Assembly (NCBI GenBank): GCA_022828145.1
Contig: JAJEJA010000121.1
Coordinates: 1,968 to 65,967, forward strand
DNA length: 64,000 bases
Reading direction: 5' to 3'
Source: Candidatus Poribacteria bacterium
GTDB lineage: Bacteria > Poribacteria > WGA-4E > WGA-3G
Shown here: positions 1 through 64,000 of the stretch, one piece after another
Position numbering within the stretch: position 1 is the first letter of the stretch
Layout of the letters: each line of letters opens with the position of its first letter
The notes under the pieces: generated by a model
Told to the model about the DNA's origin: nothing
Seen by the model: only the letters and a program-made list of their open reading frames with translations
Database searches by the model: none
Translations under genes and position numbers: made by a program

Positions 1-492
1 AAAAGCCCACAGTTTCTGAAACAATCCTTGAATAAACTAAGGTCTCTGAATAAGGCATTCAGCAGAAAAGTAAAGGGTTCAGGTAACTGGTATCGTGCGT
101 TACGTGCATTGGCAAGGCAGTATAGACGCATCACAATGCAACGCCTTGACTGGCAATGGAAACTTGCTGATAAACTCTGCACAGAATACGACATACTTTG
201 TTTTGAGAACCTGAACATTGACGGCATGAAAAGACTTTGGGGGAGAAAAGTATCAGACTTATCATTTTCTCAGTTTATTCAGATAATTGAGCAGAAATGT
301 ATCAAGCATGCTAAAAACTTCAAACAGATAGGTAAATGGACTGCCACTACTAAACCTTGCAGTACTTGTGGACACCATAATAAAAACCTTTCTCTTTCAG
401 ATAGACAGTGGACATGTCCAAGTTGTGGTGTAAATCACGACAGAGACATAAACGCTGCTATCAATATCAAAAAGGCTGGCTTAGCAGCCTGA
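1..492 (+). mobile_element. tnpB: IS200/IS605-family TnpB (OrfB) transposon-associated RNA-guided nuclease, 3' portion; the ORF runs open to the window start (no in-frame stop from nt 1), so it is N-terminally truncated by the window
   Basis: Translation contains the C-terminal TnpB hallmarks: a RuvC-II-like segment (ILCFENLNI), a CxxC...CxxC zinc finger (CSTCGHHNK...CPSCGVNHDRD) and RuvC-III (DINAAINI). Frame 1 is open from nt 1. Confidence 0.85.
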
Positions 493-599
493 AGTGGAGC
501 AGAAATAAGACGACTGTTTTCTAAGAAAACAACGCATCTGCTACGAAGCACAAGCCCCAACCTTTAGGTTGTGGGTACTATGACTGGTTGTGGAGCAGC
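493..599 (+). mobile_element. Probable IS200/605 right-end (RE) / omega-RNA scaffold region downstream of tnpB, including a small hairpin (ccccaacc-ttta-ggttgtggg at about 555-575)
   Basis: Non-coding stretch immediately 3' of tnpB. In this family the RE subterminal hairpin and the omega-RNA lie here. The hairpin is seen directly. The exact element boundary is not determinable without the left end. Confidence 0.35.
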
Positions 600-3500
600 T
601 CAATCTTTGTTAGGTTCTGTTATAGTTCCGTAGAGTGCCTTTCTCACCAAGACTAAATCTGCTATATCAACGATACCATCCCCGTTTATGTCGGCACTAT
701 TCCCTTTACCTGTCTGTCCAAGTCGGGACGATACGAATTCTAAATCGGCGGCATCTACCTGCCAGTCTCGGTTTGCATCTTCAGGAATAAGTTCTGGTTT
801 AATGACCCAGGCATGTGTTTCTACAGGACGTGTCTCTTTACCATCTTTGTGTGTGAGAAGTACGTCAGTAATTGTTAGTGTAATGTCTGCGGGTTCTTTG
901 ACTTCAAAGGTAAGTGTTGCAATTGTTCCATTGTCAATTACAGTGCCCTTAGTAGCATTCCCTGTGACGAGAATTGTGTTTTTTCCAATTGCTTGTGTTG
1001 TGGTATTCAAGCTACTACTTTCGGTGGAGGGAATATAGCGGAGTGCTCCTGAATCGTACTTACATGTGAATTTATAAGCTGTTACGTTTTGGGCATCAAT
1101 TATTTTTACGTTAAATGTAAGTTTTTGGCTGATTGGAGGAGATTCTACGGATAGTGGTGTGATCGCAAGACGTGTAGTCGGGATTGTCTGTATATGCCAT
1201 TTTAGCGCAGTACCATCTGTACTTCCACTCAATAACGTAGTGCCATCCTCAGAATATGCAAGTGAGACGACTGAATCCAGGTGTCCTTTTAGCGTGTCAG
1301 CATGTCTTCTGCTTTTGACATCCCAAACGTAGATATTAGCGTCACGAACTGAACTGACAAGTTGCAAACCATCTGGTGAGAAAAGCAGTGTAGATGTTTC
1401 AGCCCAACGATGCATATCCAGCGAAAACGAAGTAAACGTTGCTTTGTGTTTTCCTGTTTCCACATCCCATAAATGAATTTCACCACTGACATCAATACTT
1501 GCCAGAGTCTCTCCATCTGGTGTAAATGCAACAGCATTTACAGGTAGTCGCTCACCTCTTTCAACATTCATCATATTAGCGATTGTCTTTAAGTTATTAC
1601 CCGTTTTCGCGTCCCAGATACGGATGACGTATTCATTTTCATTCAATACTTCTGCTGATGCGATCATTGCCCCATCTGGAGAAAATGTGATTGATGTAAT
1701 TCTCTCAGCATGCCCTTGAAGGGTTAATTCCTGTTCACCTGTCAACACATTCCACAAACGGATTGTATGTCCCCATCTCGTCACAACTGCCAGTATTCGT
1801 CCATCAGGAGAAAATGCATGAGCAATAAAATCACCATATTCTTCTTTGAAAGTACCTCGTTGTTCGGATGTATTTGTATCCCATAACGAAACAGATTCTG
1901 AAATCTTCCCAACAAGCGTTGCACTGTGTGGTGAAAAGGCAACTGCAGGAACTCTGATTCGATCATCTATACCGAGAAACGGTACCGTGAACTGTGGTGA
2001 GATTATTTTCCATAAATCGGTAGGTTTGACTTGAAGTTTAGAAACACCCGTTTGTTTATCAACTACGGACACATGTAAAGGTGAAATTGCATGTTCAAAA
2101 CCTGTAAGCGTTGTTATCACATCTCCAGTTTCTACATCCCACAGTTCAAATTTGTCATTTTTGGTCTGTCTGACGAATGTATTATTTTTCGGTGAAATCG
2201 GTACAAGCGTGTACTTCCCATATTCTGCTTCGCCAAACGGGTTGACAGTTACATCTGTTTTTGGATTCCAGTGCTGCAGTGTACCATCAGATTTACAACA
2301 GATAACAGTTTTTCCATCATTTGAAAACTGGACGGTCGTAAACGGATGCGTTAATCCGCGTCTTTCTTGTTCAAGCGTTGCCTGCAGTTCTCCAGTCTGT
2401 GTATCCCATACTTTTATTTTTTGGTTGGCAAATCTATTATGGTCAACTGCTGTGCTGGCAAGACTCTTTCCATCTGGAGAAAACGCGACCTTTGGGCCCC
2501 GTGGTCTGTATCCGCCACTTGTCATATAACCGCCTGTTTCCTCATCAAAGTTAAATTTGCGTTGTCCAGTTTTTGCATCCCAGAGTTTGATACTATCATC
2601 AATACTTGCACTTGCAAGTGATGTTCCATCAGGTGAAAATACCAAATCAGCGACGGTGCTATTACCTTGTGAGATTGTAAAAATTGGCTGCCAGGTCCGC
2701 ACATTCCACATTTGAATTCTCTTACCGCTTCCAGTTACAAGTGAATTTCCATTAGGGGAAAACGCGATTGCTGTGACATATCCATCCGTTTTAAGTGTTC
2801 TAATCGGTTGATATGTAGTTGTATCCCATAAACGGATTGTTGCATCATCGCTACCACTTGCAAGTAGATCCCTGTCAGGAGAGAATGCTATAACAGTCGT
2901 TGCTTTTGTATGTCCTTTAAGTAATGCAAGCACTTCACCACTGTTTACCTCCTGCAACCATATTCCGATTGTAGTTGAAATGGCAAGTAGCGAATTATCT
3001 GGGGAATACTTGATGTCATTAATTCGACCTTTTCCATAGCGTGCAATTGCGCCTTTCGGTAATTCTAATTGCGTATCGTCTCCAGGTTTTCTCTGTGTTA
3101 GATTAGGATCAAGCACTTTTCCGTGTATAATTTTGGGACGTGCTATGATGTCATCCTGCAATTCAAGGCGAACATCTTTCAGAGTTATTGTTGAGGTTTT
3201 TGCATCTATCACTTCATAGGTAATGCTTGCCAACCTTCCCTTCTTCCTTTCTTCCACTTTTCCATCTGTCCGCCCTTCCACTCTTCCAACCTTCTCTTCT
3301 TCCATCCTTCCATCCCTATCTTCTTCCACTCTTCCAACCTTCCCTTCTTCCATCCTACCATCCCTATCTCTTGATACGATATTTAGATAATGTGGATAAG
3401 ATACATTGTGGAAATCAACTACTTTCATGTGTCTGCTTTCCTTCGTTTCATAAGAGGCATTTTCTGACACAAAATCACCCTTATTGCTGGATACATAACG

Positions 3501-5543
3501 CAGAGCCGTAGGATCATACTCCATTGTAACATCATAACCTTTAATTCTATCTGCGTCAGCAATTGTAACTTCAAGAGTCAATTGTTCACCAATAGCAGGA
3601 GATCTGATTGAAGAGGGTGAAATAGATACAGTAGCATCTGACTCAACGATATGTGTTGCATCCCATAAATGTATTGTTCCATCCTCACTTCTACTAAAAA
3701 GCGTATCATCGGTAGGAGAAAACTGTAACCATGTAATCCCACCAGATGATGCCCCTATCTTACGAGGATGTCCAGAAAGTGTTTGCATGTGGTGTCCTGT
3801 TGCTGTGTTCCATAACCGAACGGTATAATCCTGACTCCCACTTGCGAGTGTTTTACCATCGTTAGAAAATGCTAAGGAACTAATGCCTTTTAAAGCTTGT
3901 TCTGTATGATGTCCCATAGACGAAATGTGTGCACCTGTATTGATGTTCCACAAATTTACCCTCCCTTCGTTCTCTCCTCCAGCAAGCATTCTTCCATCTT
4001 TCGAAATAGTTAATACTGACGGATTGATGCCTGGTTTAGGATAAGTTGCTATGCGTTTTCCTGCATCGGTATCCCACATTTCAAATTCTTCATTTGTTGC
4101 AATTACCAACATATTTCCATCTGAGGAGAATGTAAATGCCCGGACTTGATTAGCATTTTTCTCAAGTTTCAGTTTACGTTTTCTGGTTATCGTATCCCAT
4201 AATTCTATCTTACCATCTTTTATACGGATTGCAAGCGTCATGCCATCTGGAGAGTATGTCTTCTTGTTTTCATAAGGGACGATATGTGAAGACATCTCAT
4301 CCATGCCAAAAGTTTTCTTATCCATCAATTTTCCTGTCTTCGTCTCCCAAATCATACTCTCAGCTTTACTATTTCCGAATATGACTGATGCATCTTGTGA
4401 AAAAGAGAGTGAGAACAAGCCGTCTGTAAATCCAGTAAGGAGAGACTTCCGTTTACCTGTCAATGTATCCCAAATTATTACATCTTCATTACTATCGGTC
4501 GCCAACATACTTCCATCTGTTGAAAGCGTTGCATGATGACTATGGTGTGCTTGTCTGATAGTAGATTTTTGTTCTCCTGATTGTAAATCCCAGAACCGAA
4601 TAGTTCCATCAAAACTGGCACTTGCAATGGTTAAGCTGTCTGGAGAAATTGCTAACGAATCAACTGCCCATTTATGTCCGGTAAGTGTTGTTTTTTCTTT
4701 TCCTGTCCTTAAGTCCCAGATACGAATTGTTTTGTCTCCGCTACCACTAATAAGCGTTTTACCATCAGGCGTAAATACCAATGCGTGAACCGGATATGTA
4801 TGTCCACTAAGCGTCTTAACGTGTTTTCCGGTTATCGGATCCCATAGTCTAATGGTGAATTTAGGACTACCTGCGATCAATCTACCATCAGGTGAAAATG
4901 CGATGGACTTATCTACTGTAGCGTTCATAGTGAGCGTATGTATATTCTTCCCAGTTTCTATATCCCATAATCTAAGTTTATCATCTACATCCGAACTTGC
5001 GAGTGTTTTGCCATCAGGAGAAAAGAGAATCCTGCTATACGATCTCGCTTGGATCTTGCGAATCTGTTGTTGAGTTTCTATATCCCACAATGTAATATAC
5101 GTTCCACTGCTACCAGCAAGCGTTTTGCCATCAGGTGAATATGTTATGTATCTTGCGCCACCGGGTAACGTCGCTTTGTGTTCTCTGGTTATCACATCCC
5201 ACAGATAAATCAAATAATTATTATTCACAGTTGCGAGCGATTTACTATCAGGTGAAAACGCAACAGAATTGACCCTTCCAATATGTGCAGTCAGCAGCGC
5301 AATTTCCTTACTCGTATTTGCATCATACAGCCATGTTCCTATTGAACTACCGACTGCCAGTAGTTTGCCATCAGGTGAATACGCAATATCCGTTGGCTGT
5401 CCTCTACCAATCCGTCCTATTGCATTTTCAGGCAATGACATTTGAAATGCATTTTGTCCGTTGCTTTCTAAGATCAATATAACACTCAATGCCAGAATGA
5501 TAAATAGAATTCTCCACATTTTCATTTTAATTTTCCTCCTCAT
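600..5543 (-). CDS. Giant secreted WD40 beta-propeller repeat protein (1647 aa in the longest ORF) with two cohesin-like modules (about nt 3380-3640 and 776-1121) and a C-terminal type-I dockerin (about nt 603-760). The likely true start is the ATG at 5525, which has an AGGAGG 9 nt upstream.
   Basis: The N-terminal signal-peptide-like hydrophobic segment is followed by dozens of WD40-like blades (recurring FSPDGK.L, LWD, GH motifs). Cohesin-like segments resemble clostridial cohesins (AYKFTCKYDSGALRYI compares with CDFTLKYD..LEVV; GYDVTMEYDPTALRYVS). The C-terminus DINGDGIVDIADLVLV is a dockerin Ca-binding repeat. Confidence 0.8.
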   Translation of the reverse strand: MRRKIKMKMWRILFIILALSVILILESNGQNAFQMSLPENAIGRIGRGQPTDIAYSPDGKLLAVGSSIGTWLYDANTSKEIALLTAHIGRVNSVAFSPDSKSLATVNNNYLIYLWDVITREHKATLPGGARYITYSPDGKTLAGSSGTYITLWDIETQQQIRKIQARSYSRILFSPDGKTLASSDVDDKLRLWDIETGKNIHTLTMNATVDKSIAFSPDGRLIAGSPKFTIRLWDPITGKHVKTLSGHTYPVHALVFTPDGKTLISGSGDKTIRIWDLRTGKEKTTLTGHKWAVDSLAISPDSLTIASASFDGTIRFWDLQSGEQKSTIRQAHHSHHATLSTDGSMLATDSNEDVIIWDTLTGKRKSLLTGFTDGLFSLSFSQDASVIFGNSKAESMIWETKTGKLMDKKTFGMDEMSSHIVPYENKKTYSPDGMTLAIRIKDGKIELWDTITRKRKLKLEKNANQVRAFTFSSDGNMLVIATNEEFEMWDTDAGKRIATYPKPGINPSVLTISKDGRMLAGGENEGRVNLWNINTGAHISSMGHHTEQALKGISSLAFSNDGKTLASGSQDYTVRLWNTATGHHMQTLSGHPRKIGASSGGITWLQFSPTDDTLFSRSEDGTIHLWDATHIVESDATVSISPSSIRSPAIGEQLTLEVTIADADRIKGYDVTMEYDPTALRYVSSNKGDFVSENASYETKESRHMKVVDFHNVSYPHYLNIVSRDRDGRMEEGKVGRVEEDRDGRMEEEKVGRVEGRTDGKVEERKKGRLASITYEVIDAKTSTITLKDVRLELQDDIIARPKIIHGKVLDPNLTQRKPGDDTQLELPKGAIARYGKGRINDIKYSPDNSLLAISTTIGIWLQEVNSGEVLALLKGHTKATTVIAFSPDRDLLASGSDDATIRLWDTTTYQPIRTLKTDGYVTAIAFSPNGNSLVTGSGKRIQMWNVRTWQPIFTISQGNSTVADLVFSPDGTSLASASIDDSIKLWDAKTGQRKFNFDEETGGYMTSGGYRPRGPKVAFSPDGKSLASTAVDHNRFANQKIKVWDTQTGELQATLEQERRGLTHPFTTVQFSNDGKTVICCKSDGTLQHWNPKTDVTVNPFGEAEYGKYTLVPISPKNNTFVRQTKNDKFELWDVETGDVITTLTGFEHAISPLHVSVVDKQTGVSKLQVKPTDLWKIISPQFTVPFLGIDDRIRVPAVAFSPHSATLVGKISESVSLWDTNTSEQRGTFKEEYGDFIAHAFSPDGRILAVVTRWGHTIRLWNVLTGEQELTLQGHAERITSITFSPDGAMIASAEVLNENEYVIRIWDAKTGNNLKTIANMMNVERGERLPVNAVAFTPDGETLASIDVSGEIHLWDVETGKHKATFTSFSLDMHRWAETSTLLFSPDGLQLVSSVRDANIYVWDVKSRRHADTLKGHLDSVVSLAYSEDGTTLLSGSTDGTALKWHIQTIPTTRLAITPLSVESPPISQKLTFNVKIIDAQNVTAYKFTCKYDSGALRYIPSTESSSLNTTTQAIGKNTILVTGNATKGTVIDNGTIATLTFEVKEPADITLTITDVLLTHKDGKETRPVETHAWVIKPELIPEDANRDWQVDAADLEFVSSRLGQTGKGNSADINGDGIVDIADLVLVRKALYGTITEPNKD
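3230..3375. repeat. Tandem repeat of about 45 bp (2-3 units) encoding a charged DRDGRMEE(G/E)KVGRVE linker inside the giant WD40 gene
   Basis: A near-identical DNA unit (tcttccactcttccaaccttc.cttcttccatcct.ccatccctatct) is seen twice in tandem. The protein shows the periodic DRDGRMEEGKVGRVEEDRDGRMEEEKVGRVE. Confidence 0.7.
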
Positions 5544-8178
5544 TTCTCACTGTAGGGCGCAGGCGTTTTCCCTCTATGTCAGAGAGAATGAGATCGGTTA
5601 TCTTTAGGGCGGTTATCTTTAAGGGGGAAGGAGATTCATCTAAAATCTCAAAAGTAATTGTCGCAAGTGTGCCGTTTCCATTACCCACGCCTATCAATGC
5701 GGTTGCTGCAAGTGTTAATTGATTTTTCTTTAATATCGGTTTTATAAAGAACGGGTGATCTGGCAAGAAATCTCCATTACTACTTGAGATATATCGGAGT
5801 CTTCTTTCATCAAATTGGAGTGTTAATTGATAGCCAGCGACGTTTTCTCCATTGATTATCTCGATGTTATATTTCTGTTGTTTCCCAATAGTTTTCTGCT
5901 GTGTTGAAGGCACAATGTTTACGGTCATGTTTTTATTTTCACGTTCTACCTGTTCCCATATAACGATTGTTCCATCATAGCTTGCACTGGTAACTGTTTC
6001 GTCTATTGGAGATAACGCCATTGAAGTAACGTTTGAATTGTGTCCATTTAGAGTCTTTATACGTTGACGAAGCTGAATATCCCATATCTCAATGTTGCCT
6101 CCAAAATCACCGTAGAGTATCTTGCTGTCTGGTGAAAACATCAATGGGAACGCACCACTTTTCTCAGATAACGTTGATATGTTTTTTCCTGTATCTACAT
6201 CCCATAATTGTGTTGTTTTACCACAACTGATAAGTGATTTTCCATCAGGTGAAAACGTTAATGTGAAATTGTTGTCCAGATGGCCCGAAAGCGTACGTTT
6301 ATGTTTTCCTGTATAAGCATCCCACAATTGAATCTCCCATTCGCCACCCGTTGCGAGTATTTTTCCGTCTGGTGAGAATGCTAATGCGCGCGTGCTCCAC
6401 GGGTGTCCTTCAAGCGTAAATCGCTGTTCTCCAGTAGCAGTGTTCCATACCCGTATCTCTTTTTCGCTTGCACTTGCAAGCACAGTCTGATCATTTGAAA
6501 ACAAGACTCTATCTACTTTTTTCGTATGTCCTACCAACATCTTTTTGGGTTTTCCGGAGTATGCATCCCACAGGAATATCGTCTTATCTGCGCTTCCACT
6601 TGCAAGTATTTTGTTATCTGATGAAAATGCTAATGACAGCACTACCTCAGAATGTCCCGTAAGGTTTGCAAGAGTCTTACCTGTTTTCACATCCCACAGT
6701 TTCACATCCCACTGTCTTAATGTGTTTTCCTTACTTGCACTTGCAAACGTTTTTCCATCTGGAGATAAGGCAGCCGCAATGACTGAATCTGTATGTCCGT
6801 TAAGTGTCGAATGATATTTATAAGTCTCACCATCAAACAACCAGATTTTGGCTGTCCCGTCTCCACAAGCGAATGTTTTACCATCCTTTGAGAGTAGGAC
6901 AAAAGGATGACCGTATCTGTGGCTGCGTTGGCTCGGGTAACTGAACTGTGCTATCTGTATGCCAGTTTTTGCATCCCATAACTGAATTTCATTACTATTC
7001 CAACTTGCAAACTTAGAACCTTCTGGCGAGAATGCCAACCGAGAAACAATCCCTGTCAGAGTCAGCGTTTTCTGTGGAGATTTCAACGTTTCTGCATCTT
7101 TTTCCTCCTTGCTGTTACCTTTCAGATTGTTGACATCTAACCACCGAATTGTAGTGTTCGTTTGGTCTTCTGTGGAAACTATTCTTAAACCGTCAGGTGA
7201 ATAAGCGATTGCGTAAACGCTATTTAGTTTTGCATCTAATTCTGCCTTCGGTTTTCCGGAGTATGCATCCCACAGTCGCACTGTGGACATCTCAACTCCA
7301 TGACATGTAACAAAGGTTGAGCTATTGAGAGAAAAGGCAATTACACCTAAATTACATTCTTGATAGACTGCTATTATGTTTTCTGAATGTGTATCCCACA
7401 ACCTAACAACCCCATTGGAATTCTGTGTTGCAATACGTTTGCCATTAGGTGAGAATAACACTGCATTGGGACCTTGTCCCCCTCCTTTCAACAGAGCATG
7501 CTGCTTGCCGTTGTCAGCATTCCAGAGGCGAACAGTCCCATCGGTGCTTGCACTGGCAAGCATTGTGGCATCTGGTGAGAATTTCAATGCCGTGATCCAA
7601 CCCGTGTGTCCCGTAAGTGTCAACTTCTCTTTCATATTCACGAGGTCCCACAATCTGACAGAACTATCAGCATTTTCTGGTTCCGGAGCTTCCATGTCCC
7701 CCCAAAAATTATTTCTTCTGATTTGACTGCTTCTTACTGTGCCACTGGCAAGTGTTTTACTATCTGAAGAGAATGCTAAAGCTCTGGTATCACCTGTATG
7801 TCCTGAAAATGTTGCGATATGTTTGTATGAATTGGCATCCCACACGCGCACTGTTTTGTCGTAGCTACCGCTTGCGATGCGTTTCCCATCAGGCGAATAT
7901 ACAACTGCCGTAACAGCATCTGTATGTCCGGTAAGCAATGCTAAATCCTCTCCGGTATGTGCATCATGAATCCAAATTCCGATGTGGGAGCATGCAATGG
8001 CTATTTTTTTACCGTCCGGTGAAAAGTCGAAGTCCGTCCAACGTCCTTGTCCAATTCGCATCTTTGCCCCTTCAGGTAATGCACGAAGGGGTAGCGGTGG
8101 ACCGCTTCCAATAGCATTGGTTAGTAATATGGTTAGGAGTGTTAATGTGCTGATGATTATGGATATGTGTTTTTTCAT
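5527..8178 (-). CDS. Secreted WD40 beta-propeller repeat protein (883 aa) with a C-terminal cohesin-like module (about nt 5568-5901)
   Basis: N-terminal signal-like segment. An AGGAGGAG RBS lies about 10 nt upstream of the ATG at 8178. There are many WD40 blades. The C-terminal GYQLTLQFDERRLRYISS...TLATITFEILD matches the cohesin-like pattern seen in the neighbouring gene. Confidence 0.8.
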   Translation of the reverse strand: MKKHISIIISTLTLLTILLTNAIGSGPPLPLRALPEGAKMRIGQGRWTDFDFSPDGKKIAIACSHIGIWIHDAHTGEDLALLTGHTDAVTAVVYSPDGKRIASGSYDKTVRVWDANSYKHIATFSGHTGDTRALAFSSDSKTLASGTVRSSQIRRNNFWGDMEAPEPENADSSVRLWDLVNMKEKLTLTGHTGWITALKFSPDATMLASASTDGTVRLWNADNGKQHALLKGGGQGPNAVLFSPNGKRIATQNSNGVVRLWDTHSENIIAVYQECNLGVIAFSLNSSTFVTCHGVEMSTVRLWDAYSGKPKAELDAKLNSVYAIAYSPDGLRIVSTEDQTNTTIRWLDVNNLKGNSKEEKDAETLKSPQKTLTLTGIVSRLAFSPEGSKFASWNSNEIQLWDAKTGIQIAQFSYPSQRSHRYGHPFVLLSKDGKTFACGDGTAKIWLFDGETYKYHSTLNGHTDSVIAAALSPDGKTFASASKENTLRQWDVKLWDVKTGKTLANLTGHSEVVLSLAFSSDNKILASGSADKTIFLWDAYSGKPKKMLVGHTKKVDRVLFSNDQTVLASASEKEIRVWNTATGEQRFTLEGHPWSTRALAFSPDGKILATGGEWEIQLWDAYTGKHKRTLSGHLDNNFTLTFSPDGKSLISCGKTTQLWDVDTGKNISTLSEKSGAFPLMFSPDSKILYGDFGGNIEIWDIQLRQRIKTLNGHNSNVTSMALSPIDETVTSASYDGTIVIWEQVERENKNMTVNIVPSTQQKTIGKQQKYNIEIINGENVAGYQLTLQFDERRLRYISSSNGDFLPDHPFFIKPILKKNQLTLAATALIGVGNGNGTLATITFEILDESPSPLKITALKITDLILSDIEGKRLRPTVRNEEEN

Positions 8179-8330
8179 AAAATCTATCTCCTCCTAATGC
8201 GCTTGCATGCTGTAAAGTCTTTTTGTATGTATATTTGCTAACTGGAATTTTTCAAAAAGGTATGATTGATTTCTTAATTCTAACACTGTTTCATAATGTC
8301 AACAAGTATATATTAACCTAAGTTGTCACC

Positions 8331-8472
8331 CTAGTGGATAGTCCAGACTAAACTTGTGGGTATAAGTAATAGTCGGGAATCGGAGTTCCCTCCTACCAAT
8401 AGTAGTCCATCGGTAGGAGCGATCTCCGAATCGCGACCTTTACCCGAAGAATTAGAATGGACTATCTACTAG
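8331..8472. repeat. 142-bp palindromic MITE-like intergenic element, copy A. Terminal inverted repeats are ctagtggatagtcc / ggactatctactag, with internal inverted sub-repeats.
   Basis: The reverse complement of this element recurs at 48169-48293, and a rearranged degenerate copy lies at 13475-13545. TIRs and internal hairpin arms are visible directly. Confidence 0.6.
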
Positions 8473-8698
8473 TACAGCAATTTGGATTATAGGGTGTGTA
8501 AAGATTTTGTCACTATAAGTGTCAGTTTAAAAGGAATTACACCCATGCGTCTAACTCGGTAGGTGCGGTTTCCTAACAGCACTGATTATGATTACTGAGG
8601 TACAAAGATGGAAATGGTAACTGAAAGTGGAATATGGTTAATCCAATGTGTTCACGCAGCCATGCTGCCGTTGTAGGCACAGCATATAGATTACACTG

Positions 8699-9901
8699 TT
8701 ATTCTTCAGTGTTGTCAACCGTATTCCCAAATGCTGATGCCACAATGACTAAGTCCTGAATGTTCACAACACCATCACCGTTGAGATCCGGTTCCGATTC
8801 ACCAAAAGCATTTGCTACAACCTCCAAATCCTGAATATTGACAACACCATCATTATTCACATCTTCGGGCAGTTGTGAAGGTGCAATATTCCACAGGTAG
8901 ATAGTGCCGTAGCTTGTTCCACTTGCAAGTGTATGGCCATCCGGACTAAACGCCACGCTTTGGATTCTGGACTTTAAGAAACTGCGAAGATAACTCCCCG
9001 TGTGCACATCCCATAAACGGACCTCCCCTCCACTACCACTTGCAAGTGTCTTCCCATCCGGACTAAACGCCACGCTATAGACTCCATCCGTATCAGATAC
9101 CTTCCGGACCAAATGGTGAAGCAGGTGTCCTGTGCTTGCATCCCATAAACGAATACCGCTCCACTGTGCCCAACTCGCAAGTATTTTTCCATCCGGGCTG
9201 AACGATACACGCACGGCATTAAGATCTTCTGATACTATCGTCCGCTTGTGATTACCTGTCGCTACATCCCATAAATTGAGTCCAGACGAACTGCTACTCA
9301 CAAGTGTTTTTCCATCCGGACTGAATGCCACCCCAGTAACCCAATTCATATCTTCAGTCAAAGTGTGCAGCAGACTCCCTGTGATCACATCCCATAAAAA
9401 AACAACGCCTAAACCTCCACTCGCTAATTCTCCACCTGCCGCAAGGATGCTACCATCAGGACTCAACGCTACACTAAGGAGAAGACTCATTTGACTCCTA
9501 TTGAGTGTGTGAAGCAGGTTTCCTGTACTTACATCCCATAAATGGACACCTGCCACACCACTACTCACGAGTGTTTTTCCATCCGCACTGAACGAAACAC
9601 CTGTGCGAAAGAAAAAACCCGGATCCGATCTGAGCAGATACATTTTTTCATGCGTCTGTATGTTGTAGAGGAACACACCGGTGGCATTCATGACCGCTAA
9701 TAGCTTACCGTCTGGTGAATATTCTACGTCATAAACGCGCCCTTCACCGAGACGCAAAATAGATTTGACAGATTTAGGCAAAACTTCCTGCTCCACATCC
9801 TCAGCGAAAGTATTTAGGGCAAAGGTAAGTATTAGGATTATGAGGCAAAGTAATTTCGTTTTCATCGTTAACCTCCTCCTGTAATGTGCGATAATAAACA
9901 C
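8699..9901 (-). CDS. Secreted WD40 repeat protein with a C-terminal tandem (two-segment) type-I dockerin. The likely start is the ATG at 9865, preceded by AGGAGGAGG.
   Basis: Signal-like MKTKLLCLIILILTFALNTFA. WD40 blades (FSPDGK.LAS, LWDV). The C-terminus is DVNNDGVVNIQDLEVVANAFG...DLNGDGVVNIQDLVIVASAFG. Confidence 0.8.
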   Translation of the reverse strand: MFIIAHYRRRLTMKTKLLCLIILILTFALNTFAEDVEQEVLPKSVKSILRLGEGRVYDVEYSPDGKLLAVMNATGVFLYNIQTHEKMYLLRSDPGFFFRTGVSFSADGKTLVSSGVAGVHLWDVSTGNLLHTLNRSQMSLLLSVALSPDGSILAAGGELASGGLGVVFLWDVITGSLLHTLTEDMNWVTGVAFSPDGKTLVSSSSSGLNLWDVATGNHKRTIVSEDLNAVRVSFSPDGKILASWAQWSGIRLWDASTGHLLHHLVRKVSDTDGVYSVAFSPDGKTLASGSGGEVRLWDVHTGSYLRSFLKSRIQSVAFSPDGHTLASGTSYGTIYLWNIAPSQLPEDVNNDGVVNIQDLEVVANAFGESEPDLNGDGVVNIQDLVIVASAFGNTVDNTEE

Positions 9902-9965
9902 ATTCTATCACAAAACGAAATAATATGTATCAATAGTTCTAAATGCCACTATATCAACAAGCATG

Positions 9966-10082
9966 TTATTCTTCAGGAGCGGCGAGTGTATTTCCAAATG
10001 ATGCGGCAAGAAGTGCCAAATCTAAAATGTCAACGGTGCCATCCCTGCTAACATCTTCGGACAAGTATGTGTACGCGCAAGG
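9966..10082 (-). pseudogene. In-frame dockerin-repeat fragment (..SEDVSRDGTVDILDLALLAASFGNTLAAPEE*) lying directly after the tandem TAG-TAG stops of the metalloprotease gene. Likely a displaced or duplicated 3' gene end.
   Basis: Manual minus-strand translation of 10082..9966 gives a complete dockerin Ca-binding repeat in the same frame as the upstream CDS. It is separated from that CDS only by two consecutive TAG codons (10083-10088). Confidence 0.5.
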
Positions 10083-10085
10083 CTA

Positions 10086-11489
10086 CTAATCCATTGCCTC
10101 AGAAACAAGTGCCAAATCCAAAACATCAACGGTACCGTCATTGTTAACATCAGAAGTTGTTCCACTCTCACCAAAGTTTGCGGCAACCGTCAATAGGTCA
10201 ATAAGATCAACAACACAGTCACCGTTAACGTCTGCGGGTCTTCGGACACACACACCTGTCTCAGGAGTATACGTTCTATCGGGAGGATACCCAGACGCCC
10301 CAGAATCTCCACTCCTCCCAGAACCAGTTAAAGCGTACTCTTGATCATGATGTGAGGCAAATTGGGTTACATGTGCCAGTGGCCAATCGCCCGGGATCCA
10401 CATATAACAGTTCGGGGAGTCGAAATCTGGACAATGACCAAGACTAACACCGTGCCCAATTTCATGGGCGATGACACCACTTGTAAAAGCACCAATATCC
10501 ACATCTCTTCCACCCTCTTTCCATCTCGTAATTGTTGTATTTATAACATTGGGGTAGATGCACCCACTTGTAGCGTATGAGGGAGGTCCGTACCCCATTT
10601 CACCAAGTCGCCCAGAAGTGTTACAGCTCGGATCTAGCGTTGGGTCACCCAAAAGTCTAATTGCCCGAACCCCTACTTCATCTCTACCAATAGCTTCTCC
10701 TGATACAATATAATAATCATAGACATATCCTAACTGAAAGGGCACCTCGTATGTTCCCATCTCATGGATCGTCATAGGCAAAGCCCCAGCACCACCGATG
10801 CCGACATCGGAGCGGATGAAAACATCCCACGCATTAGGATCTGTATCTGTCCATGTGCCGCTGACATAGAGACCTCGGTATTCATTGATTACGGTAATGC
10901 CATCACCAGTATTGGAATTGGGACCGCTATCATTATCATCATCTTGTCCATAGTTCACGGTGCCGTCGTTTCGCCAACCGTCGGCAATTTTATTCCCATT
11001 ATTGTCTTTGGGAATTTTTATAACGACCTCGTTTGATGTATAACCGGAACCGGATGCTGTCAATTTTAATTCACCGTAAGCAGCGTAGTCGTAACAGCTA
11101 ACGATAAGGGACATTGTCTGTATCGCATTCGTGCTGAGGGCGTATGTAAGGGTACTTCCGCTTATTGACCAGTCTGCATTCTGACTCGTAGTTTTATACA
11201 TGATCAGATCAGGGGACCCGGGATCTGTACACCTCGAATTCCCTGCATCTCCTTCATAACTTGTCACATTCTGGAGTTCTGCGATCAGCGTCCCACTGGT
11301 GAAATCAGCAGGCACGGTGACTCTTATCTCAAAAGTCAATGAGGTACCCGCTTCTGGCCGCCAATTTGGGTCAAGATATGGTTGTTCGATCTGGATGGAT
11401 GCTGTTTGCTGTGCATCCAGGGCAGTGTTTCCCTGGTTAAAAAGACATAGAAGGCACAAGATGCCGATTAAAACAAAAGTGAATTTCAT
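10086..11489 (-). CDS. Secreted metzincin-type zinc metalloprotease (HExxHxxGxxH) with C-terminal dockerin repeats
   Basis: Signal peptide MKFTFVLIGILCLLCLF. The zinc-binding motif is AHEIGHGVSLGH, followed by a possible Met-turn (CYMW). The C-terminus is DVNGDCVVDLIDLLTVAANFG...DVNNDGTVDVLDLALV. Confidence 0.75.
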   Translation of the reverse strand: MKFTFVLIGILCLLCLFNQGNTALDAQQTASIQIEQPYLDPNWRPEAGTSLTFEIRVTVPADFTSGTLIAELQNVTSYEGDAGNSRCTDPGSPDLIMYKTTSQNADWSISGSTLTYALSTNAIQTMSLIVSCYDYAAYGELKLTASGSGYTSNEVVIKIPKDNNGNKIADGWRNDGTVNYGQDDDNDSGPNSNTGDGITVINEYRGLYVSGTWTDTDPNAWDVFIRSDVGIGGAGALPMTIHEMGTYEVPFQLGYVYDYYIVSGEAIGRDEVGVRAIRLLGDPTLDPSCNTSGRLGEMGYGPPSYATSGCIYPNVINTTITRWKEGGRDVDIGAFTSGVIAHEIGHGVSLGHCPDFDSPNCYMWIPGDWPLAHVTQFASHHDQEYALTGSGRSGDSGASGYPPDRTYTPETGVCVRRPADVNGDCVVDLIDLLTVAANFGESGTTSDVNNDGTVDVLDLALVSEAMD

Positions 11490-11672
11490 TTGATTATCCT
11501 TTTTCTATGATAGGTTTATGGTTAAATCTAAAATACTTAGAACTTACGCATCCCTCTTAAAGTCCACCTGATAAAGGGGATTTAGAGGCTAAACAACTGA
11601 AATAGTGACTTTTTTGATGAAATATATTGCTTTTGGACATAATTTGCGTCTGTCCTGACACTAATACGATCT

Positions 11673-13181
11673 TCATTTTCTGTTTTGTGAGTTATTGCGG
11701 CGAGATGGGTGTTTATCTTCAATAAATTGTTCCATCTGTTTCGCAAGTTCGGGATCCTTTTCTTTAAGCCGCTGTAAGCCTTCTTTAGGCCCGTATCGTT
11801 CAATCATTTCATAAGCGCGGACTGTACGCTCTGGTTCAAACAAGGCATCGTCGTTCTTAAGGTGTGCCGTGAATTCCTTGGAAAGAAAGTCATTGAAATC
11901 AACAGAGTCCTCCGCGTTCATGATACTTTCCGCCCATTTGAGGAATTCTTCAAGCTCCTGCTGTGAGCCAGCTTGCTGTCGTAGAAATTCTGCCTGCTGT
12001 CGTTGGAATTCTGCACGTGCGGCTTCAGTGCGTTCAACTTTTCGACGTTCCTTGTCTGTCAGTTGATTTTCCGATGTGTGGTGTTCCTTGGATGGAAATT
12101 CCGATAGCCAAGGAGTTTCTTCTGGCACCGGTGGCGACGTTTCACCATGTGGTACTGTTCCGTTATCCAATGGTGTCACATCGGCTTCTGGTATTGGAGA
12201 AGATGTGCGCGAAATCGGTGCATACAAGGGATTGCTCAATTCAATCGCGCGTTTGTGTAGTTCAACGAGGTTTCCGTTCTGTATCGTTTGCTGCTTTCTA
12301 TAGTAAAGCCAAGCGGTTTTGAGGTCACCAAGTCGTTCATACGCCAACCCTAAACTAAAAAGTCCGCGTGTAGTGTCGAGGTTGTTTACCTTCTTTAGGT
12401 GTTGAATTGCCTCCTCCGGATCGTCGTAATGCAGTCGGTATCCTAATGCATTGAGGGCACGGAGGTCATTAGGATATTTCGCGACAATATTGCGGTATCC
12501 TGCAGCTGCTACCGCGTCATCCGGTTCTGCGCTTAGCAGTACCACTTGGGCATCAGGATTGTTTGGATCCCTTGCAAGAACACGCATCGCGTAGGTTTCT
12601 TTCTCTTTCCAACGCACCCTCACTTGATAGAGGTAGTCAATAGCACGGCGAGGTTCCAGTTCGTCTAAAATGAGAGGGTTGTAAATTTGATATGTTTCAA
12701 GGAAGATGACAGCATCCTCTGGGGTCATACCGCCGACGAGAATGTCATATCTTCTTTTGTGTGCTGCTTCAGTTACAACTTTTTCATCATCCCGTATTTC
12801 ATACATTGTTCCTGCGATAACCATTTCCCGATATATCTGATCGAGGCGCGATTGAATATTTACTGGGAGAAGTGGCGGTGGTGGAATAGCACTTGTACTA
12901 GGGAGAATAGGTCCTATATTCTTCAGTACACGGTTTGGGCGGGCATTGGTCTTGGGACGTACGCGTTTGATTTTTGGCGGCGGAGCGTGCGGTGTTTCTA
13001 CGTGCATGTGCTCTCCCGGTGGAGGTAGTTTTGCAGTGTTGTGGGTGTCTGTATTTGGTGCTTCTTGTGTGGCGTCCAAGGTTAGTCTATCGTAAACAAG
13101 AACCCCGATGCAAAGTAGTACGAGCGCGCCAAATGTACCGAGTAAAGAAGATTTCCAATAGTCTTTTACGAAAGCGATCAT
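11673..13181 (-). CDS. Membrane-anchored hypothetical protein with a proline-rich segment, TPR-like repeats and a charged coiled-coil C-terminus
   Basis: One N-terminal TM helix (LLGTFGALVLLCIGVLVY), PPP-rich linker, TPR-like AL.ALGYRLHY / LGLAYERLGDLKTAWLYY segments, and a K/E/R-rich tail. Confidence 0.55.
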   Translation of the reverse strand: MIAFVKDYWKSSLLGTFGALVLLCIGVLVYDRLTLDATQEAPNTDTHNTAKLPPPGEHMHVETPHAPPPKIKRVRPKTNARPNRVLKNIGPILPSTSAIPPPPLLPVNIQSRLDQIYREMVIAGTMYEIRDDEKVVTEAAHKRRYDILVGGMTPEDAVIFLETYQIYNPLILDELEPRRAIDYLYQVRVRWKEKETYAMRVLARDPNNPDAQVVLLSAEPDDAVAAAGYRNIVAKYPNDLRALNALGYRLHYDDPEEAIQHLKKVNNLDTTRGLFSLGLAYERLGDLKTAWLYYRKQQTIQNGNLVELHKRAIELSNPLYAPISRTSSPIPEADVTPLDNGTVPHGETSPPVPEETPWLSEFPSKEHHTSENQLTDKERRKVERTEAARAEFQRQQAEFLRQQAGSQQELEEFLKWAESIMNAEDSVDFNDFLSKEFTAHLKNDDALFEPERTVRAYEMIERYGPKEGLQRLKEKDPELAKQMEQFIEDKHPSRRNNSQNRK

Positions 13182-13474
13182 ATCCGTTTCTCCTTTATTT
13201 GTGGATCTTGCATTGTATATATGTAAGAATCATTTTCAATGTGCTGGATAAACGGGTGACTTCTGTATTACGTTCATCGCTTGAGTACCATGCAGACAGC
13301 AGCACCCGAAAAGACAAGACGTTAAGAAGTTTATTTAGTGAACTCATAGCGGATAACATCTAAGAATCGTCGAAAATCACCCGAAAATCTATCATAGAAT
13401 ATGCTAATACTGAAATCCTAAACGCGTTTCATTGAGTTTATCACAACTAAACGCAAGTTTCTATGGAACATTTT

Positions 13475-13545
13475 GAGATGTAGGATAGAACTCCGATTCC
13501 TGACTATCACTACATTAAGTCGAGATTAGGAGATCGCTCCTACTA
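13475..13545. repeat. Degenerate or rearranged copy of the MITE-like palindromic element (copy C)
   Basis: Contains ggatagaactccgattcctgactatcact and gattaggagatcgctcctac, matching the two internal arms of the elements at 8331-8472 and 48169-48293. Confidence 0.4.
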
Positions 13546-13984
13546 AGGACTTTTTATCACTGTTTTACAATGTTCTCTCTTTACTATATATATCACATAA
13601 GATTCAAAATCTTTAGTACTTTTTTCATTTCTCGGTTGCTTTTGGGTTTCAGCTGCCATAATAACACCCTTCATAAAGTGATTGGATTCTGATATGGATT
13701 GAAAGGGACATATTTTATATCCTTTTCTATCCTTATTACACCATATCTTTAGGTTTTACTCAATATGAGTTCAATGACAAAAATGAGCGAATATGTTTTT
13801 TGATGGTAAGTATTATAAGATTTCATCCACCGTTCCCCAGATTTTTCAAAGTAGAGAAAACTGATACCATAACTTACACAGACGATATACCATAACAAGG
13901 CGATCCGTGGTAGTTCTTGCCGTTTCAATCATAAATGCCGAAAACCGAAAAGTGTCTTTATAACTCGGAAACATTCTTCTATCT

Positions 13985-14400
13985 GCATCCGCTGTCAGAA
14001 TGTCGGATTACGCGGAGGACGCGGAAGGGGTTTCTTGGGCATTTCAAGTTTACTTTCACAAGTTGGTGTTGATTTTAGCAAAACCCCATAGGTGTCAATT
14101 TAGTACAGAGAAGGGTAATAAAGGATGAATGGCGTTGGAGAAAGAGGCACAATCAAGGATGAATGTGCTACAGCAGTATCAAGTTTTTTCCTGTGCGGAG
14201 AAGGATAATGAAGGATGAATGGGTTGGGAGATAGAAGCACAATCTAACAGAATGTGCTACAGGCATGGTCTTGGGAATCGCTCAATTGATGATTATAGGC
14301 GATTTTAGCAAAACCCTCTTTTTCTGTGTTCTCCGTGCCTTCCGCGATTCTGACGCGTAATCCGTCTGAATCGCGGCAAGCGCGGAGGAGGTGGATATGC
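13985..14400. repeat. About 400-bp repeat-structured non-coding block. It has imperfect flanking inverted repeats (cggattacgcggaggacgcggaagg / ccttccgcgattctgacgcgtaatccg), two copies of gattttagcaaaaccc and two about 60-bp tandem units (aaggatgaatgg.gttggaga.aga.gcacaatc...gaatgtgctacag).
   Basis: Repeats identified by eye directly in the sequence. There is no convincing ORF. Could be a MITE, an IS remnant or an sRNA locus. Confidence 0.4.
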
Positions 14401-14442
14401 TCCTGAATCTTCTGTAAAAACTTTACACACTCTAAGCATAAC

Positions 14443-14521
14443 TATACACCTGTCGCCCCGCTGGGGGTAAAGATTATTGTATATTTGCATTTCTATACAC
14501 CTGTCGCCCCGCTGGGACTAA
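14443..14521 (+). promoter_or_regulatory. Two identical 24-bp direct repeats (ctatacacctgtcgccccgctggg) 55 bp apart, immediately upstream of a sigma70-like promoter. Candidate activator or repressor binding sites.
   Basis: Exact repeat at 14443-14466 and 14498-14521, positioned about -50 to -125 relative to the predicted promoter. Confidence 0.4.
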
Positions 14522-14534
14522 ATATCATAACAAT

Positions 14535-14563
14535 TTGCTATCTGCAAATGATTGTGGTATAAT
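14535..14563 (+). promoter_or_regulatory. Sigma70-like promoter: TTGCTA, 17 nt spacer, extended -10 tgGTATAAT
   Basis: TTGCTA at 14535-14540, a 17-nt spacer, then TATAAT at 14558-14563 preceded by TG. It lies about 40 nt upstream of the AGGTGG RBS and the ATG at 14603. Confidence 0.5.
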
Positions 14564-14590
14564 ATAAATTAGATTATCACTTTAGGGAAG

Positions 14591-15895
14591 GTGGAGATTG
14601 CTATGGCATATATAATATGTGAGCCGTGTATTGACGTAAAGGATACAGCTTGCGTTGATGTCTGTCCTGTTAATTGTATACACACCAGTGAAGGTGAAGT
14701 ACAGTTATACATCGATCCAAACGTCTGTATAGATTGTGCAGCTTGTGTTCCTGCATGTCCTGTGGAAGCGATCTATATGCAAAGCGATGTCCCAAGTCAG
14801 TGGGAATCGTTTATAGATGTTAACAGCAAGTTTTTTGAGGACTTTGAATATCCTGAAACAGATGGTGATGGAGATGATGAAGATGGACAAGGTAGAGGAA
14901 AAGAACAGGGTGTACCTGAAGAATTTGTACAGTTACCTGGTGCTGCGAGTTCTTCCCTACGAGCTCCCTTTAACGTTTTAGCGATGCTAAGCCAACCGAT
15001 ACTCGGAGCATTCTCTGCAAAATTCAAAGCGCAGTTAGAGGACATGGCAGGAAATACATGGATATTCAGTTCAGCAGTCTCAACAGGCATTAATAGCCTC
15101 ATAAACCTAATTCTATATCCACTTATACTCTTTTTCATCGGTATGCAACGCGGTGACGTAACGCTTTTTTCATCTTCTGGTAATCTGATGATCTTTCTCG
15201 GCATAGTTATCGCTATCGCCGAAGGTATCTTCAGGTTTAGGCATGAACTTACAACAACACCGGATGAAACGCAATCCCGTTATGGTGCATCATTCTATGG
15301 ATGGTTTCCTTCCCTTTTCGCTACGCTAATTCTCAAAGCCGTGCGTACAACGATAACTTATGATCCTACTGCGCCTCGTGTTACCAATCCCGGTGCCGTT
15401 CAAACCGACGGTGAAATATACTCCGATGACATAAAGGAACGTTATCGACGTTACGGAATGGTAAATCGTGTCTCTGAATTAGCAGACCACTATCGAATTG
15501 AGATAGAGTTTCCACGATGGGTCCCAAACTCTGCTGCCAAAGATACCTACGATTTACCCGACAGAATGCCGCATTATGACTATGTGGTCTCAATCAGTTC
15601 TCCTTATGTGCCAGATTCAGCGGTACCACCTGAAAGCATTGTTACAGTGCAAACACAATTGCCACGAGATCCAGAAAAATCTGATCGGTTCTTAGATCCG
15701 AGATTTGAGAAGGTCGTTGGACGGACAAGTTCATTTCCTGATGGTTTTAGAAATATCTTCCCGATACAAGCACAGCCAGTAGATTTCCACGCTAAGTATA
15801 GAAATCGGATGCTTGAAATTATCGTTCCGAAAACTGGTACTTATGAAGAACTCGGTATAGAACTTCCTGTCCATTATGCAAAACTTAAAGGATAG
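14591..15895 (+). CDS. Fusion protein with an N-terminal 2x[4Fe-4S] (7Fe/8Fe-type) ferredoxin domain, an acidic linker and a C-terminal domain with two predicted TM helices. The probable start is the ATG at 14603.
   Basis: MAYIICEPCIDVKDTACVDVCPVNCI...CIDCAACVPACPVEAIY carries two CxxCxxCxxxCP clusters. DGDGDDEDG linker. Hydrophobic LINLILYPLILFFIGM and LMIFLGIVIAIAEGIF segments. AGGTGG RBS 6 nt before 14603. Confidence 0.7.
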   Translation: MEIAMAYIICEPCIDVKDTACVDVCPVNCIHTSEGEVQLYIDPNVCIDCAACVPACPVEAIYMQSDVPSQWESFIDVNSKFFEDFEYPETDGDGDDEDGQGRGKEQGVPEEFVQLPGAASSSLRAPFNVLAMLSQPILGAFSAKFKAQLEDMAGNTWIFSSAVSTGINSLINLILYPLILFFIGMQRGDVTLFSSSGNLMIFLGIVIAIAEGIFRFRHELTTTPDETQSRYGASFYGWFPSLFATLILKAVRTTITYDPTAPRVTNPGAVQTDGEIYSDDIKERYRRYGMVNRVSELADHYRIEIEFPRWVPNSAAKDTYDLPDRMPHYDYVVSISSPYVPDSAVPPESIVTVQTQLPRDPEKSDRFLDPRFEKVVGRTSSFPDGFRNIFPIQAQPVDFHAKYRNRMLEIIVPKTGTYEELGIELPVHYAKLKG

Positions 15896-17219
15896 GGAAC
15901 AGTTAATCTCTTGGGACAGAGAATATGTCTGGCATCCATTCACACAGATGCAAGATTGGCTGGATGAAGACCCAGTCATCATAGAACATGGTGAAGGTGT
16001 CTACTTAATAGATATTGAGGGCAATCGTTATCTTGATGGTATCGCATCTATGTGGACAAATGTTCACGGACATAATCATCCTGACCTAAACGCAGCACTC
16101 AAGAATCAGATTGATAAAATCTCTCACGCGACACTCCTCGGTTCCAGTAATTTACCTGCTATTGAACTTGCTCAAAAACTTGTTGAGATTACGCCTGTCG
16201 GTCTTAACAAGGTGTTCTATTCGGATAACGGTTCGACAGCTGTTGAAGTTGCTCTGAAAATGGCGTTTCAATACTGGCAGCACAAAGGAGAGTCGCAACG
16301 CAATCTATTTGTCCATTTTGACAACGCCTACCACGGAGACACAATCGGTGCGATGAGTGTCGGTGGCATTGATACATTTCATAACACTTTCAATTCGCTT
16401 CTATTTGATACTGTGCAAGTTTCCACTCCGCAAGGCGCGTCCGATGCGGAGCGTAGAACCCTTTGGCTCAATGCTGTTGCGCGCGTCCTTGCTGAAAATG
16501 GAGGAAAAATAGCTGGCGTTATCTTGGAACCCTTAATACAGGGAGCAGGTGGCATGCTAATCGCTCCCAAAGGTTTCCTGAATGGACTCGCAGCTTTAGC
16601 AAAAAAGTGGAATACACTCTTAATCGTTGATGAGGTAATGACAGGTTTCGGACGGACAGGGAGCATGTGGGCATGTGAACATGAGAACATCTCACCAGAT
16701 ATTCTATGCACCGCAAAGGGACTCACAGCAGGATATCTACCACTCGCAGCTACGATAACGACGGATGAAATCTATAGTGCTTTCCTTGCAGATTATAGTG
16801 ACCGTAAGACGTTTTTTCACGGACATACATATACAGGTAATCCGTTAGGTTGTGCTGTTGCCTTAGAGAATATAGCAATTTTTGAGCGTGAAGAACTGAT
16901 AGATAAACTCCAAACGACTATCGCACATTTTGAGTGTAGACTTCAGGAATTCTATCAACTGAAGCATGTTGGTGATGTTAGAGTATGCGGAATGGCTGCA
17001 GGTATAGAACTGATGAAAGACGTTGACAACACTATACCTTATGCTTATGAAGAAAGAGTCGGTATCCAGGTCTGCCAAGCTGGACTTAGGAAAGGTGTGT
17101 TACTTCGTCCGTTGGTCAACACCATTGTTCTGATGCCACCCTTACAGATATCTGTTTCAGAATTAGATGCTCTGCTTGATATAACCTATAACGCAATAGA
17201 TGAAGTGACATATAAGTAG
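15876..17219 (+). CDS. bioA: Adenosylmethionine-8-amino-7-oxononanoate aminotransferase (class-III PLP aminotransferase, BioA)
   Basis: Strong collinear similarity to E. coli BioA: WHP(F/Y)T.M, ASMW...HGHNHP.LNAA.K.QID, AVEVALKMAFQYWQ.KGE, YHGDT.GAMSV, IIEP..QGAGGM, DE(V/I)MTGFGRTG..WACEH, PDILC.AKGLT.G, FFHGHTY.GNPL.CA. The start overlaps the upstream gene by 20 nt. Confidence 0.9.
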   Translation: MQNLKDREQLISWDREYVWHPFTQMQDWLDEDPVIIEHGEGVYLIDIEGNRYLDGIASMWTNVHGHNHPDLNAALKNQIDKISHATLLGSSNLPAIELAQKLVEITPVGLNKVFYSDNGSTAVEVALKMAFQYWQHKGESQRNLFVHFDNAYHGDTIGAMSVGGIDTFHNTFNSLLFDTVQVSTPQGASDAERRTLWLNAVARVLAENGGKIAGVILEPLIQGAGGMLIAPKGFLNGLAALAKKWNTLLIVDEVMTGFGRTGSMWACEHENISPDILCTAKGLTAGYLPLAATITTDEIYSAFLADYSDRKTFFHGHTYTGNPLGCAVALENIAIFEREELIDKLQTTIAHFECRLQEFYQLKHVGDVRVCGMAAGIELMKDVDNTIPYAYEERVGIQVCQAGLRKGVLLRPLVNTIVLMPPLQISVSELDALLDITYNAIDEVTYK

Positions 17220-17476
17220 GAACATCAGAAAAAGTAACCCGCTTTTTTGTGTTCAATTGGGGCGTGATATCCCTATACTTATACTATACCATATAAACCC
17301 AGTATACATAAGGGATTATTGCATTTTTTAAACATGTTTTTCAAGTCCAAAACGACTAATTCCGTTTCTATTTTGGCAAGATGGGAGTCGTTTGTAGGGT
17401 AGCGCAGAGCCGTTGATGCGGGCTGGGAAGTCTGCTGTGGGTGAGCCACCACCGGAGATTTCGTAGTTAATCGATG

Positions 17477-19408
17477 CTACTTGGTGTTCTCAAGTTCTTG
17501 GAGTGATTGCTCAATCTCGTCTTTGAGTTCTTGGTTGCCCACTTGTTCTGCTAATTCCAAGGCAGTTTCAAAATCTAATTTCGCTTCCTTGATATGACCA
17601 AAATCAACTTTTTCTTTCCCACGATTATGGTAGGTTTCAGTCATATCTGGTTTTATCCGGAGTGCTTCATTATAATCTGCAAAGGCCTCTTCATGGCGGC
17701 CCAACGCGCGCTTCGCAAGGCCCCGATTTTTGTAAGCAAAAGCATGATCTGGGTTAAGTTCAATTGCCTTATTATATTCTGCCACTGCTGCCTCATATTG
17801 TCCCAACTGTGCCTTCGCAAATCCCAGGTTGTTGTAAGCAGTAGGATGGTCCGATTTTCGTTCAATTACTTCAGCAAAATCTGCAATTGCCTTCTCATAT
17901 TTTCCAGACTCAAGTTTTGCATAGCCACGGTTGTTGTAAGCATCGACGTTACTTGAGTCCAACCTGAGGATATTATCGTAATCTGCAATTGCAGCCCTAT
18001 ATTGCCCTAATCGTATATTAGCAAAACCTCGCCTGAAATAGGCATCAATAAAATCTGGACTTATTTCAATAGTTTTATTGTAATCTGCAATTGCCCTCTT
18101 GAAATCCTTATGTTCATCTATCATAGAACCACGAGTGAAATAAGCTATAGTGGCAATAACATCCTCAGAATCAAGTTGGATAACTTCCTTAAGATCGGAA
18201 AGCGCGTCTTCAAAACATCCCAATTCGCCTCTTACAAGACTACGATTGAGGTAAGCTGGAGCGAACTCCGGTTCTAATTTGATAACTTTATTGAAGTCGG
18301 TAAGGGCATCCTTAAGTTGTTTCAATTGTTGTTTAGCAATTCCTCTACCATAGTATGCATTGGTATAATTGGGATTTAGTTGAATTGCTTTGTCAAAGTC
18401 AACTAATGCAGCCCCAAATTGCTCTAATTCAAACTTCGCAATTCCTCTATTGTAGTAAACCTCTATATAATCCGGTTCCAACTTAACTGCTTTATCATAG
18501 TCCTGAATTGCTGCTTCAAATTTATTCAGAAAAAAATTTGCATATCCACGACAGTGGTAGGTGATTGCTGCATTCGAATCCAATTGAATCGCCTTATTAT
18601 AATCCTCAATTGCAAGGTCATGTTGACCTAACTGTGCTTTGGTATAACCGCGATAATGGTAGATCTGGGCAGAATCTGGATCTAGCAGGAGAGACTGATC
18701 ATAGTCCTCAATAGCATCTTGATATTGTCCTATTTTGCTTTTTACATTAGCACGATAATAGTAAGCTTCGACATAGTCAGGTTTAAGTTGTATCGCTTTA
18801 CTATAGTCCTTAATAGCATCCTGAAATTGGTCAAGTTCACTCTTTACAATACCTCTATTGTGGAAAGCATCGGCGTTGTCAGGATTTAAACGTAATGCGT
18901 TGTCATAATCAACGACTGCCTGCTCATAATCACCAAGTTCACTCCTTGCCCATCCACGGTTGTAATAAGCATCTGCATACTCTGGATTGAGACGGACCGC
19001 CTCATCATAATCAGAAATTGCGTCTTCAAGTTGCCCGAGCAGCGATTTTGTAGCACCTCGGTCATTGTAAGCGATAGCATTATCTGGATTGAGATTGAGA
19101 GATTTGTCGTAAGCGGAGAGTGCGTCTTCTTTCTGATCGTCTTGTGTAAGGAGGGATGCAATGGAAAACCATGCGTAGGCAGCAATTTCGTTCTTTATTC
19201 CTTCTGTTATATTTGCGATTGAACGCCACTTTTCGATCGCACCTTCGATTTCTCCATCTTGTTGCAGTAGGTAAGCATCAATTATTGCTCTGCCTATGAC
19301 AGACAATTCGGTATTCTGTAGTTCTTCTTGTAAGATTTCCTCAACTTTTCCTGCTTGTTCCGGATCGCTGATACTTTCTATAATTTCAATTAATGTTTTT
19401 GTGTTCAC
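17477..19408 (-). CDS. Tetratricopeptide (TPR) repeat protein (about 16 tandem 34-aa TPR units)
   Basis: Regular AYYNRG.AK..LG.YEEAI.DY.KAI.L.PD repeats throughout the 643 aa. Confidence 0.85.
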   Translation of the reverse strand: MNTKTLIEIIESISDPEQAGKVEEILQEELQNTELSVIGRAIIDAYLLQQDGEIEGAIEKWRSIANITEGIKNEIAAYAWFSIASLLTQDDQKEDALSAYDKSLNLNPDNAIAYNDRGATKSLLGQLEDAISDYDEAVRLNPEYADAYYNRGWARSELGDYEQAVVDYDNALRLNPDNADAFHNRGIVKSELDQFQDAIKDYSKAIQLKPDYVEAYYYRANVKSKIGQYQDAIEDYDQSLLLDPDSAQIYHYRGYTKAQLGQHDLAIEDYNKAIQLDSNAAITYHCRGYANFFLNKFEAAIQDYDKAVKLEPDYIEVYYNRGIAKFELEQFGAALVDFDKAIQLNPNYTNAYYGRGIAKQQLKQLKDALTDFNKVIKLEPEFAPAYLNRSLVRGELGCFEDALSDLKEVIQLDSEDVIATIAYFTRGSMIDEHKDFKRAIADYNKTIEISPDFIDAYFRRGFANIRLGQYRAAIADYDNILRLDSSNVDAYNNRGYAKLESGKYEKAIADFAEVIERKSDHPTAYNNLGFAKAQLGQYEAAVAEYNKAIELNPDHAFAYKNRGLAKRALGRHEEAFADYNEALRIKPDMTETYHNRGKEKVDFGHIKEAKLDFETALELAEQVGNQELKDEIEQSLQELENTK

Positions 19409-20088
19409 AATTTAATAAATCCACTCAATTTCTGCAACAATCTTTTGTGTGTCTCTTCTGGGATCTCGCCAAGAATACCGCGTACATCTTTTTTCCGGAC
19501 CAGACTTAGATAACCGAGTCGAATCACAGATAGGTAGCGAAGGTGTGTTTCAGGAAATTCATCTGGATCAATAATTTCGTCAAATTCATCAACAACGTAA
19601 GCCTGCCTACCATCATAACGACTAATACCACAAACAAGAAATTCATTGTAACCCTTTTCAGGTAACTGTCTCAGACAAATTGCGGGTGTAAGTTTTACTG
19701 TAGCTTTTCCATCATAACCGATCCCTTTTCTATAGGTTTCTATTGTCTTTTTAATCAATCCTTGCCGTTCATATAGGGAACCTAATAGCAGACAAATATC
19801 TGGACACTTCTGCCTCTGTAATGCCTTTTCAAGGATCTTTGTTGCTTTGGAAAGTTTACCTTGTTTCTCATATAACACAGCTAAGGATGTGTAAAAGCGT
19901 ATATCAGGTGGATACTTCGTATCCATTTGAGGTATTAAAGACTCACGTGATTTTACGCTATACGATACTTCGGTAGGAGTTAATTTTTCTACCTCTACCT
20001 TACGTCTAAAGTAGGATGTACATCGATCAACATAATCTTGGGGGTTTTCTAAATTGGCAAGAATTATGTGCCTCTTTTTAATTTCCAA
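19405..20088 (-). CDS. Hypothetical protein with a short TPR-like segment, translationally coupled to the downstream TPR gene by a 4-nt overlap
   Basis: ORF with LAVLYEKQGKLSKATKILEKAL / LGSLYERQGLIKKTIETYRKGI. The stop overlaps the start of the TPR gene. Confidence 0.55.
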   Translation of the reverse strand: MEIKKRHIILANLENPQDYVDRCTSYFRRKVEVEKLTPTEVSYSVKSRESLIPQMDTKYPPDIRFYTSLAVLYEKQGKLSKATKILEKALQRQKCPDICLLLGSLYERQGLIKKTIETYRKGIGYDGKATVKLTPAICLRQLPEKGYNEFLVCGISRYDGRQAYVVDEFDEIIDPDEFPETHLRYLSVIRLGYLSLVRKKDVRGILGEIPEETHKRLLQKLSGFIKL

Positions 20089-20171
20089 GAATTGTGTCCC
20101 CCTCTATATTATCCTACCTTGTTACGGACCCGCGAAGCAACCCTCATTCGAATTCCTTTTCATAGATAAGA

Positions 20172-20951
20172 CTATTCGTATTCCCATTCTTCGCTAGCAT
20201 CTTCATAATCGGGATTTACCGCAATAAGCATGTCAAGCGTATACTCAGGATCAGCATCGTTGCATGCTGTCTCAGGATTTTCCATCTCCGTAGGTTGCTT
20301 CGCATACCATAAAATATCAGCATCGTTGCATGCTGTCTCAGGATTACTATCAGGCAAAGACAATCTATATCCCCATTCTTCGCTAGCATCTTCATAATCG
20401 GGATTTACCGCAATAAGCATATCAAGCGTATACTCGGCTTCGTCACGCGTAAGTTCTTCTTTCATATTAAATTCCTCCCCACATTTCTCAATGAGGTCGC
20501 TAATGAAATCCATCAATGGGGCTAAGAAGTGGTTTTCGTTTTTACCAATAACACCAATTAACTTGTCCAATGATGCAACAAGTCGCTGATGATCATCCGC
20601 TGTCAATGAAGTTAAGAGTTGATCTTCAGTGACACCAGCTAACGAGTCAATGGCTGCTAAAAGCAATTGGGGAAATCCATCCGCTTTGCGAATTGACAAC
20701 ATTGAATTAGGATTATCAAGCTTAGGTGGTGCCTGTTTTCGGGATCTATGCCCTCTGAATCCACTAACACTTTCGCCTACATTTCCAAATTCATAAACGT
20801 TCTCATGTGTCGGTACATGTGGTGTAAGTGGTATCTTGTGCAACAGATCACCTCCAAAAGGCGCTCTGTTTGTCCTCTCAGAGACACTTATAAATTCATT
20901 TGTAGCTGCCATCAGCGAACTATATTTAACGTATTGTCTTTCGTCTAACAT
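20172..20951 (-). CDS. Hypothetical acidic protein containing a very recent internal tandem duplication of about 190 bp
   Basis: DNA 20181-20250 and 20371-20440 are about 97% identical. 20253-20281 and 20316-20344 are also duplicated. The protein repeats EYTLDMLIAVNPDYEDASEEW and PETACNDAD. Confidence 0.5.
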   Translation of the reverse strand: MLDERQYVKYSSLMAATNEFISVSERTNRAPFGGDLLHKIPLTPHVPTHENVYEFGNVGESVSGFRGHRSRKQAPPKLDNPNSMLSIRKADGFPQLLLAAIDSLAGVTEDQLLTSLTADDHQRLVASLDKLIGVIGKNENHFLAPLMDFISDLIEKCGEEFNMKEELTRDEAEYTLDMLIAVNPDYEDASEEWGYRLSLPDSNPETACNDADILWYAKQPTEMENPETACNDADPEYTLDMLIAVNPDYEDASEEWEYE

Positions 20952-21815
20952 AATTTTCTCTTAAATTTCTACATATTTCGCAAAAATATTTTTGAAGTCT
21001 ATAAGTTAAACAGCGTATCATTAACAATTACGATCTACTGTAACGTAAAACTAACGATGAGGATAACAAGTTACTGCATTCGTGCCAAGAAAATCTGTAA
21101 AAACCACAAGTTTACAGTCAATTATTCTATGAAATATAAAATTGTATCAATATTATACCACGTAACAATTCTGTGTGTCAAGAAAAAGCACAAAAACTAG
21201 ATCTATTGTATTAAAGTTGCTCTCCAACTAAGGATATTATACCATGCGAAAATATCAATGTCAAGAAAAAATCATAACCTATTATATCTCCTTGCACTGG
21301 GATGTAAGTTGGATTGTAATGAGTTGCTGCTACCACACTTCATGACCTACTGCTGGTCCGGTGTCTATTTCACCTGAAGCTGCATGCTCAGGTTCCTGTG
21401 CTAACAGGTCCGCGAGTTTCAAACGCGGAAGATCGGCGGGACGACCTATTTTTTTAAGTCGATGCGGTTTGAGAACAGCATCTGCTAAACTCTTGTCTGT
21501 ATCTAAAGTTTCCATTTCTGTTTTTCACGTTAGAGTCCTCCTTAATCATAAACACTAAACATAAGTCTCAGAAAATGTAAACTTATTGGTTCATGTATAA
21601 TTTAAGTGCGAATATTGTTGAGTTGTGTTATTATTTATTGTATGGATTTCCCTATGCTATCTTTATCTTTAATTGAACGATCCCGCGTATAAATATCAAG
21701 TTTGTTAATGTTGAGTTTATATCAAAACTCGTCTATCGCACTTAATCATAACATGAGTCTTTCAAATTTAATATAGATCTTACAACATCATTTGTAAGAA
21801 TTAAAGGAGCAATCA

Positions 21816-22073
21816 ATGGACAACACAACAATGCGAAACGCAAATACACAGTTAGCAATTGAATTACTAAAACAAACTGTCCTCAATGTTTTACAAGAAT
21901 CAGAAGAACAAGGACAACCATTACTTTCACCTTCGGAAATTTCAAAACAACTTGATATTACCCAAGCTAACGATAACGGTATATCTCGTGCTGTCCTCTC
22001 ATTGCTACGAGACGAAAAACTTGTTGAATGCGTGCTAAGTAGTAATAGAACAAAATATAAGATCCGCAATTGA
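21816..22073 (+). CDS. Small (85 aa) hypothetical protein, possibly a winged-helix DNA-binding regulator. It is divergent from the defense-like operon.
   Basis: AGGAG RBS 6-8 nt upstream of the ATG. An HTH-like SPSEISKQLDITQANDNGISRAVLSLLRDEKLVE segment. No family assignment is possible by eye. Confidence 0.3.
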   Translation: MDNTTMRNANTQLAIELLKQTVLNVLQESEEQGQPLLSPSEISKQLDITQANDNGISRAVLSLLRDEKLVECVLSSNRTKYKIRN

Positions 22074-22214
22074 CGAGGAGACATGAAAGCAGTTGAAAGA
22101 CATTAACATTGAACACATTTCTATAGACAGAATATTACCTAATGTTGAAAATCGCTGAAATCGCTGAATGTGCGGATAAGTGAGTAGTTCTGTGTACAGC
22201 CATCGGAGTCCCGA

Positions 22215-25022
22215 CTATTCTTCCTCAAAACCTTGAGTAGTAAACTTCAAGGTTTTACAATTCTCCGACACAATAACAACTACATTTTCTGGCACACCAT
22301 CCGGCACATTGGCTTGAATATCCATCGTTATTTCAACTTTTGCCCCTGTGAGACTGGTAAGATGCTTCACTACTTCGTCTATAACATTTTGAGCATCTCT
22401 GGCTGCTCGTATCGGATCAAGAGTAACGGATCCGTAAAAACGTTTCGGGGGGACAGTCTGAGTAGGATCGGTTCCAGTTTTATCCTCTGTTTCACCTTTT
22501 GGATCAGTAGAACCTTGATCGCGTTGACCTTTGACAGGGTCTTTTATACCTTGTTCATCTCTTGATTCATCAGTTGCTTGTTCTGTTTCAAGTTGTGCTG
22601 CTGCCACGGCTGGCTTTATCAACACACTTGCTTCATTGATATATATAGAACTACTGACTCTACCGAATTGCAACCCCTTATATTTACCATCGTCGCCAAC
22701 GCTATCTGCGTATCCGAACCATTCCGTTGTTTTGAGTCCCTCTCTGACAGTATTGAGCAGAACACCAGAATCACGTAGACGCGGCATATACAGATACGTC
22801 GCAAGACAATCCCACACGCGCTTGAGACTCACATGAGGTTCGTCTTCTTTCCATAGCCAACGATCCAGTTCCATTTTTAGTAGTGCCGGGGACCATTTGG
22901 TAATTAACTGCTCATCACTTCGGACTTTCTTTACGGCTTTGGTTACCGGATTCTCCTCAGCACCGGAAATGCGGACAATTTCCCATTCTACTGGGTCTGT
23001 GCCTTCTTGTGTTGGCACAAGCAGCCATCTATATGCATCGTTGAGGCGCATACCAACGGTTTCGTTGCACTGATTTTTTCCTTCAGTCGCCTCGCGCCGT
23101 TGATTAGCATCAAGGTTCAGTGCCTCTGAGTCTTGGACAATTGAATCCCACGCGAGGTAGCGACGTGTTTCCTTATCAAGCGATTCCCATTCACCATCAT
23201 CGAGTGCAACGAAGATAAGCATGTTGCTGTAGGTTCTTGGACTATCACCGCGTTTGCTTAAAACCTCTGTTGCAGCTCTGATTGCCTCTGAACTTTGCTG
23301 TCTTGTTTTATGTCCACTTGCAGGTGATAGAATTACCAATCTTGTTTCTGATTCATCTGGCACGTCGGTTGATGTAGGGCAAATGTGGACAGCTTTGAAA
23401 TCGCCTCGGTCTCGGACCTGTCGTAAGCGACGGACAATTTCCGCTTCTACTCTCTCAGGTTCTAATTTTGCAGCGCGATCATCCATTGTTCTGCGCAGGT
23501 TAGGATGTGTGTCATACCAGTATCGTTGGGCACGGGAGTAAAGGTGTGTTAGTCTATTTTCCATGTGTTTTTTGGCATCTATAAACACAGAGACAGACTC
23601 ATCGGGGTGTGCAACGCCGAGGTTTATTCGTATCTCCTCAATACCGCGAACATTCTGATCGCTCCCATGCGGTGCGCTGCCCATGAAGATTGCCCGAGCA
23701 ACGTTTTGTGCTGCAGCGTGTTTGCCAAAACGGGTGTTTCCTGCGTCAATTGCGCGTGTTTCGGAATTTGGTCCATCAACGTCTTTGTCTACAACAGCGT
23801 TCCACCCATCAGCGAGATAACGAAGCAATTCTTCTCGAACATTCCGAGCATTTAATGGAATTGAACCCGGTAAAATCAGCCCTGAACGATCATTGTTCGC
23901 CCATAAGTGATGAATAACTGCTGCCATGAGACGCAAGACACCTCGGGTTTTCTGAAAAGTATCAAGCGGTGACCAGTCGTCATAGAGTCTGTCAAAGAGT
24001 TCCGGGTGTATCGGGTACGCTTGACGGAGTCTATCAAGATAAGTTGTTTCGCTGCATTCAGAGGGAAAATCGGAAGGATTGTCATCGTATAACTTGACAA
24101 ATGCCCGACATACCGCATCGCGTGCGGATGTGTCTTTCACTTGTGAGAAAAGTCGTCGTCTAACAATCTCAAATCCTTCGTTAGCACCAACAGGTCTCCA
24201 TATATTTTCAAGTCTTCCGACAATCGCTTCAATTCGCACTAACGCTGCTTGTCCTGCATCGCCTCCGATTTCAATATCAGACTCCGGTATTGATGCGATG
24301 AGTTGGCTACGATCCGAACGTTTGACAGCTTCCGTTAAGGACTGCACAAAAGTTAAATTAGAGTCAAATGTACCCGCAGGCAGGTCGTTATCAACGTAGA
24401 TGTTGCGCGCATAAGCCACCAACTCATCAATGAGGATGACAGCAGGCCCAAATTGGTTGAGAAGTGTCGTTAAATCGTTAGCACCGGGGGCAACGCTTTT
24501 CTCATCCGCCTCTTTTACAATCGCATAACCCTCTTGTCCACCGAGTTGTGCAGCGATATCACCCCAAAGCGTCCGGACATTAACGCCATTGACATCCCGT
24601 GTCACGGTCGGATTGAGATCTGTTCCGACAATAACAGCAATCCGTGCATCAGGTACTTCACTCACCTGTGCTGCACTGAGGATGTGTTCTACCCCTTCCA
24701 TCTGGTCTGGAGTCACCTTTCCACTGAGAAGGTGATACAACGCCAGCATGCTATGCGTTTTACCTCCACCAAACGCTGTTTTGAGCTGGATGATCGGTTC
24801 TCCGCCGTTGCCTGCTAACCGCTCAACTGCGGAGGTAAGGAGTTGTCCCATGCCATCCGTTAAGTAGGTGCGTTCAAAAAATTCTATCGGGTCTTGATAT
24901 TCCGTGTCAGCTGTCCCGGCGACGACCTCTGCCAAGTTAACAGCAAACTCGGCATTATCGTAACGGTCTTCGGCGACGTCTGGATGTGGGGTAACAACTT
25001 CTCTCCAAGGTTTTAGTGCCAC
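22215..25022 (-). CDS. Large P-loop ATPase of the DUF499-like family (defense-island associated)
   Basis: Walker A FGGGKTHSM near the N-terminus. A 935-aa architecture with no other recognisable catalytic motifs. It is located immediately downstream of a DUF1156 methyltransferase and an SNF2 helicase in the same orientation. Confidence 0.65.
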   Translation of the reverse strand: MALKPWREVVTPHPDVAEDRYDNAEFAVNLAEVVAGTADTEYQDPIEFFERTYLTDGMGQLLTSAVERLAGNGGEPIIQLKTAFGGGKTHSMLALYHLLSGKVTPDQMEGVEHILSAAQVSEVPDARIAVIVGTDLNPTVTRDVNGVNVRTLWGDIAAQLGGQEGYAIVKEADEKSVAPGANDLTTLLNQFGPAVILIDELVAYARNIYVDNDLPAGTFDSNLTFVQSLTEAVKRSDRSQLIASIPESDIEIGGDAGQAALVRIEAIVGRLENIWRPVGANEGFEIVRRRLFSQVKDTSARDAVCRAFVKLYDDNPSDFPSECSETTYLDRLRQAYPIHPELFDRLYDDWSPLDTFQKTRGVLRLMAAVIHHLWANNDRSGLILPGSIPLNARNVREELLRYLADGWNAVVDKDVDGPNSETRAIDAGNTRFGKHAAAQNVARAIFMGSAPHGSDQNVRGIEEIRINLGVAHPDESVSVFIDAKKHMENRLTHLYSRAQRYWYDTHPNLRRTMDDRAAKLEPERVEAEIVRRLRQVRDRGDFKAVHICPTSTDVPDESETRLVILSPASGHKTRQQSSEAIRAATEVLSKRGDSPRTYSNMLIFVALDDGEWESLDKETRRYLAWDSIVQDSEALNLDANQRREATEGKNQCNETVGMRLNDAYRWLLVPTQEGTDPVEWEIVRISGAEENPVTKAVKKVRSDEQLITKWSPALLKMELDRWLWKEDEPHVSLKRVWDCLATYLYMPRLRDSGVLLNTVREGLKTTEWFGYADSVGDDGKYKGLQFGRVSSSIYINEASVLIKPAVAAAQLETEQATDESRDEQGIKDPVKGQRDQGSTDPKGETEDKTGTDPTQTVPPKRFYGSVTLDPIRAARDAQNVIDEVVKHLTSLTGAKVEITMDIQANVPDGVPENVVVIVSENCKTLKFTTQGFEEE

Positions 25023-25067
25023 AGTATACCTCCAATTCCAAGTTCTCTTAAAGTAACTTATTTCATT

Positions 25068-27842
25068 TCAAGATTCCGCAGGTAACAGTTCTTGTTGTTC
25101 AGGCAGCTCAGTTATATCCTTACGTTCCGCCTGAATATTTGCCCATGAGGTGACGAGTGTGTTATAAGGAATCGCCTCTTGTGCCCACCCATTACGGTCA
25201 CAGATGGCGTATAGCCGGTAAGCTAAATCACGTGCATTTTCACTCTGTTCACTCCCCAGTTGAAACACTAACCTTGCCGTTTCGGTTTCACCACCCTGGT
25301 CAAGCGCGCGAATTAGGTATTGTGTGCATTTCCATGTATTGAGATCACTATCCGAAGCTGGAGCCCATTCATCTGGATACTCGTTCCGGTTTAGCAAACG
25401 GACTCTTCCAGCGCGGGCATAGAGAACGCCAGATTCTGATATACCTTCTACGCTCGTGTCCCTGGCACGAGCAAGTACATCAGCTTCACCATAACCCGCT
25501 TCTCCCATACCGTACTGTTCAAACCATGAAACACAGAAACGGGTATCTGCATCAAGATCACCGTCCTGTTCGGTGAAATACGCATCAAGTTCTGTGTTGA
25601 TGATTTGCAGTGCAGTGCGGACTTGCATCGGAGTCCCGCATGCTTCAAGGACACTACTGTAACGTGAGAAGATTGCCATACCGGGACCTATTGATGCCTG
25701 TGTTAGGTCAACAGGAGCAATATTTCCTTGCTGTAAGTGTCGGAGTGCAGTTGGGAGTTTACTCCGAAGCTCGGAAATAAATTCACGGCGGGTTGTCACA
25801 CTTGCATCATCGGGGCGCGGGCGGCATACGAGGACAATTGAAGATGCAAGAGCATTAGTATCCATGGCCACTTGACGAGTTTGTGCTTCTGTCCGGATTG
25901 GTAGCGTCCCCGTAATATGAAAACCGGCTTCAAGCAATCCTTCAAGCATTGTCTCCCATCCTGTTGAAGAAATACCTCCATCTTTATTATCTTTTTCAGA
26001 TTGTTTAAAAGCATAGTAGACAGTCATCGGATACTCAGGATGAGCGTGAGTTCGCATGAGATAAAAGGCTTTACTTAAACCTGTCAAGAAGTGTTCTTCT
26101 GCTTTTGACCTATTTCCACCAAAGCGATGAGGATCGGCGACAAGTTCTTCAGTTTTAGGTACGAGCATTAGGTTAAACAAGTTAGGGTAGATATGTCTTA
26201 AACTTCGGCGTAACCAAATGTAAAAGAAGTCCGATAAGTCTGCGTAGCTAACGTTATTGTAGTAAGGTGGGTCTGTGGAAATGAGAAAATGATTGCTTTC
26301 CACATGTATTGAAGCTGCATCTGATTGATTTGTAAAACCAATCTGACCATTGCCTAAGAATGGTAGAGGATCAATCGCGAGCTCTATAGCTCCGGACAGA
26401 TTCCCCGTTGCAGATCCAAAAACATTAGCATCTGCAAAGTCCCATATCATTGCTAAAGATTGTTTTCCAAAAGCTGGCTGTACTTTTTGACCTTTTGAAT
26501 TCCACCTTGCGAATGTATTACAAGTCATTGCTACTCTGTCAATTGCGAATGCTAGATATGTCAATATGGCACCAGCATAAGTTTCTAATTCTTCACAATT
26601 TGCTTTGCTTGCATCTGCTACGACTTGTACTTTCACTTCGTCCAACAAATCGGTAAAGGTAGACAGAGCAGTCAACTGTCGTTGCGTAAACAGATCTGCC
26701 CAGGTAAAAAAACCATACCCCCGACCACTGACTAAAGTTGTCGTATCACGGTTCATTTCGACTTCCGGTGTCCAAGCAGGCTTGGCAGATTCTGCAATTT
26801 TTACGTGGTCTTCCGAGGGAGAAAGATAAATTCGTCCATTTTCTCCGTCAGCAACAATTGCCATCAGTTGTGCATCTATGTGACCTGCGATACTTTCATT
26901 TTTGACGTGTTCTTCGGGGTTATCTTGATGACACACAAGGCAACGGAAACGAGCACCTCTTCCTATTTTCGTAGGTTCAGGAGGCGCACCTTCCCCCATT
27001 TTTACCTTAAATTGTACTTCCTTACTTGCTTTATTCACCAACGGTTCGATCCATGCTTTTTTTCCTTTTTTCTTTGATAGCCAAAAAGAGGTGACAAGTG
27101 GCATCCTGGCCCCACAAACAGGATTATGACATTTCACCCTCCGTGCCCAAATCCATGCAATGACAGTTGCTTCACCGCCACCCTGTTCCTTCGGAACTTT
27201 CACTTTCGGGTAGAGATGTCCGATCCTCTCTTCTGCTTCGTTCCGCATCCACTCTCCGTAATAACGGATGTCTTCCGCCAAACCTGAGGCACCATTCCAG
27301 GTCTGGTTCTGCAGTGAGTTATTTGGCACTTCAGGATTGACTGGAGGTCGTCCTGCAAATTGCTTAGGAATTTCGATCATTGCTTTGGTGATTAACACAG
27401 CAATAGGATTTAGATCGCTAGCATGTACTTCTAAACCAAGACGTTGTGCTTCCAGTGGAATAGATCCAGCACCACAGAATGGATCTAACACTGGTGGCGG
27501 ATTCCCATTTGTTGACTTGAGAATCTCGTTCCGCGCCTCTGATAGAAGATGTTCATTGTCAGTATTTTCCCACTTAATTATTTGTTCAATAATACGGAAA
27601 AGTCGTTTCCTTTCACGATTCTGTTCTAATTCGGTTGGAAATTTGTCAGGGTGACTTGAAGGGTCATCAACAAGCGAAGCGAATAGTATTGCCCGACATG
27701 CTTTCAATGGTCGCCGTGCCCACCAGAGGTGCAGCGTGGTGGGGTGTCCACGGGCAGGACGACCAGATTTCTCGCGTACTGCTTCGCTGTTGATGTCTTC
27801 TAATGGTAATGCTACTTCAATGAGTTTTTTGTGGTCGGACAT
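25068..27842 (-). CDS. DUF1156-family DNA methyltransferase (N6-adenine / N4-cytosine type, DPPY motif) with Zn-ribbon
   Basis: N-terminal hallmark GHPTTLHLWWARRP. SAM-binding DPFCGAGSIP. Catalytic DPPYYNNVSY. Cys clusters (CHNPVCG...CLVCHQD). Confidence 0.85.
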   Translation of the reverse strand: MSDHKKLIEVALPLEDINSEAVREKSGRPARGHPTTLHLWWARRPLKACRAILFASLVDDPSSHPDKFPTELEQNRERKRLFRIIEQIIKWENTDNEHLLSEARNEILKSTNGNPPPVLDPFCGAGSIPLEAQRLGLEVHASDLNPIAVLITKAMIEIPKQFAGRPPVNPEVPNNSLQNQTWNGASGLAEDIRYYGEWMRNEAEERIGHLYPKVKVPKEQGGGEATVIAWIWARRVKCHNPVCGARMPLVTSFWLSKKKGKKAWIEPLVNKASKEVQFKVKMGEGAPPEPTKIGRGARFRCLVCHQDNPEEHVKNESIAGHIDAQLMAIVADGENGRIYLSPSEDHVKIAESAKPAWTPEVEMNRDTTTLVSGRGYGFFTWADLFTQRQLTALSTFTDLLDEVKVQVVADASKANCEELETYAGAILTYLAFAIDRVAMTCNTFARWNSKGQKVQPAFGKQSLAMIWDFADANVFGSATGNLSGAIELAIDPLPFLGNGQIGFTNQSDAASIHVESNHFLISTDPPYYNNVSYADLSDFFYIWLRRSLRHIYPNLFNLMLVPKTEELVADPHRFGGNRSKAEEHFLTGLSKAFYLMRTHAHPEYPMTVYYAFKQSEKDNKDGGISSTGWETMLEGLLEAGFHITGTLPIRTEAQTRQVAMDTNALASSIVLVCRPRPDDASVTTRREFISELRSKLPTALRHLQQGNIAPVDLTQASIGPGMAIFSRYSSVLEACGTPMQVRTALQIINTELDAYFTEQDGDLDADTRFCVSWFEQYGMGEAGYGEADVLARARDTSVEGISESGVLYARAGRVRLLNRNEYPDEWAPASDSDLNTWKCTQYLIRALDQGGETETARLVFQLGSEQSENARDLAYRLYAICDRNGWAQEAIPYNTLVTSWANIQAERKDITELPEQQELLPAES

Positions 27843-27931
27843 GGTGTTTCCTTTGTTTATTTTGGCATATCATAACATAAAAGCGGGAATTGTGAAAGTA
27901 ACGTTTATTTTTGCAACAAGCAGTATAAAAA

Positions 27932-28699
27932 TTATTTAGATTCAGATGGAAACCTTGAACAGACATTACGGATATAAGTATCATAAAACTCTAAATGTTC
28001 TTTTTTAAAACCTCTGTCGGTAAATTCATAATAAGAGCAGGATACAACATAAAATAAAAATACATTTAAAAGTCCTGCAGCAATTTGCCCACGATACTCA
28101 TCTTTATGCTTGCCATGTTTATCAAAACTCCAATATGAATACATCAGAATATTTCCATGGACATGTTCATTACGATAATTAAACATTCTATTTAATCCAT
28201 CATTGGAAATGTTATTATTTAGTTGCTTGTTTATCCCCTGATCTATCTTTTCCTTTCTTGATTTTCCAGACCAAAAATCTCTACCTGGCTTTCCATATTC
28301 CTTTTTAAAATCCTCTTCCATTTGTTTACGGATTTCTTTTTCACTATTTGCAATATCCAGAAAAGCGGAATATCTGTCTGTTACAGATTCGTTAGACTCA
28401 AGAATATAGAAATAATCTATTGTGCAGTCCCAAAGCAGTCTTGCTGAATATTCTATTGAACGAGAAAAATAATGGCTTTCATCATTAAGCAAGGATTCTG
28501 CTAAAACACATATATCATAAGAAGCCTCCCTGGCATCCATGAATAATTTCCGCAATGCAAGTTGTCTATCGCTAACAGGACCAGAAAGCTTGGTTAATTT
28601 AATAGTTTCATCCACTTTTAGAATTAACTTTTTACTATATTTCAATAATTCTTGCAAATCAGAATCAGATAAATTTTTAGCGACATCCTTTCTATACAT
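27932..28699 (-). CDS. AT-rich (about 30% GC) hypothetical gene inserted between the methyltransferase and the helicase. Unknown function, possibly an accessory defense or abortive-infection component.
   Basis: A 255-aa ORF, K/N/Y-rich, with compositional contrast to its neighbours (about 50% GC). No recognisable motifs. Confidence 0.5.
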   Translation of the reverse strand: MYRKDVAKNLSDSDLQELLKYSKKLILKVDETIKLTKLSGPVSDRQLALRKLFMDAREASYDICVLAESLLNDESHYFSRSIEYSARLLWDCTIDYFYILESNESVTDRYSAFLDIANSEKEIRKQMEEDFKKEYGKPGRDFWSGKSRKEKIDQGINKQLNNNISNDGLNRMFNYRNEHVHGNILMYSYWSFDKHGKHKDEYRGQIAAGLLNVFLFYVVSCSYYEFTDRGFKKEHLEFYDTYIRNVCSRFPSESK

Positions 28700-28779
28700 A
28701 TCTTCTCAATCCTGAGTAAATTGAAACTTTATTCAATATTACATGCCTTTTGTTGTCTAAGTTTAGTATGTTTTAATAC

Positions 28780-31700
28780 CTAACTTGGTGTCTCTGAACG
28801 CGCAAGGAGTTCGTTGATATCGTAATTGACGCTATTTGCGCCGAAGTCCGGTTCTTTTTGAAACGGCTCACGGATATAGCGCGGTTCTTTCGCTGTATCG
28901 CCCTCTACTTCAACGATAGCAAGAATAAAACTCTCCGGTTTGTTGAAAGCAGTGAAAATCTGTGTTTTAGAAACGGTAACGTTTGTCGATCCAGGTGATT
29001 TCCCTTTTACTTCAATGAACAGTAGACTGTTATTATTTGGATCTTTTGACTCAATATCATAGCCTGGGTTATGATGTGGCATCTCTATTGGTCCCCGTCC
29101 AAGTTTCTGTTCCGCTTCCATTACTGCAGCGACTGCAAGTTTATCAATCCTTTCTCGGTCTGCTTGTGCAATCAGAACCGTACTGTCAGTGTTGCTTTCG
29201 GTGGTCTCCAAAAGCGTTTGCGGTACGATGAGTGTGCCCCCAATGACATTTGGTGCCATCGGGGACATATGCTGTTCCTGATCTAATTCTTCCATACGTT
29301 TTCCAAGCCGTTCCTCCAACTCGTTGGCACGCCTTTGTGCTTGGTCTGCGTTGATTTTTGCCATCGGTTTTCCGGCTTCTTCCTGGCGTTTCAAATGGCT
29401 TGCCCGATTATCCCAGTAAATAATTTCCTTCGTGAGTCGTTCATGAACCGCTCGTCTTGTTTTCTCCACCAATTCATCTTTATGCTTCTTTACTTCGTCA
29501 AGGTGTTGTGGAATAAGGTGTTCTGCCGCATAGGCAATAATCCGAGATTCTAATTCCTCACCGTTCTGTAGCCATTCTGCTTCGCGTAATGTAGATACCT
29601 GTGATTGTTCTTCATCAGTGATTGATCGATAATCCAAGTAGGGGGCATATCCGGGTGTTTTTACCGTTCCATCCATATAGATTTCTACGAACTGCATCTG
29701 ACGTGAAACTGTTAGTCTATTTCCATCTTTAAGAGTTCGTCCATCTTGGATTGCATGTTCAAGGTAGAAGAGGACACGAATCTGATCATCAGTTGCATTT
29801 GGATCAACCAAAACCGTTCCCTGTTTAAGCAGTGGACGGTGTTGTTCCAGGACTAAATCAAGTGTTGCATCAAGCAGTGAATGACCGGGACAGACAAATT
29901 CTGCCAAAGGTTTCCCCGGAACAGTAATATGATCTTTTTCAAAGGTAATACGTTCATACTGTTTTAGGACTGGTGTACCGACACCAATTGCAACGTCTCG
30001 TTTACGGATTATCGCGGGAACGTTGCGAATTTGATAACGTTTAGACTCGCGTTCACGCAGTGTTCCACCGAGTTGTGTGAACGCTTCTCGGAAGAACGAA
30101 GCGATAAAGTGTGGTTGCAAACGTTTCGCTTCTGCACGCTCCATATCTTCACGGATATCATTGAGACGGCTGGTATCAATTGTTCCATGAACCAAACTAT
30201 TTTCTCTGATTAAGCCTTGGATATGATCGTGGTCTAATGCCCCGTCAATTACTTCCGTTAATCGTGCTTTAACTTTCGGGTCGTCTCCTTCTCGGATAGC
30301 TCGAATGAGAAGTCTCCTCAGCGGTTCATCGGTAAAACATTTCCCTAACACATCAAAAACAGCACCCCCTAAGGAGCTGCGCTGTTGATTAAGTTTGTGA
30401 AGTAAGGTGTTGAACACTTCTCCCTCTCGCGTTTTTGGTGCAACGAGATTCCAGAGATGACACACCTCAGTCTGCCCGATTCTGTGAATCCTCCCGAACC
30501 TTTGTTCAATGCGGTTTGGGTTCCATGGTAGGTCATAGTTTACCATCAAGTGTGCCCGTTGAAGGTTTATACCCTCGCCAGCAGCATCGGTAGCGATTAG
30601 GATTTGCACATTCGGGTCCTGTGTAAATGCTTCTTGTGCTTCTTGACGTTTTTTCCGTTGCATACTGCCATAAATCGTGACAACGGCTTCGGGACGACCT
30701 ATCAACGTATGAATTTTATCAGTTAGATATTGAAGTGTATCGCGATGTTCAGTGAAGATAATAAGTTTACGACGGTGCCCTTCTGCGTTAAATAATTTGC
30801 CAGATTCAGAGGCATTACCTTCTTTTTGTAAGAGATTAGATAGTTCTTCCCATTTTTTGTCGGTATTACTATTACGGACCTCTTGTGCTAATTTTTCTAA
30901 ACGGGCAAGTGTCTGTATCTCCGCTTCAAGTTCAGAGATTGTTCGGGCAGCTGATGCTTGTGCTATGACTTCTTCCTCTATTGATTCTACTTCTTCAGCA
31001 GTCGCCTCATCATAAAAGTTGTCTACCTCCTCTGAGTCTGTTGGCGCATCACTGTCTATTGGTGTATCTAAGCGGATTGAAGTATCAGATCTGTTATTTT
31101 TTTCTTCCAGTAGTCTATCCTCTAATCGTTCCCTGCGGCGTTGAATAGATCGGTAGATTGCCTCTGGCGATGAAGCTAAGCGTCGTTGTAAGATAGTGAG
31201 AGCAAATCCGACTCGGTTTCCGCGTTGCCCTTCAATATTATCAGCACGGTTCATCTCTTCACGGACATAATTGGTAACCTCTTCATATAGATGTGCTTCT
31301 AATTCAGAGAGCTCGTAGTTGAGAGTTGAGGCGTAACGTTCTGGGAATAAACGCGTTCCATCAAATTTTAGCAGATCCTCTTTAACCATTCGGCGCATCA
31401 GATCGGAGGTGTCCACAGGGTTAACACCCCCTCGAAAACGTCCCTCAAATCGATCAGCATCCAGTAACGCCATGAACAGTTGGAAATCTTCTTCTTTACC
31501 ATTATGGGGTGTGGCAGTTAACAATAAAAAGTGGCGTGTGATTTTCCCGAGCAGTTGTCCGAGTCGGTAACGTTTCGTAGCATGTACGTCCCCTCCAAAA
31601 AAGGAAGCTGACATCTTGTGTGCTTCATCACAAACGATAATGTCCCAATCTGTGTGCTTTAACTTTTCTTGAATATCATCGTTTCGGCTGAGTTGATCAA

Positions 31701-32316
31701 GTCGGCAGATAAATAAGTTATGTTCTTGGAATGGATTTCCTGTACGTGAGCTGTTAATTCTTTCACGGGTAAGGATTTCAAAAGGGAGGTGGAATCGTTG
31801 GTCAAGTTCACTTTGCCATTGCTCCACAAGGCTACCAGGGCATACAATTAGGCAACGTTTTAAATCGCCCCGTACGAGAAGTTCCTTGAGATATAAGCCT
31901 GTCATAATCGTTTTGCCTGCTCCCGGATCATCAGCAAGCAGATAGCGTAAGGGTTGACGCGGTAGCATTTCTTCATAGACTGCGGTAATCTGATGTGGCA
32001 ATGGGTCTACGCTTGACGTATGGACTGCAAGCCGTATATCAAAGAGATGTGCCAATTGGATTCGGTAAGCCTCAGACGCGAGGCGGAACATTTCTCCGTC
32101 TCCATCAAAACTCCACGGAAGTCCGGCAGTAACAATTTCAAGTGAGGATTCGCTGGCTCGGTAAATCAACTCACTGCCAAGCGTGCCATCCGCTTTTTTA
32201 TAGGTAAGTTCTATTCCAATTGTACCTAACCATTTCACTGCAACGACAGTTACCTGTTGGTTAGGTAATATTCCTTTTACGATACAACCTTGTTTAAGTT
32301 CTTCTAAGTGCGCCAA
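28780..32316 (-). CDS. SNF2/DEAD-like superfamily-2 helicase (1178 aa) with an N-terminal extension and a C-terminal DUF3883-like domain
   Basis: Motif I LLADDPGAGKT. Motif II DEAH (IVCDEAHKM). Motifs V/VI ILIATDAAGEGINLQ / NPNRIEQRFGRIHRIGQ. The C-terminal about 120 aa (FIEVKGKS...ILAIVEV) is typical of DUF3883 helicase tails. Confidence 0.85.
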   Translation of the reverse strand: MAHLEELKQGCIVKGILPNQQVTVVAVKWLGTIGIELTYKKADGTLGSELIYRASESSLEIVTAGLPWSFDGDGEMFRLASEAYRIQLAHLFDIRLAVHTSSVDPLPHQITAVYEEMLPRQPLRYLLADDPGAGKTIMTGLYLKELLVRGDLKRCLIVCPGSLVEQWQSELDQRFHLPFEILTRERINSSRTGNPFQEHNLFICRLDQLSRNDDIQEKLKHTDWDIIVCDEAHKMSASFFGGDVHATKRYRLGQLLGKITRHFLLLTATPHNGKEEDFQLFMALLDADRFEGRFRGGVNPVDTSDLMRRMVKEDLLKFDGTRLFPERYASTLNYELSELEAHLYEEVTNYVREEMNRADNIEGQRGNRVGFALTILQRRLASSPEAIYRSIQRRRERLEDRLLEEKNNRSDTSIRLDTPIDSDAPTDSEEVDNFYDEATAEEVESIEEEVIAQASAARTISELEAEIQTLARLEKLAQEVRNSNTDKKWEELSNLLQKEGNASESGKLFNAEGHRRKLIIFTEHRDTLQYLTDKIHTLIGRPEAVVTIYGSMQRKKRQEAQEAFTQDPNVQILIATDAAGEGINLQRAHLMVNYDLPWNPNRIEQRFGRIHRIGQTEVCHLWNLVAPKTREGEVFNTLLHKLNQQRSSLGGAVFDVLGKCFTDEPLRRLLIRAIREGDDPKVKARLTEVIDGALDHDHIQGLIRENSLVHGTIDTSRLNDIREDMERAEAKRLQPHFIASFFREAFTQLGGTLRERESKRYQIRNVPAIIRKRDVAIGVGTPVLKQYERITFEKDHITVPGKPLAEFVCPGHSLLDATLDLVLEQHRPLLKQGTVLVDPNATDDQIRVLFYLEHAIQDGRTLKDGNRLTVSRQMQFVEIYMDGTVKTPGYAPYLDYRSITDEEQSQVSTLREAEWLQNGEELESRIIAYAAEHLIPQHLDEVKKHKDELVEKTRRAVHERLTKEIIYWDNRASHLKRQEEAGKPMAKINADQAQRRANELEERLGKRMEELDQEQHMSPMAPNVIGGTLIVPQTLLETTESNTDSTVLIAQADRERIDKLAVAAVMEAEQKLGRGPIEMPHHNPGYDIESKDPNNNSLLFIEVKGKSPGSTNVTVSKTQIFTAFNKPESFILAIVEVEGDTAKEPRYIREPFQKEPDFGANSVNYDINELLARSETPS

Positions 32317-32722
32317 GTGATTTTCCTTCTATGCTAATTCTTGTATATGTTTAGAGTCTTATGTTGACTATATTACCACATTTTAAAGTGAAAAGTCAAG
32401 TTGAGATGGTCAAAAGCCATAGGCATTCAGTTTTCGGTTTTTGAGCATTTTTGCAGAGGTCTCGCGAGCACGGGGAAATTGAAGAAACACCCAAGCAAAA
32501 CCCTCGTTCCTACAGCGAAGAAACCTAAAGCAGAAAAATGAAAGTATTGGAGAATTGAATTCCCTGCTTGCCTTGGCTTGAGGAGGTCACTGGCAAAATT
32601 GTGGCAAGTCTGTTATTATGTAATCGAGTGTTATATCGAACTTTCAGCAAACTTATCCGCACCGAAAAAATGGGTGTGAAACAGGTTTGAAAAAGAACAC
32701 ATTCTGATGAATCAGCGATATC

Positions 32723-34243
32723 ATGGAGGAACTAACTATGGCTATAGGTATTTTCCTACACTATCCCAATGCCGGTTATCTTGAAGAAGCACGAAACGTT
32801 CTGAATGGACTTAAGTTAGACATTCAGGAAATCAAAGCAGATTATGAAACTGTTTCAAACCTTGTTCCTTACACCTTACAACGTGGTGCTGAGTCTTGGT
32901 TGATACTTTTCGCCCCTGATTACCAACGAGATTTACTGATTTTACCTTTTCCTGATAAATCTTCAGAAGTGCAAGAAGGGTTTCTGGGATCTATTATTGA
33001 GGAACTGCCAAGGGTAATTGACATGTTTTTATCTCGAAACTTTAGATTTTCTTTGGACTGGAATAGACGATTTCAGTACGTTCACATTGATGTCTCCGTT
33101 TATTCCTTGCTAAATTCCAGAAGGGGACAGCAGCAAGATCGGCAGACTCCCCAACAAATCGTTCATTTTTGTCAGGCAACAAGTCAAAACATTCAAACAG
33201 AGCGTAATAAAGCGTGGCGTAGGGCACAAGAGAAAGGAAATCCCATTGTTCTTGATCAATTTGACAAGGTGCTGGAAACAGCAAATCATAAAATCTTCGA
33301 ACGCATAATTGCTCAAGGATCTAAAAAAGTCGTGCCAGAAATCGTTAATATTTTTGAGGATATTATGGATCCTGAAACAAAGCGTTTCTTAATCACAACT
33401 GAAACAGTAAGTGCCTTTGTAGATAAACACCTACCTCCTAATTTTGACTATTCTGCGCCGGGATGTGGTCTTTGGAAAGCTGTAGAACGCGAACTGAATC
33501 TTTCACTCGTGTTGCATTTGCGTAGGGAGGCTGGGGTAGTGAAGAATGTTTATTACCCGTGGAAGGGAAGTAAACAAGGAAAAATTCCAATTTTAACAGG
33601 GGAAAACCGCAGCGTAGATCTCAATAAAGATTCAAAAAATCCCGATAGTATTATGCTTGGTCCTATGACAAGTTTGCTTGAATGGGGACATTGTAATACC
33701 GTCAGAGAGAAATTGGAAAATCTTTTTTTCGCTTTCGACTTCGACTTTGACTTTCTACTACAGTATCTTCTTGGTCAACACGCTGGTGCAGGTGGGAGTG
33801 CGAAAAAAGATACCCTCCCTGAGTTTTTGGATAAAATAAGAAAATTAAGAAACGGTCATGCCCACATATCAGCTATGTCCCGGCAAGAATTTGGGACACT
33901 TCGTAATCTTGTTCTTGCTTCAAAGCACGGGGCAACAAGTTCATGCTTGCATGGAATTCTCCTGTTGAAAGCACTTGTGCTTTTATATTGGGGACAATCT
34001 GATTTTCCTACTAAGATAACAACTGAAGATAAACAAGTCGTAGAGTTTAAGAACTACAATAATACGTTTACCCGCGGCGATGGATCAAACTGGAAACTTG
34101 TCGCGATACATGGAGATGGTTCTGAGCTCTGCATCGCTACATTTGACACAAAAGACGATGCAGAAGCCGTCCGTAAAGAACTTGATAAAGCCGCTGGTAC
34201 TGAAAAAGAATGGGATGTCAATAGGTTCAAAGAGAAAATGTAA
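32723..34243 (+). CDS. Hypothetical 506-aa protein, divergent from the helicase operon. The C-terminal region has a possible HEPN-like Rx5H motif (RKLRNGHAH).
   Basis: ORF with a FDFDFDF segment and RKLRNGHAHIS. The HEPN assignment is speculative and rests on motif spacing only. Confidence 0.5.
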   Translation: MEELTMAIGIFLHYPNAGYLEEARNVLNGLKLDIQEIKADYETVSNLVPYTLQRGAESWLILFAPDYQRDLLILPFPDKSSEVQEGFLGSIIEELPRVIDMFLSRNFRFSLDWNRRFQYVHIDVSVYSLLNSRRGQQQDRQTPQQIVHFCQATSQNIQTERNKAWRRAQEKGNPIVLDQFDKVLETANHKIFERIIAQGSKKVVPEIVNIFEDIMDPETKRFLITTETVSAFVDKHLPPNFDYSAPGCGLWKAVERELNLSLVLHLRREAGVVKNVYYPWKGSKQGKIPILTGENRSVDLNKDSKNPDSIMLGPMTSLLEWGHCNTVREKLENLFFAFDFDFDFLLQYLLGQHAGAGGSAKKDTLPEFLDKIRKLRNGHAHISAMSRQEFGTLRNLVLASKHGATSSCLHGILLLKALVLLYWGQSDFPTKITTEDKQVVEFKNYNNTFTRGDGSNWKLVAIHGDGSELCIATFDTKDDAEAVRKELDKAAGTEKEWDVNRFKEKM

Positions 34244-34418
34244 ACAGACCGTTAAACGAGCACCATTTATGCAATTGATTCATGATGAAAACCTTGTTGT
34301 ACAAGTTCCGTAGATGCGTCTGTCCAAACAGTTCGCTCATTTTTTGCAGCCGTGATTGCCTATGCTCTCGTAGGTTCTGGTACCTTCACCGGGTAACGGA
34401 CATCAGTCACCCAATCGG

Positions 34419-34796
34419 TTAATTGCGATAGGTTTGGATGCGCGGTTTTGGAGTGCCAACCATAGGTGGCAAATTCCATGTTGTTTGCATAGAGTATTTT
34501 CCTTCTTGTTGGGCATAGCGCAACACCGAGCCGATCCGTGTGCGGTGGTGTTCCAGTTCTTCCGGTGTTGTGACAACGATGTCCTTCGCTACAGGTAAAT
34601 CAGCCAAGGCTACGCGGATGTCAACAGCCGTATTCCGCTTATCCTTATCTGTGAGCTCCTCAAAAACGATAAGCAAATCTATGGCACTATGCCGATCAGC
34701 ATCCCCTCGTGCTTGTGAACCGAAGAGAATAATCTGAAGCGGGTCAAATTCACGGACTATACGCTCTGTCATGATTGAGATAAAATTGTTATTCAT
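34419..34796 (-). CDS. Minimal nucleotidyltransferase (MNT, Pol-beta superfamily; MntA/AbiEi-like antitoxin-type). The longest ORF extends to 34895, but the likely start is M at 34796 or 34772.
   Basis: GS-x9-D-x-D signature: ILFGSQARGDADRHSAIDLLIVF. No HEPN partner ORF is found downstream on the same strand. Confidence 0.7.
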   Translation of the reverse strand: MNNNFISIMTERIVREFDPLQIILFGSQARGDADRHSAIDLLIVFEELTDKDKRNTAVDIRVALADLPVAKDIVVTTPEELEHHRTRIGSVLRYAQQEGKYSMQTTWNLPPMVGTPKPRIQTYRN

Positions 34797-34856
34797 TAAC
34801 AGGGGGTTTGAAAACAGTGGGGTTTGAAAAATTGGGTTGGATAGAAGCGTATACCC

Positions 34857-34891
34857 TATCAAAATCATGACGAATACGCGTTTGGTATTCG
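34857..34891. promoter_or_regulatory. Perfect 13-bp inverted repeat (tcatgacgaatac-N7-gtattcgtcatga) upstream of the MNT gene. Candidate autoregulatory operator.
   Basis: Palindrome read directly. The position is 5' of the MNT start on the minus strand. Confidence 0.4.
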
Positions 34892-34974
34892 TCATGATTT
34901 TGCGGGTGTTACTTCAATCTACCCGACCTATAAGGTAAGAGTAGACTATCTATGAATGTGATCAACAGATTCAA

Positions 34975-37074
34975 TTAGAAACTTTGTCGACCTGTTGCTG
35001 TGTTCTGTGCTCTATCGGATACACGTATCGTTATACTGTGTGCACCTTCAGGTAGCTTCGTCGTATGCAATAGCAGTTGTTCTTCTTTAGAGTCAAAAAT
35101 ACCATCTTCTGGGAAGATTACTCTCCACTGTTCGTCATTGTCTATCTTGTAGACAGCTCTCTGGACAGTGTTCATTGCATCGGAGACTTTGCATGTAATC
35201 TTGAAAGTGCCATCGTCCTGTTCTTCAACGTTTATTTCTCCGACTTCAGGGTCTGTATTGTCCACGCTGACTGGGGCACTGACTTTATCTACAGTTTTTT
35301 CCCATCCGACTGGATTACTGAGTTTATCCGTAGCAACAACCTTGACTTCATACTTCCCATCAGCGATTGATGTAATGTCCCAATCATAACTGGGGGCATT
35401 AAGTTCTTTTTTTAGAAGTTTCCAGTTCTCTTCGTCAACTGCTTTATAGTATACCGTAAACTGTAAGGTATCCCTATTTGCATCTGCTACTTTCCACTCA
35501 ATCTTCCATCTTTTGGGGGAAGCTGGCGGAGAGCTCCCTCTACTTGGAGCACCGGGAGGCTGTGGACTTGCCGGACGCTGAGCACTGCTTATACCTGTCC
35601 TAACGGCAACACTGGAGAGAGTTGGTTCAACATTCGTCTGTGCAGACGCAAGTGTGACCTTCTTCAAAATAGGTGCTTTAGCAGTGTCTGTCGTTGTGAA
35701 TTTCGCTCTCCATTGGATATACTGGGCGGCAGCATTGGGTATCTGTGCGCCTTCTGCTGTCGTGAGTTCATCAGACCATTTGTTCCACGTATCATCCGGT
35801 TTACGGGTGTTGCCTGTTCGCGTCGCAAAAGTGAGTGAAGTACCATCTTCAACATCTGCTTCCCACGAGATCTTACCCCAACGGGATAGACTCTGTGCGT
35901 TGTGAACAGAAGATTCAAGTGTGCCTTCCTCAACATAAGAATCGGTCAACGTGAAAAGTTTTCCGGGATTTCCTGCGCCGATAATGGTCTTCATATCATC
36001 TGCGTTTTTGGTTTTAAGTATAGCGACGACGTCCTTTGACTCACACTTACCAACAGAATGGAACTCTCCATCCATCGGATTGACACGATACAGGTTTCCA
36101 TTGCTACCTGTACCTACTAAGATCTGTTCGTCACTTTCCAATACCATTGCATAGATCAAGGGTTCAGGGGAGCTCCAGACGTGAGCAGTTGTACCATCCG
36201 GATGAAGTCTGTAAATTACCGACTTGTTTTCTTGTGGAGGGCCACTGCCGGGTGCTTGCGGATTAGGAATAGTTGGACCTCTATTTGAGCGGGGTGCACC
36301 CCTATCCATAGGCACGGATGTAACAGCAGATGCAAAGACGTTACCTTTGCTATCCATAGCCAAATCCCGAATTTCTTTCTCTCTTGCTTGATAAATCACA
36401 TTAGAGGAGCCATCATTCATGATTTTGTAGATAATCCCATTACCACTACTACCTGCGTATAGTCCACCATCAAAGGCAAGCAGGGATGAGATATTCTTTT
36501 CTTCAGTGTCAAAGAAAACACTTGATTCACCATCGGGTGTTATTTTATATATTTTACCTTCAGTACCCGTAGCAGCATATAGATTCCCTTCACCGTCAAG
36601 ATGTAACGCCCACACATACTTGTCCCCTTTCTTAAGAAGGGTTTTCGGTGGAGTATCTTTATCTGTTATCTTATAGACCAATCCATCGGGACCAGTACCA
36701 GCATAAAGGACATCGTCTGGACCCGCGACAAGACTAAATATCGTAACTTCTGGTGAATCAAAATATAGCGTGATAGTTTTACCATCAGCACTGATTTTAT
36801 AAATTTTACCTTCGTTGCCTGTTCCTGCATAGATATTACCCTCAGAATCTTCAGCGAGTGCCCAAACTTGCGCCTCCTTAAGTTCCGAGAATTCTTCTAC
36901 CTTTTTGGACAAACTGGCATCTCCCTTGCTTGTAACAGAGATATTCTTAATCTCTCCTGCTTCAAATTCTGTTCTATGTTGTTGTTCCCACAACGATGTG
37001 GAGACTGCGGAAGCAAGGCTCACAAAAATCAAGGAGATTGCCATCAGGCTCCAAAAGGAAATCAAACGTCGCAT
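34975..37074 (-). CDS. Secreted protein with an N-terminal multi-blade beta-propeller (repeated G.(I/L)YAGTG..G.IYKI) and C-terminal Ig/FN3-like beta-sandwich domains
   Basis: Signal peptide. At least 6 short propeller-blade repeats. C-terminal beta-rich domains. Confidence 0.6.
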   Translation of the reverse strand: MRRLISFWSLMAISLIFVSLASAVSTSLWEQQHRTEFEAGEIKNISVTSKGDASLSKKVEEFSELKEAQVWALAEDSEGNIYAGTGNEGKIYKISADGKTITLYFDSPEVTIFSLVAGPDDVLYAGTGPDGLVYKITDKDTPPKTLLKKGDKYVWALHLDGEGNLYAATGTEGKIYKITPDGESSVFFDTEEKNISSLLAFDGGLYAGSSGNGIIYKIMNDGSSNVIYQAREKEIRDLAMDSKGNVFASAVTSVPMDRGAPRSNRGPTIPNPQAPGSGPPQENKSVIYRLHPDGTTAHVWSSPEPLIYAMVLESDEQILVGTGSNGNLYRVNPMDGEFHSVGKCESKDVVAILKTKNADDMKTIIGAGNPGKLFTLTDSYVEEGTLESSVHNAQSLSRWGKISWEADVEDGTSLTFATRTGNTRKPDDTWNKWSDELTTAEGAQIPNAAAQYIQWRAKFTTTDTAKAPILKKVTLASAQTNVEPTLSSVAVRTGISSAQRPASPQPPGAPSRGSSPPASPKRWKIEWKVADANRDTLQFTVYYKAVDEENWKLLKKELNAPSYDWDITSIADGKYEVKVVATDKLSNPVGWEKTVDKVSAPVSVDNTDPEVGEINVEEQDDGTFKITCKVSDAMNTVQRAVYKIDNDEQWRVIFPEDGIFDSKEEQLLLHTTKLPEGAHSITIRVSDRAQNTATGRQSF

Positions 37075-37132
37075 TATACTTATCCTCCTGTTAAATGCGC
37101 ATAAAAATAATACATACTAATTCCAATATAGG

Positions 37133-39022
37133 TTATTGTACATTTCTATTGACTGCAATCGGCACTGTTACACTTCCACTCAGGATGTATTCCGTTTCAA
37201 CTCTATTGGTCTCTAATGCCGTACCGTTGGTATACCCTCTTTCACCTAAACGCGTAGCGGTATTCATGACAGACATAACTGAGATTGGCAGATCCGAGAA
37301 CTCTTCACCTTGAACAGTTAAACCCGGTCTCGGAGCAGAAATCTCAAGAACAAGATTCGTGTTCGGTTCAACCTGTTGAATTAACTTCACCAACTGATTA
37401 ACATTTTTCGGACTAAAGCTCCCCGGCGCACGAGAACGTTGCCAGGAACGATAGGAACTGGCACTCATCACACGCAGCAATACGATACCGTCAGGTGTAT
37501 CCTTAGGAACTGTAATCGATCCCGTTAATGTCTTTAGTTGTTCAAGGTAGGGCCGGACAGTCAACGTCATCGTCACCTTTTCACCCGGTCGATACACGTT
37601 CTTATCAAGTTGAGCGGTACGGATTTGTGCAGTATTCCGCTTGTCTTGGATTTTTATGTCAAAGTCTATGGAATCAATTCTTAATTTAGCAAAAGGGTTC
37701 GTTACGATGTCTCCTACAGCACCCGAAATCAATCGGGTCACATTAAAGCCTGGAGAACCGCTTGAAGAATTGATGTTTTCTAAGACGATCTCACGCGTAT
37801 CCAAATCAGGATGTTCCGCAAGTTTTATGGTAGCTTTTGCATTTACGGTATTGTCACCGAAACCGAATTCCATTGCGTTAACGATATTTGAGATAGCAAT
37901 TCCGGTATAGATTGGTGTGTAGAAAGGTTCACGGACAACTTCATAATAAGCGTCCCGCACTTTTTTATCGGAGGTCTGCACTTTTGCTGTAACGGGAACA
38001 TAGTGATGGGTATTAGGAAGTTTTTTCACCAAACCTGCAATTGCAGGAACACGATCTTGTACTAAAGTACCTATCGGTTGTGTTGCTGATGCAATTTTAC
38101 TGGAACGGGCTCGACTCGGTAGAATAAAATGGACATAACCACCGGAAAGTGGTAAGTTAACATTTCCTTCGCCATCTGCTGGATGTCCATAAGCAAGCAC
38201 TTCTTTTTTGTTCTTATCAATGTAAGTGATGGTTCCATAACCGAAAACAGAATAGTCACCACGGACATACTCAGTTCCGATGATTTGTCCCTCTTCAACG
38301 GGTGATTTTTTTACAGGACCGCCACCACCCGCAGCCTGTACAGGCATCATATTCGATCGCCGTAGTACCGGTTCTAACATCTTTAATGTTACTGGGTCAA
38401 GACTTGGCAGTGAGATTGGAATTGCCAATTGTAAAGAATACGAATTCGGGTTAAATCCGGGGATGGTGTTATGGATGCTATCACTGTTCTTTGAATGCCG
38501 CATGCCTAATTCACGATGAGTGGGGAGTGAAGGTACCATATTAAGACCTTCGGATGCATACTCAGAATTTTGGTTGAAGTATTTCGCGCCGGCATATCTC
38601 AAATTCGGTTTCATACCGCGATCTGTAACTTTAACCATTAATTCTATGGGTGTAATCCCGAACAGGTTTGATTTTTCACGTTGGTTGAAATACCCCAGTG
38701 AAATTGCCCCCATGAGTCTACCATCTACGTAACATGGACTTCCACTCATACCCCCCGCGACACCTGTGCGTTTGAAGTTCTCACTTGTTCCTTCTGCCCA
38801 TACCACATCCCAACCGGGGGTAGAGTTATATTCAATGCTTATGATTTCATACTCAAACTCTTCTGCCTCTGTACCAAAGAATACGGTGTATCCTTTACCT
38901 TTCATCCCGGCTTTGATATCGGAAACTGGCATAAACTTTTCAACGTCCCATTCTATCTGTGCATTCGTGCTTAGTGCAGCAAAGCAGAAAACTACAAGTG
39001 CACAAAGAAAAACTTTTTTCAC
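37133..39022 (-). CDS. Secreted putative trypsin-fold serine peptidase (S55/SpoIVB-like GMSGSP active-site motif)
   Basis: Signal peptide MKKVFLCALVVFCFAALSTNAQ. GVAGGMSGSPCYVDGRLMG resembles the GDSGGP-type catalytic Ser motif. Family assignment is tentative. Confidence 0.45.
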   Translation of the reverse strand: MKKVFLCALVVFCFAALSTNAQIEWDVEKFMPVSDIKAGMKGKGYTVFFGTEAEEFEYEIISIEYNSTPGWDVVWAEGTSENFKRTGVAGGMSGSPCYVDGRLMGAISLGYFNQREKSNLFGITPIELMVKVTDRGMKPNLRYAGAKYFNQNSEYASEGLNMVPSLPTHRELGMRHSKNSDSIHNTIPGFNPNSYSLQLAIPISLPSLDPVTLKMLEPVLRRSNMMPVQAAGGGGPVKKSPVEEGQIIGTEYVRGDYSVFGYGTITYIDKNKKEVLAYGHPADGEGNVNLPLSGGYVHFILPSRARSSKIASATQPIGTLVQDRVPAIAGLVKKLPNTHHYVPVTAKVQTSDKKVRDAYYEVVREPFYTPIYTGIAISNIVNAMEFGFGDNTVNAKATIKLAEHPDLDTREIVLENINSSSGSPGFNVTRLISGAVGDIVTNPFAKLRIDSIDFDIKIQDKRNTAQIRTAQLDKNVYRPGEKVTMTLTVRPYLEQLKTLTGSITVPKDTPDGIVLLRVMSASSYRSWQRSRAPGSFSPKNVNQLVKLIQQVEPNTNLVLEISAPRPGLTVQGEEFSDLPISVMSVMNTATRLGERGYTNGTALETNRVETEYILSGSVTVPIAVNRNVQ

Positions 39023-39293
39023 TATTTTACTCCTCTCTGATTATTTAGTACTGCGTATATTTATATATATACGTTTAGTTTAGAGACTACAAGTCAAAAT
39101 TTGTTCATGGGATAATCATTCATATTTTCATCAATGTTTTAAAATACCACATTAAATCTTATCTGTCAACTTAAAAACAGTTTCCTGACATACTCCCCAA
39201 GCTAAAGCATGGGGTTTTGGCGGATTTTTGATAAACTGTACCTTATTAAAGAAAGTTAAACTTGATAATCCTTGAATCTTATGCTAAAATGGC

Positions 39294-42200
39294 ATGCAAG
39301 AAAACTCAGAATATTACATAAAACAGTCTGTTAGTTCACACAAAGATGGAGCCAGTATTATCATGAAGCGTTTCGGTATTTTGTTTCTTTTCTGCTACAT
39401 TGGGTTGATTTGTGGTGCGACGATTTATGCACAACAATCAACCAAAATAGTTCCGCCACCCGGTTCAGAAAATCTGACCCCAGTTCTCAAAGGATTCAAC
39501 GCTACGATATCAGGTGAAATCTTTTGGGAAGGACATAAACTTACACAAACCAATGTATCCGTCTATCGGGATGAAAAATTAAAGGACCTATACACCAGCG
39601 GTATATCACAGCAAGGAAAATTCTCACTACGACTTGAACCGGGTAACTATTATCTGGTCGCTTATGTTGATGTTGATCAGTCTGGAAAATTTGATGAAGG
39701 TGATGCCTATGGAGTCTTAGGCGTTAAAAAATGGGAAGATGAAAGCCAGAAACATCAAGCTGTAGATATCAAAGCAAATGCTGAACTAAAAGGGATAAAA
39801 ATACACATCACAGCGCGACTCCAGAGAATTGGCGAAGAACTAAAACTTGTGCCTGAAAAACTATATCAACCCAGTGAATTCAAAAAGTTTACGACTGAAC
39901 TATCTCAAGCAACTGCTGGATGCCGGGGTACACTGATATTGACAGAAGAATCAAAACCGAACATTCATAAGATCGTAATCGCATACACCGACACCTCTTG
40001 GAAATATCAAGCTGGAATAAGTATCGTTGACCCTGATACTACCGTATGGGAACTCCGCTTAAAACCCGGTAAATACTATCTCATGGCAGTCGTTGATAAG
40101 AATAGGAGCAACAAACTTGATACTGGCGACACTTACGGTTTTTACGGTGTTAAAGATATCAACAAACGGGGTGTTTTCCCGAAACCGGTTCTCGTCAAAC
40201 GGCATACATTTACAGAGAACTTAGAAATTAAGGTATCAGCAACCTATACAAAAAAAGATGAGAAAAATCAACAGAGTACCTCTCAAATCTCCGGTAGAAT
40301 CGTACCGATGCCTCAGAATGCAACAAGAGTTCAAGTTGAAGTCTACACGAGTTCCGCCTTGGTCAATCCAATTGCTACAATGACAACAGATAAAGATGGA
40401 CAGTTTACAATAAAATTACCTGTCGGAGAATACTATGTCATCGCAAATCATGATGTTGATGCGGATGGGAAATATAGTGAAGGGGACAGACTTGGCGGTT
40501 TTGGAACAGATGCTATCATAACTAAACCACCATCACCATTGGCAATAGAGGAAGGAGAAACACGCGCAATTTATATACAGATGAGCGCACGTTATGACGT
40601 AGAAGGACAACTTGTTGAATTTGATGCTAACGATGAGAAGATACTATCCGGAAATATTGGACCGAATGGCATTGCTGAAACCCCTGATACGAATCAGATG
40701 GGGAGTATTACAGGGAAAATTACATCTTATTTCTCTACCAAAAAAGCAAAATCCGCAAATATGGATACGCAACTTGAAAATCAGCAACCGACACCAGATG
40801 GATTATTGAGCCTATCTACGACACTAGATTTCAGGAAACCGATGTGGATGCCGTTGTTCATGGATGAAAACGGAACATTTCTTGTTGATGTAAAACCAGG
40901 AAAATACTATGTTATGGCAATTCTCGACCAGAACAGCGATGGACGTTCAGGACTCTCAGATGGTATCGGGATTTATGGGACACATCAACCTGTTCGGGGA
41001 AATCCCGCTACAATAACTGTCTTCCCTGGTAAGACTACACCCCACGTTGATATTGATATCTTGGCATCTTATGTTGATGAGAAAGGTACCATGTCAGAAT
41101 TATCTGATGGCGATAGATGGAATATCGCACGGATGTATGGTAAACCCGAAGACATCTTCAATTACACAGATAGAGGCAAACAGATTGAAGAATGGATGTA
41201 TTGGACAACCGGTTTAGCATTTCAATTTGAGGGAGATGGGGCTGGTTGGAAACTAAAACACCGTGAGACTTTTGAACCAAACACACAAAATATGCAAAGT
41301 GATATACAAAAGGGGAAGCAGACTCAAGAACAGAAAAATGTAGATAACAGTGAGAACAGTCAACAGAACAGTGAAAGAGAAGTAAGCACAGATGGGTTCT
41401 CTCTTGCGACTGAATCAGTCTATATTTTCTATAGTCATGAAGGTGTTCTATGGAGGATAGCACCAGCATCCTATTTAGACAGGAAGATTTTAAACAGGAA
41501 AGGCAATACGCCATCTGAAGAACAGACAGCCAGTGAAAACCTACCCCTACTGAATATAAACACTCGTGTTGCCCCGCTTGGGTCAGGATTATATCCATCT
41601 GCTTCCGAGAGTGGCATACTTTTGTACCAGGATCCTAACCGAAACGTTATCATTTCAGATGTTGATACCACGCGAAGCACTGTTCTTTTAGATAGTCGGC
41701 AGCTGCTTGCTCAAGATGTTTCCATCTCTCCAGATGGCGAATACATTGCGTTTTCAAATGGCGACAATTTAGGAAGGAGGCGGATCGTCATCCAACATCT
41801 CAGAAGTGAAAAGACTTTCCTTATACCATCAACATCACTTGAAATGTCAAATCCTACGTGGCGTAGAGATGGACAATTACTCGCTTATGCAGCCGCAGGT
41901 TCCGTTGAAAACCCGAAAGCAGGTTCTAACAGAAATATCTATGCTTTTGACAATGTCTCAAACAGTGTTGAACCGATTGTGATTTCCCCTGATGATGACG
42001 CTGAACCTTCTTGGCATCCGACGGACCAGAATACGCTTGCATTCTCTCGTGGAGATGACGACGACACGCGGCAAATTTGGGTTGTAACGATGTCCTCTAT
42101 AGGTGAACCCATCGAAGAACAGATAACAGAAATGGGGGGTAGTCGTCCTGTCTGGGTTCCACCGAAGGGACGCTGGATTCTATATGAAAACAACGGACAA

Positions 42201-42305
42201 CTTTGGGCAGTTGATGCTACTACTCCTGGAAGTGAAGCACCGCTAATTAGCAACGGAAGAGCAGTCTTTGGATATCAACCTACCGTTGTTCATATTAATG
42301 AATGA
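39294..42305 (+). CDS. Large secreted protein with four copies of an about 100-aa repeat domain (GKYY(L/V)(M/V)A..D.....K.D.GD.YG.(Y/F)G) and a C-terminal TolB-like beta-propeller. The signal peptide suggests a start at M24 (about 39363).
   Basis: Repeats at GNYYLVAYVDVDQSGKFDEGDAYGVLG, GKYYLMAVVDKNRSNKLDTGDTYGFYG, GEYYVIANHDVDADGKYSEGDRLGGFG and GKYYVMAILDQNSDGRSGLSDGIGIYG. The C-terminal SPDGEYIAFS....WHPTDQN is TolB/WD40-like. Confidence 0.6.
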   Translation: MQENSEYYIKQSVSSHKDGASIIMKRFGILFLFCYIGLICGATIYAQQSTKIVPPPGSENLTPVLKGFNATISGEIFWEGHKLTQTNVSVYRDEKLKDLYTSGISQQGKFSLRLEPGNYYLVAYVDVDQSGKFDEGDAYGVLGVKKWEDESQKHQAVDIKANAELKGIKIHITARLQRIGEELKLVPEKLYQPSEFKKFTTELSQATAGCRGTLILTEESKPNIHKIVIAYTDTSWKYQAGISIVDPDTTVWELRLKPGKYYLMAVVDKNRSNKLDTGDTYGFYGVKDINKRGVFPKPVLVKRHTFTENLEIKVSATYTKKDEKNQQSTSQISGRIVPMPQNATRVQVEVYTSSALVNPIATMTTDKDGQFTIKLPVGEYYVIANHDVDADGKYSEGDRLGGFGTDAIITKPPSPLAIEEGETRAIYIQMSARYDVEGQLVEFDANDEKILSGNIGPNGIAETPDTNQMGSITGKITSYFSTKKAKSANMDTQLENQQPTPDGLLSLSTTLDFRKPMWMPLFMDENGTFLVDVKPGKYYVMAILDQNSDGRSGLSDGIGIYGTHQPVRGNPATITVFPGKTTPHVDIDILASYVDEKGTMSELSDGDRWNIARMYGKPEDIFNYTDRGKQIEEWMYWTTGLAFQFEGDGAGWKLKHRETFEPNTQNMQSDIQKGKQTQEQKNVDNSENSQQNSEREVSTDGFSLATESVYIFYSHEGVLWRIAPASYLDRKILNRKGNTPSEEQTASENLPLLNINTRVAPLGSGLYPSASESGILLYQDPNRNVIISDVDTTRSTVLLDSRQLLAQDVSISPDGEYIAFSNGDNLGRRRIVIQHLRSEKTFLIPSTSLEMSNPTWRRDGQLLAYAAAGSVENPKAGSNRNIYAFDNVSNSVEPIVISPDDDAEPSWHPTDQNTLAFSRGDDDDTRQIWVVTMSSIGEPIEEQITEMGGSRPVWVPPKGRWILYENNGQLWAVDATTPGSEAPLISNGRAVFGYQPTVVHINE

Positions 42306-42317
42306 GGTATTCTATCT

Positions 42318-43631
42318 ATGAAGATGTTGAAAATGCATAAGCTAACCGTAGCAGTCATTTTTTTACACGTGCTGATTCTGTCTACTGCATCAGCACAGTA
42401 TCTGCTGGTACCAATGGAACAGACTCAGACCAATCATCTTAAAGCTTACGGTTTAACGTATTGGGCATTAGAAGTGCCGCGTGAATATCAATGCTATTGG
42501 TGGTTGAATTACCGTGGTGGTGCATTTGTTGTTCCAGATTCTCCGGATGTTAGGACACGGGCAGCAAGCATGGGTGTCTCTTACGAGCAGATGAGTGTCG
42601 CTGAATACCGGACGATAAAAGAGACCATCATTGCCACAAGTAATATGGATGAAATCCTATTGGAGAAGGCACCCAAAATTGCAGTATACGCACCACCAGA
42701 AGACACAATTTATCGGGACCCGTGGGACGATGCTGTAAAAATAGCATTAGATTATGCAGAAATACCTTATGACCAAATATGGGACAAGGAGGTGCAACGC
42801 GGGGCATTACATACAGAAAACTATGATTGGCTGCACTTGCATCATGAGGATTTTACAGGACAGCACGGGAAGTTTCACGCCTCCTTTTCACATCAATTCT
42901 GGTACCAACAACGCACCGCACTTTTTGAGAAAGCTGCTAAAGAAGCAGGATTTAAAAGAGTGCCACGCCATAAAGGACAGACAGCATTAGATATCGCTGA
43001 CTATGTAGCAAAAGGCGGTTTCGTATTTGCTATGTGTTCCGCTCCTGAAACCTTAGATATCGCATTAGCGACACAGGGTGGGTTGCTTGATATCGTGGAT
43101 CCCGTCTTAGATGAAACACCTATGTCACCAGCTTATGAAGAGAAACTAAACTTTGAAAGAACATTTGCTTTTAAGGACTTCATTCTGTATCCAAATCCCA
43201 ACCGATATGAGTTTTCTGATGTTGATAATCCGGATCCTGATCGGAGTCCACAAAGCGGCGTAGAGGATTTTCAACTCTTTGAGTTCTCGGCAAAACATGA
43301 CCCTATACCAACGATGTTAACACAGAACCATGTTTCGGAAGTGCGCGGTTTTCTTGGACAGACAACCTCATTTAATCTGGATAGACTACACCCTTCAGTA
43401 ACAATCTTAGGTAAAATTGAAGGAACAAATTATGCAAAGTATCTCCACGGCACAGTAGGTAAAGGCACTTTCACTTTCCTTGGTGGACATGACCCTGAAG
43501 ATTACCGACACCTTGTAGGCGAAGGGAAGATGCCGACGAATCTCGATCTGCACAAACATTCACCAGGGTACCGTCTCATCTTGAATAATATCCTGTTTCC
43601 TGCCGCCCGAAAAAAACCGCAAAAAACATAA
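42318..43631 (+). CDS. Secreted hypothetical protein (437 aa)
   Basis: Signal peptide MKMLKMHKLTVAVIFLHVLILSTASA. No family recognised. Confidence 0.5.
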   Translation: MKMLKMHKLTVAVIFLHVLILSTASAQYLLVPMEQTQTNHLKAYGLTYWALEVPREYQCYWWLNYRGGAFVVPDSPDVRTRAASMGVSYEQMSVAEYRTIKETIIATSNMDEILLEKAPKIAVYAPPEDTIYRDPWDDAVKIALDYAEIPYDQIWDKEVQRGALHTENYDWLHLHHEDFTGQHGKFHASFSHQFWYQQRTALFEKAAKEAGFKRVPRHKGQTALDIADYVAKGGFVFAMCSAPETLDIALATQGGLLDIVDPVLDETPMSPAYEEKLNFERTFAFKDFILYPNPNRYEFSDVDNPDPDRSPQSGVEDFQLFEFSAKHDPIPTMLTQNHVSEVRGFLGQTTSFNLDRLHPSVTILGKIEGTNYAKYLHGTVGKGTFTFLGGHDPEDYRHLVGEGKMPTNLDLHKHSPGYRLILNNILFPAARKKPQKT

Positions 43632-43692
43632 ATAGTGTTTAGTGGGCAGAGATCTGGCCTTACTTGAACTTTGACTATCCACTATAAGAATT

Positions 43693-45813
43693 ATGAGAGT
43701 AACACTTGCGACCTGCAACCTCAATCAGTGGGCACTGGACTTTGAAGAGAATTGTCAACGTATCATTGAATCAATTGAATTGGCAAAAAAGGCAGGTGCG
43801 CGCTATAGACTTGGTCCAGAACTTGAGATAACAGGATACTCCTGTCAAGACCATTTCTTAGAAGAAGACACGCAACGTCATAGTTGGGAATCGCTTGCAC
43901 AGATCATTCGTGGTGGTCACACAGATGGCATCTTATGCGATATCGGTATGCCGGTCATGCACAAGAGTGTGCGATACAACTGCCGTGTGTTCGTCTGTGA
44001 TGGCAAGATACTTCTTATTCGTCCTAAAATAGTATTGGCTGCTGAGGGGAACTATCGTGAACCGCGTTGGTTCGCTGCATGGCAAAAAGGTTGGACAACA
44101 GAACCATTTCAACTCCCACCTGAGATTAAAGAAATTACGGATAACCTAATCGTGCCATTCGGTTGTGCTGTCATCGTAACACATGAGACAATTTTAGCAT
44201 CTGAGACGTGTGAAGAACTTTTCGCGCCACACTCACCCCATATTGATCTTGCTTACAACGGTGTTGAAATAATTGCTAACGGATCTGGCTCACATCATGA
44301 ACTACGCAAACTGGACACCCGCCTGTCATTAATTCGTAACGCTACAGAAAAGTGCGGTGGTGTATATCTATACGCAAATCAACAAGGATGTGATGGTGGA
44401 AGACTCTATTTCGACGGTTGTGCAACCATTGCACAGAACGGACATATCCTAACACAAGGTTCACAATTTTCCATCAATGATGTTGAAGTCGTCACAGCAA
44501 CTGTCAATTTGTCCGATGTGCGTTCCTATCGTGGTTCAAGAATGAGCGGTGCTGTTCAGGCAAGTCATGGTGTATCTATACCACAGATACATACTGACTT
44601 TAAGCTAACGAATGATGAAAATGACAATGGGGGCAATGTGAAGGTAACAGTTCCAAAGACTACGCTTCACATTCACACACCAGAAGAGGAGATCGCTTTC
44701 GGTCCTGCTTGTTGGTTGTGGGATTACCTGAGACGTTCGGAAGCAGCAGGATATTTCATTCCGCTTTCAGGTGGCTCGGATAGTGGTGCTGTCGCTACAA
44801 TAGTAGGTTCTATGTGTCAACTCGTAGCAAAAGCAATTCTTGATGACGTGGCACATGTGGTTAGAGATGCCGAAAAATTGTTCGGGGAAGCATGTGTGCA
44901 GACAATCAAAACCGACTATAACGACCCGGCTATAGCAGCAAAGCATCTTGCGAATCAACTGCTCTATACGTGTTATATGGGAACGACGAATAGTTCACGG
45001 GAAACGCGACTACGTGCTAAGGCATTAGCACATGAAATTGGCAGTTATCATCTTAATATCAATATTGACTCGCTCGTTAATGCGTTGCGAAAACTATTCA
45101 CGGGTATCACAGGTAAAACACCTCAGTTCAAAACCGAAGGGGGTAGTACAGTAGAGAATCAAGCACTGCAAAACATCCAGGCAAGATTACGAATGGTGAT
45201 TAGTTATCTTCTTGCACAAACCTTGCCTTGGGTTCGCAATAGGAACGGAACCCTACTTGTATTAGGCACCGGTAATGTTGATGAAGCACTTCGCGGTTAC
45301 CTTACAAAATATGATTGTAGTAGTGCGGATATCAATCCAATCGGTAGTATTAGTAAAACGGATCTCCGCAGTTTTCTCCGTTGGGCAAAGGACAATCTCG
45401 GTTATACAAGCCTCGGATCGATATTAGAAGCACCACCGACCGCTGAATTAGAACCTATCACCGAGACATACACACAAACCGATGAGGAAGACATGGGAAT
45501 GACATACACTGAGTTGAGTCGGTTCGGACAACTACGGAAAACCCATCGGTGTGGACCTGTCAATATGTTTGAGAAACTTGTGCAAGAATGGGACCATCTA
45601 CCTGCAAGTGAAGTTGCCGATAAAGTAAAACGTTTTTTCCGATACTATGCCATCAATCGACATAAGATGACGACATTAACACCTGCATATCACGCTGAGT
45701 CCTATTCACCCGATGACAATAGGTTTGACTTACGACAGTTCCTTTACAATACACGTTGGACTTGGCAATTTCGGAAAATTGACAGAATGTTAGCAGATAT
45801 GGACGCTGAATGA
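43693..45813 (+). CDS. nadE: Glutamine-dependent NAD+ synthetase, long eukaryotic-type form (N-terminal CN-hydrolase/nitrilase domain plus C-terminal NAD synthase domain)
   Basis: The N-terminus [20 protein letters not shown]...[17 protein letters not shown]...[17 protein letters not shown] is near-identical in pattern to yeast Qns1 and human NADSYN1. The C-terminal domain carries the PP-loop SGGSDS ATP-binding motif. Confidence 0.9.
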
Positions 45814-47441
45814 AGATGACAACTTTTTATAATACATCTCAGTATTCAATCATCCTTATCAGTGTAGTTTCTTTGTTGTTGATTTTTGCGTCTTATGCTG
45901 TCTATGGCGTTCCAAATTTACCGCTTAACTTTGATGGATGGGTGATGGATACACTTAATAAGCTTGAAATATCAGGAATCATAGATGGATACCACAGGAA
46001 CTCTCTACCACAATCTCGAAGTGACATCGCGAAGATTATTCAGAAAACAGAGAAACGAATCCGTACAGAACAGATTTCCCTATCGCCAATAGATAGAAAA
46101 CTTTTGGAGAAACTCAAAAGCGAATTTAAAGCGGAATTATTCCATGAATATAAGACCGATACTGACAGAAACTACAGACAGATAACAGACATTCGGATTC
46201 AACCTGAATTGCGAGTGTCTAACAGTGAAATCGCACCTGCACTGCAAAGCGGATTGCATTACGCAATCGGAAATAATAGAAATCACATAACATTCTACAC
46301 CGAGTTAGAAGTTACTAATTTTGAACCAGGGATTGAATTTGTTGAGCGTTATTTCTTACCTGATGCAGCTTCGCTTCAAAAATCTGCTGACCAGAGATAT
46401 GAAAGGTGGCATTGGGATTACGTAGTTGATTTCAAACGAAGCTACCTTCAATACAAATTTGCCGCTTTTGGAGATACCGAATTTGACATCCTGATTGGGA
46501 GAGACTCTGTTTATTGGGGCGCAAGTCCAGAGAAATCTATTTCGATTTCTGACAACTCTCCACCTTTTGAACTTGTGCGACTCGCTGCGAAAATAGGAGA
46601 TCTCAAGGCAACCGCTTTTACATCACAACTGAATTCAACATGGTATGATGATGGGACAACGCGTTATCTTGCAAAACGTTTCCTCAGTGCTCACCGCCTT
46701 GATTATCAATTCAGTGATTGGCTGGAGATTGGTATATCTGAAATGGTGCTATACGGTGGGGATGTGCAAGCATTGCAGTGGAAATATGTCAACCCGTTTA
46801 TACCCTATTATGCTGTGCAATATAATGCCAATAAGGACGATAACATTGTACTGAGTATTGATGCTTCTGTCCGTCCCGTTGATGGTTTACGTCTATACGC
46901 AGAGTGGTTTGCAGATGATTATCAGTACCAATCCGATTCAAACGATCCACATGCAGTTGCATGGATTACGGGATTTGATTGGTATCCAATATTTATGGAA
47001 CGTCAACTCGGTATCCATTCGGCGTATGTGAGGATCAACCGATGGACTTATACACATCTGGAACCTGATAATCAGTTTACTCACTTCGGAGCGATTATCG
47101 GTCATCCGATTGGAACGGATGCTGACCTGTTTTCATGTCGTCTTTCATATCAAGCGACACCTTCAGCATTGATTGAGACCCGTTTTAGTCATCAACGAAA
47201 TGGAGAAGCAGACGTAACCGACCGTTTTTACGGTGAAGACTTTGAAAATATACCGTTTCCATCAGGCACTGTTGAACGTCTATCTGAAATTCGGGTTGGA
47301 TGGCAATATAGACCTATTGATGGTTTTAACGGATCAATCAACTACGCATGGCGACACATTCAAAACAGAGATAACACAGAAGGTGACTCCGAACAGCAAC
47401 ATCGCATCGTTTTCCTGCTGGCTTATGCATGGACAAAGTAA
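45810..47441 (+). CDS. Hypothetical outer-membrane/beta-barrel-type protein, possibly a Wzi-like capsule-assembly family protein
   Basis: N-terminal TM/signal anchor. The [32 protein letters not shown] segment resembles the Wzi N-terminal motif. The ATGA start overlaps the nadE stop. Assignment is tentative. Confidence 0.4.
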
Positions 47442-48160
47442 AACTGAGGGACGTCGCAATGGTAAAAAATATTTTTTTTGCGAGAAAAAAACGTGTTTTT
47501 CTGTTGATATTATGTGCCTTGCTGATAATTGGTTTCGTTGTCATTGTCCGGGACTGGTACGGTGTTCGCTTACTCGCAGTATCGCCAGAAATCTACAAGT
47601 ATCGTCATGTAATTCGCCAGCATGCGTCAACACACGACTTGGATTGGAAGTTGATTATAGCACTGATTGTTCAAGAATCTGGCTTTAACGAATATGCGAT
47701 AAGTCCAGCTGGGGCAAAAGGCTTGATGCAACTTATGCCTGAAACAGCAAAGGAGCTTGGGGTTACCGACCCATACAATGCAGAGGAGAGTATTGCTGGT
47801 GCTACACGTTATCTCCGCAATCTATACGATCTCTATCCAGATAGTTCCCATCCCAATCGTGTCCGCATCGCCTTAGCAAGCTATAATGGGGGACGGGGAC
47901 ATATTAAAGATGCTCAAAAGATAACATTGCACCAGAATGGACAACCACATCAGTGGGAATCGCTACGTTCACACCTTAGTCTACTCACCGAAAAAGATAG
48001 AGCGTTACATGCAGAAGTATGGGAATCGGGGAGACCTCCGCATGGGTACTTTAACGGGTTCGGAGAAACGCTTAATTATGTGGATAAGGTGATGCGGTAT
48101 TACGACAGGCTTTGCCATTTTGCTGAAATTGTGCGTAAAGTTAAATCCATTGTAAGTTAA
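47429..48160 (+). CDS. Lytic transglycosylase (SLT domain)
   Basis: SLT catalytic motif ...QESGFNEYAISPAGAKGLMQLMPETAKELGV... and the downstream YNGG segment. N-terminal membrane anchor. Confidence 0.85.
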   Translation: MDKVKLRDVAMVKNIFFARKKRVFLLILCALLIIGFVVIVRDWYGVRLLAVSPEIYKYRHVIRQHASTHDLDWKLIIALIVQESGFNEYAISPAGAKGLMQLMPETAKELGVTDPYNAEESIAGATRYLRNLYDLYPDSSHPNRVRIALASYNGGRGHIKDAQKITLHQNGQPHQWESLRSHLSLLTEKDRALHAEVWESGRPPHGYFNGFGETLNYVDKVMRYYDRLCHFAEIVRKVKSIVS

Positions 48161-48168
48161 TAAGAAGC

Positions 48169-48293
48169 ATAGTAGATAATCTATTCTAATTGTTCGGGTA
48201 AAGGTCGCGATTCAGAGATGGTAGGAGGGAACTCCGATTCCCGACTATTGCTTATACCCACAAGTTTAGTCTGGACTATCCAATAGGAGCCTG
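48169..48293. repeat. MITE-like palindromic element, copy B. It is the inverted orientation of copy A with one internal arm deleted.
   Basis: Over 90% identical to the reverse complement of 8331-8472 over the terminal segments (ggactatcc...gggaactccgattcccgactatt.cttatacccacaagtttagtctggactatcc). Confidence 0.6.
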
Positions 48294-48332
48294 TGGCATA
48301 TGATCAACCATGAGGTAAAAGCATTTTGTATG

Positions 48333-49190
48333 CTAATCAACATTAGGTTCTATTTTAGGATCATAATCCTCGTATGCCAAAGTACCAGGAAAATCAAGTA
48401 TTGTCTGAATAACCCAATCAATACGGTTGGTTCCGACATGCGGTTCCTTTTTTTCAGGATCGGCATTAGCTATATAGTACATTGTTGCTGCATTATAGTC
48501 ATCAAGTACTTCATATATATTTCGATCTGTTTTTCTGTAGTTGTCCCATACTTCCTGTGCTATCGCTTTTACTTTATGCAGGTCTGACTCAGATGCCTCT
48601 TTGATGTATTTACCTATTAAATCGGGTGGACACTGTAGATGTTCTGGAACACCGTCTACAAAGAATGGATTTATTGATGTCATGTAGGTTTTACCTTCTT
48701 TTAATCTTTGTTCACGTTTAAGTAGGATCCAACGATGGAAGTCTCGCATTCTTACATGTTCCGGGTAATCAAGTACTGATTGGACGACCCAATCAATACG
48801 GTTTGCACCGGTCTGATAATCCTCTCGTCCCTTGTATCCTCTTCTTTCAACATCTGATTTGGCATGGAACTCCATTTCCATTTCTTCAGCAAGCGGCAAT
48901 GTTTTTAAAACGTGGCGTTTTGGGTTATATTCGGTTACAACCTCCCTCGCGATAGCTTGGATCTTAAGGACATCCTCTCTGGTAATTTCATTGAGATACT
49001 TACCTATGAGTCGTTCTGGACACTGTAGATGTGATGGAACACCATCTGCAAAAAGCGGATTTGATGAAGTTTGTAGGGTTTTTTCTTTTTGATTATTCTG
49101 ATTCAGAAGTAGTATACCTACAATGAAGATTATACAAACAGAAACAACCGCTCCAATAACGAAAAAGTTTGAAAAATACTTTTTTAGCAT
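48333..49190 (-). CDS. Membrane-anchored hypothetical protein with two copies of an about 110-aa domain (NP(L/F)F(A/V)DGVP.HLQCP..LIGKY...)
   Basis: Internal duplication seen in the translation. N-terminal TM. It is paralogous to the downstream gene. Confidence 0.55.
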   Translation of the reverse strand: MLKKYFSNFFVIGAVVSVCIIFIVGILLLNQNNQKEKTLQTSSNPLFADGVPSHLQCPERLIGKYLNEITREDVLKIQAIAREVVTEYNPKRHVLKTLPLAEEMEMEFHAKSDVERRGYKGREDYQTGANRIDWVVQSVLDYPEHVRMRDFHRWILLKREQRLKEGKTYMTSINPFFVDGVPEHLQCPPDLIGKYIKEASESDLHKVKAIAQEVWDNYRKTDRNIYEVLDDYNAATMYYIANADPEKKEPHVGTNRIDWVIQTILDFPGTLAYEDYDPKIEPNVD

Positions 49191-49195
49191 CCGTT

Positions 49196-50251
49196 TTAAT
49201 CTCCTTTGTTATCTCCTAATTTATATAGACCTGTTGTATATGGGTTAATGTTGTAATTCCAACCTCCGAGGTTTTCAAGTTCCTCGTCAGTAGTTTCATT
49301 TAAATCAATTGTAATACGTTCTGCATCACGACCTGAGTGACCCAGACCGTAAATTGTTCCAGTAAATTTGTCATCATTGCCAGAACTGTAGATGAATTCG
49401 TAATAGAATCCATTATCTGCGCGAAACTTTCTCCCATCTGGTAATTCGTGAAGATTCCAGTCGGGATCCCATCCAGCTTGCTCTACCATCATCATATCCG
49501 TTGCTCTGATGGGGTCTTCCCTTAGAAGTACAACAATCTCAGGATAGTCAAGAATTGATTGTACACCCCAATCAAAACGATTTGCCGCCACGCCGAGACC
49601 CTTCTTGTCAGGATCTGCGTTAGCATGATAATATATTTCTGCCTCAATAAATTGAGGCCAGACATCAGGAAGAGGCCGGTTCGGATTAAATCTTTCAACT
49701 ACTTCGTTGGCAATTTCACCAATCTTACGTAAATTCTCTACTGATACCTCCTTAGTGTAAAAACCAACTAATTCTTTTGGACATTGTAAGTGTTCTGGAA
49801 CTCCATCTGCAAAAAGTGGGTTAGACGATGTTGAACCTTTGCCGTGAAACTCCTCTGCGTCTTTCTGTCTTTCCGCTGTAGCGTCTATTATATCAGAGGT
49901 GACCGAGTTAGTTTTCTGTTTTACTCTCAAGGATTTGTCTTGAGGGTTGTCAACCATTTCTGCTTCATCGTCAGAATCAACTTTTTTGGATGTTTCCCTT
50001 TGACTCAGTTTCTCTAAAGTCTTAGTTGCTTCAGTATTAAGGGGAGCAGTAGCGAAATAATAGTAACAGACGCATGCCCCTGCAACTATTACCAGTAACC
50101 CAATAATACCAAGGATCCATTTGTTAAAAAAGATATCGCGTATCATCTTTAACCTTCCTTCTTTTGACAAACCGCGAAGATATGTCAGTTTTGAAATCAA
50201 CAAAAACACCAAATTCAATATACGTTTAAATGGTTGATGTCCACTATGCAC
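49196..50251 (-). CDS. Membrane-anchored hypothetical protein, paralog of the 48333-49190 gene, with one copy of the domain and a long N-terminal extension
   Basis: SSNPLFADGVPEHLQCPKELVGFY...GVAANRFDWGVQSILDYPE compares with SSNPLFADGVPSHLQCPERLIGKY...GANRIDWVVQSVLDYPE. Confidence 0.55.
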   Translation of the reverse strand: MHSGHQPFKRILNLVFLLISKLTYLRGLSKEGRLKMIRDIFFNKWILGIIGLLVIVAGACVCYYYFATAPLNTEATKTLEKLSQRETSKKVDSDDEAEMVDNPQDKSLRVKQKTNSVTSDIIDATAERQKDAEEFHGKGSTSSNPLFADGVPEHLQCPKELVGFYTKEVSVENLRKIGEIANEVVERFNPNRPLPDVWPQFIEAEIYYHANADPDKKGLGVAANRFDWGVQSILDYPEIVVLLREDPIRATDMMMVEQAGWDPDWNLHELPDGRKFRADNGFYYEFIYSSGNDDKFTGTIYGLGHSGRDAERITIDLNETTDEELENLGGWNYNINPYTTGLYKLGDNKGD

Positions 50252-50425
50252 GCCAAGTTAATGGTGCATCATTCATATTATGAACATTGACTATTATACT
50301 AACATGTAAAAAAACATCAAACTAAATTTCAAGATTCATATAAACGGCAATTGACAAACACATTCGTAAATTGTATAATATGATTAAGGATTGTGGTTGA
50401 AGAAACTTAGAAACAAAAATATCGC

Positions 50426-51214
50426 ATGAACACATCTATAGAAATATACAGTTTAGCAGACTACATCAACCAAATAGAATCAATAAGCGTTCCTGATAAA
50501 AGTTACTTGTATCGTGGTCAGGAAAATGAGACATGGCGTATAACAAGTAGTGCCTATCGTCGCCTACTAAGCAGTTCCGAGGAATTGGGAAGGGAAGATG
50601 AACTTCTGCCTTATCCGTTGCGTAATTTGTATCAGAGTTATCTTCTTGAGATTATTGATGAGATTAAACTGAGGTATCCATCTACATATAGAGACCTGTC
50701 CGCTTTAGAGTGCTTGGCGCATTTACAGCATAATCGCGTTGCTACAGGTTTAATTGATTTTACCTTTAGTCCGTTAGTCGGTCTTTGGTTTGCCTGCGCG
50801 GATGAAGAAATAAATGGCAAAGTTATTGTGTTGGAAAACAATAGTGAGAAAATTGAAGAAATAACAACTATTGAACAGCTTCAGCAGGACCTGGTCTTAT
50901 TTTTTCCAATTGATCAGGAAGATTGGTATTTATGGTCTCCAACATTGGACAGTCAGATAGTAGAAACACAACGACTGATTATGCAACAATCGGTGTTCCT
51001 ATTTGGTTTACCGGAGATAGACACAGAAATGATCACACATGAAATTACAATCCGTAGGGGTGACAAAGCAGATATCAGAACGGCGTTAGAAAAAATGGGA
51101 ATCTCGGAAAAGACCTTATTCTCCGACTTACTCGGTTTTTTTGAAAGAAATAGTGCTACACAACCTTATAATTTAACAGTCGACGCACTTGACATCAGAG
51201 GAATACTGTTATGA
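50426..51214 (+). CDS. FRG-domain protein
   Basis: The YLYRGQENETWRITSSAYRR segment matches the (F/Y)RGQ core of the FRG domain. Tentative. Confidence 0.45.
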   Translation: MNTSIEIYSLADYINQIESISVPDKSYLYRGQENETWRITSSAYRRLLSSSEELGREDELLPYPLRNLYQSYLLEIIDEIKLRYPSTYRDLSALECLAHLQHNRVATGLIDFTFSPLVGLWFACADEEINGKVIVLENNSEKIEEITTIEQLQQDLVLFFPIDQEDWYLWSPTLDSQIVETQRLIMQQSVFLFGLPEIDTEMITHEITIRRGDKADIRTALEKMGISEKTLFSDLLGFFERNSATQPYNLTVDALDIRGILL

Positions 51215-52473
51215 GCAACAAATTATCCAGCAAGGATAACCTCTTTTCGAAACATTCGCGACGCGGAAACCAGAGACTGTTTGCCAAAAAATACGACGAA
51301 GCCATTGAAGAATACAGTAGGGCAATAGAACTGAAACCCGATTACGCGCCTATCTATAGTATACGCGGCTACGCATATCGAATCAAAGGGGATTATGAAT
51401 CTGCGATCAAAGACAATAATAAACTGATAGAACTCACACCTGATAATGCTGATGCCTATTGTGATCGCGGGCTCACCTACAATAAGAAAAATGAATTCGC
51501 ACATGCCCTTCAGGACTTCAAAAAGGCGATAGAAATTAAACCAAATTCCGCTGATGCCTATAACGGTCGTGGCTTGACGTACCATCAGATGAATGAATTA
51601 GACCAAGCTCTTCAAGACTTCAACAAAGCAATAGAACTCAGACCCGATTTTGCCAAGGCGTATAACAATCGCAGCACGGTTTACAAAGATAAAGGTGATA
51701 TTGATAGAGCTCTTGAGGACACGAGTAAAGCATTAGAATTCCAACCTAATTTGGCGTACGCATATAATAATCGTGGAAACGCTTACGTTATGAAGGGGAT
51801 AACAAGCCTCGCTATTAAGGACTTTAACAAAGCGATACACCTAAGTCCGGAACTCGCCGAAGCCTATTGCAATCGCGGTGTTGCTTATGAACATAGTGGT
51901 GACCTTGAACGGGCAATCCAAGACTATACAAAAGCGATAGAACTTCAACCTGATTATGCAATAGCGTATAACAATCGAGGAGTGGTTCAAAACAAAAAAG
52001 ATGAGTTTGATCTTGCCATTAAAGACTTTGACACAGCAATACAGATCAAATCAGACTACGCTCACGCCTACGGTAATCGTGGTTACGCGTATTATACCAA
52101 AAGCGAATTTAACCAAGCCATTGTAGACTACAACAAAGCAATAGAACTCAAGCCAAACTTTGCCGAAGCATATAACTATCGTGGCCTTGTTTATTTAGTT
52201 GAAGGTGAGTTAGAACATGCCATCAACGACATGGATAAAGCAATTGAATCTAATCCCGATTATGTTGATGCATATTACAATCGCGGCGTGGTATGGTCAA
52301 AACTGCAGCAGTGGGAAAATGCCAGATTAGACCTCACTGTTGCGAGAATCATAGGAAAAAACAGCATCAACGCATTCCAGCCTATCAATAGAAACTTCGT
52401 AAATCTTAAACAAATCCCCGGTGTCAATCCTCCTGAAGACATTGCCGCACTGTTAATACCTCCGCAAGCATAA
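51211..52473 (+). CDS. TPR repeat protein (about 10 TPR units), translationally coupled (ATGA overlap) to the FRG-domain gene
   Basis: Regular AY.NRG.AY...(G/D)....AI.D..KAIEL.PD repeats. Confidence 0.85.
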   Translation: MSNKLSSKDNLFSKHSRRGNQRLFAKKYDEAIEEYSRAIELKPDYAPIYSIRGYAYRIKGDYESAIKDNNKLIELTPDNADAYCDRGLTYNKKNEFAHALQDFKKAIEIKPNSADAYNGRGLTYHQMNELDQALQDFNKAIELRPDFAKAYNNRSTVYKDKGDIDRALEDTSKALEFQPNLAYAYNNRGNAYVMKGITSLAIKDFNKAIHLSPELAEAYCNRGVAYEHSGDLERAIQDYTKAIELQPDYAIAYNNRGVVQNKKDEFDLAIKDFDTAIQIKSDYAHAYGNRGYAYYTKSEFNQAIVDYNKAIELKPNFAEAYNYRGLVYLVEGELEHAINDMDKAIESNPDYVDAYYNRGVVWSKLQQWENARLDLTVARIIGKNSINAFQPINRNFVNLKQIPGVNPPEDIAALLIPPQA

Positions 52474-52558
52474 TCCATAACGTGAGTTTGATAAATCAGA
52501 TTTTCCCAGACCTACTGGGTTTAGGCAAGTGATTTTTGGGCACAATGAAGTCCATACA

Positions 52559-53683
52559 TTACTTTTCCTCAATCGCTTCAACATTTGCACGCGGTAACGT
52601 TGTTTTTTCTCCGTTTTCGAATTCCACTTGAAGCACACGGACTTCTGCCTCTGTCTCCAATTTCTGTAGTTCGATGGGAAGGTCAGTTACGTGCCCTAAT
52701 CTACCAAAATGCGGTTCTCGGATAACTCTTACGGGACTGCCAATGTTTAGTATCCCTGCTAACACATCTGACTGTTGGTCTTCTGCTTCTGACACAAACG
52801 GTATGACAATTTCCGGACGGACAACCCCTGCACGTATCTGTGTTGCGCCGTTAATGGATGTCTTCATACCTTCACGTTCTTTCAAAAGCATAAACGTTCG
52901 ATCTGCCATAGCAATGCTGCCGAACCCTTCAGTGATGACCAACGTGATCCCAAGTTCTTCTGAACCTGTGATGGCTACACCGAGTTCATAGCCGAGGAGT
53001 TGTCGGAGGTCCGCGTCATCAATACCTCCTGCGATGATGCCATTTACACCGATGTCAATGCCTTTTTGAACAACATCTGTAGAAACAAGCGACCCAGCAA
53101 CCACAATCTTCCCTTTGTGCTCAGGTAATATCTGATTGACACCCAATGTATCGCTTGGAGAATTCACAGCGACAACGAGTTCACCTACAGTCTCTCCACC
53201 AACACCGAAGATTCCCTGCACATAAGTCCCATAAGTTTCTACTGTTACACCTTCATTGGGAATTGTCTCTGTAACGATTCCTTCAGTATATGCCTTGACT
53301 TCTACAGGGATAGGCGGTTCTCGGAGGATGACCTGTCCGGTTACGCCAGATATGGACTCAATCGTGCCAACTATTGGAGAACGTGCCTGTGATTTGAAGA
53401 GTCCGAACAGTCCTTTTGTCGTTGCGATGATTTCATTCTGTGAGACTGTTTCTCCCTCATGCTTGAGCATGTATTCTGCTATTTCCTCAGGTGGAACACT
53501 GAGTAGATTTGCAACGTTCAACAGCTGGACATTACCGGGTAGGTCTGCCTTTGCTACGACATCCTCAGCAGTTACTTTTGCACCAATTTCTACAAGAACT
53601 TCACCTTCAAGGGGAAGTTGCCGTTTTTTCTGAATTGTTGTTCCCTCTGTGACCTTAAGTCCGGGGGTATACGCGTGTGCCAT
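52559..53683 (-). CDS. Conserved hypothetical protein (374 aa) with an N-terminal beta-rich domain and a C-terminal Rossmann-like Gly-rich region
   Basis: MAHAYTPGLKVTEG...; GKIVVAGSLVSTDVV..GIDIGVNGIIAGGIDD. No confident family call. Confidence 0.4.
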   Translation of the reverse strand: MAHAYTPGLKVTEGTTIQKKRQLPLEGEVLVEIGAKVTAEDVVAKADLPGNVQLLNVANLLSVPPEEIAEYMLKHEGETVSQNEIIATTKGLFGLFKSQARSPIVGTIESISGVTGQVILREPPIPVEVKAYTEGIVTETIPNEGVTVETYGTYVQGIFGVGGETVGELVVAVNSPSDTLGVNQILPEHKGKIVVAGSLVSTDVVQKGIDIGVNGIIAGGIDDADLRQLLGYELGVAITGSEELGITLVITEGFGSIAMADRTFMLLKEREGMKTSINGATQIRAGVVRPEIVIPFVSEAEDQQSDVLAGILNIGSPVRVIREPHFGRLGHVTDLPIELQKLETEAEVRVLQVEFENGEKTTLPRANVEAIEEK

Positions 53684-53795
53684 ACTTCTGTTTTTTTATC
53701 CTATTGTTTTGAATTATTTGAGACGTCTACTTGCGACCTTACGGCACACGGAGTGTGCCTACTACTTTTAAGAGTATTGTTTACATCGGTACTTT

Positions 53796-54851
53796 TTAAT
53801 TTGAATTGTCATATCTTTTTAATTTCTGTCTTAATTCTGGATTTTCTACGACATCACGGTTGACAATATATGTGGGAAGTTTACCGGATGCTACGGCAAT
53901 GATGCTCTTACACGCACTCTTTCCGTTATCAGCAAAACACTCATCTGTCCAGCAGATACTGTGCGGTGTGACAATCACATTATCTAAACTGAGCAAAGGA
54001 TCGTCATCGTCAATCGGTTCATTCTCAAAAACATCAAGACCCGCTCCCTGTATCTGTTGATTTTGCAGCGCAACTGTGAGTGCCTTCTGATTGACAATAG
54101 GACCGCGTGCAGTATTGATAAGGTATGCTGTCTTTTTCATCATCCCGATATACTTCTTATCAATAAGACCGCGCGTCTGGTCGTTTAATGGACAACAGAT
54201 ACAGACGAAATCAGCAGTTCGCATTAGCGTTTCTAAATCGACAAGTGTTGCGTCTACCTCTTTTGCTTCATCAGGTGAAACATAAGGATCGTAAGTAATG
54301 TGCTTCATGCCGAAGGGTTTTGCAAGTTTGAATGCCTCTTTACCGATGTTACCCATCCCAACGAGACCGAGTGTTCTACCGACTAACCCCATTCCCATGT
54401 AATCTTGCTTGTCCTCCCATCTACCTGAGCGGGTCAGTCTGTCCTTGATGACGAGCTGATGACTTAAGGATAAGACGAATGTCAGGATAGATGTTGCGAC
54501 TGGTCGGCGAACACCATCGGGCGCGATTGTGAGTAAGACCCCGTTGTCAGTGCATGCCTTGACATCTACTCTGTCGTATCCGACTCCGAATCTGGCAACG
54601 ATTGTTAACCTATCATTTCCAGCAATGGTGTCAGTAGTGATTGCAGTACCTAATACTAACAGTGCATCATAATCTTTCACCTGTGATAGTGACAATTCTG
54701 GTGTGTTTTCTGCGATATATTCCCATGCAATCCCAACTTCATTGAACAGAGGTCCGGCAATACTATCCAAATCTGAACTGCCATCAGGTTTAATGAAATC
54801 TCGCGTTATACCAACACGAAATGCCCCAACACGTAATGTGTTATTGTTCAT
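53796..54851 (-). CDS. D-isomer-specific 2-hydroxyacid dehydrogenase family protein (NAD-binding)
   Basis: GxGxxG NAD-binding fingerprint (LVGMGNIGKEAFKLAKPFGMKHITYD) and the family catalytic region with conserved R, E and H (LINTARGPIVNQKAL...GAGLDVFE.EP......HSICWT). Confidence 0.85.
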   Translation of the reverse strand: MNNNTLRVGAFRVGITRDFIKPDGSSDLDSIAGPLFNEVGIAWEYIAENTPELSLSQVKDYDALLVLGTAITTDTIAGNDRLTIVARFGVGYDRVDVKACTDNGVLLTIAPDGVRRPVATSILTFVLSLSHQLVIKDRLTRSGRWEDKQDYMGMGLVGRTLGLVGMGNIGKEAFKLAKPFGMKHITYDPYVSPDEAKEVDATLVDLETLMRTADFVCICCPLNDQTRGLIDKKYIGMMKKTAYLINTARGPIVNQKALTVALQNQQIQGAGLDVFENEPIDDDDPLLSLDNVIVTPHSICWTDECFADNGKSACKSIIAVASGKLPTYIVNRDVVENPELRQKLKRYDNSN

Positions 54852-54883
54852 TTACGTTTTCCCATTCAATCATTTACCTTATG

Positions 54884-56569
54884 CTACTCTGGTTCAAGTG
54901 AAACGGTTCGGAAATACTTCCAATTGAGCGGTTGAAGTCTTAGGTTCTTCACCATCTTATTGATTACCAGAACCTGTTTTGCATGTGCTAATGGCACCCA
55001 CGGCACATCTTTATGAAATATTCTTTGTGCTTCTTTGTATAGAGAATCACGTTCATCTTTGTCTGAAGTTGCTCTCGCTTTTTCTAACACGTTCTGCATG
55101 TCGTCACTGCGATAGAATGCGATATTTCCAGCAGGTTTTTCTGCTGATGATTTACTTAAGAGAAAATAGAAGAAGTTATCAGGATCACCGAGATCAGCAC
55201 TCCACCCTAACATTGCCATATCGTGTTCACCATTCTTAGTCTTCTCAAGATACGTTCCCCAATCGTAAGTAAGGATTTTTGTCTCAATCCCTATTTTTCT
55301 CAGGTCTGACTGGATGACTTCTGCCAGTGCACGTCCATCAGGGATATATGGACGGGGAACAGGAAGTGCCCACAAAGTTGTCTCAAAACCGTTAGGAAAG
55401 CCAGCTTCCTCAAGTAGTTTTTTTGCTAATTCTGGATTGTATGCGTAATCCTGAATCGTATCGTCATAACTCCATAGTGTCGGTGGAATCGGGTTCTTTG
55501 CCGGCATACCGAGTCCTTGATATAAATGCTTAATAATCGTAGTTTTGTCAATAGCGTGGTTTATGGCAAGCCGGACTTTCTGATTATCCAACGGTGGTTT
55601 CTCAAAGTTCATTGCCAAATAGCCGATATTCATACCCGGTTGTGTTAGTAACTGAAGCGAATCATCCTGTTCAATCTGCTGCAAATCATCCGGATTTGGG
55701 AATTCCATTGCATGCAGACCCCCTTGTTGAAGTTCAATAAGTCTCACAGCGTTATCCGGAATAGAACGAAAAACAACTCTGTCTAAGTTGGGACGTCCAC
55801 CCCAATAGTCATCGTTAGCGAGGAGGACGATTTTATCCTTCTTATCCCATCGCGAAAACTTGAAGGGACCTGTACCAACAGGGTTGTTAAAATACGCATC
55901 TCCATATTCCTTTACGGCAGTCGGACTGACGATGGAGAAGGGTGTTATTGCTATCGTATAAATGAAAGGTGCATAAGCAGTCTTAAGCGTAATTTGAATG
56001 GTAAAGTCATCAATAGCGGTAATCTTATCAACGATCTCTGCTAATCCTGTCGCCACCCAGTATACATAACTTCCACTCACATTATGAAAAGGATGTGTTT
56101 TATCATGTTGTCTATTGAGAGAAAAGAGCACAGCATCAGCATTGAATGGTGTTCCATCATGGAATTTAACACCTTTGCGTAGAAAGAATGTCCATGTAAG
56201 TCCATCATCTGAGCTTTCCCATTTTTCTGCCAGTCCGGGTTCAAGATCAGTACTGCCATCTTTGTATTGGACGAGAGTGTCGTAAATGTTATCGCACACC
56301 TTGAATGATTCCCCATCTTCTTCAAGTGCAGGGTCTAACCCAACAGAATCTCCGCCACGACCAAAGATGAACGTACCACCTTTAGCATGTGAATCTGCAT
56401 CTGCTGTAGAAGGGAAAGAGACTAAAAGAAATGCAAGAAAAGTTGTCTGAATAAACAACAGTGGAAGGACTGATAATATCTGTGGGACAATACCGGTATC
56501 TCTGTCGTGATGTTTGTGAAAAAGCCCAACAAACCCCATTTTCTGTTCCTGAGTCATAAATATCTCCAA
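54884..56569 (-). CDS. ABC transporter substrate-binding protein, family 5 (peptide/nickel/opine, DppA/OppA-like)
   Basis: N-terminal signal/anchor. Classic SBP_bac_5 N-terminal pattern GGTFIFGRGGDSVGLDP......DNIYDTLVQY......PGLAEKWE.S.DGLTWTF.LRKGVKFHDGTPFNA.AV.FSL. Confidence 0.85.
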   Translation of the reverse strand: MEIFMTQEQKMGFVGLFHKHHDRDTGIVPQILSVLPLLFIQTTFLAFLLVSFPSTADADSHAKGGTFIFGRGGDSVGLDPALEEDGESFKVCDNIYDTLVQYKDGSTDLEPGLAEKWESSDDGLTWTFFLRKGVKFHDGTPFNADAVLFSLNRQHDKTHPFHNVSGSYVYWVATGLAEIVDKITAIDDFTIQITLKTAYAPFIYTIAITPFSIVSPTAVKEYGDAYFNNPVGTGPFKFSRWDKKDKIVLLANDDYWGGRPNLDRVVFRSIPDNAVRLIELQQGGLHAMEFPNPDDLQQIEQDDSLQLLTQPGMNIGYLAMNFEKPPLDNQKVRLAINHAIDKTTIIKHLYQGLGMPAKNPIPPTLWSYDDTIQDYAYNPELAKKLLEEAGFPNGFETTLWALPVPRPYIPDGRALAEVIQSDLRKIGIETKILTYDWGTYLEKTKNGEHDMAMLGWSADLGDPDNFFYFLLSKSSAEKPAGNIAFYRSDDMQNVLEKARATSDKDERDSLYKEAQRIFHKDVPWVPLAHAKQVLVINKMVKNLRLQPLNWKYFRTVSLEPE

Positions 56570-56851
56570 AATTCTAAATGATATGTTTCATGATATATTC
56601 TTTTCTTAGAGATGTCAAGAAAAATGCTATCTCTGTGTAATTCGTGATGCAGAAAGTGAAGTAACAAGAACTTTACACACCCGTAATCTGCTTTTAACTT
56701 GAAGTGTCTCTAAAATAATTCTATAATGTAACAGCAATTACGCATTCCCAGGGTAGGTACGGTTTCTAACCGTACCCATAGGCGTCAATTTTAGAAAAAG
56801 TCTGGATTATTGTGAACACCTCTAAGGGGGCATGATTATTGAGGTTGTCCA

Positions 56852-56934
56852 CTCTTTAGTCCCGTAGGGACGATATGTTTATAGATCGCGTATATCCACG
56901 GCCTCTTTAGTCCCGTAGGGACGATATGTTTATA
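56852..56934. repeat. Two 32-bp direct repeats (ctctttagtcccgtagggacgatatgtttata) with a 51-bp period, followed by a partial inverted copy (aacatatcgtc) at about 56950-56960
   Basis: Exact repeat read in the sequence. Intergenic position between divergent genes. Confidence 0.5.
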
Positions 56935-57102
56935 AATACCGTCGCATAACATATCGTCACTGATGAAGTTAAAGAAGATATTTGGGTAATTTGGCGAGGT
57001 TAGGAAACCTCGCCAGCAGAGTGTTGTACCTTCATTATGCAAACAAGAAATTACCCGTTTAATTATTTAAACTTCATAAGGCATTCATAACGTTGATTTA
57101 TA

Positions 57103-57169
57103 GGTAGAGCGAAGCGAAACCCGACAGGATAGACATATCAATACGTGTCGGGTTTCGCTTCGCTCTACC
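57103..57169. repeat. Perfect 24-bp inverted repeat (ggtagagcgaagcgaaacccgaca ... tgtcgggtttcgcttcgctctacc) with a 19-nt loop. A very stable hairpin or protein-binding palindrome.
   Basis: Read directly. It lies in the divergent promoter region between the SBP gene and the MBL-fold gene. There is no adjacent U-tract in a position to make it a terminator for either flanking gene. Confidence 0.6.
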
Positions 57170-57257
57170 CGACCTACAATATAGTACCTGACATAGCATT
57201 AATTTTTGTAGACACTTATATTGAGAAATATCAGATAAAGGAAATCATAAGGATAAT

Positions 57258-58760
57258 ATGGAGTATGTTTTCTTAGGCGGGGCTGGTGAAGTCGGTGCGT
57301 CCTGCCTACTCGTTTCTGTCGCAAACCGACATATACTGTTCGACTGTGGGATACGTGTTAATCAAACAGGTGACGACGCTTTACCAGATATTGAGCTGCT
57401 CAAGCAACGTGTGTCATCACTTGATGCTATCTTCGTATCACACGCACACGCTGATCACATAGGTGCATTACCTCACATACACACAGCATTTCCACAAACT
57501 CCGATCTATACAACAGAACCCACACAAAGCATCTCCGTGGTCATGCTTGCCGATGCTGTGCGTCTACAAACAAGAGAAGAGAATGAGGATGCAATACCCC
57601 TTTTCACACAAGAAACAGTTGATGTCACTATTGAAAAAATGCAGATACTGAAGAACAGTGAATGGATTGACTTATGGGAAGGTTGGCGTGTAAAAATGAT
57701 CCGTTCTGGACATGTACTCGGCGCGGTGAGTATCTTACTTGATACGCCAGAAGGCACTTACCTCTACGGTGGAGACATCTCTACATTTAATCAGAAAACT
57801 ATTGACGGGCTTGCACAAGACGAAATTACCGGTATACAACCCGACTTTATGTGGAGTGAAGCAACTTATGGCGATGGAAACCATCCAGCACGCAGTACCG
57901 AAGAAAAGAAACTCGCTGAATCTGTCGCAGCTGTCGTTGAAAACGGTGGTTCTGTTCTCATACCAAGCTTTGCACTCGGACGCGCACAGGAGATCATCCT
58001 CATACTCAGAGACGCAATGATTAGCAAGAATATTCCGGTGTTTCCTGTCATCACAGACGGACTTGTCAACTCTATCTGTTCGGTATACGAAACGCTCACA
58101 TCTCACCTTGGGACAAGACTACAAAAATTTCTCAAAAACTCAAGGCAACCGTTGTTCTACTACAAAAACTTCCAAAAGGCAAGAATGGGTGAACAAGAGA
58201 TAATCTGTGCGGATGGTGTACCTCGATGTATTATCGCAAGCTCAGGGATGCTCACAGGCGGTGCTTCAGTGGTTTACGCGAAAGCATTGGCTGCTAACGA
58301 AATGAACGCTATCTTCTTGTCAGGATATCAGGATGCAGAATCCCCAGGGAGACGACTACAGGAACTCACACAAGGTGATACACTCACCTTCGCTGATGGC
58401 ACCAGTGTGGATGTGAACTGTCAAGTTGAAAGATTTAGTCTATCAGCTCACAGTGATCAAGAACAGCTGCTCTCGGTCATAAAACAGGTAGACCCAAAAG
58501 CACTTGCTCTCGTTCACGGTGAACAAAACGCACTATCTGCATTGCACGAAAAGATATGTAAAGATTATACAGTAAGTTGTCCTGCAAATGGGGAAATATG
58601 TGAGAGGACAGCTGAACCAAAATTTGCGGTTCAGATCACAGACACCGGCGTTGTGATGGATGGGGATATTATCAACTCAAAACTGTGGACAGACTTTGCA
58701 GAAGGGAAACATCAGGCAGTACTGAAAGACGGAGAACTCATTATTCGCAAAGCTGAGTAA
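57258..58760 (+). CDS. Metallo-beta-lactamase-fold hydrolase of the beta-CASP type (RNase J / CPSF-like ribonuclease)
   Basis: HxHxDH motif (VSHAHADHIGALP) near the N-terminus, about 500 aa, and a late SAHSD motif (LSAHSDQEQL) typical of beta-CASP motif C. Confidence 0.7.
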   Translation: MEYVFLGGAGEVGASCLLVSVANRHILFDCGIRVNQTGDDALPDIELLKQRVSSLDAIFVSHAHADHIGALPHIHTAFPQTPIYTTEPTQSISVVMLADAVRLQTREENEDAIPLFTQETVDVTIEKMQILKNSEWIDLWEGWRVKMIRSGHVLGAVSILLDTPEGTYLYGGDISTFNQKTIDGLAQDEITGIQPDFMWSEATYGDGNHPARSTEEKKLAESVAAVVENGGSVLIPSFALGRAQEIILILRDAMISKNIPVFPVITDGLVNSICSVYETLTSHLGTRLQKFLKNSRQPLFYYKNFQKARMGEQEIICADGVPRCIIASSGMLTGGASVVYAKALAANEMNAIFLSGYQDAESPGRRLQELTQGDTLTFADGTSVDVNCQVERFSLSAHSDQEQLLSVIKQVDPKALALVHGEQNALSALHEKICKDYTVSCPANGEICERTAEPKFAVQITDTGVVMDGDIINSKLWTDFAEGKHQAVLKDGELIIRKAE

Positions 58761-58798
58761 CTACAACTATTTTCCATTCCTTAATAAGGAGAGAACTT

Positions 58799-59950
58799 AT
58801 GAAAACATACCGAATTGCTATTTTGGGATGTAGAGGACGTGGTACAGCGGCTGCACGGGCATATCACGCACATCCCAGAACAGAAATCGTTGGACTCTGC
58901 GACCTAATTCATGAACGATACAACGCATTGGGTAAAGAACTCAATGTCTCTGCACGATTCACCGACCTTGATGAGATGATTCGGCAGACTTCACCTGACA
59001 TCGTTGCAATTCCTACAGCAACAGAATTACACTACGATTTATGTATGCGTGTTTTGGAACACGGTGTCCATATTGAAGTAGAAAAACCGATGTGTGTTGA
59101 TCTTGTGGAAGCAGATGCTGTCATCGCAAAAGCTGAAGACAAGGGTGTACAGGTTGCTGTACATCATCAAGGGAGAGTCGGTGCGGCGATGCAAGCGATT
59201 GCAAACGCTTACAATGCCGGAAAGATCGGCAACTTGCGATATATCTATGGTAGTGGTAAAGGCTATTACGGTGGATATGGCTTGATGAACATCGGCACAC
59301 ACATGCTCAACAACATGCTTCATTTCGGGAGAAGTTGTAAAAGTGTTGTTGCACATCTGACAACAGGAGGAAAACCGATTACACCTGAAGACGTTGTCCC
59401 ATCACCAAGCGGTATGGGGACCATTGCTGGTGAATATATCACCGCAACAATGCAGTTTGAAGACAACGTTACTGGTACACTATTACAACACCGTTTTGGT
59501 AAAATGGATACAAACGCCTATACTATGGAACTGTTTGGAACTGAAGGAAGGCTCTTCTGGAAATTGGGTGGTGCATATTATTTACCAACGCCACACTATC
59601 TACCAGATGGCAACAATGACAAATGGGAATCGTTAGCGTTAATATATCCTGATCATTACAACCCGAAAAGCAGTGCAGATGAAATGGATTACTGGTTTGT
59701 TGAGGATTATGTCAATGCCTTGGATGAAGGCAGACCCCATGTGTGTAGTGGTGATGAGGGAAGACATGTTATTGAAATGATGATGGGCATTTTTGAATCT
59801 GCTGCTTATGGAAAGCGGGTGGATTTACCCCAGACTGATAGGACACATCCGTTGCTACGGTGGCGTGAGGAGTCAGGATTACCTTCTCCCGCTGAAATGC
59901 CACGCGGATACGGTGAATGGTTAAATCTGGAAAAAAAACGTATCAGTTGA
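58799..59950 (+). CDS. Gfo/Idh/MocA-family NAD(P)-dependent oxidoreductase
   Basis: N-terminal Rossmann IAILGCRGRGTAAARAY, plus the characteristic EKP motif (IEVEKPM). Confidence 0.8.
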   Translation: MKTYRIAILGCRGRGTAAARAYHAHPRTEIVGLCDLIHERYNALGKELNVSARFTDLDEMIRQTSPDIVAIPTATELHYDLCMRVLEHGVHIEVEKPMCVDLVEADAVIAKAEDKGVQVAVHHQGRVGAAMQAIANAYNAGKIGNLRYIYGSGKGYYGGYGLMNIGTHMLNNMLHFGRSCKSVVAHLTTGGKPITPEDVVPSPSGMGTIAGEYITATMQFEDNVTGTLLQHRFGKMDTNAYTMELFGTEGRLFWKLGGAYYLPTPHYLPDGNNDKWESLALIYPDHYNPKSSADEMDYWFVEDYVNALDEGRPHVCSGDEGRHVIEMMMGIFESAAYGKRVDLPQTDRTHPLLRWREESGLPSPAEMPRGYGEWLNLEKKRIS

Positions 59951-59982
59951 CTCTGACGTATGAGCTATTGATTGGTTAGAAC

Positions 59983-60318
59983 CTAATTCACAGGGGAGAG
60001 ATGCTTTGCTTGTGTATCTTCAATTACCAGACGATTCTTATGCGTGTTCAACAGAGATCTGAACGTATCTAATAATTGTGTAGCATCCTCATTAGAGAGC
60101 ATATTTGAAAGGGTTTCAGCATCAATACCCGTTTTATTAGACAGTTCAGAAACTCCCCCTTGTGATGCTATAAAAGTCTTGAGGCATTTTAGAAAGAAGG
60201 GGAGATCATCATCAACAAGGTATTCCTCCAATGTCAACTGAAGATAATCAATCGCTGCCTCGCGGTCAGTGGCAAGATATTCAATAAAGTACTCATTCCA
60301 GTTTCCCATCTCTCTCAT
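59983..60318 (-). CDS. Addiction-module antidote protein (HI1420/HigA-like HTH antitoxin family)
   Basis: 111 aa. DREAAIDYLQLTLEEYLVDDDLPFFLKCLKTFIASQGGVSELSNKTGIDAETLSNML matches the 'probable addiction module antidote' family pattern (...ALRDVAEARGGMSKLAEETGLSRESLYKALS). AAGGAG RBS. The ATGA overlaps the toxin-remnant stop. Confidence 0.7.
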   Translation of the reverse strand: MREMGNWNEYFIEYLATDREAAIDYLQLTLEEYLVDDDLPFFLKCLKTFIASQGGVSELSNKTGIDAETLSNMLSNEDATQLLDTFRSLLNTHKNRLVIEDTQAKHLSPVN

Positions 60319-60593
60319 TGTCGTGTCTCCTTATATTCTATCAAATATGATTTAGCAGATTCAATATCCTGTTGTTGTGAGGTTTTGTCCCCGCCACAAA
60401 GTAAAAGAATTAGTCTGTTACTGATTTAACCAAAATAGATGCGATATCCTGGTTCAAAGTGGAGACGCAATTCAAAAACACCTTCACCCACAGATTGGCA
60501 ATCACCAAAATTGCCATCTTCAAGCCGTTTAAGTCGTCTTTCTACTCTGAATTCGCAAACTTGCTCTTCAAAATCAGAACGCTTTATTTGTCG
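60315..60593 (-). pseudogene. Disrupted HI1419/RelE-ParE-like 'addiction module killer' toxin. The N-terminal part is fused in frame to the upstream 429-aa ORF. An in-frame TAA at 60426-60428 is followed by an in-frame C-terminal remnant (ISNRLILLLCGGDKTSQQQDIESAKSYLIEYKETRQ*).
   Basis: The upstream part [36 protein letters not shown] and the post-stop LILLLCGGDKTSQQQDI together reproduce the killer-family consensus (...RLELGNFGD.KPVGEGVSELRI..GPGYRVYF...ILLLCGGDKSSQ..DI..AK). A single TAA separates the two parts. There is no plausible Met start. Confidence 0.55.
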
Positions 60594-61715
60594 AAACCGA
60601 TTGTGTCGCAAATTTTCATAGAAAATCCATGAATCTGGATTTATGCTGGGGGCAAATATACCAAACAGTGTGTCGGTCGCACAGAGAAAACTCTTGAGTG
60701 GTTCATGACTATACGCATCATTGTCAGAACTTGTGATATATTTGCATTCTGCTATAGTGATATAGTTTCCTTTTTTGTCACATAGCACGAAGTCAGCCCT
60801 GCTATGGAGCGTACCTATCTGAATTCCCCACTCTCTGATAATGGAAAATTCCGAGAATTTAGATTCGGAGAGATAAGCAAAAGTAACTTCTACGATATCA
60901 AGCTCCTTTAGTCGTTCCTCTATAACAAAACTGAAATCATCTTCTCCCTGTTTTTCTGCCAGTTTCAAGGCATACTGGAGATCTGTCTTTGCCCCCTTAA
61001 TATCATTAAGTCCGGACTTTGCTTCACCACGACATGTGTGGATACTGGCATAATCCGGGTTTATAGAAATTGCCAAGTCGAATGCAGAAATAGCTTGATC
61101 TGACTGACCACCAGTCCAAAGGAGACAACCGATGGAAAATAATACGTTGACGAAATCTGTTTTTGTCTGTCCTGATAGAGGGGCAGGTACATCGCTATTG
61201 TTGCCATTAGTTTCAACAGATGCCTTTTTTGTTAGTTCGGGAAAGAGAGTATTTAGTTTTTGAAAATGCTGATCCTCATAAGCTTTAATTAGTTTACCTA
61301 TCAATGTCATTGTTGCGGTTAAAGGGTGCTTTTCGTCTTCACCCACACTACATATTAAATCATCCAGGAATTCTAAAAGTTGATAATACTCGGCTTCTGT
61401 TACTACAACCTGACTAAGATCTTCATTACGATTTACGATACTTGTGAACAGTTCCAGCAACCGTATTAACCACTGTGTTATAGTTGCGGGGTAAGGTGCC
61501 ATATTGACAAATCCTTTTGTGTAAGGTAATTCGGCGTAAGGAAAAAATTCACGTAACTCATTTACCGACTTGAAATTTCTTTCTCGTATCAGATTGAGCC
61601 ATCGTATAATGCTTGGTCTGGAGGTTGAATGTCTAACTGCAAATTCAGTGAGTTTATGTTCAGCAATAATCTGCATTGTTAACTTGTCTAACAAGGGAAT
61701 CGTTAGAATAACCAA
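60426..61715 (-). CDS. Hypothetical 429-aa ORF with a TPR-like segment and a PD-(D/E)xK-like motif (ADFVLCD...IAECK). Its last about 55 aa are the fused N-terminal part of the disrupted killer toxin.
   Basis: ORF as in the six-frame track. TPR-like [41 protein letters not shown]. The D...E.K spacing is suggestive of a restriction-endonuclease-like fold. Speculative. Confidence 0.4.
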
Positions 61716-62088
61716 CTACTACCCAGAAGACGATATCACAAGTAAATTTGATTATTCTGATAGGAGCGATTATGTAAAACTATCTATACCTCTAATTCAC
61801 TATAGCGTGAAATACTTCAGGAATTATACATCAAGTATGTAATGGAATTCAAAGAAAAATAGAATATAAATTGTAGTTTTATATGTTTTGAGTGCTTTTG
61901 AGTTGAAAGATTACGATGGTCTGTTTTGTGTTTTGGAAAACCGATTTGACAGTGCAATGAACGAAAATGAGGATTTTTATCAATTTGAAGTCATCTCATA
62001 AACAGAGAGACGATAAGATAGTTTTCTCTGATTCTCTTTGTGCTTATACTTAAGGATATTTTATTGAACAAAAGGAAAGAGGCAAATT

Positions 62089-64000
62089 TTAGATAGTAAT
62101 GGACTTTACACAACGAAATCCAGTGATGCTGTCTGTTCTTTTTGGATTGAATGGACGCCGGGAAGCGACACGTAAACCAAGATGGTTAATAACCCAAGCC
62201 CCTCCACGCGACACACGAGAACTTTCAATATTTTTAAAATTAGATATGAGGTAATCTAAACTCTTACCTGCAACAGGATTATGATAGGGTGAGGAACTAT
62301 AGAAATCACGATCATATTCATCAAGACACCACTCCCACACGTTTCCCGCCATGTCATACAAACCAAATCCGTTGGCTGGATAATTACCAACAGGAGTTGT
62401 ATCCTTAACTTGCATAAAATAATTTGCTTTACTGCGATCAATAGAATTTCCCCATGGGTATGTTTTACCTTGCAGGTTACTTCGGGCAGCTTTCTCCCAT
62501 TCTGCTTCTGTTGGAAGACGCTTACCTATCCATTCAGCATATGCCATAGCTGCATACCAACTCACATAAGTGACAGGATGATCTTCTTTCCCATTTGGGT
62601 AGTTATTCTCTACCCAATTTCGCAAGTAGTCTCCATCATGGTATTCTTCAGAGATGTAATCCTTGTGCCATTCAGGATTATCATCAACAAACTTCTTATA
62701 TTGACGATTTGTTACCTCGTGAATGTTTATGTTAAAAGCATCAATGTAAACCTTATGGATAGGTTCTTCGTCCGGATAATCTTTACTTCCCATAGAATAT
62801 TCACCCTCGGGAATCTGAATCATATCTGAAGATGTAAAAATCAAACGGTCTATTGACATCAAAAAATCACGAGAAGGACGATAGGTGGGATCAATTTCTA
62901 ACGCTTCTGTAGCAGCTTTTTGGGCATCTATTTTGTTCCCTGATCCCTGATAGGCAAGACTAAGCCCATGGAGTACTTCCTTAGAATTGGGGTTAATGTT
63001 TCTAGCTTTTTTGAACTCATCAATTGCTTTTTCATATCTATTACTGCGAAGAAAAGAAATACCTTGCTCGTAATGAGTTTTTGCATCTGAAAAACTATCC
63101 GCTTTTTTAGATGCGTTTACTGCACCAGGGGATTCGTCAACCTTATAAATATCCAGGTTTTCCTGATATTGTGTAATAGTATTTGTGGGTTGTGAGATTA
63201 CTTCTAACGGAACAAGTTGATCTATAGAGGTCGCTTGACAAAATTCTTTTAAGAAACTAACTAAAAGTTTAATCTTTGGTGACAAACCTTCTAAAACTTG
63301 GAATACACTTGAGTTTTCACAATTTTCAAAATCCGTCTTTGAAAACAACAATCCTTTTTCAGTTTTATCCTTAAACTGATCCCACAGATCTGGTTTTTCT
63401 GCTAAGCTCAAAAACGAAAGGTAAATGACTAGTTCTGAGAAATAATCAACCTTTTCATTGGCTTGTCTGCCACCTTGCATTCTCTTCGGATGTTGATATT
63501 CAGGAAGTCCAATTATTTGATCTAGTTCTTCCTGAAGTGTGGGAACGAATAAACTATCATAGTCTATTAACTTGATAATAACATCAGTCCCATTTAACTT
63601 GTTGAGAAGAATATTTCCATCTTGCAGATCTCCATGAGCGATCTTATGATCATGTAATTTGTTTACCATCTTGCGAAACTCGCTCGCGGCAGTTTCAAAG
63701 ATCTTTGAATTTCTGATATTTTGTGTTATAAACTCTCGTAGTGGAACACCTTCAGCCCATTGCATACGTGTTATAGGGTATTTCTCGCCATCTATCAAAA
63801 TGCCGCGAGGAACATAATCGAAATCTACAAAGTAGGGTAAACAAATATGTTTTAGGTAATCAGATGTTTTTTTATATCGAGTTTCAACATTCTTGACATC
63901 TTTCAACCAACACCTTAATGCAAAGGTCTTGGAAGCAGTCTTGATAGGAAAAACTATTGAAAATCCACCAGAGTAACTTATAAGAAACCCGTCTTTACCT
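62089..64000 (-). CDS. Ser/Thr protein kinase-like domain, TPR and a C-terminal formylglycine-generating-enzyme (FGE/SUMF1) domain in one fusion protein. The ORF is open to the window end, so it is 5'-truncated by the window.
   Basis: The frame is open upstream of the listed TTG start and encodes a Gly-rich loop (SGGFSIVF) and ALR (VAIK-like). Catalytic loop IAHGDLQDGNILL. TPR segment. FGE hallmarks (GNVWEWCLDEY, RVSRGGAW, GFRCV). Confidence 0.8.
   Translation of the reverse strand, partial: GKDGFLISYSGGFSIVFPIKTASKTFALRCWLKDVKNVETRYKKTSDYLKHICLPYFVDFDYVPRGILIDGEKYPITRMQWAEGVPLREFITQNIRNSKIFETAASEFRKMVNKLHDHKIAHGDLQDGNILLNKLNGTDVIIKLIDYDSLFVPTLQEELDQIIGLPEYQHPKRMQGGRQANEKVDYFSELVIYLSFLSLAEKPDLWDQFKDKTEKGLLFSKTDFENCENSSVFQVLEGLSPKIKLLVSFLKEFCQATSIDQLVPLEVISQPTNTITQYQENLDIYKVDESPGAVNASKKADSFSDAKTHYEQGISFLRSNRYEKAIDEFKKARNINPNSKEVLHGLSLAYQGSGNKIDAQKAATEALEIDPTYRPSRDFLMSIDRLIFTSSDMIQIPEGEYSMGSKDYPDEEPIHKVYIDAFNINIHEVTNRQYKKFVDDNPEWHKDYISEEYHDGDYLRNWVENNYPNGKEDHPVTYVSWYAAMAYAEWIGKRLPTEAEWEKAARSNLQGKTYPWGNSIDRSKANYFMQVKDTTPVGNYPANGFGLYDMAGNVWEWCLDEYDRDFYSSSPYHNPVAGKSLDYLISNFKNIESSRVSRGGAWVINHLGLRVASRRPFNPKRTDSITGFRCVKSITI

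Follow-up and report, generated by a model that had tools for sequence, protein, structure and literature searches.

A putative non-cellulolytic cohesin-dockerin assembly system of WD40 proteins and a metzincin-like protease in Candidatus Poribacteria

Cohesin and dockerin modules are the connectors of cellulosomes, and their appearance on WD40 proteins and a protease in Candidatus Poribacteria raises the question of whether these modules are genuine and, if so, what they would assemble. We examined a 64-kb stretch of DNA, referred to here as the window; a NadE encoded on it belongs to a 90% cluster that bears the name Candidatus Poribacteria. A set of five co-oriented genes was found on its minus strand, comprising four for proteins with Sec-type N-termini (P1-P4; 600-11489 by ORF search) and one for a membrane protein with a transmembrane helix and TPRs (P5). 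The preliminary description had reported four consecutive minus-strand genes for secreted proteins, and the ORF search confirmed them, with Sec-type N-termini in all four as judged by eye only. The four genes and their connector modules are listed below.

600..5543, minus strand: P1, 1647 aa (ORF; Pfam; local HMM)
3090..3647, minus strand: P1 cohesin 1, aa 633-818 (PF00963, 33.7 bits; module interrupted by a loop insertion)
774..1184, minus strand: P1 cohesin 2, aa 1454-1590 (PF00963, 36.1 bits; AF2; Foldseek)
624..788, minus strand: P1 C-terminal dockerin, aa 1586-1640 (PF00404, 34.3 bits)
5527..8178, minus strand: P2, 883 aa (ORF; Pfam; local HMM)
5536-5940, minus strand: P2 cohesin, aa 747-881 (PF00963, 30.6 bits)
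8699..9901, minus strand: P3, 400-aa ORF (ORF; Pfam; local HMM)
8720-8872, minus strand: P3 dockerin, aa 344-394 (PF00404, 37.9 bits)
10086..11489, minus strand: P4, 467 aa (ORF)
10089-10241, minus strand: P4 dockerin, aa 417-467 (PF00404, 32.0 bits)

We assessed the connector modules by Pfam searches and predicted structure. All three cohesins exceeded the gathering score of the cohesin family PF00963 (24.1 bits), and all three dockerins exceeded that of Dockerin_1, PF00404 (22.9 bits). EF-hand families scored lower than PF00404 and did not reach their own cut-offs, with EF-hand_1 at 24.5 against 25.4. As in type I dockerins, two tandem segments of ~22 residues, each a Ca-loop plus helix, were found in P1, P3, and P4, and the alignment had both Ca-loop motifs (D-x-N/D-x-D ... 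D) intact in all three. An AF2 model of P1 aa 1453-1647, covering cohesin 2 and the dockerin, was obtained with a pLDDT of 92.8 and a pTM of 0.79. In this predicted structure, cohesin 2 adopts the nine-stranded beta-sandwich (jelly-roll) cohesin fold, and the dockerin part of the model contains two helices (aa 146-153 and 175-186). A Foldseek search of the model against the PDB returned cohesins as all of the top 50 matches (E down to 3e-10; target-normalised TM 0.71-0.76), including types I, II, and III as well as non-cellulosomal cohesins. It had been considered beforehand that the segments might turn out to be generic Ig-like or EF-hand domains; the Pfam and fold searches returned cohesins and dockerins instead. 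Judged by sequence and by predicted fold, the modules are bona fide, as cohesins in P1 and P2 and as dockerins in P1, P3, and P4.

P1, P2, and P3 were all matched by the WD40 family PF00400 (E-values of 3e-129, 2e-98, and 1e-32), and a local repeat HMM counted 24, 15, and 7 repeats, respectively, in line with WD40 beta-propellers, which carry multiple repeats in multiples of seven. P2 consists of a signal peptide, ~14 WD40 blades forming a double propeller, and one C-terminal cohesin, in keeping with its first description as an 883-aa WD40 protein with a single cohesin. P1 runs from a signal peptide through ~14 WD40 blades, cohesin 1, a further ~14 blades, and cohesin 2 to a dockerin that directly adjoins cohesin 2. 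The local HMM likewise found two cohesins and one dockerin in P1, and the architecture originally given for this 1647-aa protein was matched by all three Pfam families. Gene callers begin P1 with the ATG at 5525, which makes it 1641 aa long, and the stop of P2 overlaps with or adjoins the start of P1. The P2-P1 pair is present at the same locus in two further genomes (L017 and L003), and the P1 architecture is common to six independent 50%-identity clusters.

The first and second halves of P1 are collinear (28.6% identity; E of 7e-76) and P2 is collinear with both, so the proposed origin of P1 as a tandem duplication of the P2 plan holds, although the second half lacks the signal peptide. A charged repeat had been taken for the linker between the two halves, but it sits inside cohesin 1.

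3243..3369, minus strand: purine-rich in-frame tandem repeat, 48 nt, ~2.6 copies, encoding DRDGRMEEGKVGRVEE (TRF scores 150-176)

When aligned to the cohesin 2 model, this repeat is an insertion in the cohesin 1 loop that joins two strands (model residues 71-77 and 87-96). Because of the insertion, the PF00963 match covers only the N-terminal part of the module; a family HMM matched aa 635-701 and 765-819. The repeat adds a 30-residue expansion that is specific to this genome, with a single copy in the orthologues of L003 and P0206, and that might impair cohesin 1. It was also noted that cohesin 1 groups in a positional 'Coh1' clade with other P1-like proteins, and that Coh1 and Coh2 cluster by position, not by protein.

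P3 comprises a signal peptide, one 7-bladed WD40 propeller, and one dockerin, and it probably starts with the ATG at 9865, which leaves 388 aa. The WD40 and dockerin assignments of this protein stood, but the supposed double dockerin is one module of the canonical two 22-residue repeats, here near-identical (VVNIQDL twice). In P4, a signal peptide, a beta-sandwich (aa 32-159), and an acidic linker precede a metzincin-like catalytic domain and the dockerin. The linker is possibly Ca-binding, since its sequence is Asp/Asn-rich.

10335-10871, minus strand: P4 metzincin-like catalytic domain, aa 207-385
10401-10466, minus strand: P4 zinc motif HEIGHGVSLGHC...CYM, aa 342-363

P4 had been described as an HExxHxxGxxH metalloprotease with dockerins. 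Its metzincin-like character and the presence of a dockerin were upheld, but the motif reads HEIGHGVSLGH (HExxHxxSxxH), with Ser in place of Gly, and there is one dockerin only. Among 33 aligned P4 homologues, H342, E343, and H346 are kept in all and H352 in 32, and the canonical Gly position (+8) is occupied by N (16), H (8), S (7), or G (2). The catalytic domain shows a metzincin-like fold and a Met-turn, in which M363 of N-C-Y-M-W is kept in 31 of the 33 homologues and aligns to the C-V-M of ADAM33. Matches of P4 to named Pfam peptidase families were below threshold (Reprolysin_5, 15.4 bits, cut-off 27; M54, 11.8 bits, cut-off 24.4), and no NCBIfam match was found for the protease. Approximately 38 family members were detectable, mostly on poribacterial-type contigs; paralogues were found in a Poribacteria MAG, and those at other loci carry two dockerins. 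Metzincins (adamalysins/ADAMs, archaemetzincins M54, MMPs, and snapalysin) share with P4 the HExxHxxxxxH motif with its third His and a conserved Met at least 7 residues downstream (C-Y-M in P4), and the H-C ... C-x-M cysteine pattern of P4 is reminiscent of archaemetzincins. Unlike in the named metzincins, N, H, or S stands at the Gly position in this family, and P4 has an additional beta-sandwich at its N-terminus and a dockerin at its C-terminus; it represents an unclassified, metzincin-like family that bears dockerins.

One alternative is that the four proteins form a closed machine, in which the P2 cohesin would hold the P1 dockerin and the two cohesins of P1 would hold P3 and P4. The stoichiometry would be exact: the three cohesins and three dockerins, each of a different class, are the only ones within the 64 kb, and P2 and P1 are translationally coupled. 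However, P5, P4, and P3 lie together on a segment that is variable between genomes.

8316..14521, no strand: 6.2-kb indel segment with P3, P4, P5, and ~1.3 kb without a sizeable ORF (blastn breakpoints vs L017)
11673..13181, minus strand: P5, 502 aa (ORF; weak TPR matches)

The segment is absent from L017, a 94-97% identical genome that retains P2-P1. No target-site duplication was visible in the junction sequences, and the ~1.3-kb part contains no ORF longer than 61 aa. P5 is the fifth gene of the unit and lay outside the finding first reported; its N-terminal transmembrane helix is followed by Pro-rich segments, a TPR region, and a charged C-terminal region that appears coiled-coil-like by eye. 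The cassette of P5, protease-dockerin, and WD40-dockerin recurs at six other loci, where the WD40-dockerin genes number from one to four, and no cohesin was found within 10 kb at any of the six. P5 is the best-conserved cassette member (70-73% identical in the six further loci) and always stands upstream of the protease gene. Two units are inherited separately, the P2-P1 pair and the P5-P4-P3 cassette, and the 6.2-kb indel makes them neighbours here; the four genes do not form an indivisible operon, and the adjacency is recent, not conserved. Because L017 lacks the cassette and no cohesin lies near the six other cassettes, co-location gives no support for specific pairing. Hundreds of other cohesin/dockerin proteins occur in the lineage as well, and we consider a closed four-protein machine unlikely. 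What had been presented as a single four-gene machine is two units joined by an indel, and would be a local sample of a lineage-wide network.

The cohesin type is widespread, with 609 protein clusters (E<=1e-30), for a minority of which taxonomy was established, and it usually stands in a cohesin-dockerin-FlgD_ig tail behind WD40, LRR, YWTD, or cadherin domains; the P1 plan is found in the six clusters noted above. Relatives with 3-5 cohesins exist elsewhere, and N-terminal domains among the relatives include WD40, LRR, LDL-receptor class B (YWTD), cadherin, and laminin G. In 123 of the 147 top representatives, the dockerin begins no more than a few residues from where the cohesin ends; 105 of these 123 continue for at least 100 aa beyond the dockerin, and the tail was FlgD_ig in six of seven such proteins checked with Pfam. 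FlgD_ig/Por_Secre_tail tails occur in the lineage, and 33 of 121 short matches were cohesins with a lipobox-like N-terminus, which suggests them as possible anchors. No obvious anchor (lipobox or C-terminal sorting domain) was seen in P1-P4, and no SLH or LPXTG families were detected in P1-P5 by Pfam.

The abutting Coh-Doc arrangement, which the P1 C-terminus shares and for which the AF2 model of both domains has good overall confidence, is compatible with self-binding, either as an intramolecular clasp or as head-to-tail homopolymers. The propellers would then build a surface coat or fibre and not a heteromeric enzyme complex. We regard this as improbable, as P2 has a cohesin without a dockerin and P3 and P4 have dockerins without a cohesin; with only one of the two modules, each of these proteins requires intermolecular partners. 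It is more doubtful still that the modules are relics that no longer pair, the cohesins now being Ig-like domains for spacing or adhesion and the dockerins Ca-binding tails that stabilise secreted proteins acting independently. Chadwick 2022 (PMC9012536), citing Peer 2009, does report many non-cellulosomal cohesins and dockerins without a known partner, and cohesin 1 tolerates its repeat expansion. Conservation argues against such relics: the dockerins of P1, P3, and P4 fall in three sequence classes that are strongly conserved across genomes, putative recognition helices included, and the P1 class (RDWQ...LEFVSSRLGQ) is kept in six of six P1-like clusters. The WD40-type dockerins are near-identical across loci where the propellers share only 43-53% identity, the positional cohesin classes are kept over deep divergence, and cohesins and dockerins have expanded together in one lineage.

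We consider it likely that Candidatus Poribacteria, a group of sponge symbionts, possess a lineage-wide cohesin-dockerin assembly system that is non-cellulolytic, and that the region is one local part of it. After export, Ca2+-loaded dockerins would plug into cohesins and so tether propellers and protease into multi-subunit complexes. P1, which is adaptor-scaffoldin-like by analogy, would bind dockerin-carrying partners through its two cohesins, for example P3-type propellers and the P4 protease. The dockerin of P1, itself of a distinct kind, would attach the whole to the P2 cohesin or to lipoprotein-type or CTD-bearing cohesins encoded elsewhere in poribacterial genomes. The earlier casting of the WD40 propellers as the scaffold appears overstated, as they are more likely the payload, with cohesins and dockerins as the connectors. 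As ligand-binding payload and catalytic subunit, respectively, the propellers and the protease would act together at the cell surface, with proteins of the host or the matrix as their targets.

Among the genomic signatures of sponge symbionts, eukaryote-like repeat proteins (ELPs) are the best known, and their delivery, organisation, and presentation to the host are largely unknown (Robbins 2021). Tentatively, Poribacteria, and possibly other sponge or coral symbionts, may have co-opted cohesin-dockerin into a lineage-wide surface display machine for such proteins (WD40, LRR, YWTD, cadherin) and for proteases. Lipoprotein cohesins or C-terminal sorting-domain tails would serve as anchors, and the cluster in the window would be adaptor P1 and its clients. 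If true, this would be the so-far missing mechanism for ELP presentation to the host. If many ELPs carry working connectors, their quaternary organisation would be predictable from sequence and testable by simple recombinant binding assays, and an interaction 'code' could be mapped as for cellulosomes. The cohesin-dockerin principle would also extend from Firmicute polysaccharide degradation to host interaction outside Firmicutes, and new orthogonal pairs would become available for protein engineering.

Compared with known systems, the connector modules are the same as in the cellulosomes of Clostridia/Ruminococcus (Pfam Cohesin and Dockerin_1). Cellulosomal cohesins are the best PDB matches of the P1 cohesin 2 model, and cellulosomal type I dockerins likewise have two Ca-loop repeats. 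P1 is similar to adaptor scaffoldins (e.g. A. cellulolyticus ScaA) in having cohesins and its own dockerin of a different class. Unlike in cellulosomes, family searches of all ORFs of 150 aa or more across the window found no glycoside hydrolase, CE, or PL families, which bears out the earlier claim that glycoside hydrolases are absent, and Pfam detected no CBM in P1 or P2. The region thus lacks the dockerin-borne carbohydrate-active enzymes, the multi-cohesin scaffoldin with a CBM, and the SLH or sortase anchoring of a cellulosome. Its cohesin-bearing proteins are WD40-dominated with one or two cohesins each, and whereas cellulosome cargo consists of carbohydrate-active enzymes, the dockerin proteins here are a WD40 propeller, a metalloprotease, and P1 itself. 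The organism is Candidatus Poribacteria and not a Firmicute, and in place of SLH/sortase anchors the family has lipoprotein-type signals and FlgD_ig/Por-type tails.

The sponge-symbiont ELPs of Kamke et al. 2014 represent the same lineage and the same protein class. That study reported that poribacterial genomes are rich in WD40 genes, that many other poribacterial ELPs have TMHs or signal peptides, and that many such genes, the WD40 ones especially, carry a TIGR04183-type C-terminal domain (Por-type sorting). Cohesin/dockerin modules, found here, are not mentioned in Kamke et al. 2014 or in the later sponge-microbiome genomics papers checked, and no paper linking Poribacteria or sponge symbionts with dockerins or cohesins was found in the searched literature. 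Non-cellulosomal cohesin-dockerin systems are already known, and the WD40/protease form seen here is not described in the same literature. Like the modules here, the non-cellulosomal ones (Peer et al. 2009; Archaeoglobus fulgidus; C. perfringens toxin-complex cohesins; ANME archaea in Chadwick et al. 2022) occur in non-cellulose degraders and on functionally unrelated proteins. The Foldseek matches of the P1 cohesin 2 model included the cohesins of A. fulgidus and C. perfringens. Unlike these precedents, the poribacterial modules are systematically fused to eukaryote-like repeats (WD40, LRR, YWTD, cadherin), and they appear in the recurrent architectures Coh-Doc-FlgD_ig tail and [14 WD40-Coh]x2-Doc, along with a conserved protease cassette.

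Two WD40-cohesin proteins (P1, which also carries a C-terminal dockerin, and P2), a WD40-dockerin protein (P3), a protease-dockerin protein (P4) and a TPR protein with Pro-rich stretches and a TM helix at its N-terminus (P5) were analyzed. Their genes are located as follows.

600-5543, minus strand: P1, ORF of 1647 aa; public gene callers start at ATG 5525
5527-8178, minus strand: P2, ORF of 883 aa
8699-9901, minus strand: P3, ORF of 400 aa; public gene callers start at ATG 9865
10086-11489, minus strand: P4, ORF of 467 aa
11673-13181, minus strand: P5, ORF of 502 aa, directly upstream of P4 on the same strand

Because the gene callers begin P1 at ATG 5525, the P2 stop and the P1 start overlap or abut. 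By eye, the N-termini of P1-P4 resemble Sec signal peptides, with a basic segment, then a hydrophobic one, and their typical pattern of small residues. A single promoter-like site (11/12) at 8513-8486, upstream of P2, came from a promoter and terminator scan whose counts were the same as in shuffled sequences. Neither Rfam families nor tRNAs were found in the window.

It was noted that WD40 families dominate P1, P2 and P3 (PF00400; E = 3e-129, 2e-98 and 1e-32). An HMM made from the window's own repeats counted 24, 15 and 7 blades, roughly equivalent to four, two and one seven-bladed propellers. The segments of P1-P4 outside the WD40 regions were scanned separately against Pfam. Cohesin (PF00963; gathering cut-off 24.1 bits) matched P1 at aa ~650-700 (33.7 bits; Coh1) and aa ~1480-1575 (36.1 bits; Coh2) and P2 at aa ~775-870 (30.6 bits), while Dockerin_1 (PF00404; cut-off 22.9 bits) matched the C-termini of P1 (34.3 bits), P3 (37.9 bits) and P4 (32.0 bits). 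EF-hand families stayed under their own cut-offs on the dockerin segments, with scores below Dockerin_1. The cohesin and dockerin HMMs found no module in the 64-kb window beyond those of P1-P4. The "double dockerin" of P3 and the plural "dockerins" of P4 in the preliminary description each proved to be one module with the canonical two Ca-loop/helix repeats.

An AF2 model of P1 aa 1453-1647 (Coh2 and dockerin; 82-sequence alignment) predicted a beta-sandwich followed by two helices, with a mean pLDDT of 92.8 and a pTM of 0.79. When this model was compared with the PDB by Foldseek, the best 50 matches were all cohesins, with E down to 3e-10 and target-normalised TM-scores of 0.71-0.76, and they included types I, II and III as well as cohesins of C. 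perfringens and Archaeoglobus fulgidus. By sequence and predicted fold the modules are genuine, with both Pfam families above their gathering cut-offs and only cohesins among these matches. Because of those fold matches, the reading that the preliminary description had set against its own does not apply; generic Ig/CARDB or EF-hand domains are ruled out by the Pfam scores and fold matches.

The proposed tandem duplication within P1 was also borne out, as aa 34-627 are collinear with aa 825-1449 (28.6% identity, E = 7e-76) and both halves align with P2. The charged repeat had been regarded as an inter-domain linker, but alignment to the Coh2 model places it inside Coh1, in an inter-strand loop. 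It is a 48-nt purine-rich in-frame tandem repeat of ~2.6 copies at 3243-3369. The repeat is single-copy in the orthologue on contig L003 (TARA Pacific) and in the 82%-identical protein P0206, and therefore represents a recent in-frame expansion in P1. Found in this genome only, the expansion may reflect neutral slippage or a length polymorphism of the contingency type.

We found that the dockerins sort by alignment into three conserved classes: WD40-type, P1-type and protease-type, the last being more variable. The WD40-type consists of two near-identical repeats (DxNxDGVVNIQDL twice) with a short linker. Repeat symmetry in cellulosomal dockerins permits dual binding modes, and the WD40-type class has the same two-repeat symmetry. 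This class is near-invariant even where the propellers of the loci share only 43-53% identity, and the P1-type (D-x-N-R-D-W-Q...LEFVSSRLGQ) occurs in 6/6 P1-like clusters. That all these modules are non-binding relics appears very improbable to us. A functional, cohesin-dockerin-mediated assembly of these proteins is the reading we consider probable, with binding, location and function inferred. The cohesins of P1-like proteins group by position into a Coh1 clade and a Coh2 clade, Coh1 and Coh2 being only 27-29% identical within P1, and the P2 cohesin groups with a general type in which cohesin, dockerin and tail follow one another. The position-wise clades are indirectly suggestive, as the pattern that would be expected if the two positions bind different partners.

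For the protease P4, the zinc motif had been given as HExxHxxGxxH; the actual sequence is HEIGHGVSLGH, and the canonical Gly is N/H/S in 31/33 of the family. In the 35-member family alignment, H342, E343 and H346 are kept in 33/33 and H352 in 32/33, and conservation extends to C353, C361 and M363 (N-C-Y-M-W). P4 matched no peptidase family of Pfam or NCBIfam at threshold. A PDB search with the 35-homologue profile matched metzincins around the zinc site only, including ADAM33, archaemetzincin, snake-venom metalloproteinases, serralysin and MMP-3. The AF2 model of P4 (pLDDT 80.9) predicts a signal peptide, a beta-sandwich at aa 32-159, an acidic low-confidence linker, a catalytic domain at aa 207-385 and the dockerin. 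Cys132 and Asp134 of the beta-sandwich are invariant in 35/35 family members, and a conserved C353...C361...H380-H381 set adjoins the zinc site (P4 aa 132-134 and 353-381; window 10347-11096). These residues could act as a cysteine switch, contribute to a second metal site of the archaemetzincin kind, or both. Full-length relatives of the protease in one-genome-per-species GTDB are confined to four paralogues in one Candidatus Poribacteria MAG. It was noted that the protease paralogues of other poribacterial genomes at loci L005, L006, L007 and L015 carry two tandem dockerins of differing sequence, whereas a single dockerin is present in P4 and in its nearest relative (L014).

We examined the gene order around relatives and found two heritable units. 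Unit A, in the order P5, protease-dockerin, WD40-dockerin, recurs at six other loci, of which MAG CBDANF01 contains four and L014 and L015 are the remaining two. Each of the six is followed downstream by one to four WD40-dockerin genes of 7 or 14 blades, and 10/10 tested downstream dockerin genes were WD40 by Pfam. P5 is its most conserved member (70-73% identity, versus 48-74% for the protease). The cohesin HMM found nothing within 10 kb of the six other loci, and therefore synteny names no partner for the protease cassettes.

Unit B consists of P2 and P1 and lies beside the same Fer4 and aminotransferase neighbours on contigs L017 and L003, with DNA identities to the window of 94-97% and 85-88%. 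Unit A is absent beside unit B on both contigs. Window 8316-14521 and L017 9864-9871 differ by a clean indel of 6.2 kb, which contains the P5-protease-WD40-dockerin cassette. Its junctions showed no visible target-site duplication, and the ~1.3-kb stretch that it includes at 13182-14521 contains no ORF >61 aa. Since unit A is missing from L017 at this site, the adjacency of the units is recent and lineage-specific. The four genes presented earlier as one assembly do lie side by side, but they are not a single unit, since two heritable units are joined at this indel. A closed arrangement, in which P2 holds P1 and P1 holds P3 and P4, is rated unlikely because that adjacency is recent. On L003, the P2 orthologue is split at 7869-10663 into two overlapping ORFs (13 WD40 repeats; 2 repeats and the cohesin), which suggests a frameshift or an assembly error, and the contig ends with a 1616-aa LRR-cohesin protein followed by a small FlgD_ig/Por_Secre_tail ORF.

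A single-sequence search with a cohesin query returned only 4 relatives, and a profile search was needed. The cohesin-type profile matched 282 proteins in a word-indexed database, and relatives with the NCBI name "[Candidatus Poribacteria bacterium]" were among them. When 1.84 billion cluster representatives were searched exhaustively, the matches numbered 609 at E<=1e-30 and 3389 at E<=1e-10. The window itself is identical to the ENA scaffold KELL22-1_SAMN22237338, and its NadE belongs to a 90%-identity cluster labelled "NAD(+) synthase [Candidatus Poribacteria bacterium]". Architectures were assigned with home-made HMMs in the best 147 new representatives only. WD40 repeats were present in 45/147, and the survey of relatives that had been proposed for the WD40-cohesin architecture recovered that of P1 in 6/147 (~1600 aa, 22-27 blades, cohesins near aa 640 and 1400, C-terminal dockerin). 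At least three cohesins occurred in 6/147, including P0160 with seven blades and five cohesins. Eight non-WD40 examples carried N-terminal LRR, LDL-receptor class B (YWTD), cadherin, beta-helix, laminin G, Big_1 or PKD domains by Pfam; C-terminal FlgD_ig was found in 7/8, one of these with Por_Secre_tail as well. Among 121 short matches, 33 were cohesin proteins of 200-270 aa with a lipobox-like N-terminus, plausibly envelope anchors. The dockerin directly abuts the cohesin in 123 of the best 147 representatives, of which 105 extend at least 100 aa further. An intramolecular clasp or a head-to-tail polymer of such cohesin-dockerin units is considered improbable.

Under the assembly that we favor, P1-P4 would be exported and their Ca-loaded dockerins would insert into cohesins. 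P1 may act as an adaptor whose two cohesins recruit dockerin-bearing propellers and/or the protease, while its own distinct dockerin would attach to P2 or else to a cohesin encoded elsewhere, either lipoprotein-borne or tail-anchored. Ligand binding would fall to the propellers and catalysis to the protease, the likely targets being host or matrix proteins. P5 is a putative inner-membrane partner of the cassette proteins in export, maturation or regulation.

Several other features were noted in the window, including a complete Hma anti-phage defence system (22215-32316, minus strand) with a 255-aa ORF between HmaB and HmaA.

28-492, plus strand: TnpB/Cas12f1-like fragment (OrfB_IS605 and TNB domain), running off the window start; the gene lies immediately downstream of P1 and encodes 370 aa on the public scaffold
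22215-25022, minus strand: HmaC AAA+ ATPase, full-length PADLOC match, E = 0
25068-27842, minus strand: HmaB DNA-adenine methylase, full-length PADLOC match, E = 0
28780-32316, minus strand: HmaA SNF2 helicase, full-length PADLOC match, E = 0
62089-63906, minus strand: protein-kinase domain and TPRs fused to an FGE-sulfatase (sulfatase-modifying-factor-like) domain at the C-terminus
17477-19408, 19405-20088, 51211-52473 and 60426-61715: further TPR-rich proteins

Kamke et al. (2014, PMC3909097) reported abundant WD40 genes in Poribacteria and a Por-type C-terminal sorting domain on many of the eukaryote-like genes, WD40 above all; the words cohesin and dockerin occur zero times in that paper. 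Such modules are likewise unmentioned in Robbins 2021 and in Kelly 2022, which covers the microbiomes of Caribbean Ircinia sponges and includes 40 Poribacteria MAGs. The searched literature, 8 million papers with few subscription journals among them, contained no relevant pairing of Poribacteria with dockerin and no paper joining sponge, symbiont and cohesin domain, and within it the WD40-cohesin-dockerin system is without earlier description. With reference to Peer et al. (2009), Chadwick et al. (2022, PMC9012536) describe cohesin and dockerin modules as widespread in bacteria and archaea. The same paper reports binding for archaeal cohesin-dockerin pairs and, in ANME archaea, proteins resembling scaffoldins that have as many as five cohesins. 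Dockerin-borne CAZymes, a CBM-bearing scaffoldin and SLH or sortase anchoring were each looked for and not found, which distinguishes this system from the cellulosome; with no CAZymes and no CBMs, a cellulosome or amylosome-type CAZyme complex is ruled out. The P1-P4 system belongs with the non-cellulosomal cohesin-dockerin systems.

Follow-up and report, generated by a model that had tools for sequence, protein, structure and literature searches.

What kind of system is encoded by the four tightly spaced genes at positions 22215-32316 of a 64,000-nucleotide stretch of a Candidatus Poribacteria genome (hereafter the window), and what does the small AT-rich gene among them contribute to it? Because the ORF map places all four genes on the minus strand, transcription runs from 32316 to 22215, through hmaA (32316..28780; 1178 aa, TTG start), an embedded 255-aa ORF (28699..27932), hmaB (27842..25068; 924 aa) and hmaC (25022..22215; 935 aa, GTG start), with intergenic gaps of 80, 89 and 45 bp in that order. 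These coordinates and sizes agree with the co-directional, tightly spaced ORFs described in an initial annotation made from the sequence alone. Consensus matching yielded a candidate sigma-70-like promoter upstream of hmaA (32370..32399, minus strand; a weak match at 9 of 12 positions, with TG) and a candidate internal promoter between the embedded gene and hmaB (27869..27896, minus strand; TTCACA-16-TATGAT, 10 of 12, with TG). The difference in GC content between operon and flanks that had been pointed out is modest (44.2% versus ~41.8%), whereas the additional low-GC gene that had been noted is indeed there and, at 31.5%, contrasts strongly with the hma genes (44.5-47.4%).

The locus is very probably a complete Hma system, that is, a Type-1 DUF499-centred BREX-related (BR) system, with one embedded cargo gene. 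PADLOC models for HmaA, HmaB and HmaC each matched at full length with E=0 (1668.6 bits over residues 1-1177 of 1178, 1133 bits and 1167.9 bits, respectively), and the Pfam searches on which the initial annotation had staked its reading assigned three of three families, namely NOV_C (=DUF3883; 1.5e-15), DUF1156 (2.5e-26) and DUF499 (7.9e-34). Payne et al. (2024) curated Hma systems as three co-stranded genes, once each, with at most three embedded genes between neighbours; here each hma gene is present once, on one strand, and a single embedded gene lies at the hmaA-hmaB junction. Embedded genes are found in 62.7% of Hma systems, and 96.7% of them share the orientation of their host system (bioRxiv 10.1101/2024.01.29.577857). 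The three proteins, their order and their orientation are identical to those of Hma/Type-1 BR, with a gene at the same junction as in most Hma loci, and the likeness extends to the domains: Snf2 with a C-terminal NOV_C, a DUF1156 N6-methyltransferase with a Zn-finger recognition insert, and DUF499. Pfam detected no Type-2 (DUF3780 gene, N-terminal HKD) or Type-3 (PglZ, iSTAND) markers among the four operon proteins and ten flanking ORFs. The window departs from described Type-1 BR systems in its host lineage (Poribacteria, metagenome-only), in an HmaC without N-terminal HEPN, and in an embedded gene that falls outside the published HEC/PDC cassettes. Hma was defined and named in 2021 by Payne et al. 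(PMC8565338), tested in 2024 (PMC11232893), and reclassified in 2026 by Rakesh & Krishnan as Type-1 DUF499-centred BREX-related, with backup effectors in their model (PMC12839542); therefore, the trio is not unexplored. It had been annotated as mechanistically unworked, but the system has been named, surveyed for embedded genes and, through HmaA, partly tested.

HmaA has the helicase core and DUF3883-type C-terminus originally reported. Pfam matched SNF2-rel_dom (1.6e-16) and Helicase_C (1.6e-23), as well as ResIII, and the translation contains GAGKT (motif I, 132-136), DEAH (230-233) and QRFGRIHR (motif VI, 605-612). The NOV_C domain, a PD-(D/E)XK nuclease domain, spans aa 1058-1147 (28876..29145, minus strand), and its nuclease residues are intact (D1087 and E1102-V-K1104, in the motifs GYDIES and IEVKGK). 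Residues 1-95 gave no Pfam match; the Type-1 BR helicase is described with a TUDOR domain at its N-terminus and an REase that is inactive, and 79% of taxa have the hallmark of the type, an active C-terminal PD-(D/E)XK domain on the helicase (PMC12839542). Compared with HmaABC of Halomonas meridiana Hm43005, the HmaA architecture, motif I T136, the motif VI arginines and D...ExK are conserved, while E1121, the fourth acidic residue tested in Halomonas, appears by position, not alignment, to be Gln (Q1119) in the window (PMC11232893). HmaA alone blocks phage T4 via its PD-(D/E)XK nickase domain, NOV_C being a Mn-dependent nickase, and Halomonas HmaA D1084, E1104 and K1106 mutants lose both defence and nickase activity (PMC11232893). 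This work largely answers which nuclease is the effector, a question that the initial annotation left open, and the NOV_C domain of the window's HmaA is predicted to be the primary effector. A point against the overall reading is that 15-20% of hmaA homologues occur without hmaB or hmaC (PMC11232893).

The methyltransferase and ATPase were also as first described. HmaB, a DUF1156 N6-adenine DNA methyltransferase, contains GHPTTLHLWWARRP at 32-45, motif I DPFCGAGS at 120, motif IV DPPY at 524, and Zn-ribbon cysteines in CHNPVC at 238 (238-243) and CLVCH at 301 (301-304). Between motif I and DPPY lies a hypervariable segment (aa ~299-545; 26208..26948, minus strand) that is 28-54% identical to the alleles of two related operons (L015 and L016), compared with 60-96% in most other parts of the gene. 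We infer that this segment is a target-recognition insert, and its variability, in an operon whose hmaC is 93% identical to that of L016, would support R-M-like behaviour. The one methylation-protection test of HmaB, against T4, was negative (PMC11232893), which counts against this reading, although the DNA of T4 is itself hypermodified. HmaC is a DUF499 AAA+/STAND-like ATPase, with Walker A GGGKTHS at 85-91 and Walker B LIDE at 197-200. An N-terminal HEPN domain is fused to DUF499 in ~56% of Type-1 BR taxa (PMC12839542); the window's HmaC shows no R-x4-H pattern over its whole length, and its Walker A lies as early as residue 85. No sequence relative with a solved structure was found for HmaB or HmaC. 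From family knowledge, HmaB, with its Zn-ribbon-bearing hypervariable recognition insert, probably labels host DNA as self at a short motif; HmaC, as a STAND/ORC-like AAA+ ATPase, probably either scans DNA or serves to assemble the complex; and HmaA, which joins a Snf2 translocase to a PD-(D/E)XK nuclease, probably travels along invader DNA that lacks the mark and nicks or cleaves it. Defence that depends on the nuclease has been shown for the Halomonas homologue, not for the window's HmaA.

The surroundings of the operon lend less to the idea of an immunity island than had been proposed. A PADLOC scan of ten flanking ORFs revealed no other defence system, only a solitary MNT-type nucleotidyltransferase (34419..34772, minus strand) that matches Pfam NTP_transf_2 (6.5e-10), PADLOC PDC-S09 (9.9e-11) and, below cut-off, NCBIfam MntA (6e-07). 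It is the only flanking gene common to a sister locus (L011; 91% DNA identity), and no HEPN partner is adjacent to it. The neighbouring TA-like genes mentioned in the initial annotation thus come down to this one gene, as the small ORFs at 21.3-22.1 kb gave no profile matches. Nor does the trio typically recur in defence islands, as had been stated, since Hma is usually found outside them (survey, bioRxiv 10.1101/2024.01.29.577857).

The locus's only unusual part is the embedded 255-aa gene, which is not a canonical Hma subunit. Its product has no NCBIfam match and no match in PADLOC-DB v2.0.0 even at E<=10, and four of its relatives returned nothing or noise against the same library; that the library includes PDC models is confirmed by the PDC-S09 match of the neighbouring nucleotidyltransferase, so that the absence of a sequence match extends to its HEC/PDC models. 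In layout, the gene resembles HEC-01 to HEC-09 and the BREX-embedded BrxU/GmrSD, which are likewise co-oriented, tightly spaced cargo nested in a methylation-based system (bioRxiv 10.1101/2024.01.29.577857). The family comprises ~80 protein clusters that keep their full length, and all of its named genomes are Poribacteria. DUF5677 (PF18928) gave weak matches at E<=1 in 33 of 42 relatives (best 7.2e-06) and none in the window's protein; one DUF5677 ORF assayed in Enterococcus gave no defence. Thirteen polar residues are invariant in the alignment (R57, D62, H76, S79, R87, D95, D141, R148, K151 and N177-E178-x-x-H181-x-N183), dN/dS is 0.17-0.21, and GC is 31.6-33.1% in four copies; this is a real gene under purifying selection. 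An AF2 model (pLDDT 85.8) predicts an all-helical, soluble protein. Foldseek found nothing at E<=0.001 for this model in PDB and BFVD, no HTH or DNA-binding domain was detected, and no fold or family assignment reached significance.

Comparison of related operons places this gene at an insertion hotspot. Members of the family lie inside Hma in four loci, and in all four related operons, across dS 0.46-0.90, the gene sits directly upstream of hmaB. In two of them (L011 and L015), a 2.2-kb CBASS cassette (CD-NTase and HNH-SAVED effector) occupies exactly the gap between hmaA and the small gene, corresponding to 28700..28779 (minus strand) in the window; by blastn, DNA identity between the window and L011 is 91-94% over the operon apart from the CBASS insert, and homology breaks at window 28779/28721. 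The hmaA-hmaB junction is a known insertion hotspot. In Halomonas, Septu lies between the first two hma genes and a pair of AAA_21 genes between hmaB and hmaC, whereas the window has a single 255-aa gene of an unrelated family. Outside Hma, one relative lies in an hsdM-hsdS-X-AAA_15/21 Type I R-M locus (L022) and two in an hsdS cluster (L019 and L020), while others, all within ~2.5 kb, adjoin Type ISP (L004, L005 and L007) or Type III (L013) genes or lie beside or near MTase-HNH genes (L003 and L012); these contexts are a plain tally of neighbourhoods. The copy near the Type III genes carries an in-frame stop. Two copies, on plasmid-like or circular contigs (L006 and L009), have no adjacent R-M gene. 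The 255-aa gene belongs to a rare family found repeatedly within or beside R-M systems.

Could the operon instead be a degenerate or variant DISARM or a Type-3 BREX? HmaA does match the PADLOC models for DrmD (8.1e-122) and BrxHI/BrxHII (4.2e-98), and the trio has been argued to share ancestry with Type-3 BREX (2026 analysis, PMC12839542). Yet the helicase reaches 1669 bits with the HmaA model but 406 with DrmD, the NCBIfam DrmD model reaches 375 bits on HmaA, under its cut-off of 610, and DrmA, DrmB, DrmC, PglZ, BrxA, BrxB and BrxL are all missing from the operon and the ten flanking ORFs, making either assignment very unlikely. DISARM was rejected as a class for the locus, where there is a DrmD-like helicase core only and no DUF1998 (DrmB) or PLD (DrmC) gene. 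It is scarcely credible that the 255-codon ORF is a chance ORF or decaying remnant in a spacer, as its very low GC, its lack of family annotation and the one interrupted relative might suggest, given that ~80 clusters retain the full length and the invariant residues, that dN/dS is low, and that the AF2 model is confident.

The function of a genuine gene at this position can be read in several ways. That the protein is a HEPN-superfamily RNase toxin, supplying in trans the suicide RNase otherwise fused to the DUF499 N-terminus, draws on the fact that this fusion occurs in over half of the Type-1 BR systems and is missing from the window's HmaC, and stand-alone HEPN genes have been reported within BR loci (PMC12839542). 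The window's copy also contains RNEHVH at 176-181, with a weak Pfam HEPN_RiboL-PSP match (E=0.0068), and N177 and H181 are invariant in the family. The match is found in only 1 of 42 members, under the gathering score, however, and Foldseek found nothing significant, so we consider this reading somewhat unlikely. A conserved HEPN Rx4-6H motif was not found in the family: at the position of the HEPN-defining Arg, 38 of 42 members have Leu and only the window's copy has Arg, while N177, E178 and H181 do not vary. Unlike HEC-08, a single-gene HEPN protein with DUF3644, Zn fingers and a functional Rx4-6H, the 255-aa family lacks the conserved Arg and Zn fingers. An integral fourth part of the Hma lineage, such as a regulator or a specificity or reader partner of the methyltransferase, is unlikely. 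The stand-alone DUF3780 gene of Type-2 BR would be an analogue, the gene is kept next to hmaB in the four operons whereas the CBASS cassette comes and goes, and relatives elsewhere also adjoin or lie near DNA methyltransferase-containing genes. Against this, PADLOC does not include the gene in its definition of Hma and most of the Hma systems surveyed lack it, and the protein is not DUF3780 (no Pfam match; an all-alpha model versus alpha+beta) and has no detected HTH or DNA-binding domain; furthermore, the partner systems (Type I, ISP, III and MTase-HNH) are mechanistically unrelated, and the L006 and L009 copies have no R-M gene next to them.

Since the gene lies at an insertion hotspot and its relatives are found in or near R-M loci, the 255-aa protein is most likely a second-layer, R-M-linked effector or guard, following a logic like that of PrrC or of the published Hma-embedded candidates. 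The PrrC and RloC anticodon nucleases are embedded in Type I R-M loci, PrrC within EcoprrI. In a similar way, distant relatives of the 255-aa protein lie between hsdS and downstream Type I R-M genes (L022 and L019), a placement that points to a latent effector under the guard of the R-M complex. Unlike PrrC and RloC, the 255-aa protein has no ABC-ATPase domain, and it shares no sequence similarity with them, so that the parallel is one of inferred functional analogy only. More speculatively, the protein may be a nuclease that works without metal, by way of the invariant N-E-x-x-H and Arg residues.

Altogether, what is new at this locus is the 255-aa family itself, the purifying selection acting on it, its R-M contexts, the presence of CBASS at the hmaA-hmaB junction of sister operons, and the hypervariable, putative recognition region of HmaB.

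The locus at 22215-32316, which the initial annotation had proposed to be a defence-like operon, is another instance of a named, surveyed and partly tested system and had been correctly identified. An ORF map of the minus strand placed four co-directional, closely packed ORFs here, separated by intergenic gaps of 80, 89 and 45 bp: hmaA (32316..28780, 1178 aa, TTG start), an embedded small gene (28699..27932, 255 aa), hmaB (27842..25068, 924 aa) and hmaC (25022..22215, 935 aa, GTG start). The same four products appear in an independent gene call of this contig (ENA KELL22-1 scaffold_495, locus L001). Pfam assigned SNF2-rel_dom, ResIII, Helicase_C and a C-terminal NOV_C (the DUF3883 predicted earlier) to the 1178-aa protein, DUF1156 to the 924-aa protein and DUF499 to the 935-aa protein, so that each of the families named beforehand was recovered. 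The helicase carries GAGKT (132-136), DEAH (230-233) and motif VI QRFGRIHR (605-612), and a PD-(D/E)XK signature at D1087 ... E1102-V-K1104. The methyltransferase carries GHPTTLHLWWARRP (32-45), motif I DPFCGAGS (120), DPPY (524) and the cysteine pairs CHNPVC (238) and CLVCH (301), and the ATPase has a Walker A GGGKTHS (85-91) and a Walker B LIDE (197). Judged by ORF map, Pfam and translations, the annotated layout and the motifs quoted for it held in every checkable detail.

PADLOC models for HmaA (1669 bits), HmaB (1133 bits) and HmaC (1168 bits) matched full-length at E=0. Matches to the DrmD, BrxH and DpdE models covered the helicase core only, with scores far below those for Hma; the DISARM protein DrmD was rejected at 375 bits, below the NCBIfam cut-off of 610. 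Neither the operon nor its ten flanking ORFs encode PglZ, DrmA/B/C, DUF3780 or an HKD domain, which, together with the full-length Hma matches, argues that at the level of sequence the locus has everything that defines Hma, known in newer nomenclature as a Type-1 DUF499-centred BREX-related (BR) system. Type-2 and Type-3 BR systems were excluded for this operon. HmaC is without an N-terminal HEPN domain, its Walker A being reached already at residue 85, and an R-x4-H pattern is absent throughout the protein. Sequence searches for relatives of HmaB and HmaC with a solved structure returned none.

The name Hma was given in 2021 on the basis of 1,638 three-gene operons over 26 phyla (PMC8565338); a 2026 study followed the trio back to observations made in 2013 and 2020 and reclassified it as BR Type-1 (PMC12839542). 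The initial annotation held that the effector nuclease of such systems was not known, a statement now out of date because of published work on HmaA and BR Type-1. HmaA of Halomonas meridiana by itself lowers T4 propagation ~100-fold, its NOV_C domain performs Mn2+-dependent nicking of supercoiled DNA, and defence is lost in a D1084A/E1104A/K1106A/E1121A mutant, as reported in 2024; overexpression of HmaB did not protect T4 (PMC11232893). In the BR Type-1 model, the methyltransferase provides the self mark, the DUF499 ATPase acts as sensor and scaffold, restriction falls to the helicase-REase, and HEPN, OLD-TOPRIM, HNH or Schlafen modules, which are optional, serve as backup effectors (PMC12839542). 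The trio described here therefore adds one more Hma/BR Type-1 instance, in an uncultured phylum, and does not itself open the mechanism.

The nearest relatives of the operon are in Candidatus Poribacteria MAGs. Compared with the sister operon L011 (CBDHDL010000021.1), identity is 95% for HmaA, 92% for HmaB, 91-97% for HmaC and 82% for the small protein. DNA homology of 91-94% ends ~13 bp or less beyond the operon ends, at 22202 and 32330, and resumes 2 kb upstream over a nucleotidyltransferase gene only; the remaining flanking genes differ between the two genomes. This restriction of homology to the operon fits a transferable block. The block borders contain no tRNA gene, integrase, transposase or terminal repeat and no notable flanking direct or inverted repeats, and an Rfam search of 19-36 kb of the window returned nothing. 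In L011, a frameshift at ~residue 495 breaks hmaC (13680-16488) into two ORFs, of 503 aa and 423 aa; either the gene is a pseudogene or the break is an indel error of long-read sequencing.

The description of the region as an immunity island is only partly apt. A self-contained Hma block with nested cargo is indeed present, this being the usual Hma setting (bioRxiv 10.1101/2024.01.29.577857), but most flanking genes are unremarkable, encoding an aminotransferase, TPR proteins, a beta-propeller/Ig protein and an S55-like peptidase. The sole defence-flavoured neighbour is a solitary MNT-type nucleotidyltransferase of 117 aa, PDC-S09-like by PADLOC, in the 34419-34902 (-) region, with no HEPN partner ORF adjacent to it; its gene is the one shared with L011, at 91% DNA identity. 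About 90 bp upstream of the nucleotidyltransferase call lies a perfect 18-nt inverted repeat (34860-34877 / 34885-34902). Divergent from hmaA and absent in L011 is a 506-aa ORF (32723-34243, plus strand; 501 aa in the ENA call) in which residues 376-381 form a classical HEPN-type motif, RNGHAH; it had no match in Pfam, PADLOC, NCBIfam or the PDB, and its single-sequence AF2 model was unusable (pLDDT 40.7).

Two further features of the window are recorded here. A pair of sigma-70 promoters at 21121-21308 (-), each a perfect match to the consensus (TTGACA-17/18-TATAAT with TG, 12/12 positions) and 83 bp apart, falls inside a duplication within a 35%-GC stretch and faces an unannotated 259-aa ORF (20951..20172). 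Short palindromic intergenic repeats at 56852-57169, made up of two copies of a 40-nt direct repeat and an inverted repeat of 24 nt without mismatch (57103-57126 / 57146-57169), recur in the Poribacteria MAG locus L011 (18861-19266). They look like lineage-specific REP-like elements and support a Poribacteria origin of the window.

The related operons, that of the window included, differ in two ways. HmaB is mosaic: its residues ~299-545 (26208-26948) are just 28-54% identical to the alleles of sister operons L015 and L016, compared with 60-96% for most other HmaB residues. Motif I and DPPY bracket this segment, which is the position assigned to the recognition insert in DUF1156-class methyltransferases (PMC12839542). 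In L016, HmaC is 93% identical to that of the window and the small protein 81%; such variability in hmaB beside a near-constant hmaC suggests recombinational swapping of a target-recognition module. Swapping of this kind is expected for a motif-reading, R-M-like methylase and is the best in-sequence support here for an R-M-like model. The related operons thus form a natural allelic series, with the HmaB recognition insert apparently swapped and HmaC constant at 93%, that is suited to linking recognition insert with methylation motif.

The second difference lies between hmaA and the small gene. In L011 (7803-9952) and L015 (3899-6053), a 2.2-kb cassette extends from the hmaA stop codon to ~22 bp upstream of the small gene and encodes a CD-NTase (PADLOC Cyclase, 4.1e-110) and an HNH-SAVED endonuclease (PADLOC Effector, 4.2e-116; Pfam SAVED, 7.8e-39), by sequence a two-gene CBASS. 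The equivalent gap in the window (28722-28778) has no CBASS and holds 57 bp of unrelated sequence instead; no direct repeats flank the insertion. Embedded genes occur in 62.7% of 1,485 Hma systems, 96.7% of them co-oriented, and several "Hma-embedded candidates" were validated as defences in 2024 by the group that had named the system (bioRxiv 10.1101/2024.01.29.577857). The CBASS presence/absence polymorphism, its junction mapped within about 60 bp, documents such an embedding hotspot at sequence resolution.

The 255-aa ORF itself is a real gene, since dN/dS is 0.17-0.21 (at dS 0.46-0.90) among the four Hma-embedded copies, 13 polar residues (R57, D62, H76, S79, R87, D95, D141, R148, K151, N177, E178, H181 and N183) are invariant in 42 homologues, and AF2 yielded from the family alignment a confident, all-helical model (pLDDT 85.8, pTM 0.86). 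Across all four operons its GC stays at 31.6-33.1%, against 45-50% for the hma genes, and this constancy marks low GC as a stable property of the gene rather than evidence that it arrived very recently.

The family has few members, about 75-80 clusters when 5.8 billion proteins are grouped at 90% identity. An exhaustive phmmer search gave 12 matches in 1.84 billion 50%-identity representatives, with no bridge to a characterised family, and species-representative genomes gave four, all in Poribacteria MAGs. Profile searches A1 and A2, the latter including members at 30% identity, did not extend the family. There was no match in PADLOC-DB v2 with its PDC candidates (E<=10), in NCBIfam, among PDB sequences (0 matches with the profile) or, by tblastn, in plasmid and phage collections, and nothing usable in PHROGs; Foldseek against the PDB and BFVD gave nothing at E<=0.001, and none of 364 pattern matches in metagenome contigs was confirmed. 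Pfam DUF5677, which has no known function, matches 33 of the 42 members weakly (best E = 7.2e-06) and the window copy not at all; in Enterococcus, the sole DUF5677 ORF assayed conferred no defence. Identity with DUF3780, the Type-2 BR marker, was rejected for lack of a Pfam match and the wrong fold class. The window protein contains RNEHVH at 176-181 and a sub-threshold Pfam match to HEPN_RiboL-PSP; the Arg column of this Rx4-6H motif is Leu in 38 of 42 members, and the motif is therefore not a trait of the family.

The members were also compared by their genomic company. In the close clade, formed by the copies of the window, L011, L015 and L016 at 71-82% identity, the gene always has hmaA on one side, followed in some loci by CBASS, and hmaB on the other. 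Members at 45-55% identity lie directly upstream (L004) or downstream (L005, L007) of a Type ISP restriction enzyme, convergent with (L003) or 2 kb from (L012) an MTase-HNH fusion, or divergent from a Type III mod/res pair (L013). The L013 copy (10001-10750) has an in-frame stop after residue ~155 (EQGI-stop-KYPP), which could reflect decay of this copy or an error in sequencing. Two more, at 49-55% identity, are on circular-looking contigs of 134.2 kb (L018, ctg831374_49x_c) and 216.5 kb (L009, ctg243634_50x_c) that also carry integrases and orphan DNA methyltransferases; these contigs are perhaps large plasmids from the same lineage. Both encode giant ~3,160-aa proteins, UvrD-helicase domains being detected on the L018 copy only. 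At 30-32% identity, members fall within Type I loci, as hsdM-hsdS-X-AAA_15/AAA_21 ATPase (L022) or in an hsdM/hsdS cluster with DUF1828 and Fic-like genes (L019, L020). An R-M-type methyltransferase gene is within about 2.5 kb in roughly 11 of 13 distinct contexts, which is a raw pattern and not a statistic.

This company follows the same logic as the published "guilt-by-embedding" of Hma and matches the classical arrangement of PrrC in EcoprrI, and our preferred reading is that the small protein would be a second-layer effector or guard tied to methylation-based systems. The main alternative, which we consider rather unlikely, reads these associations as those of a lineage-specific accessory to the methyltransferase, either a subunit or a regulator. 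Returning to the effector or guard, we propose, tentatively and accepting that we may well be wrong, that the family comprises undescribed defence or defence-accessory proteins riding with Hma, Type I, ISP, III and MTase-HNH systems. The small protein could act as an effector that stays latent until its partner R-M machinery is inhibited, with a putative catalytic centre, formed by N-E-x-x-H and invariant Arg, Asp and His residues, outside the canonical HEPN definition. Because it is confined to metagenome-only lineages, the 255-aa family is a candidate that RefSeq-based "guilt-by-embedding" screens have overlooked.

Follow-up and report, generated by a model that had tools for sequence, protein, structure and literature searches.

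Within a 64,000-nucleotide window of a contig from a Candidatus Poribacteria bacterium, a conspicuously AT-rich open reading frame lies inside a defence operon, between the gene for a helicase and the gene for a methyltransferase. The question raised by this locus is what such a reading frame represents: a chance product of the spacer, a recent passenger, a further subunit of the defence machine, or an independent module. The reading that best accommodates the evidence, with a probability of roughly 0.6, is that this frame, here named X255, is a mobile cargo gene that is functional and stands alone, located in an Hma anti-phage operon at a known slot, between hmaA and hmaB.

As judged from its sequence, the host operon is an Hma system, also known as Type-1 BREX-related (BR), which contains hmaA, hmaB, and hmaC; the published definition of Hma is that of a three-gene operon. 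The main features of the locus are the following:

22202..32330, minus strand: Hma island common with L003, a Candidatus Poribacteria MAG, at 91-94% nucleotide identity (blastn); the flanks beyond it do not align.
28780..32316, minus strand: hmaA, encoding an SNF2 helicase with a C-terminal NOV_C (PD-(D/E)XK) nuclease.
27932..28699, minus strand: X255, an intact 255-aa ORF for an all-alpha protein, assigned to a divergent AT-rich branch of DUF5677.
25068..27842, minus strand: hmaB, encoding a DUF1156 N6-adenine DNA methyltransferase (Pfam DUF1156 and MethyltransfD12; PADLOC HmaB, 1133 bits).
22215..25022, minus strand: hmaC, encoding a DUF499 AAA+ ATPase (Pfam DUF499; PADLOC HmaC, 1168 bits).

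The helicase HmaA, known as the effector of the Hma system (PMC11232893), holds the Pfam domains SNF2-rel_dom, Helicase_C, and NOV_C (the latter at residues 1058-1147), and is covered in full length by the PADLOC HmaA model (1668.6 bits over residues 1-1177). The hmaC copy appears to be devoid of the HEPN fusion that many Type-1 BR systems have at the N-terminus; inspection of its first 150 residues revealed no Rx4-6H motif, and the protein has no Pfam HEPN match.

What the initial annotation described at this position is confirmed in part. The frame is present on the minus strand, is 255 aa long, has the same orientation as its neighbors, and is flanked by a DUF1156 methyltransferase and an SNF2 helicase according to both Pfam and PADLOC. 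The spacers, announced as 80-90 bp, measure 80 bp on the helicase side (28700-28779) and 89 bp on the methylase side (27843-27931), and both are AT-rich. The low GC content is likewise borne out: at 31.5% (0.315, with a GC3 of 0.238), X255 has the lowest value of all 35 window ORFs that reach 150 aa, the others averaging 0.427 +/- 0.028 (z = -3.95). The lowest 768-bp GC window of the whole 64 kb coincides with X255, at a level that just 0.08% of the windows of this size reach. The neighbors, on the other hand, had been put at about 50% GC, and are in fact at 44.5% (helicase), 45.4% (methylase), and 47.4% (ATPase).

An AT-rich frame of this kind could be no gene at all, but a frame opened by chance in an AT-rich spacer, or what is left of a decaying gene, and the homologue at locus L005, which has a premature stop and is thus a pseudogene, would fit with such a view. 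This possibility is nevertheless practically negligible. AT-rich sequence is expected to give few long ORFs and therefore lends it little support, while the frame has some 50 homologues, a mean column identity of 62%, and 28 invariant residues, every one of which is present in the window copy. The dN/dS of X255 against the L003 copy is 0.18 (0.09-0.12 for the hma genes), and the AlphaFold2 (AF2) model of the protein is confident. The conservation pattern rules out a spurious ORF, and these comparisons indicate that X255 is real, intact, and under purifying selection.

The protein had also been described as an orphan, a view contradicted by the approximately 50 homologues found by homology search (39-81% identity over the aligned part) and by the 41 further full-length members at 44-82% identity which, together with the window copy, form a clade of 42 aligned sequences. 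The family is very small, with 23 matches among 1.84 billion representative proteins, and the four copies found in named genome assemblies all come from Candidatus Poribacteria MAGs. The statement that no motif is recognizable holds only in part. It is correct in that no curated model reaches its threshold: the protein has no NCBIfam, PHROG, or PADLOC match, and neither have the relatives scanned (16-42 depending on the collection, with 16 diverse ones for PADLOC). PDB searches also returned nothing meaningful, whether the query was the single sequence or one of two profiles. It fails in view of the 28 residues that are invariant in the 42-member alignment and of a remote kinship with DUF5677. 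The invariant residues include the block N177-E178-x-x-H181-G-N183, where N177 is invariant within the 42-member clade and H181 is a histidine that remains invariant across the wider family alignment, there in an N-E-x-V-H-G-N block. Arg/Asp pairs on helices 2 and 3 and a W-S-G-K loop are also conserved.

The kinship with Pfam DUF5677 (PF18928) is only visible through intermediates. The window protein itself has no match to the model, and the best score within the clade (26.6 bits, P0009) stays below the gathering threshold of 27.1 bits. Sub-threshold matches, however, are obtained for 33 of the 42 members and extend over approximately 150 of the 166 model positions. The sister P0060 subfamily does reach the threshold, with 28.0 bits and a precomputed PF18928 annotation, and a profile comparison with hhalign joins it to the X255 family with a probability of 98.5% (alignments A1 and A3, E = 2.1e-15, 202 columns). 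By these profile-level comparisons, the X255 clade is a tiny branch remotely related to DUF5677. Members of DUF5677 resemble X255 in their similar length, in their all-alpha prediction, and in being reported beside site-specific recombinases on mobile DNA, but DUF5677 itself has no known function, so that membership of X255 gives no mechanism.

Regarding the position of the gene, the key observation is that the space between hmaA and hmaB is variable. The alignment with L003 breaks immediately after hmaA:

28722..28778, minus strand: variable junction of 57 AT-rich bp, directly following the hmaA stop codon, where blastn against L003 is interrupted.

At this same point L003 carries a segment of 2214 bp encoding a CBASS pair, formed by a CD-NTase and an HNH-SAVED effector (Pfam), while the rest is co-linear. 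Locus L021 has the same layout as L003, with the CBASS pair and X255, although its genes are more diverged, and in L022, a 5'-truncated contig, the end of a SAVED gene is found directly upstream of X255. By gene content, there are thus two, probably three, related operons that hold both the CBASS pair and X255 in the slot. In distant Hma operons the slot is empty: hmaA and hmaB overlap by 4 bp in L027 and L028, and hmaB starts 14 bp past the hmaA stop in L030, which shows that X255 is not found at this position in Hma operons generally. A role as an ancillary gene of CBASS was considered and rejected, since X255 appears without CBASS in the window and in at least 10 other contexts, and in L031 this same CBASS adjoins a 3'-terminal fragment of hmaA, with X255 missing.

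The hmaA-hmaB gap has been described as an insertion hotspot for defence genes, with insertions in approximately 66.5% of hma systems (Liu et al. 2024, PMC11232893), and auxiliary or backup effectors are known to be embedded within DUF499-centred Type-1 BREX-related loci (PMC12839542). The location of X255 is therefore ordinary, as the slot is already documented. Like the published hma cargo, X255 resides in the same host operon and at the same insertion site, the content of the slot varies, its composition is foreign, and it is also found elsewhere. The published cargo, however, consists of recognized systems (Septu, PARIS, Ppl, AAA_21 pairs, GmrSD-like, HEPN, Schlafen, and others), whereas X255 has neither a defence-model match nor a known activity. 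The comparison across related operons that had been proposed as a check has now been run, with CBASS either present or absent and the gap closed in distant Hma systems. It supports the view of an accessory insertion rather than a core component, given the empty slot of distant operons, the variable content, and the homologues outside Hma.

The suggestion that this insertion was recently captured is not supported. X255 is found in the same slot in operons whose core proteins have diverged to 66-81% identity, with X255 itself in step at 73%. Its low GC content is not a sign of recent arrival either, since it is a property of the whole family: all members are AT-rich with respect to their surroundings, including the copies that co-diverged with the operon, and the gene lies 6-13.5 points below its flanks in 18 of 18 loci.

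The sequences on both sides of X255 suggest how the gene and the genes downstream of it could be expressed:

28700..28721, minus strand: X255 leader, 22 conserved bp before the ATG, ATTTACTCAGGATTGAGAAGAT, with an AGGA/GAGAAG Shine-Dalgarno-like stretch.
27843..27931, minus strand: X255-hmaB spacer, with a sigma-70-like element followed by the hmaB Shine-Dalgarno sequence AAAGGA.

L003 and L022 have the same leader and L021 a slightly diverged one, and the co-linearity with L003 (blastn) starts at 28721. The predicted hmaB promoter in the spacer has a -35 box TTCACA (27896-27891) and an extended -10 box TG-n-TATGAT (27874-27869), separated by 16 bp, and reaches 10 of 12 matches plus the TG in a promoter scan. 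Across four operons the 3' half of this spacer hardly varies, even in L021, where protein identity is down to 66-81%. A sequence scan at X255 found no terminator-like site. Because of this, and because TTCACA-16-TATGAT is conserved, X255 would be transcribed by read-through from hmaA, or from the CBASS genes where these are present, using its own conserved leader, and hmaB would have a separate promoter. This conserved promoter-like element after the slot is additional to what is known from published hma loci.

The constancy of X255 within its own lineage could also be taken as a sign that the gene has become a clade-specific fourth component of Hma, for instance as a regulator or as a specificity or sensor partner of HmaB and HmaC, by analogy with DUF3780. 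Each of the four operon variants identified has the gene at the same place, immediately preceding hmaB, and its divergence (73-82%) keeps pace with that of the core genes (66-96%). The gene is also under purifying selection, and it is kept in the window although CBASS is absent. This role appears unlikely, since at least 10 contexts that lack hma genes altogether contain homologues at 45-55% identity, the distant Hma operons with overlapping or 14-bp-spaced genes have no such gene, the composition of X255 is foreign to the operon in every locus, and hmaB retains its own promoter-like element. The analogy with DUF3780 itself is rejected, as there is no DUF3780 match among the 42 members (Pfam, E <= 1). 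DUF3780 is likewise a small extra gene in an operon of this kind, namely the Type-2 BR systems with DUF499, DUF1156, and a PLD-helicase, but X255 is mobile and also present outside such operons, and its host here belongs to Type-1, with a NOV_C nuclease. The retention and co-divergence of X255 in the four known operons of this Hma clade nevertheless count against the stand-alone cargo reading, with which a clade-specific functional integration competes as an explanation.

Outside Hma, X255 homologues at up to 55% identity are located on plasmid- or integrase-bearing elements, often beside DNA methylases, and the loci without hma genes comprise L004-L007, L009-L014, L016-L018, L024, and L025. 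Among the proteins encoded in their neighborhood are found MTase-HNH fusions, type III R-M, type ISP-like MTases, ThsB-TIR, and DruA, as well as Rep3, ParA, D5 primase, integrases, and transposases. There is no partner gene common to these contexts. A toxin-antitoxin module was discarded, since the small downstream ORFs are unrelated between loci, with the exception of a recombinase and its remnant.

The frequent presence of methylases could indicate that X255 is a generic partner of DNA methyltransferases, involved in methylation-linked restriction, sensing, or control. By raw count, an MTase gene lies within approximately 2.5 kb in 8 of 12 distinct contexts, and corresponds to hmaB, MTase-HNH (L004, L006), type III Mod (L005), ISP-like (L010, L011/L012), or N6_N4 (L009, L020) enzymes. 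Between L010 and L011, the ISP-like MTases share 59% identity and the neighboring X255 proteins 54%, which is compatible with a long linkage. The MTase classes involved are, however, unrelated to each other and appear in every orientation and order, and no MTase is found nearby in L007, L014, L016-L018, and L024. The X255 protein of L007 is 79% identical to that of L011 and yet is encoded beside an integrase instead of an MTase. Defence islands of sponge symbionts are known to be rich in R-M genes, which also speaks against a specific partnership, and this role is considered improbable.

A service to the mobile element rather than to its host has a comparably low probability. In this case X255 would be a recombinase-associated accessory, a maintenance or addiction factor, or an anti-defence protein stranded in the hma slot. 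In L007, the X255 gene and a gene for a 246-aa tyrosine recombinase overlap by 4 bp, and a truncated version of this recombinase persists in L013; many X255 copies share a contig with genes for Rep3, ParA, primase, integrase, or transposase. Similarly, in Bacillota DUF5677 is enriched beside, and co-transcribed with, serine recombinases; a distant DUF5677 ORF assayed in Enterococcus faecalis was outside the five of nine ORFs reported as phage-protective. The gene is, on the other hand, stable under purifying selection in an island-borne operon without a recombinase next door, and it has no conserved partner or antitoxin-like gene. No relatives were found in the phage and plasmid reference collections (tblastn against GenBank phages and PLSDB plasmids), in the IMG/VR scan, or in the JGI metagenome scan.

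The predicted structure bears on the activity of the protein. The AF2 model is a compact and soluble-looking all-alpha bundle (pLDDT 85.8, pTM 0.86). A membrane protein is rejected, as the hydrophobic helix at approximately 206-224 reaches a Kyte-Doolittle value of only 1.0-2.1 across homologues and is part of this compact model. Foldseek searches with the X255 model against the PDB and BFVD, and with an independent model of the sister subfamily against the PDB, returned only generic helical-bundle noise (best TM <= 0.37, no match at E <= 0.001 with either model), with no HEPN structure and no PDB neighbor.

A further comparison is with the RNases of the HEPN superfamily, in particular with those stand-alone HEPN effectors that are embedded in R-M, BREX, and BR loci, and which share with X255 a helical nature and a neighborhood of defence and R-M genes. 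The invariant Asn and His of X255 have the spacing of R-N-x-x-x-H, and R87, likewise invariant, follows a partly conserved Glu (E-x3-R). The HEPN Rx4-6H motif, however, is not conserved. The family consensus reads L-N-E-x-V-H, with Leu at residue 176 in at least 90% of the members; the window copy has Arg at this position (R-N-E-H-V-H), and its closest relatives have Leu or Tyr. The single HEPN_RiboL-PSP match in the 42-member set comes from this window copy and, with 16.8 bits (E = 0.0068), falls short of the cut-off of 28.4. A canonical HEPN RNase is rejected because the motif Arg is not conserved, although HEPN families with the His and without the Arg have a precedent in the Parep1/8 family (PMC3710099). 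The best guess, a weakly supported one, is that X255 might bind or cleave nucleic acids, as an effector or sensor that infection triggers and whose site would be HEPN-like but Arg-less. The substitution of Leu for Arg, the single sub-threshold match, and the blank Foldseek results make HEPN-like chemistry doubtful.

Taken as stand-alone cargo, X255 is probably an autonomous conflict protein. By analogy with the published hma cargo, it would act alone as an extra layer of conflict or immunity, and not as a subunit of the Hma machine. Two further observations weigh against the cargo reading: PADLOC, NCBIfam, and PHROG provide no model-based link with defence, nor is there an experimental one, and the distant DUF5677 ORF of E. 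faecalis was not among the protective ones.

A more far-reaching version of this proposal is speculative and, on balance, unlikely. According to it, the X255 clade would represent an immune effector or sensor that works on its own and has so far escaped recognition, with either a new helical fold or an active site derived from HEPN but devoid of the Arg. Its range would be limited to the AT-rich mobile genes of sponge-symbiont Poribacteria, and it would have been stably recruited along with CBASS to form extra layers in an Hma operon that is split by a dedicated internal methylase promoter.

None of these points overturns current views. The compositional anomaly of this locus is explained by the known tolerance of Hma operons to foreign cargo between helicase and methylase, and X255 adds one more example of such cargo, in this case from a little-studied phylum of sponge symbionts. 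The analysis also delimits a very rare conserved family with a confident structure that has no neighbor in the PDB, present in R-M-rich islands and on plasmid-like elements. Because it is rare, conserved, structurally confident, and recurrent in such contexts, X255 is a reasonable candidate for defence screening. Within one Hma lineage, a single locus can stack Hma, CBASS, and X255, and the conserved promoter-like element for hmaB-hmaC after the slot suggests a way for the methylase to remain expressed regardless of the cargo upstream.

There is good support that X255, the AT-rich gene between hmaA and hmaB, is mobile cargo standing on its own in a known hotspot, and is no core subunit of Hma. 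This system was originally defined as an operon of three genes (PMC8565338), of which HmaA alone protects against phage T4 via its NOV_C nickase (PMC11232893), and a later study moved it to the BREX-related systems, as a Type-1 system that resembles R-M (PMC12839542; 10.1101/2025.10.09.681413). The features of the island and of its upstream flank in the window are:

34419-34895, minus strand: MntA-like minimal nucleotidyltransferase (Pfam NTP_transf_2; PADLOC PDC-S09)
28780..32316, minus strand: hmaA, SNF2 helicase and NOV_C nuclease (full-length PADLOC HmaA match)
27932..28699, minus strand: X255, 255-aa ORF
27843-27931, minus strand: spacer with a promoter-like element (-35 at 27896-27891, -10 at 27874-27869)
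25068..27842, minus strand: hmaB, DUF1156 adenine methylase (full-length PADLOC HmaB match)
22215..25022, minus strand: hmaC, DUF499 ATPase (full-length PADLOC HmaC match)

The initial annotation of X255, largely confirmed in what it observed, had described a gene of foreign composition with spacers of 80-90 bp. Computed on the ORF, its GC is 0.315 (GC3 0.238), lower than in any other of the window's 35 ORFs that reach 150 aa (z = -3.95), and the lowest-GC 768-bp stretch of the whole 64 kb falls within it; the AT-rich spacers on either side measure 80 and 89 bp. The neighbours, previously put at about 50% GC, are closer to 45%, with 0.445 for the helicase gene upstream, 0.454 for the methylase gene downstream and 0.474 for the ATPase gene (whole window, 0.421). 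The genes of the family lie 6-13.5 GC points under their surroundings in all 18 loci examined, so in this mobile family low GC is an equilibrium state rather than a mark of recent arrival. The idea of a recent capture does not hold either, as X255 stays in the slot between hmaA and hmaB in variants of the operon with core proteins as far apart as 66-81% identity, and has diverged in step with them.

That X255 is an accessory insertion, as had been suspected, is borne out by distant operons that do not carry it, by differing slot contents, and by homologues outside Hma. In more distant metagenome operons (HmaA 50-56% identical) the slot is empty: in L027 and L028 the ends of hmaA and hmaB share 4 bp, and hmaB starts 14 bp past the hmaA stop in L030. 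The closest Hma island, in the Candidatus Poribacteria MAG L003, aligns with window 32330 to 22202 at 91-94% nucleotide identity, and the sole break sets 57 bp of the window (28722-28778) against 2214 bp encoding a CBASS pair, that is, a CD-NTase and an HNH-SAVED effector. The more diverged operon L021 (HmaA 81%, X255 73%, HmaB 66% and HmaC 75% identical to the window proteins) has the order hmaA-CBASS-X255-hmaB-hmaC, and on the 5'-truncated contig L022 the tail of the SAVED gene comes first, followed directly by X255-hmaB-hmaC. Type I-like CBASS lies immediately behind the hmaA stop and ahead of the X255 homologue at:

L003, 7765-9978
L021, 3899-6053
L022, 1-870 (contig holds the tail of the SAVED gene only)

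In these related operons the CD-NTase has 325 aa and the effector 385-398 aa; the window position holds 57 unrelated AT-rich bp. On a further contig, L031 (JGI Ga0209754_1000463, 10001-12393), a piece of the 3' end of hmaA encoding 64 aa (78% identical) precedes a CBASS pair 81% and 90% identical to that of L003, and X255, hmaB and hmaC are all missing beside it; CBASS and X255 are thus cargo modules that can occur apart. Either the cassette carried off a piece of hmaA or the Hma locus has decayed.

Cargo insertion of this sort has been described before in Hma. Insertions occur in about 66.5% of hma systems and include Septu, PARIS and Ppl, among others, and the region is named a defence-gene hotspot (Liu et al. 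2024, PMC11232893); auxiliary effectors are also embedded in BREX-related loci (PMC12839542). Two other operons hold cargo different from X255, consistent with this behaviour: a low-GC 387-aa ORF (0.42 against 0.57) behind hmaA in L026 (5250-6413), and a 279-aa ORF between hmaB and hmaC in L029 (13247-14086).

The hmaB gene is mosaic. HmaB of L022 (1772-4534, against window 25068-27842) is only 67% identical, with HmaC at 93% and X255 at 80%, which suggests that the methylase or its target-recognition region was swapped within an otherwise conserved operon. The hmaC gene of L003 (13680-16488) is broken into two ORFs of 503 and 423 aa, possibly by a frameshift, pseudogenisation or an assembly error. 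Divergent from hmaA, a 506-aa ORF (32723-34243, plus strand) that is missing from L003 matches nothing in Pfam, PADLOC, NCBIfam or PHROG; near residue 385 it carries K-I-R-K-L-R-N-G-H-A-H-I-S, a canonical motif of the HEPN type (RNxxxH), and it may be a further accessory effector of the island. The MntA-like gene upstream of the island has no obvious HEPN partner ORF adjoining it, and a copy 71% identical lies upstream of hmaA in L003. Just downstream of hmaC, an AT-rich stretch with small ORFs only (20900-22200, GC 0.32-0.39) coincides with the end of L003 homology at 22202 and may be the island boundary.

Between hmaA and hmaB no terminator-like sites were seen, and a conserved 22-bp leader containing a Shine-Dalgarno-like stretch precedes X255, which would be transcribed by read-through from hmaA. 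The 3' half of the X255-hmaB spacer (ACTTTCACAATTCCCGCTTTTATGTTATGATATG ... AACAAAGGA) holds the element TTCACA-16-TATGAT, preceded by a TG (27896..27869), and has hardly changed among the four operons, L021 included, although the coding regions are much more diverged and the proteins of these operons are only 66-96% identical; the spacer is absent from more distant Hma operons. This half looks like an internal extended -10 promoter with a Shine-Dalgarno for hmaB-hmaC, and such a promoter would buffer methylase expression against the contents of the slot. The retention of X255 in 4/4 operons of this clade gives real weight to the alternative that it is a clade-specific Hma accessory.

Outside Hma, homologues 45-55% identical to X255 are found in these contexts:

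L004 and L006: adjoining MTase-HNH fusions
L005, 10001-10750: adjoining a type III R-M system, reading frame interrupted by a stop at about codon 155
L007, 8001-9517: 4-bp overlap with the gene of a 246-aa tyrosine recombinase
L009: near an N6_N4 MTase that has an integrase behind it
L010-L012: adjoining type ISP-like MTases
L013, 310-1334: 78-aa recombinase remnant, its first 47 residues 83% identical to the L007 recombinase

Given the premature stop in L005, at least one genome can do without the gene. A role as generic methyltransferase partner also has real weight: of 12 distinct contexts, 8 have a MTase no more than about 2.5 kb away, by a raw count uncorrected for base rate, and the ISP-like MTases appear to have co-diverged with X255; however, the MTases differ in class and the genes in their arrangement. 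A factor serving the mobile element or its recombinase is a third alternative of real weight. The recombinase linkage in L007 and L013 echoes that reported for DUF5677 with serine recombinases in Bacillota, and some contigs with homologues carry genes for Rep3, ParA, D5 primase, NrS1-like primase, transposase, ThsB-TIR and DruA.

X255 had been called an orphan, a label at odds with the 50 homologues (39-81% identity over the aligned part) retrieved from 5.8 billion proteins. The family is nevertheless very small: its profile gave 23 matches at E <= 1e-3 among 1.84 billion cluster representatives, the four copies traced to named assemblies are all in Candidatus Poribacteria MAGs, and searches of JGI metagenomes, IMG/VR, GenBank phages and PLSDB plasmids turned up no relatives. 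A 42-member alignment (mean column identity 62%, 28 invariant residues) sets the window protein beside 41 further full-length members, to which it is 44-82% identical. Its dN/dS against the L003 orthologue is 0.18 (hma genes, 0.09-0.12), and X255 is therefore under purifying selection, albeit evolving faster than the hma genes.

The protein had also been said to lack a recognisable motif. This stands insofar as no curated model is above threshold, but not in view of the invariant residues and a remote kinship to Pfam DUF5677, matched just under cut-off by 33 of 42 members (best 26.6 bits vs 27.1). Since the sister subfamily P0060 clears that cut-off and matches the X255 profile (hhalign probability 98.5%, E = 2e-15), X255 is a divergent DUF5677-like protein. 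DUF5677 is a domain without assigned function; the sole relevant literature reports that in Bacillota it is enriched next to serine recombinases and transcribed together with them, and the one such ORF assayed in Enterococcus faecalis was outside the 5/9 ORFs that protected.

HEPN-like chemistry is a weak lead rather than a classification. The window protein reads Y-R-N-E-H-V-H-G, with a sub-threshold HEPN_RiboL-PSP match (E = 0.007) shared by no other of the 42 members, and at least 90% of the family has Leu in place of the motif Arg; there are known HEPN families with the His but not the Arg (Parep1/8, PMC3710099). The wider family has L66, R87, Y98, W143 and H181 invariant, D30, R57, D62, I94, D95, K151, G155 and Y223 nearly so, and E-x3-R (E83/R87) partly present. 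AlphaFold2 predicts a confident all-alpha bundle (pLDDT 85.8, pTM 0.86), and Foldseek searches of the PDB with two independent confident models returned no HEPN structure or other neighbour. A hydrophobic helix at residues about 206-224 has borderline hydropathy (1.0-2.1 across homologues); because it lies inside the compact model, X255 is more likely a soluble than a membrane protein.

Given the analogy with embedded cargo and the recurrence in R-M-rich islands and mobile elements, X255 most likely acts alone as an extra conflict or immunity protein, and may bind or cleave nucleic acid using a site around H181. What is new here is the very rare, uncharacterised protein family to which it belongs.

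Follow-up and report, generated by a model that had tools for sequence, protein, structure and literature searches.

A toxin pseudogene beside an intact HI1420-like antitoxin in a Candidatus Poribacteria genome

Is a toxin gene that is cut by a stop codon and joined to the reading frame upstream of it a relic or a new kind of toxin? This question is raised by a locus of Candidatus Poribacteria, a sponge symbiont, within the 64,000-nucleotide stretch of DNA analysed here (the window). Toxin-antitoxin (TA) systems are known to be numerous in sponge symbionts (PMC5649159). An earlier note on this DNA had proposed that an HI1420-type antidote is kept beside an inactivated killer toxin and had offered, as an alternative, that the 429-aa open reading frame (ORF) ending in part of this toxin is a novel toxin-fusion architecture. 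Positions given below are those of the window, the toxin was read from the minus-strand translation of 60644..60310, and toxin residues are numbered as in P0241, the intact 121-aa orthologue encoded at locus L041. The features of the locus, listed in the direction of transcription, are as follows.

61823..61852, minus strand: promoter-like site TTGAAT-18-TATAAT, 5' of the long ORF (consensus match only, 10/12)
61715-60426, minus strand: long ORF, 429 aa, with an HI1419-type (TIGR02683) toxin piece as its last 40 residues
61527..61682, minus strand: HigB relic (PF09907 type), residues 1-52 of 115 (tblastn with the intact HigB of L004)
60558..61530, minus strand: core of Poribacteria protein X (HMM, alignment, and hhalign)
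about 61257-61406, minus strand: HigA-type N-domain of X
about 60948-61175, minus strand: TPR repeats of X
about 60591-60866, minus strand: HSDR_N_2 / PD-(D/E)xK-like domain of X
60543..60557, minus strand: junction patch between the 3' end of gene X and toxin-derived sequence (comparison with L043 and L041)
60429..60548, minus strand: toxin codons 45-84 (ending GYRIYFG), the C-terminal tail of the long ORF, with G66E and G76E (TIGR02683 match and L041 homology)
60426..60428, minus strand: premature TAA at Gln85 (CAA) of the intact orthologue (DNA and protein alignments)
60315..60425, minus strand: toxin 3' remnant, codons 86-121 plus TGA, untranslated, reading ISNRLILLLCGGDKTSQQQDIESAKSYLIEYKETRQ and then the stop (translation, TIGR02683, and protein alignment)
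60327..60332, minus strand: Shine-Dalgarno sequence AAGGAG, 8 nt 5' of the antitoxin ATG (direct reading)
59983..60318, minus strand: antitoxin, 111 aa, HI1420-like, an intact orphan (ORF list, HMM, and homologues)

The toxin gene and its lesions

The minus-strand translation agrees with the earlier reading of a toxin split by an in-frame TAA, with the remainder continuing in the same frame. When the stop is masked, the remnant scores 97.5 bits on TIGR02683 across model positions 20-92 of 95; this match lies far beyond chance and well above the curated cutoff of 62.85 bits, and it bears out the assignment to the killer family. Because the masked sequence reaches this score and the intact orthologue P0241 reaches 121.2 bits, we conclude that the remnant belongs to TIGR02683 by descent. 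The fragment that is really translated scores 51.9 bits, under the same cutoff. The gene order typical of TIGR02683 is also kept, in that the toxin lies directly 5' of the antidote and overlaps it, as it does in L039, L040, and L041. The ATGA overlap described in the earlier note can be read at 60318-60315, where the TGA of the toxin remnant (60317-60315) meets the ATG of the antitoxin (60318-60316).

The window does not encode a complete translatable toxin domain: model positions 1-19 are missing, codons 1-44 are deleted, and the TAA falls at Gln85. Whereas the earlier note had named only the nonsense codon, two further lesions accompany it, namely the loss of the toxin promoter along with codons 1-44 and the G76E substitution, which alters the conserved FGPGY motif. 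Past the TAA, the toxin remnant contains no in-frame ATG, GTG, or TTG. The toxin cannot be made, because its promoter, start codon, and first 44 residues are gone, the rest is interrupted by a nonsense codon, and a glycine of FGPGY is mutated; the toxin locus is a pseudogene. A search of solved structures gave no sequence match to the toxin family.

The TAA arose by C-to-T substitution in a Gln codon, which reads CAA in L039, L040, and L041; Q occupies position 85 in 14 of the 15 intact toxin homologues in the protein alignment. Since one base (C or T) separates the window from the intact orthologue, the stop might reflect faulty sequencing or assembly, or be a rare polymorphism, in a cell that has an intact toxin. 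However, two metagenome contigs (L001 and L002) match the 1,733-nt region at every base, and a third (L003) has an identical toxin-remnant stretch; at least two samples and two assemblers are represented among the three contigs. The support in other assemblies that the earlier note had suggested looking for extends to L038, a separate MAG with about 95% nucleotide identity, which has the same TAA and shares both G66E and G76E with the window. Because the stop is identical in L001 to L003 and is also found in the approximately 5% diverged L038, we conclude that it was inherited and is not a sequencing error. Moreover, with CAA put back, the gene would still be without codons 1-44, start codon, and promoter. 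An intact toxin hidden by an error is therefore exceedingly improbable.

The upstream gene and its accidental tail

The reading frame of the 429-aa ORF holds as first described; its likely start is ATG 61676, giving 416 aa, and not TTG 61715. Most of the ORF corresponds to X, a conserved Poribacteria family of approximately 360 aa composed of a HigA-type N-domain, TPR repeats, and a PD-(D/E)xK-like domain. Between the window and L043, X has a dN/dS of 0.27 over 324 codons, a value that points to continuing purifying selection. The PD-(D/E)xK-like motif reported earlier is recovered at family level: HSDR_N_2 (PF13588) is found in 72 of 83 family members at E<=0.01 (best, 4e-6), the window protein itself scores 17.2 bits against a cutoff of 25, and residues E295, D308, E323, and K325 are at least 90% conserved. 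In an AF2 model of the 429-aa ORF, built from an 83-sequence alignment, only residues 75-290 are predicted with confidence, and pLDDT is below 50 in the nuclease-like domain, the HigB-derived leader, and the 43-residue foreign tail. Generic TPR proteins were the only matches when this model was compared with the PDB by Foldseek, none of them at E<=0.001, and a PDB sequence-profile search with family X likewise gave TPR proteins alone.

The N-terminal end of the ORF carries a fragment of a different toxin. This HigB relic is joined in frame to X by a 312-nt deletion, such that the window is without the sequence found at 6184-6495 of L021. It scores 14.9 bits on PF09907 against a cutoff of 27, the full-length domain being absent; the intact HigB of L004 scores 80.8 bits. 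PADLOC matches the HigB part to PD-Lambda-2_A and returned nothing for X or the antitoxin. An intact HigB lies 3-6 nt upstream of X in 14 Poribacteria loci; these HigB-X loci were found through the HigA-N motif of X, and for that reason the observation that HigB never occurs without X is unusable as evidence. Residues 104-153 of X match a canonical HigA (L034) with an hhalign probability of 97.2% (E 3e-11), and L034 HigA in turn matches 5IFG_B (E 3.7e-14). In E. coli HigA (5IFG), the corresponding N-terminal domain binds the toxin. HMM searches of X found no HTH, in whose place stand the TPR repeats and HSDR_N_2. Judged from these sequence relationships, X appears to be a HigA-derived partner of a HigB toxin; the N terminus of the long ORF is a second truncated toxin.

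A broader proposal, which we put forward tentatively and regard as possible but doubtful, is that X is a Poribacteria-restricted HigA in which the HTH was replaced by TPR repeats and a PD-(D/E)xK nuclease-like domain, and that together with HigB it forms an undescribed two-gene TA or defence system. HigB would then have been shed repeatedly while X was kept: in-frame HigB'-X fusions would have formed independently at least three times, at differing junctions, and several other deletions would also have removed HigB. The orphan antitoxin of another TA module, a dead one, would here have been drawn into the X transcription unit. Of greater interest than the TA locus is a by-product of this analysis, a HigB partner that joins a HigA N-domain to TPR repeats and a nuclease-like domain, and it is worth a separate study.

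Could the long ORF instead be a functional new multidomain toxin, one that combines TPR repeats and a nuclease with a RelE/ParE-derived C-terminal module and is controlled by the antidote encoded after it? In its favour, the fusion keeps the reading frame, the antidote follows directly, L038 also has an upstream ORF fused in frame to its toxin remnant, and there are precedents both for multidomain RelE/ParE-fold proteins and for fused TA genes (PMC11980606). However, two chance in-frame fusions would arise at about 1 in 9, which is unremarkable. Only toxin residues 45-84 are included; the N-terminal strand and helix of the fold are missing, and so is its C-terminal third. All 12 of the aligned X homologues stop at ...RSDFEEQV(L/V)x, before the toxin-derived tail, the exception being P0002, which is the same sequence; at other Poribacteria X loci, this TA module does not lie beside X. 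The tail is also modelled with low confidence (pLDDT below 50) and carries G76E in its conserved FGPGY motif. The idea that the sequence just before the tail is the toxin's own N terminus with an internal deletion was rejected, as the alignment shows a conserved X C terminus there. These comparisons do not support the fusion architecture raised in the earlier note, and a working multidomain toxin is highly improbable. To form, the fusion needed both a rearrangement and a 2-nt deletion near the natural stop. With pieces of HigB and of an HI1419-type toxin at the two ends of X, the 429-aa ORF is best read as a functional gene between two toxin relics. For annotation this is a warning: the long ORF would pass for a multidomain toxin and is really a conserved gene with fragments of two toxins at its ends.

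The surviving antitoxin

The assignment of the downstream gene as an HI1420-type antidote stands by position, immediately downstream of a TIGR02683 toxin (here the remnant), and is weak by HMM match, with 19.6 bits on TIGR02684 (cutoff, 53.7) and 17.9 bits on PF21716 (cutoff, 27). The L041 orthologue, which is paired with an intact toxin, likewise falls under both cutoffs, and some family members have precomputed PF21716 matches. The protein is thus best called HI1420-like and divergent on sequence grounds. Residues 45-97 show weak HipB-like and phage CII-like matches, and HTH_26 or HTH_3 is precomputed in some relatives. We found 344 homologues, nearly all from Poribacteria, at 70-94% identity. 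The antitoxin has the same length as its L041 orthologue, from which it differs at five residues, and every family-invariant residue is present.

Is this gene maintained, or is the whole module debris in which the antitoxin ORF is intact merely because little time has passed? The TA promoter and operator are gone at the window locus, antitoxins without a toxin can decay, and divergence since the death of the toxin is small (dS about 0.05-0.12); given so little time, the antitoxin may simply not have been hit yet. However, along the path between the window and L038, which lies wholly after the TAA arose, the antitoxin has accumulated 7 nonsynonymous and 8 synonymous changes (dN/dS 0.23; binomial P=0.008 for the nonsynonymous deficit), and its ORF is intact in both lineages. 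On the same path, the toxin remnant has a dN/dS of 0.61, compared with 0.18-0.23 for intact toxins, and it has meanwhile changed at conserved sites, for example from GGDK to GRDI in L038; these tests rest on few substitutions (15 in the antitoxin and 8 in the toxin remnant). The invariant residues are all kept, as is the strong Shine-Dalgarno sequence, which is also present in L038, L039, and L040. Judged on its 15 substitutions, the antitoxin appears to be still under purifying selection, and nonfunctional debris is an unlikely account of it.

With its own promoter lost, the antitoxin is most likely transcribed by read-through from the predicted X promoter; no terminator-like site was found in 59800-62200, a region that includes the interval between the X promoter-like site and the antitoxin. 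Promoter-like sites are not in excess here (11, versus 7.3 +/- 2.6 in shuffles). An internal site at 60364-60335 was given no weight, as transcription from it would start inside the Shine-Dalgarno sequence and the site total is not above chance. The orphan probably persists as an antitoxin that would neutralise paralogous toxins or as a putative DNA-binding regulator. Paralogous toxins of the HI1419-type family are very abundant in Poribacteria.

Order of decay and comparison with known systems

L041 is the orthologous locus, with 95.6% nucleotide identity, a complete 121-aa toxin, a 111-aa antitoxin, and the ATGA overlap; the same downstream genes (GFO_IDH_MocA, beta-CASP, SBP_bac_5, and 2-Hacid_dh) follow in L041 and the window. 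SMC flanks the locus in L038 and, on the upstream side, in L041; in L021, the 3.2 kb that come after X contain no TA module. In the window, toxin homology (to L041) reaches 60549 and X homology (to L043) reaches 60543, as seen by comparing GCGACTTCAGAATAAAG in X and GCGAAACAGAGTAGAAAG in the toxin with GCGAATTCAGAGTAGAAAG in the window. A 2-nt deletion at about 60559/60558 skips the old-frame stop of X, TAG 60544-60542. The 5' lesion of L038 differs: a 415-nt deletion joins a 67-aa upstream gene in frame to toxin codon 37.

Comparison of these loci suggests an order of events. In the common ancestor of the window and L038 strains, a C-to-T change would have turned Gln85 into TAA, and G66E and G76E would also have arisen. 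Each lineage would afterwards have lost the TA promoter and the 5' part of the dead toxin independently of the other. In the window genome, the break would have lain within a short stretch of similar sequence and placed toxin codon 45 directly after the final codons of X. The 2-nt deletion, five codons before the X stop, would then have extended the X frame through 40 toxin codons, as far as the old TAA.

We consider it very probable that a chromosomal type II TA module of the HI1419/HI1420 kind has decayed here, leaving a dead toxin and an intact, orphan antitoxin, and that the 429-aa ORF is no designed fusion. The inherited TAA and the intact antitoxin ORF with its nonsynonymous deficit uphold the main reading of the earlier note, that the toxin was inactivated and the antitoxin kept. 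The toxin pseudogene and surviving antitoxin represent gene decay of an ordinary kind, and no new toxin design is involved. Antitoxins that survive next to a toxin pseudogene are common, and as a TA locus this one is routine. A modest use of it lies in three related strains that display successive stages of TA decay, from an intact pair through a nonsense codon to independent 5' deletions, which fuse the toxin remnant to whichever gene happens to lie upstream. As the antitoxin appears to have been under selection throughout, this would be a clean natural case of orphan-antitoxin retention.

As in HI1419/HI1420 modules (TIGR02683 and PF05973 Gp49; TIGR02684/PF21716), the locus has a toxin-first order and a 4-nt ATGA overlap; among plasmids, the nearest relatives of the antitoxin carry the annotation "addiction module antidote protein" and lie next to a RelE/ParE toxin. 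In contrast to those modules, its toxin is a pseudogene (codons 1-44 lost, stop at Q85, and G76E) and its antidote belongs to a divergent, Poribacteria-specific branch under both HMM cutoffs. Orphan antitoxins after toxin loss have been catalogued in Klebsiella and E. coli populations (PMC7192599 and PMC10790755). The locus resembles these cases, in which an antitoxin ORF is kept by a degraded or missing toxin, and differs in that its decay steps can be ordered across three strains and its remnant now forms the tail of the gene next to it. Toxin-derived sequence in frame with another protein is likewise a feature of fused TA genes and multidomain RelE/ParE toxins (Gerdes 2025, PMC11980606), but those fusions contain complete toxin domains, whereas the two toxin pieces of the locus are fragments without the catalytic part of the fold.

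In relation to E. coli K-12 HigB-HigA (5IFG and 6KML), related Poribacteria likewise have a PF09907 HigB directly upstream of X. Unlike E. coli K-12 HigA, X has no HTH and carries TPR repeats and an HSDR_N_2 / PD-(D/E)xK-like domain after the HigA N-domain; unlike E. coli K-12 HigB, the window HigB is cut to residues 1-52 and fused to X. A cyanobacterial origin, which the kinase/TPR/FGE-sulfatase neighbour had suggested, was rejected because the close loci are all from Candidatus Poribacteria.

Anatomy of the toxin-antitoxin locus

The earlier note had described a killer toxin cut by an in-frame TAA, its N-terminal part forming the C terminus of a 429-aa open reading frame (ORF) and its remnant overlapping the antidote start codon (ATGA). 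Translation and HMM searches bear this description out. The stop-masked toxin pieces score 97.5 bits against TIGR02683, the HI1419-type toxin model (positions 20-92 of 95; cutoff, 62.85 bits); the 111-aa HI1420-like antitoxin matches weakly, with 19.6 bits against TIGR02684 (cutoff, 53.7 bits) and 17.9 bits against PF21716 (cutoff, 27 bits), so that model alignment holds for the toxin and falls short for the antidote. All features of the locus lie on the minus strand.

61715-60426, minus: longest ORF, 429 aa from TTG
61676, minus: alternative ATG start (416 aa), used by gene callers on identical contigs
Last 40 residues of the 429-aa ORF, minus: toxin-derived tail
60428-60426, minus: premature TAA, directly ending the 429-aa ORF
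After the TAA, same frame, minus: toxin 3' remnant ISNRLILLLCGGDKTSQQQDIESAKSYLIEYKETRQ, closing TGA at 60317-60315
60318-59983, minus: antitoxin ORF, 111 aa; its ATG (60318-60316) overlaps the remnant's TGA
8 nt 5' of the antitoxin ATG, minus: AAGGAG

The locus is of the HI1419/HI1420 kind by descent, with a pseudogenized toxin and an orphan, divergent antidote. The toxin family is very abundant in the protein database (2371 homologues), and a sequence search of solved structures gave no match to the toxin. For the antitoxin there are 344 homologues, the named ones being Poribacteria.

History of the lesions

The TAA is real and inherited. Where the earlier note had asked for support from other assemblies, the stop is present in all three that encode the 111-aa protein (ENA ERZ23491425, ENA ERZ23491403, and Logan SRR16351695): contigs of two are identical to the window over the whole 1733-nt region, and the short contig of the third is exact over the toxin-remnant stretch, TAA included. 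The same TAA occurs in L038, a locus from a different MAG (GCA_022827525.1) with ~95% nucleotide identity and the same downstream genes. DNA alignment places CAA at this position in three related loci (L039, L040, and L041), and protein alignment shows Gln there for 14 of the 15 intact homologues. One C-to-T transition, in the codon for Gln85 of the 121-aa toxin, thus accounts for the stop.

The orthologous locus L041, on a 289-kb scaffold (ERZ23495076), carries a complete 121-aa toxin (P0241; TIGR02683, 121.2 bits) with an ATGA overlap to a 111-aa antitoxin, followed as in the window by GFO_IDH_MocA, beta-CASP metallo-beta-lactamase, SBP_bac_5, and 2-Hacid_dh genes. Its homology to the window (95.6% nucleotide identity) ends at 60549, which is codon 45 of the toxin, so that toxin codons 1-44 with the start codon and, 5' of the toxin, the promoter region of the TA module are missing from the window. 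L038 shares with the window G66E and G76E, the latter in an otherwise conserved FGPGY motif. Its 5' lesion differs: the loss of 415 nt (L041 5695-6109) has joined codons 1-34 of an upstream gene (67 aa) to toxin codon 37. In the most economical history, the nonsense codon would have arisen first, in the common ancestor of the two strains, and the toxin 5' end would then have been lost independently in each lineage.

The core of the 429-aa ORF belongs to a conserved Poribacteria protein family, here called X. X can be followed to 60543 by homology to L043, its closest relative (91% nucleotide identity), and toxin homology starts at 60549; a short patch of similarity at the junction (X 3' end, GCGACTTCAGAATAAAG; toxin, GCGAAACAGAGTAGAAAG; window, GCGAATTCAGAGTAGAAAG) suggests joining by microhomology. 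In addition, 2 nt present in L043 are missing from the window at ~60559/60558; their loss shifts X into the toxin frame, which stays open up to the old TAA. The old X frame would end V-x-A-N-S-E-stop (TAG, 60544-60542; compare homologue P0003, which ends VIANS-stop). No HI1419/HI1420 module stands beside X in any other Poribacteria locus examined, and the X::toxin fusion is an accident unique to this lineage. Complete toxin domains are present in genuine fused or multidomain RelE/ParE toxins (PMC11980606) but not in the window ORF, and the alternative of a novel toxin-fusion architecture is not supported.

A paralogous, otherwise intact-looking pair in L039 (3828-4004) has a toxin TAA where L041 has Tyr5 (TTG CAT GGC GGG TAA). 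Because the next canonical start codon lies only well inside the gene (an out-of-frame ATG is nearby), this may be another inactivated toxin. The neighborhood downstream of the TA module is structurally unstable: the beta-CASP/RMMBL gene encodes 500 aa in the window (57258-58760) and 246 aa in L041 (7920-8660), and L038 has an additional 145-aa gene between GFO_IDH_MocA and beta-CASP. Repeats also occur in the window.

57103-57169, intergenic, beside the beta-CASP gene: perfect 24-nt inverted repeat GGTAGAGCGAAGCGAAACCCGACA with a 19-nt loop, also in L039 (6913-7003)
56852-56942, near the inverted repeat: two 40-nt direct repeats, 51 nt apart
14103-14262: short stretch 78-82% similar to L041 4833-4968 (just 3' of an SMC gene) and L038 5-87

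The first two look like a dispersed palindromic repeat element, and the third is probably another dispersed repeat.

Constraint, expression, and possible role

The path between the window and L038 falls wholly after the origin of the TAA. On it, the antitoxin shows 7 nonsynonymous and 8 synonymous differences (dN/dS, 0.23; nonsynonymous deficit, binomial P = 0.008 under neutrality) and keeps all family-invariant residues. On the same path, dN/dS of the toxin remnant is 0.61, versus 0.18-0.23 among intact toxins, and in L038 its conserved GGDK has become GRDI; the counts along this path are small. X has a dN/dS of 0.27 versus L043 over 324 codons. Judged by these ratios, the antitoxin and X look functional and the toxin does not; together with the inherited TAA and the lost 5' end, this agrees with the earlier note's view of an inactivated toxin and a retained antitoxin.

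Given the deleted TA promoter, a good promoter-like site 5' of the long ORF (61852-61823, minus), and no terminator-like site between 62200 and 59800, read-through from X is the most likely source of antitoxin transcripts, with translation relying on the antitoxin's own AAGGAG. Orphan antitoxins are familiar from published work, and putative roles in neutralizing paralogous or mobile-element toxins, or as a regulator, are plausible. The decayed TA locus is real, well explained, and ordinary.

Family X and its pairing with HigB

The 429-aa ORF has 182 homologues. Those aligned are ~360 aa long and end in RHNRFRQI(K/T)R(S/A)DFE(E/K)(Q/R)V(L/V)x-stop, the sole exception being P0002, identical in sequence to the window ORF; every close genomic locus comes from a Candidatus Poribacteria MAG. 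Full-length X falls into only a few clusters at 50% identity among 1.84 billion representatives, which marks a narrow family. A canonical HigA, encoded in an Omnitrophota HigB-HigA pair, aligns through its N-terminal domain to residues 104-153 in the helical N-domain of X (hhalign probability, 97.2%; E = 3e-11); this HigA itself matches E. coli HigA (PDB 5IFG_B; E = 3.7e-14). TPR repeats match in 82 of 83 members. The PD-(D/E)xK-like motif noticed earlier agrees with a putative C-terminal HSDR_N_2 / PD-(D/E)xK-like domain, which 72 of 83 members match at E ≤ 0.01; conservation of E295, D308, E323, and K325 is 90% or higher. Matches from Foldseek and from PDB profile searches were confined to TPR proteins, PADLOC recognized only the HigB fragment, and the AF2 model gave no usable information on the nuclease-like domain or on either toxin-derived tail.

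In 14 Poribacteria loci, X lies 3-6 nt 3' of an intact 113- to 115-aa HigB toxin (PF09907, 80.8 bits), a conserved two-gene unit in which the ~360-aa X lacks an HTH.

L004 6007-7452; also L005, L007, L009, L011, L012, L015-L019, L022, L026: intact HigB and X
Window 61682-60558, minus: equivalent of the HigB-X unit
Window 61682-61527, minus: HigB relic, ORF residues 14-65, 73% identical to residues 1-52 of intact Poribacteria HigB
Window 61527-61682; P0018, P0031, L043; L006, L008, L010, L020, L027: HigB loss

An in-frame deletion of exactly 312 nt relative to L021 (positions 6184-6495 there) took the C-terminal half of HigB and ~38 N-terminal X codons from the window. The resulting HigB'-X fusion is common to L043 (P0001), and P0018 and P0031 have other junctions. 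The at least three distinct in-frame junctions (FPYAEL|PYTKGF, FPHADL|EHPESA, and NFGSVRD|DVASYPES), with several loci that retain only C-terminal HigB scraps, indicate repeated, independent losses of HigB with X retained. This pairing, with a HigA N-domain, TPR, and a nuclease-like domain in place of the HTH, falls mostly outside the original claim and is the part that may be new.

In L021 itself (6001-7476; jk18xAbins.19, the closest genome-collection relative), HigB has a frameshift near codon 20 and X is broken into two ORFs of 189 and 139 aa, reflecting either decay of the whole unit there or MAG assembly errors. The nuclease-like domain of X recurs, 55-60% identical, in neighboring proteins of varied length (L006 5743-6354, L010 5821-6354, L014 5854-6360, L018 7537-10092, L025 3514-4470, and L029 8668-9909), one 851-aa protein holding two copies, and a cluster search places it at the N terminus of many unrelated architectures. 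Directly 5' of the long ORF, window 62089-63906 (minus) encodes a large protein with a protein kinase domain, TPR repeats, and an FGE-sulfatase domain; its length is 605 aa in the ORF list and 669 aa by the gene calls on identical contigs. At the same position, L004 has a related kinase-TPR protein of 813 aa.
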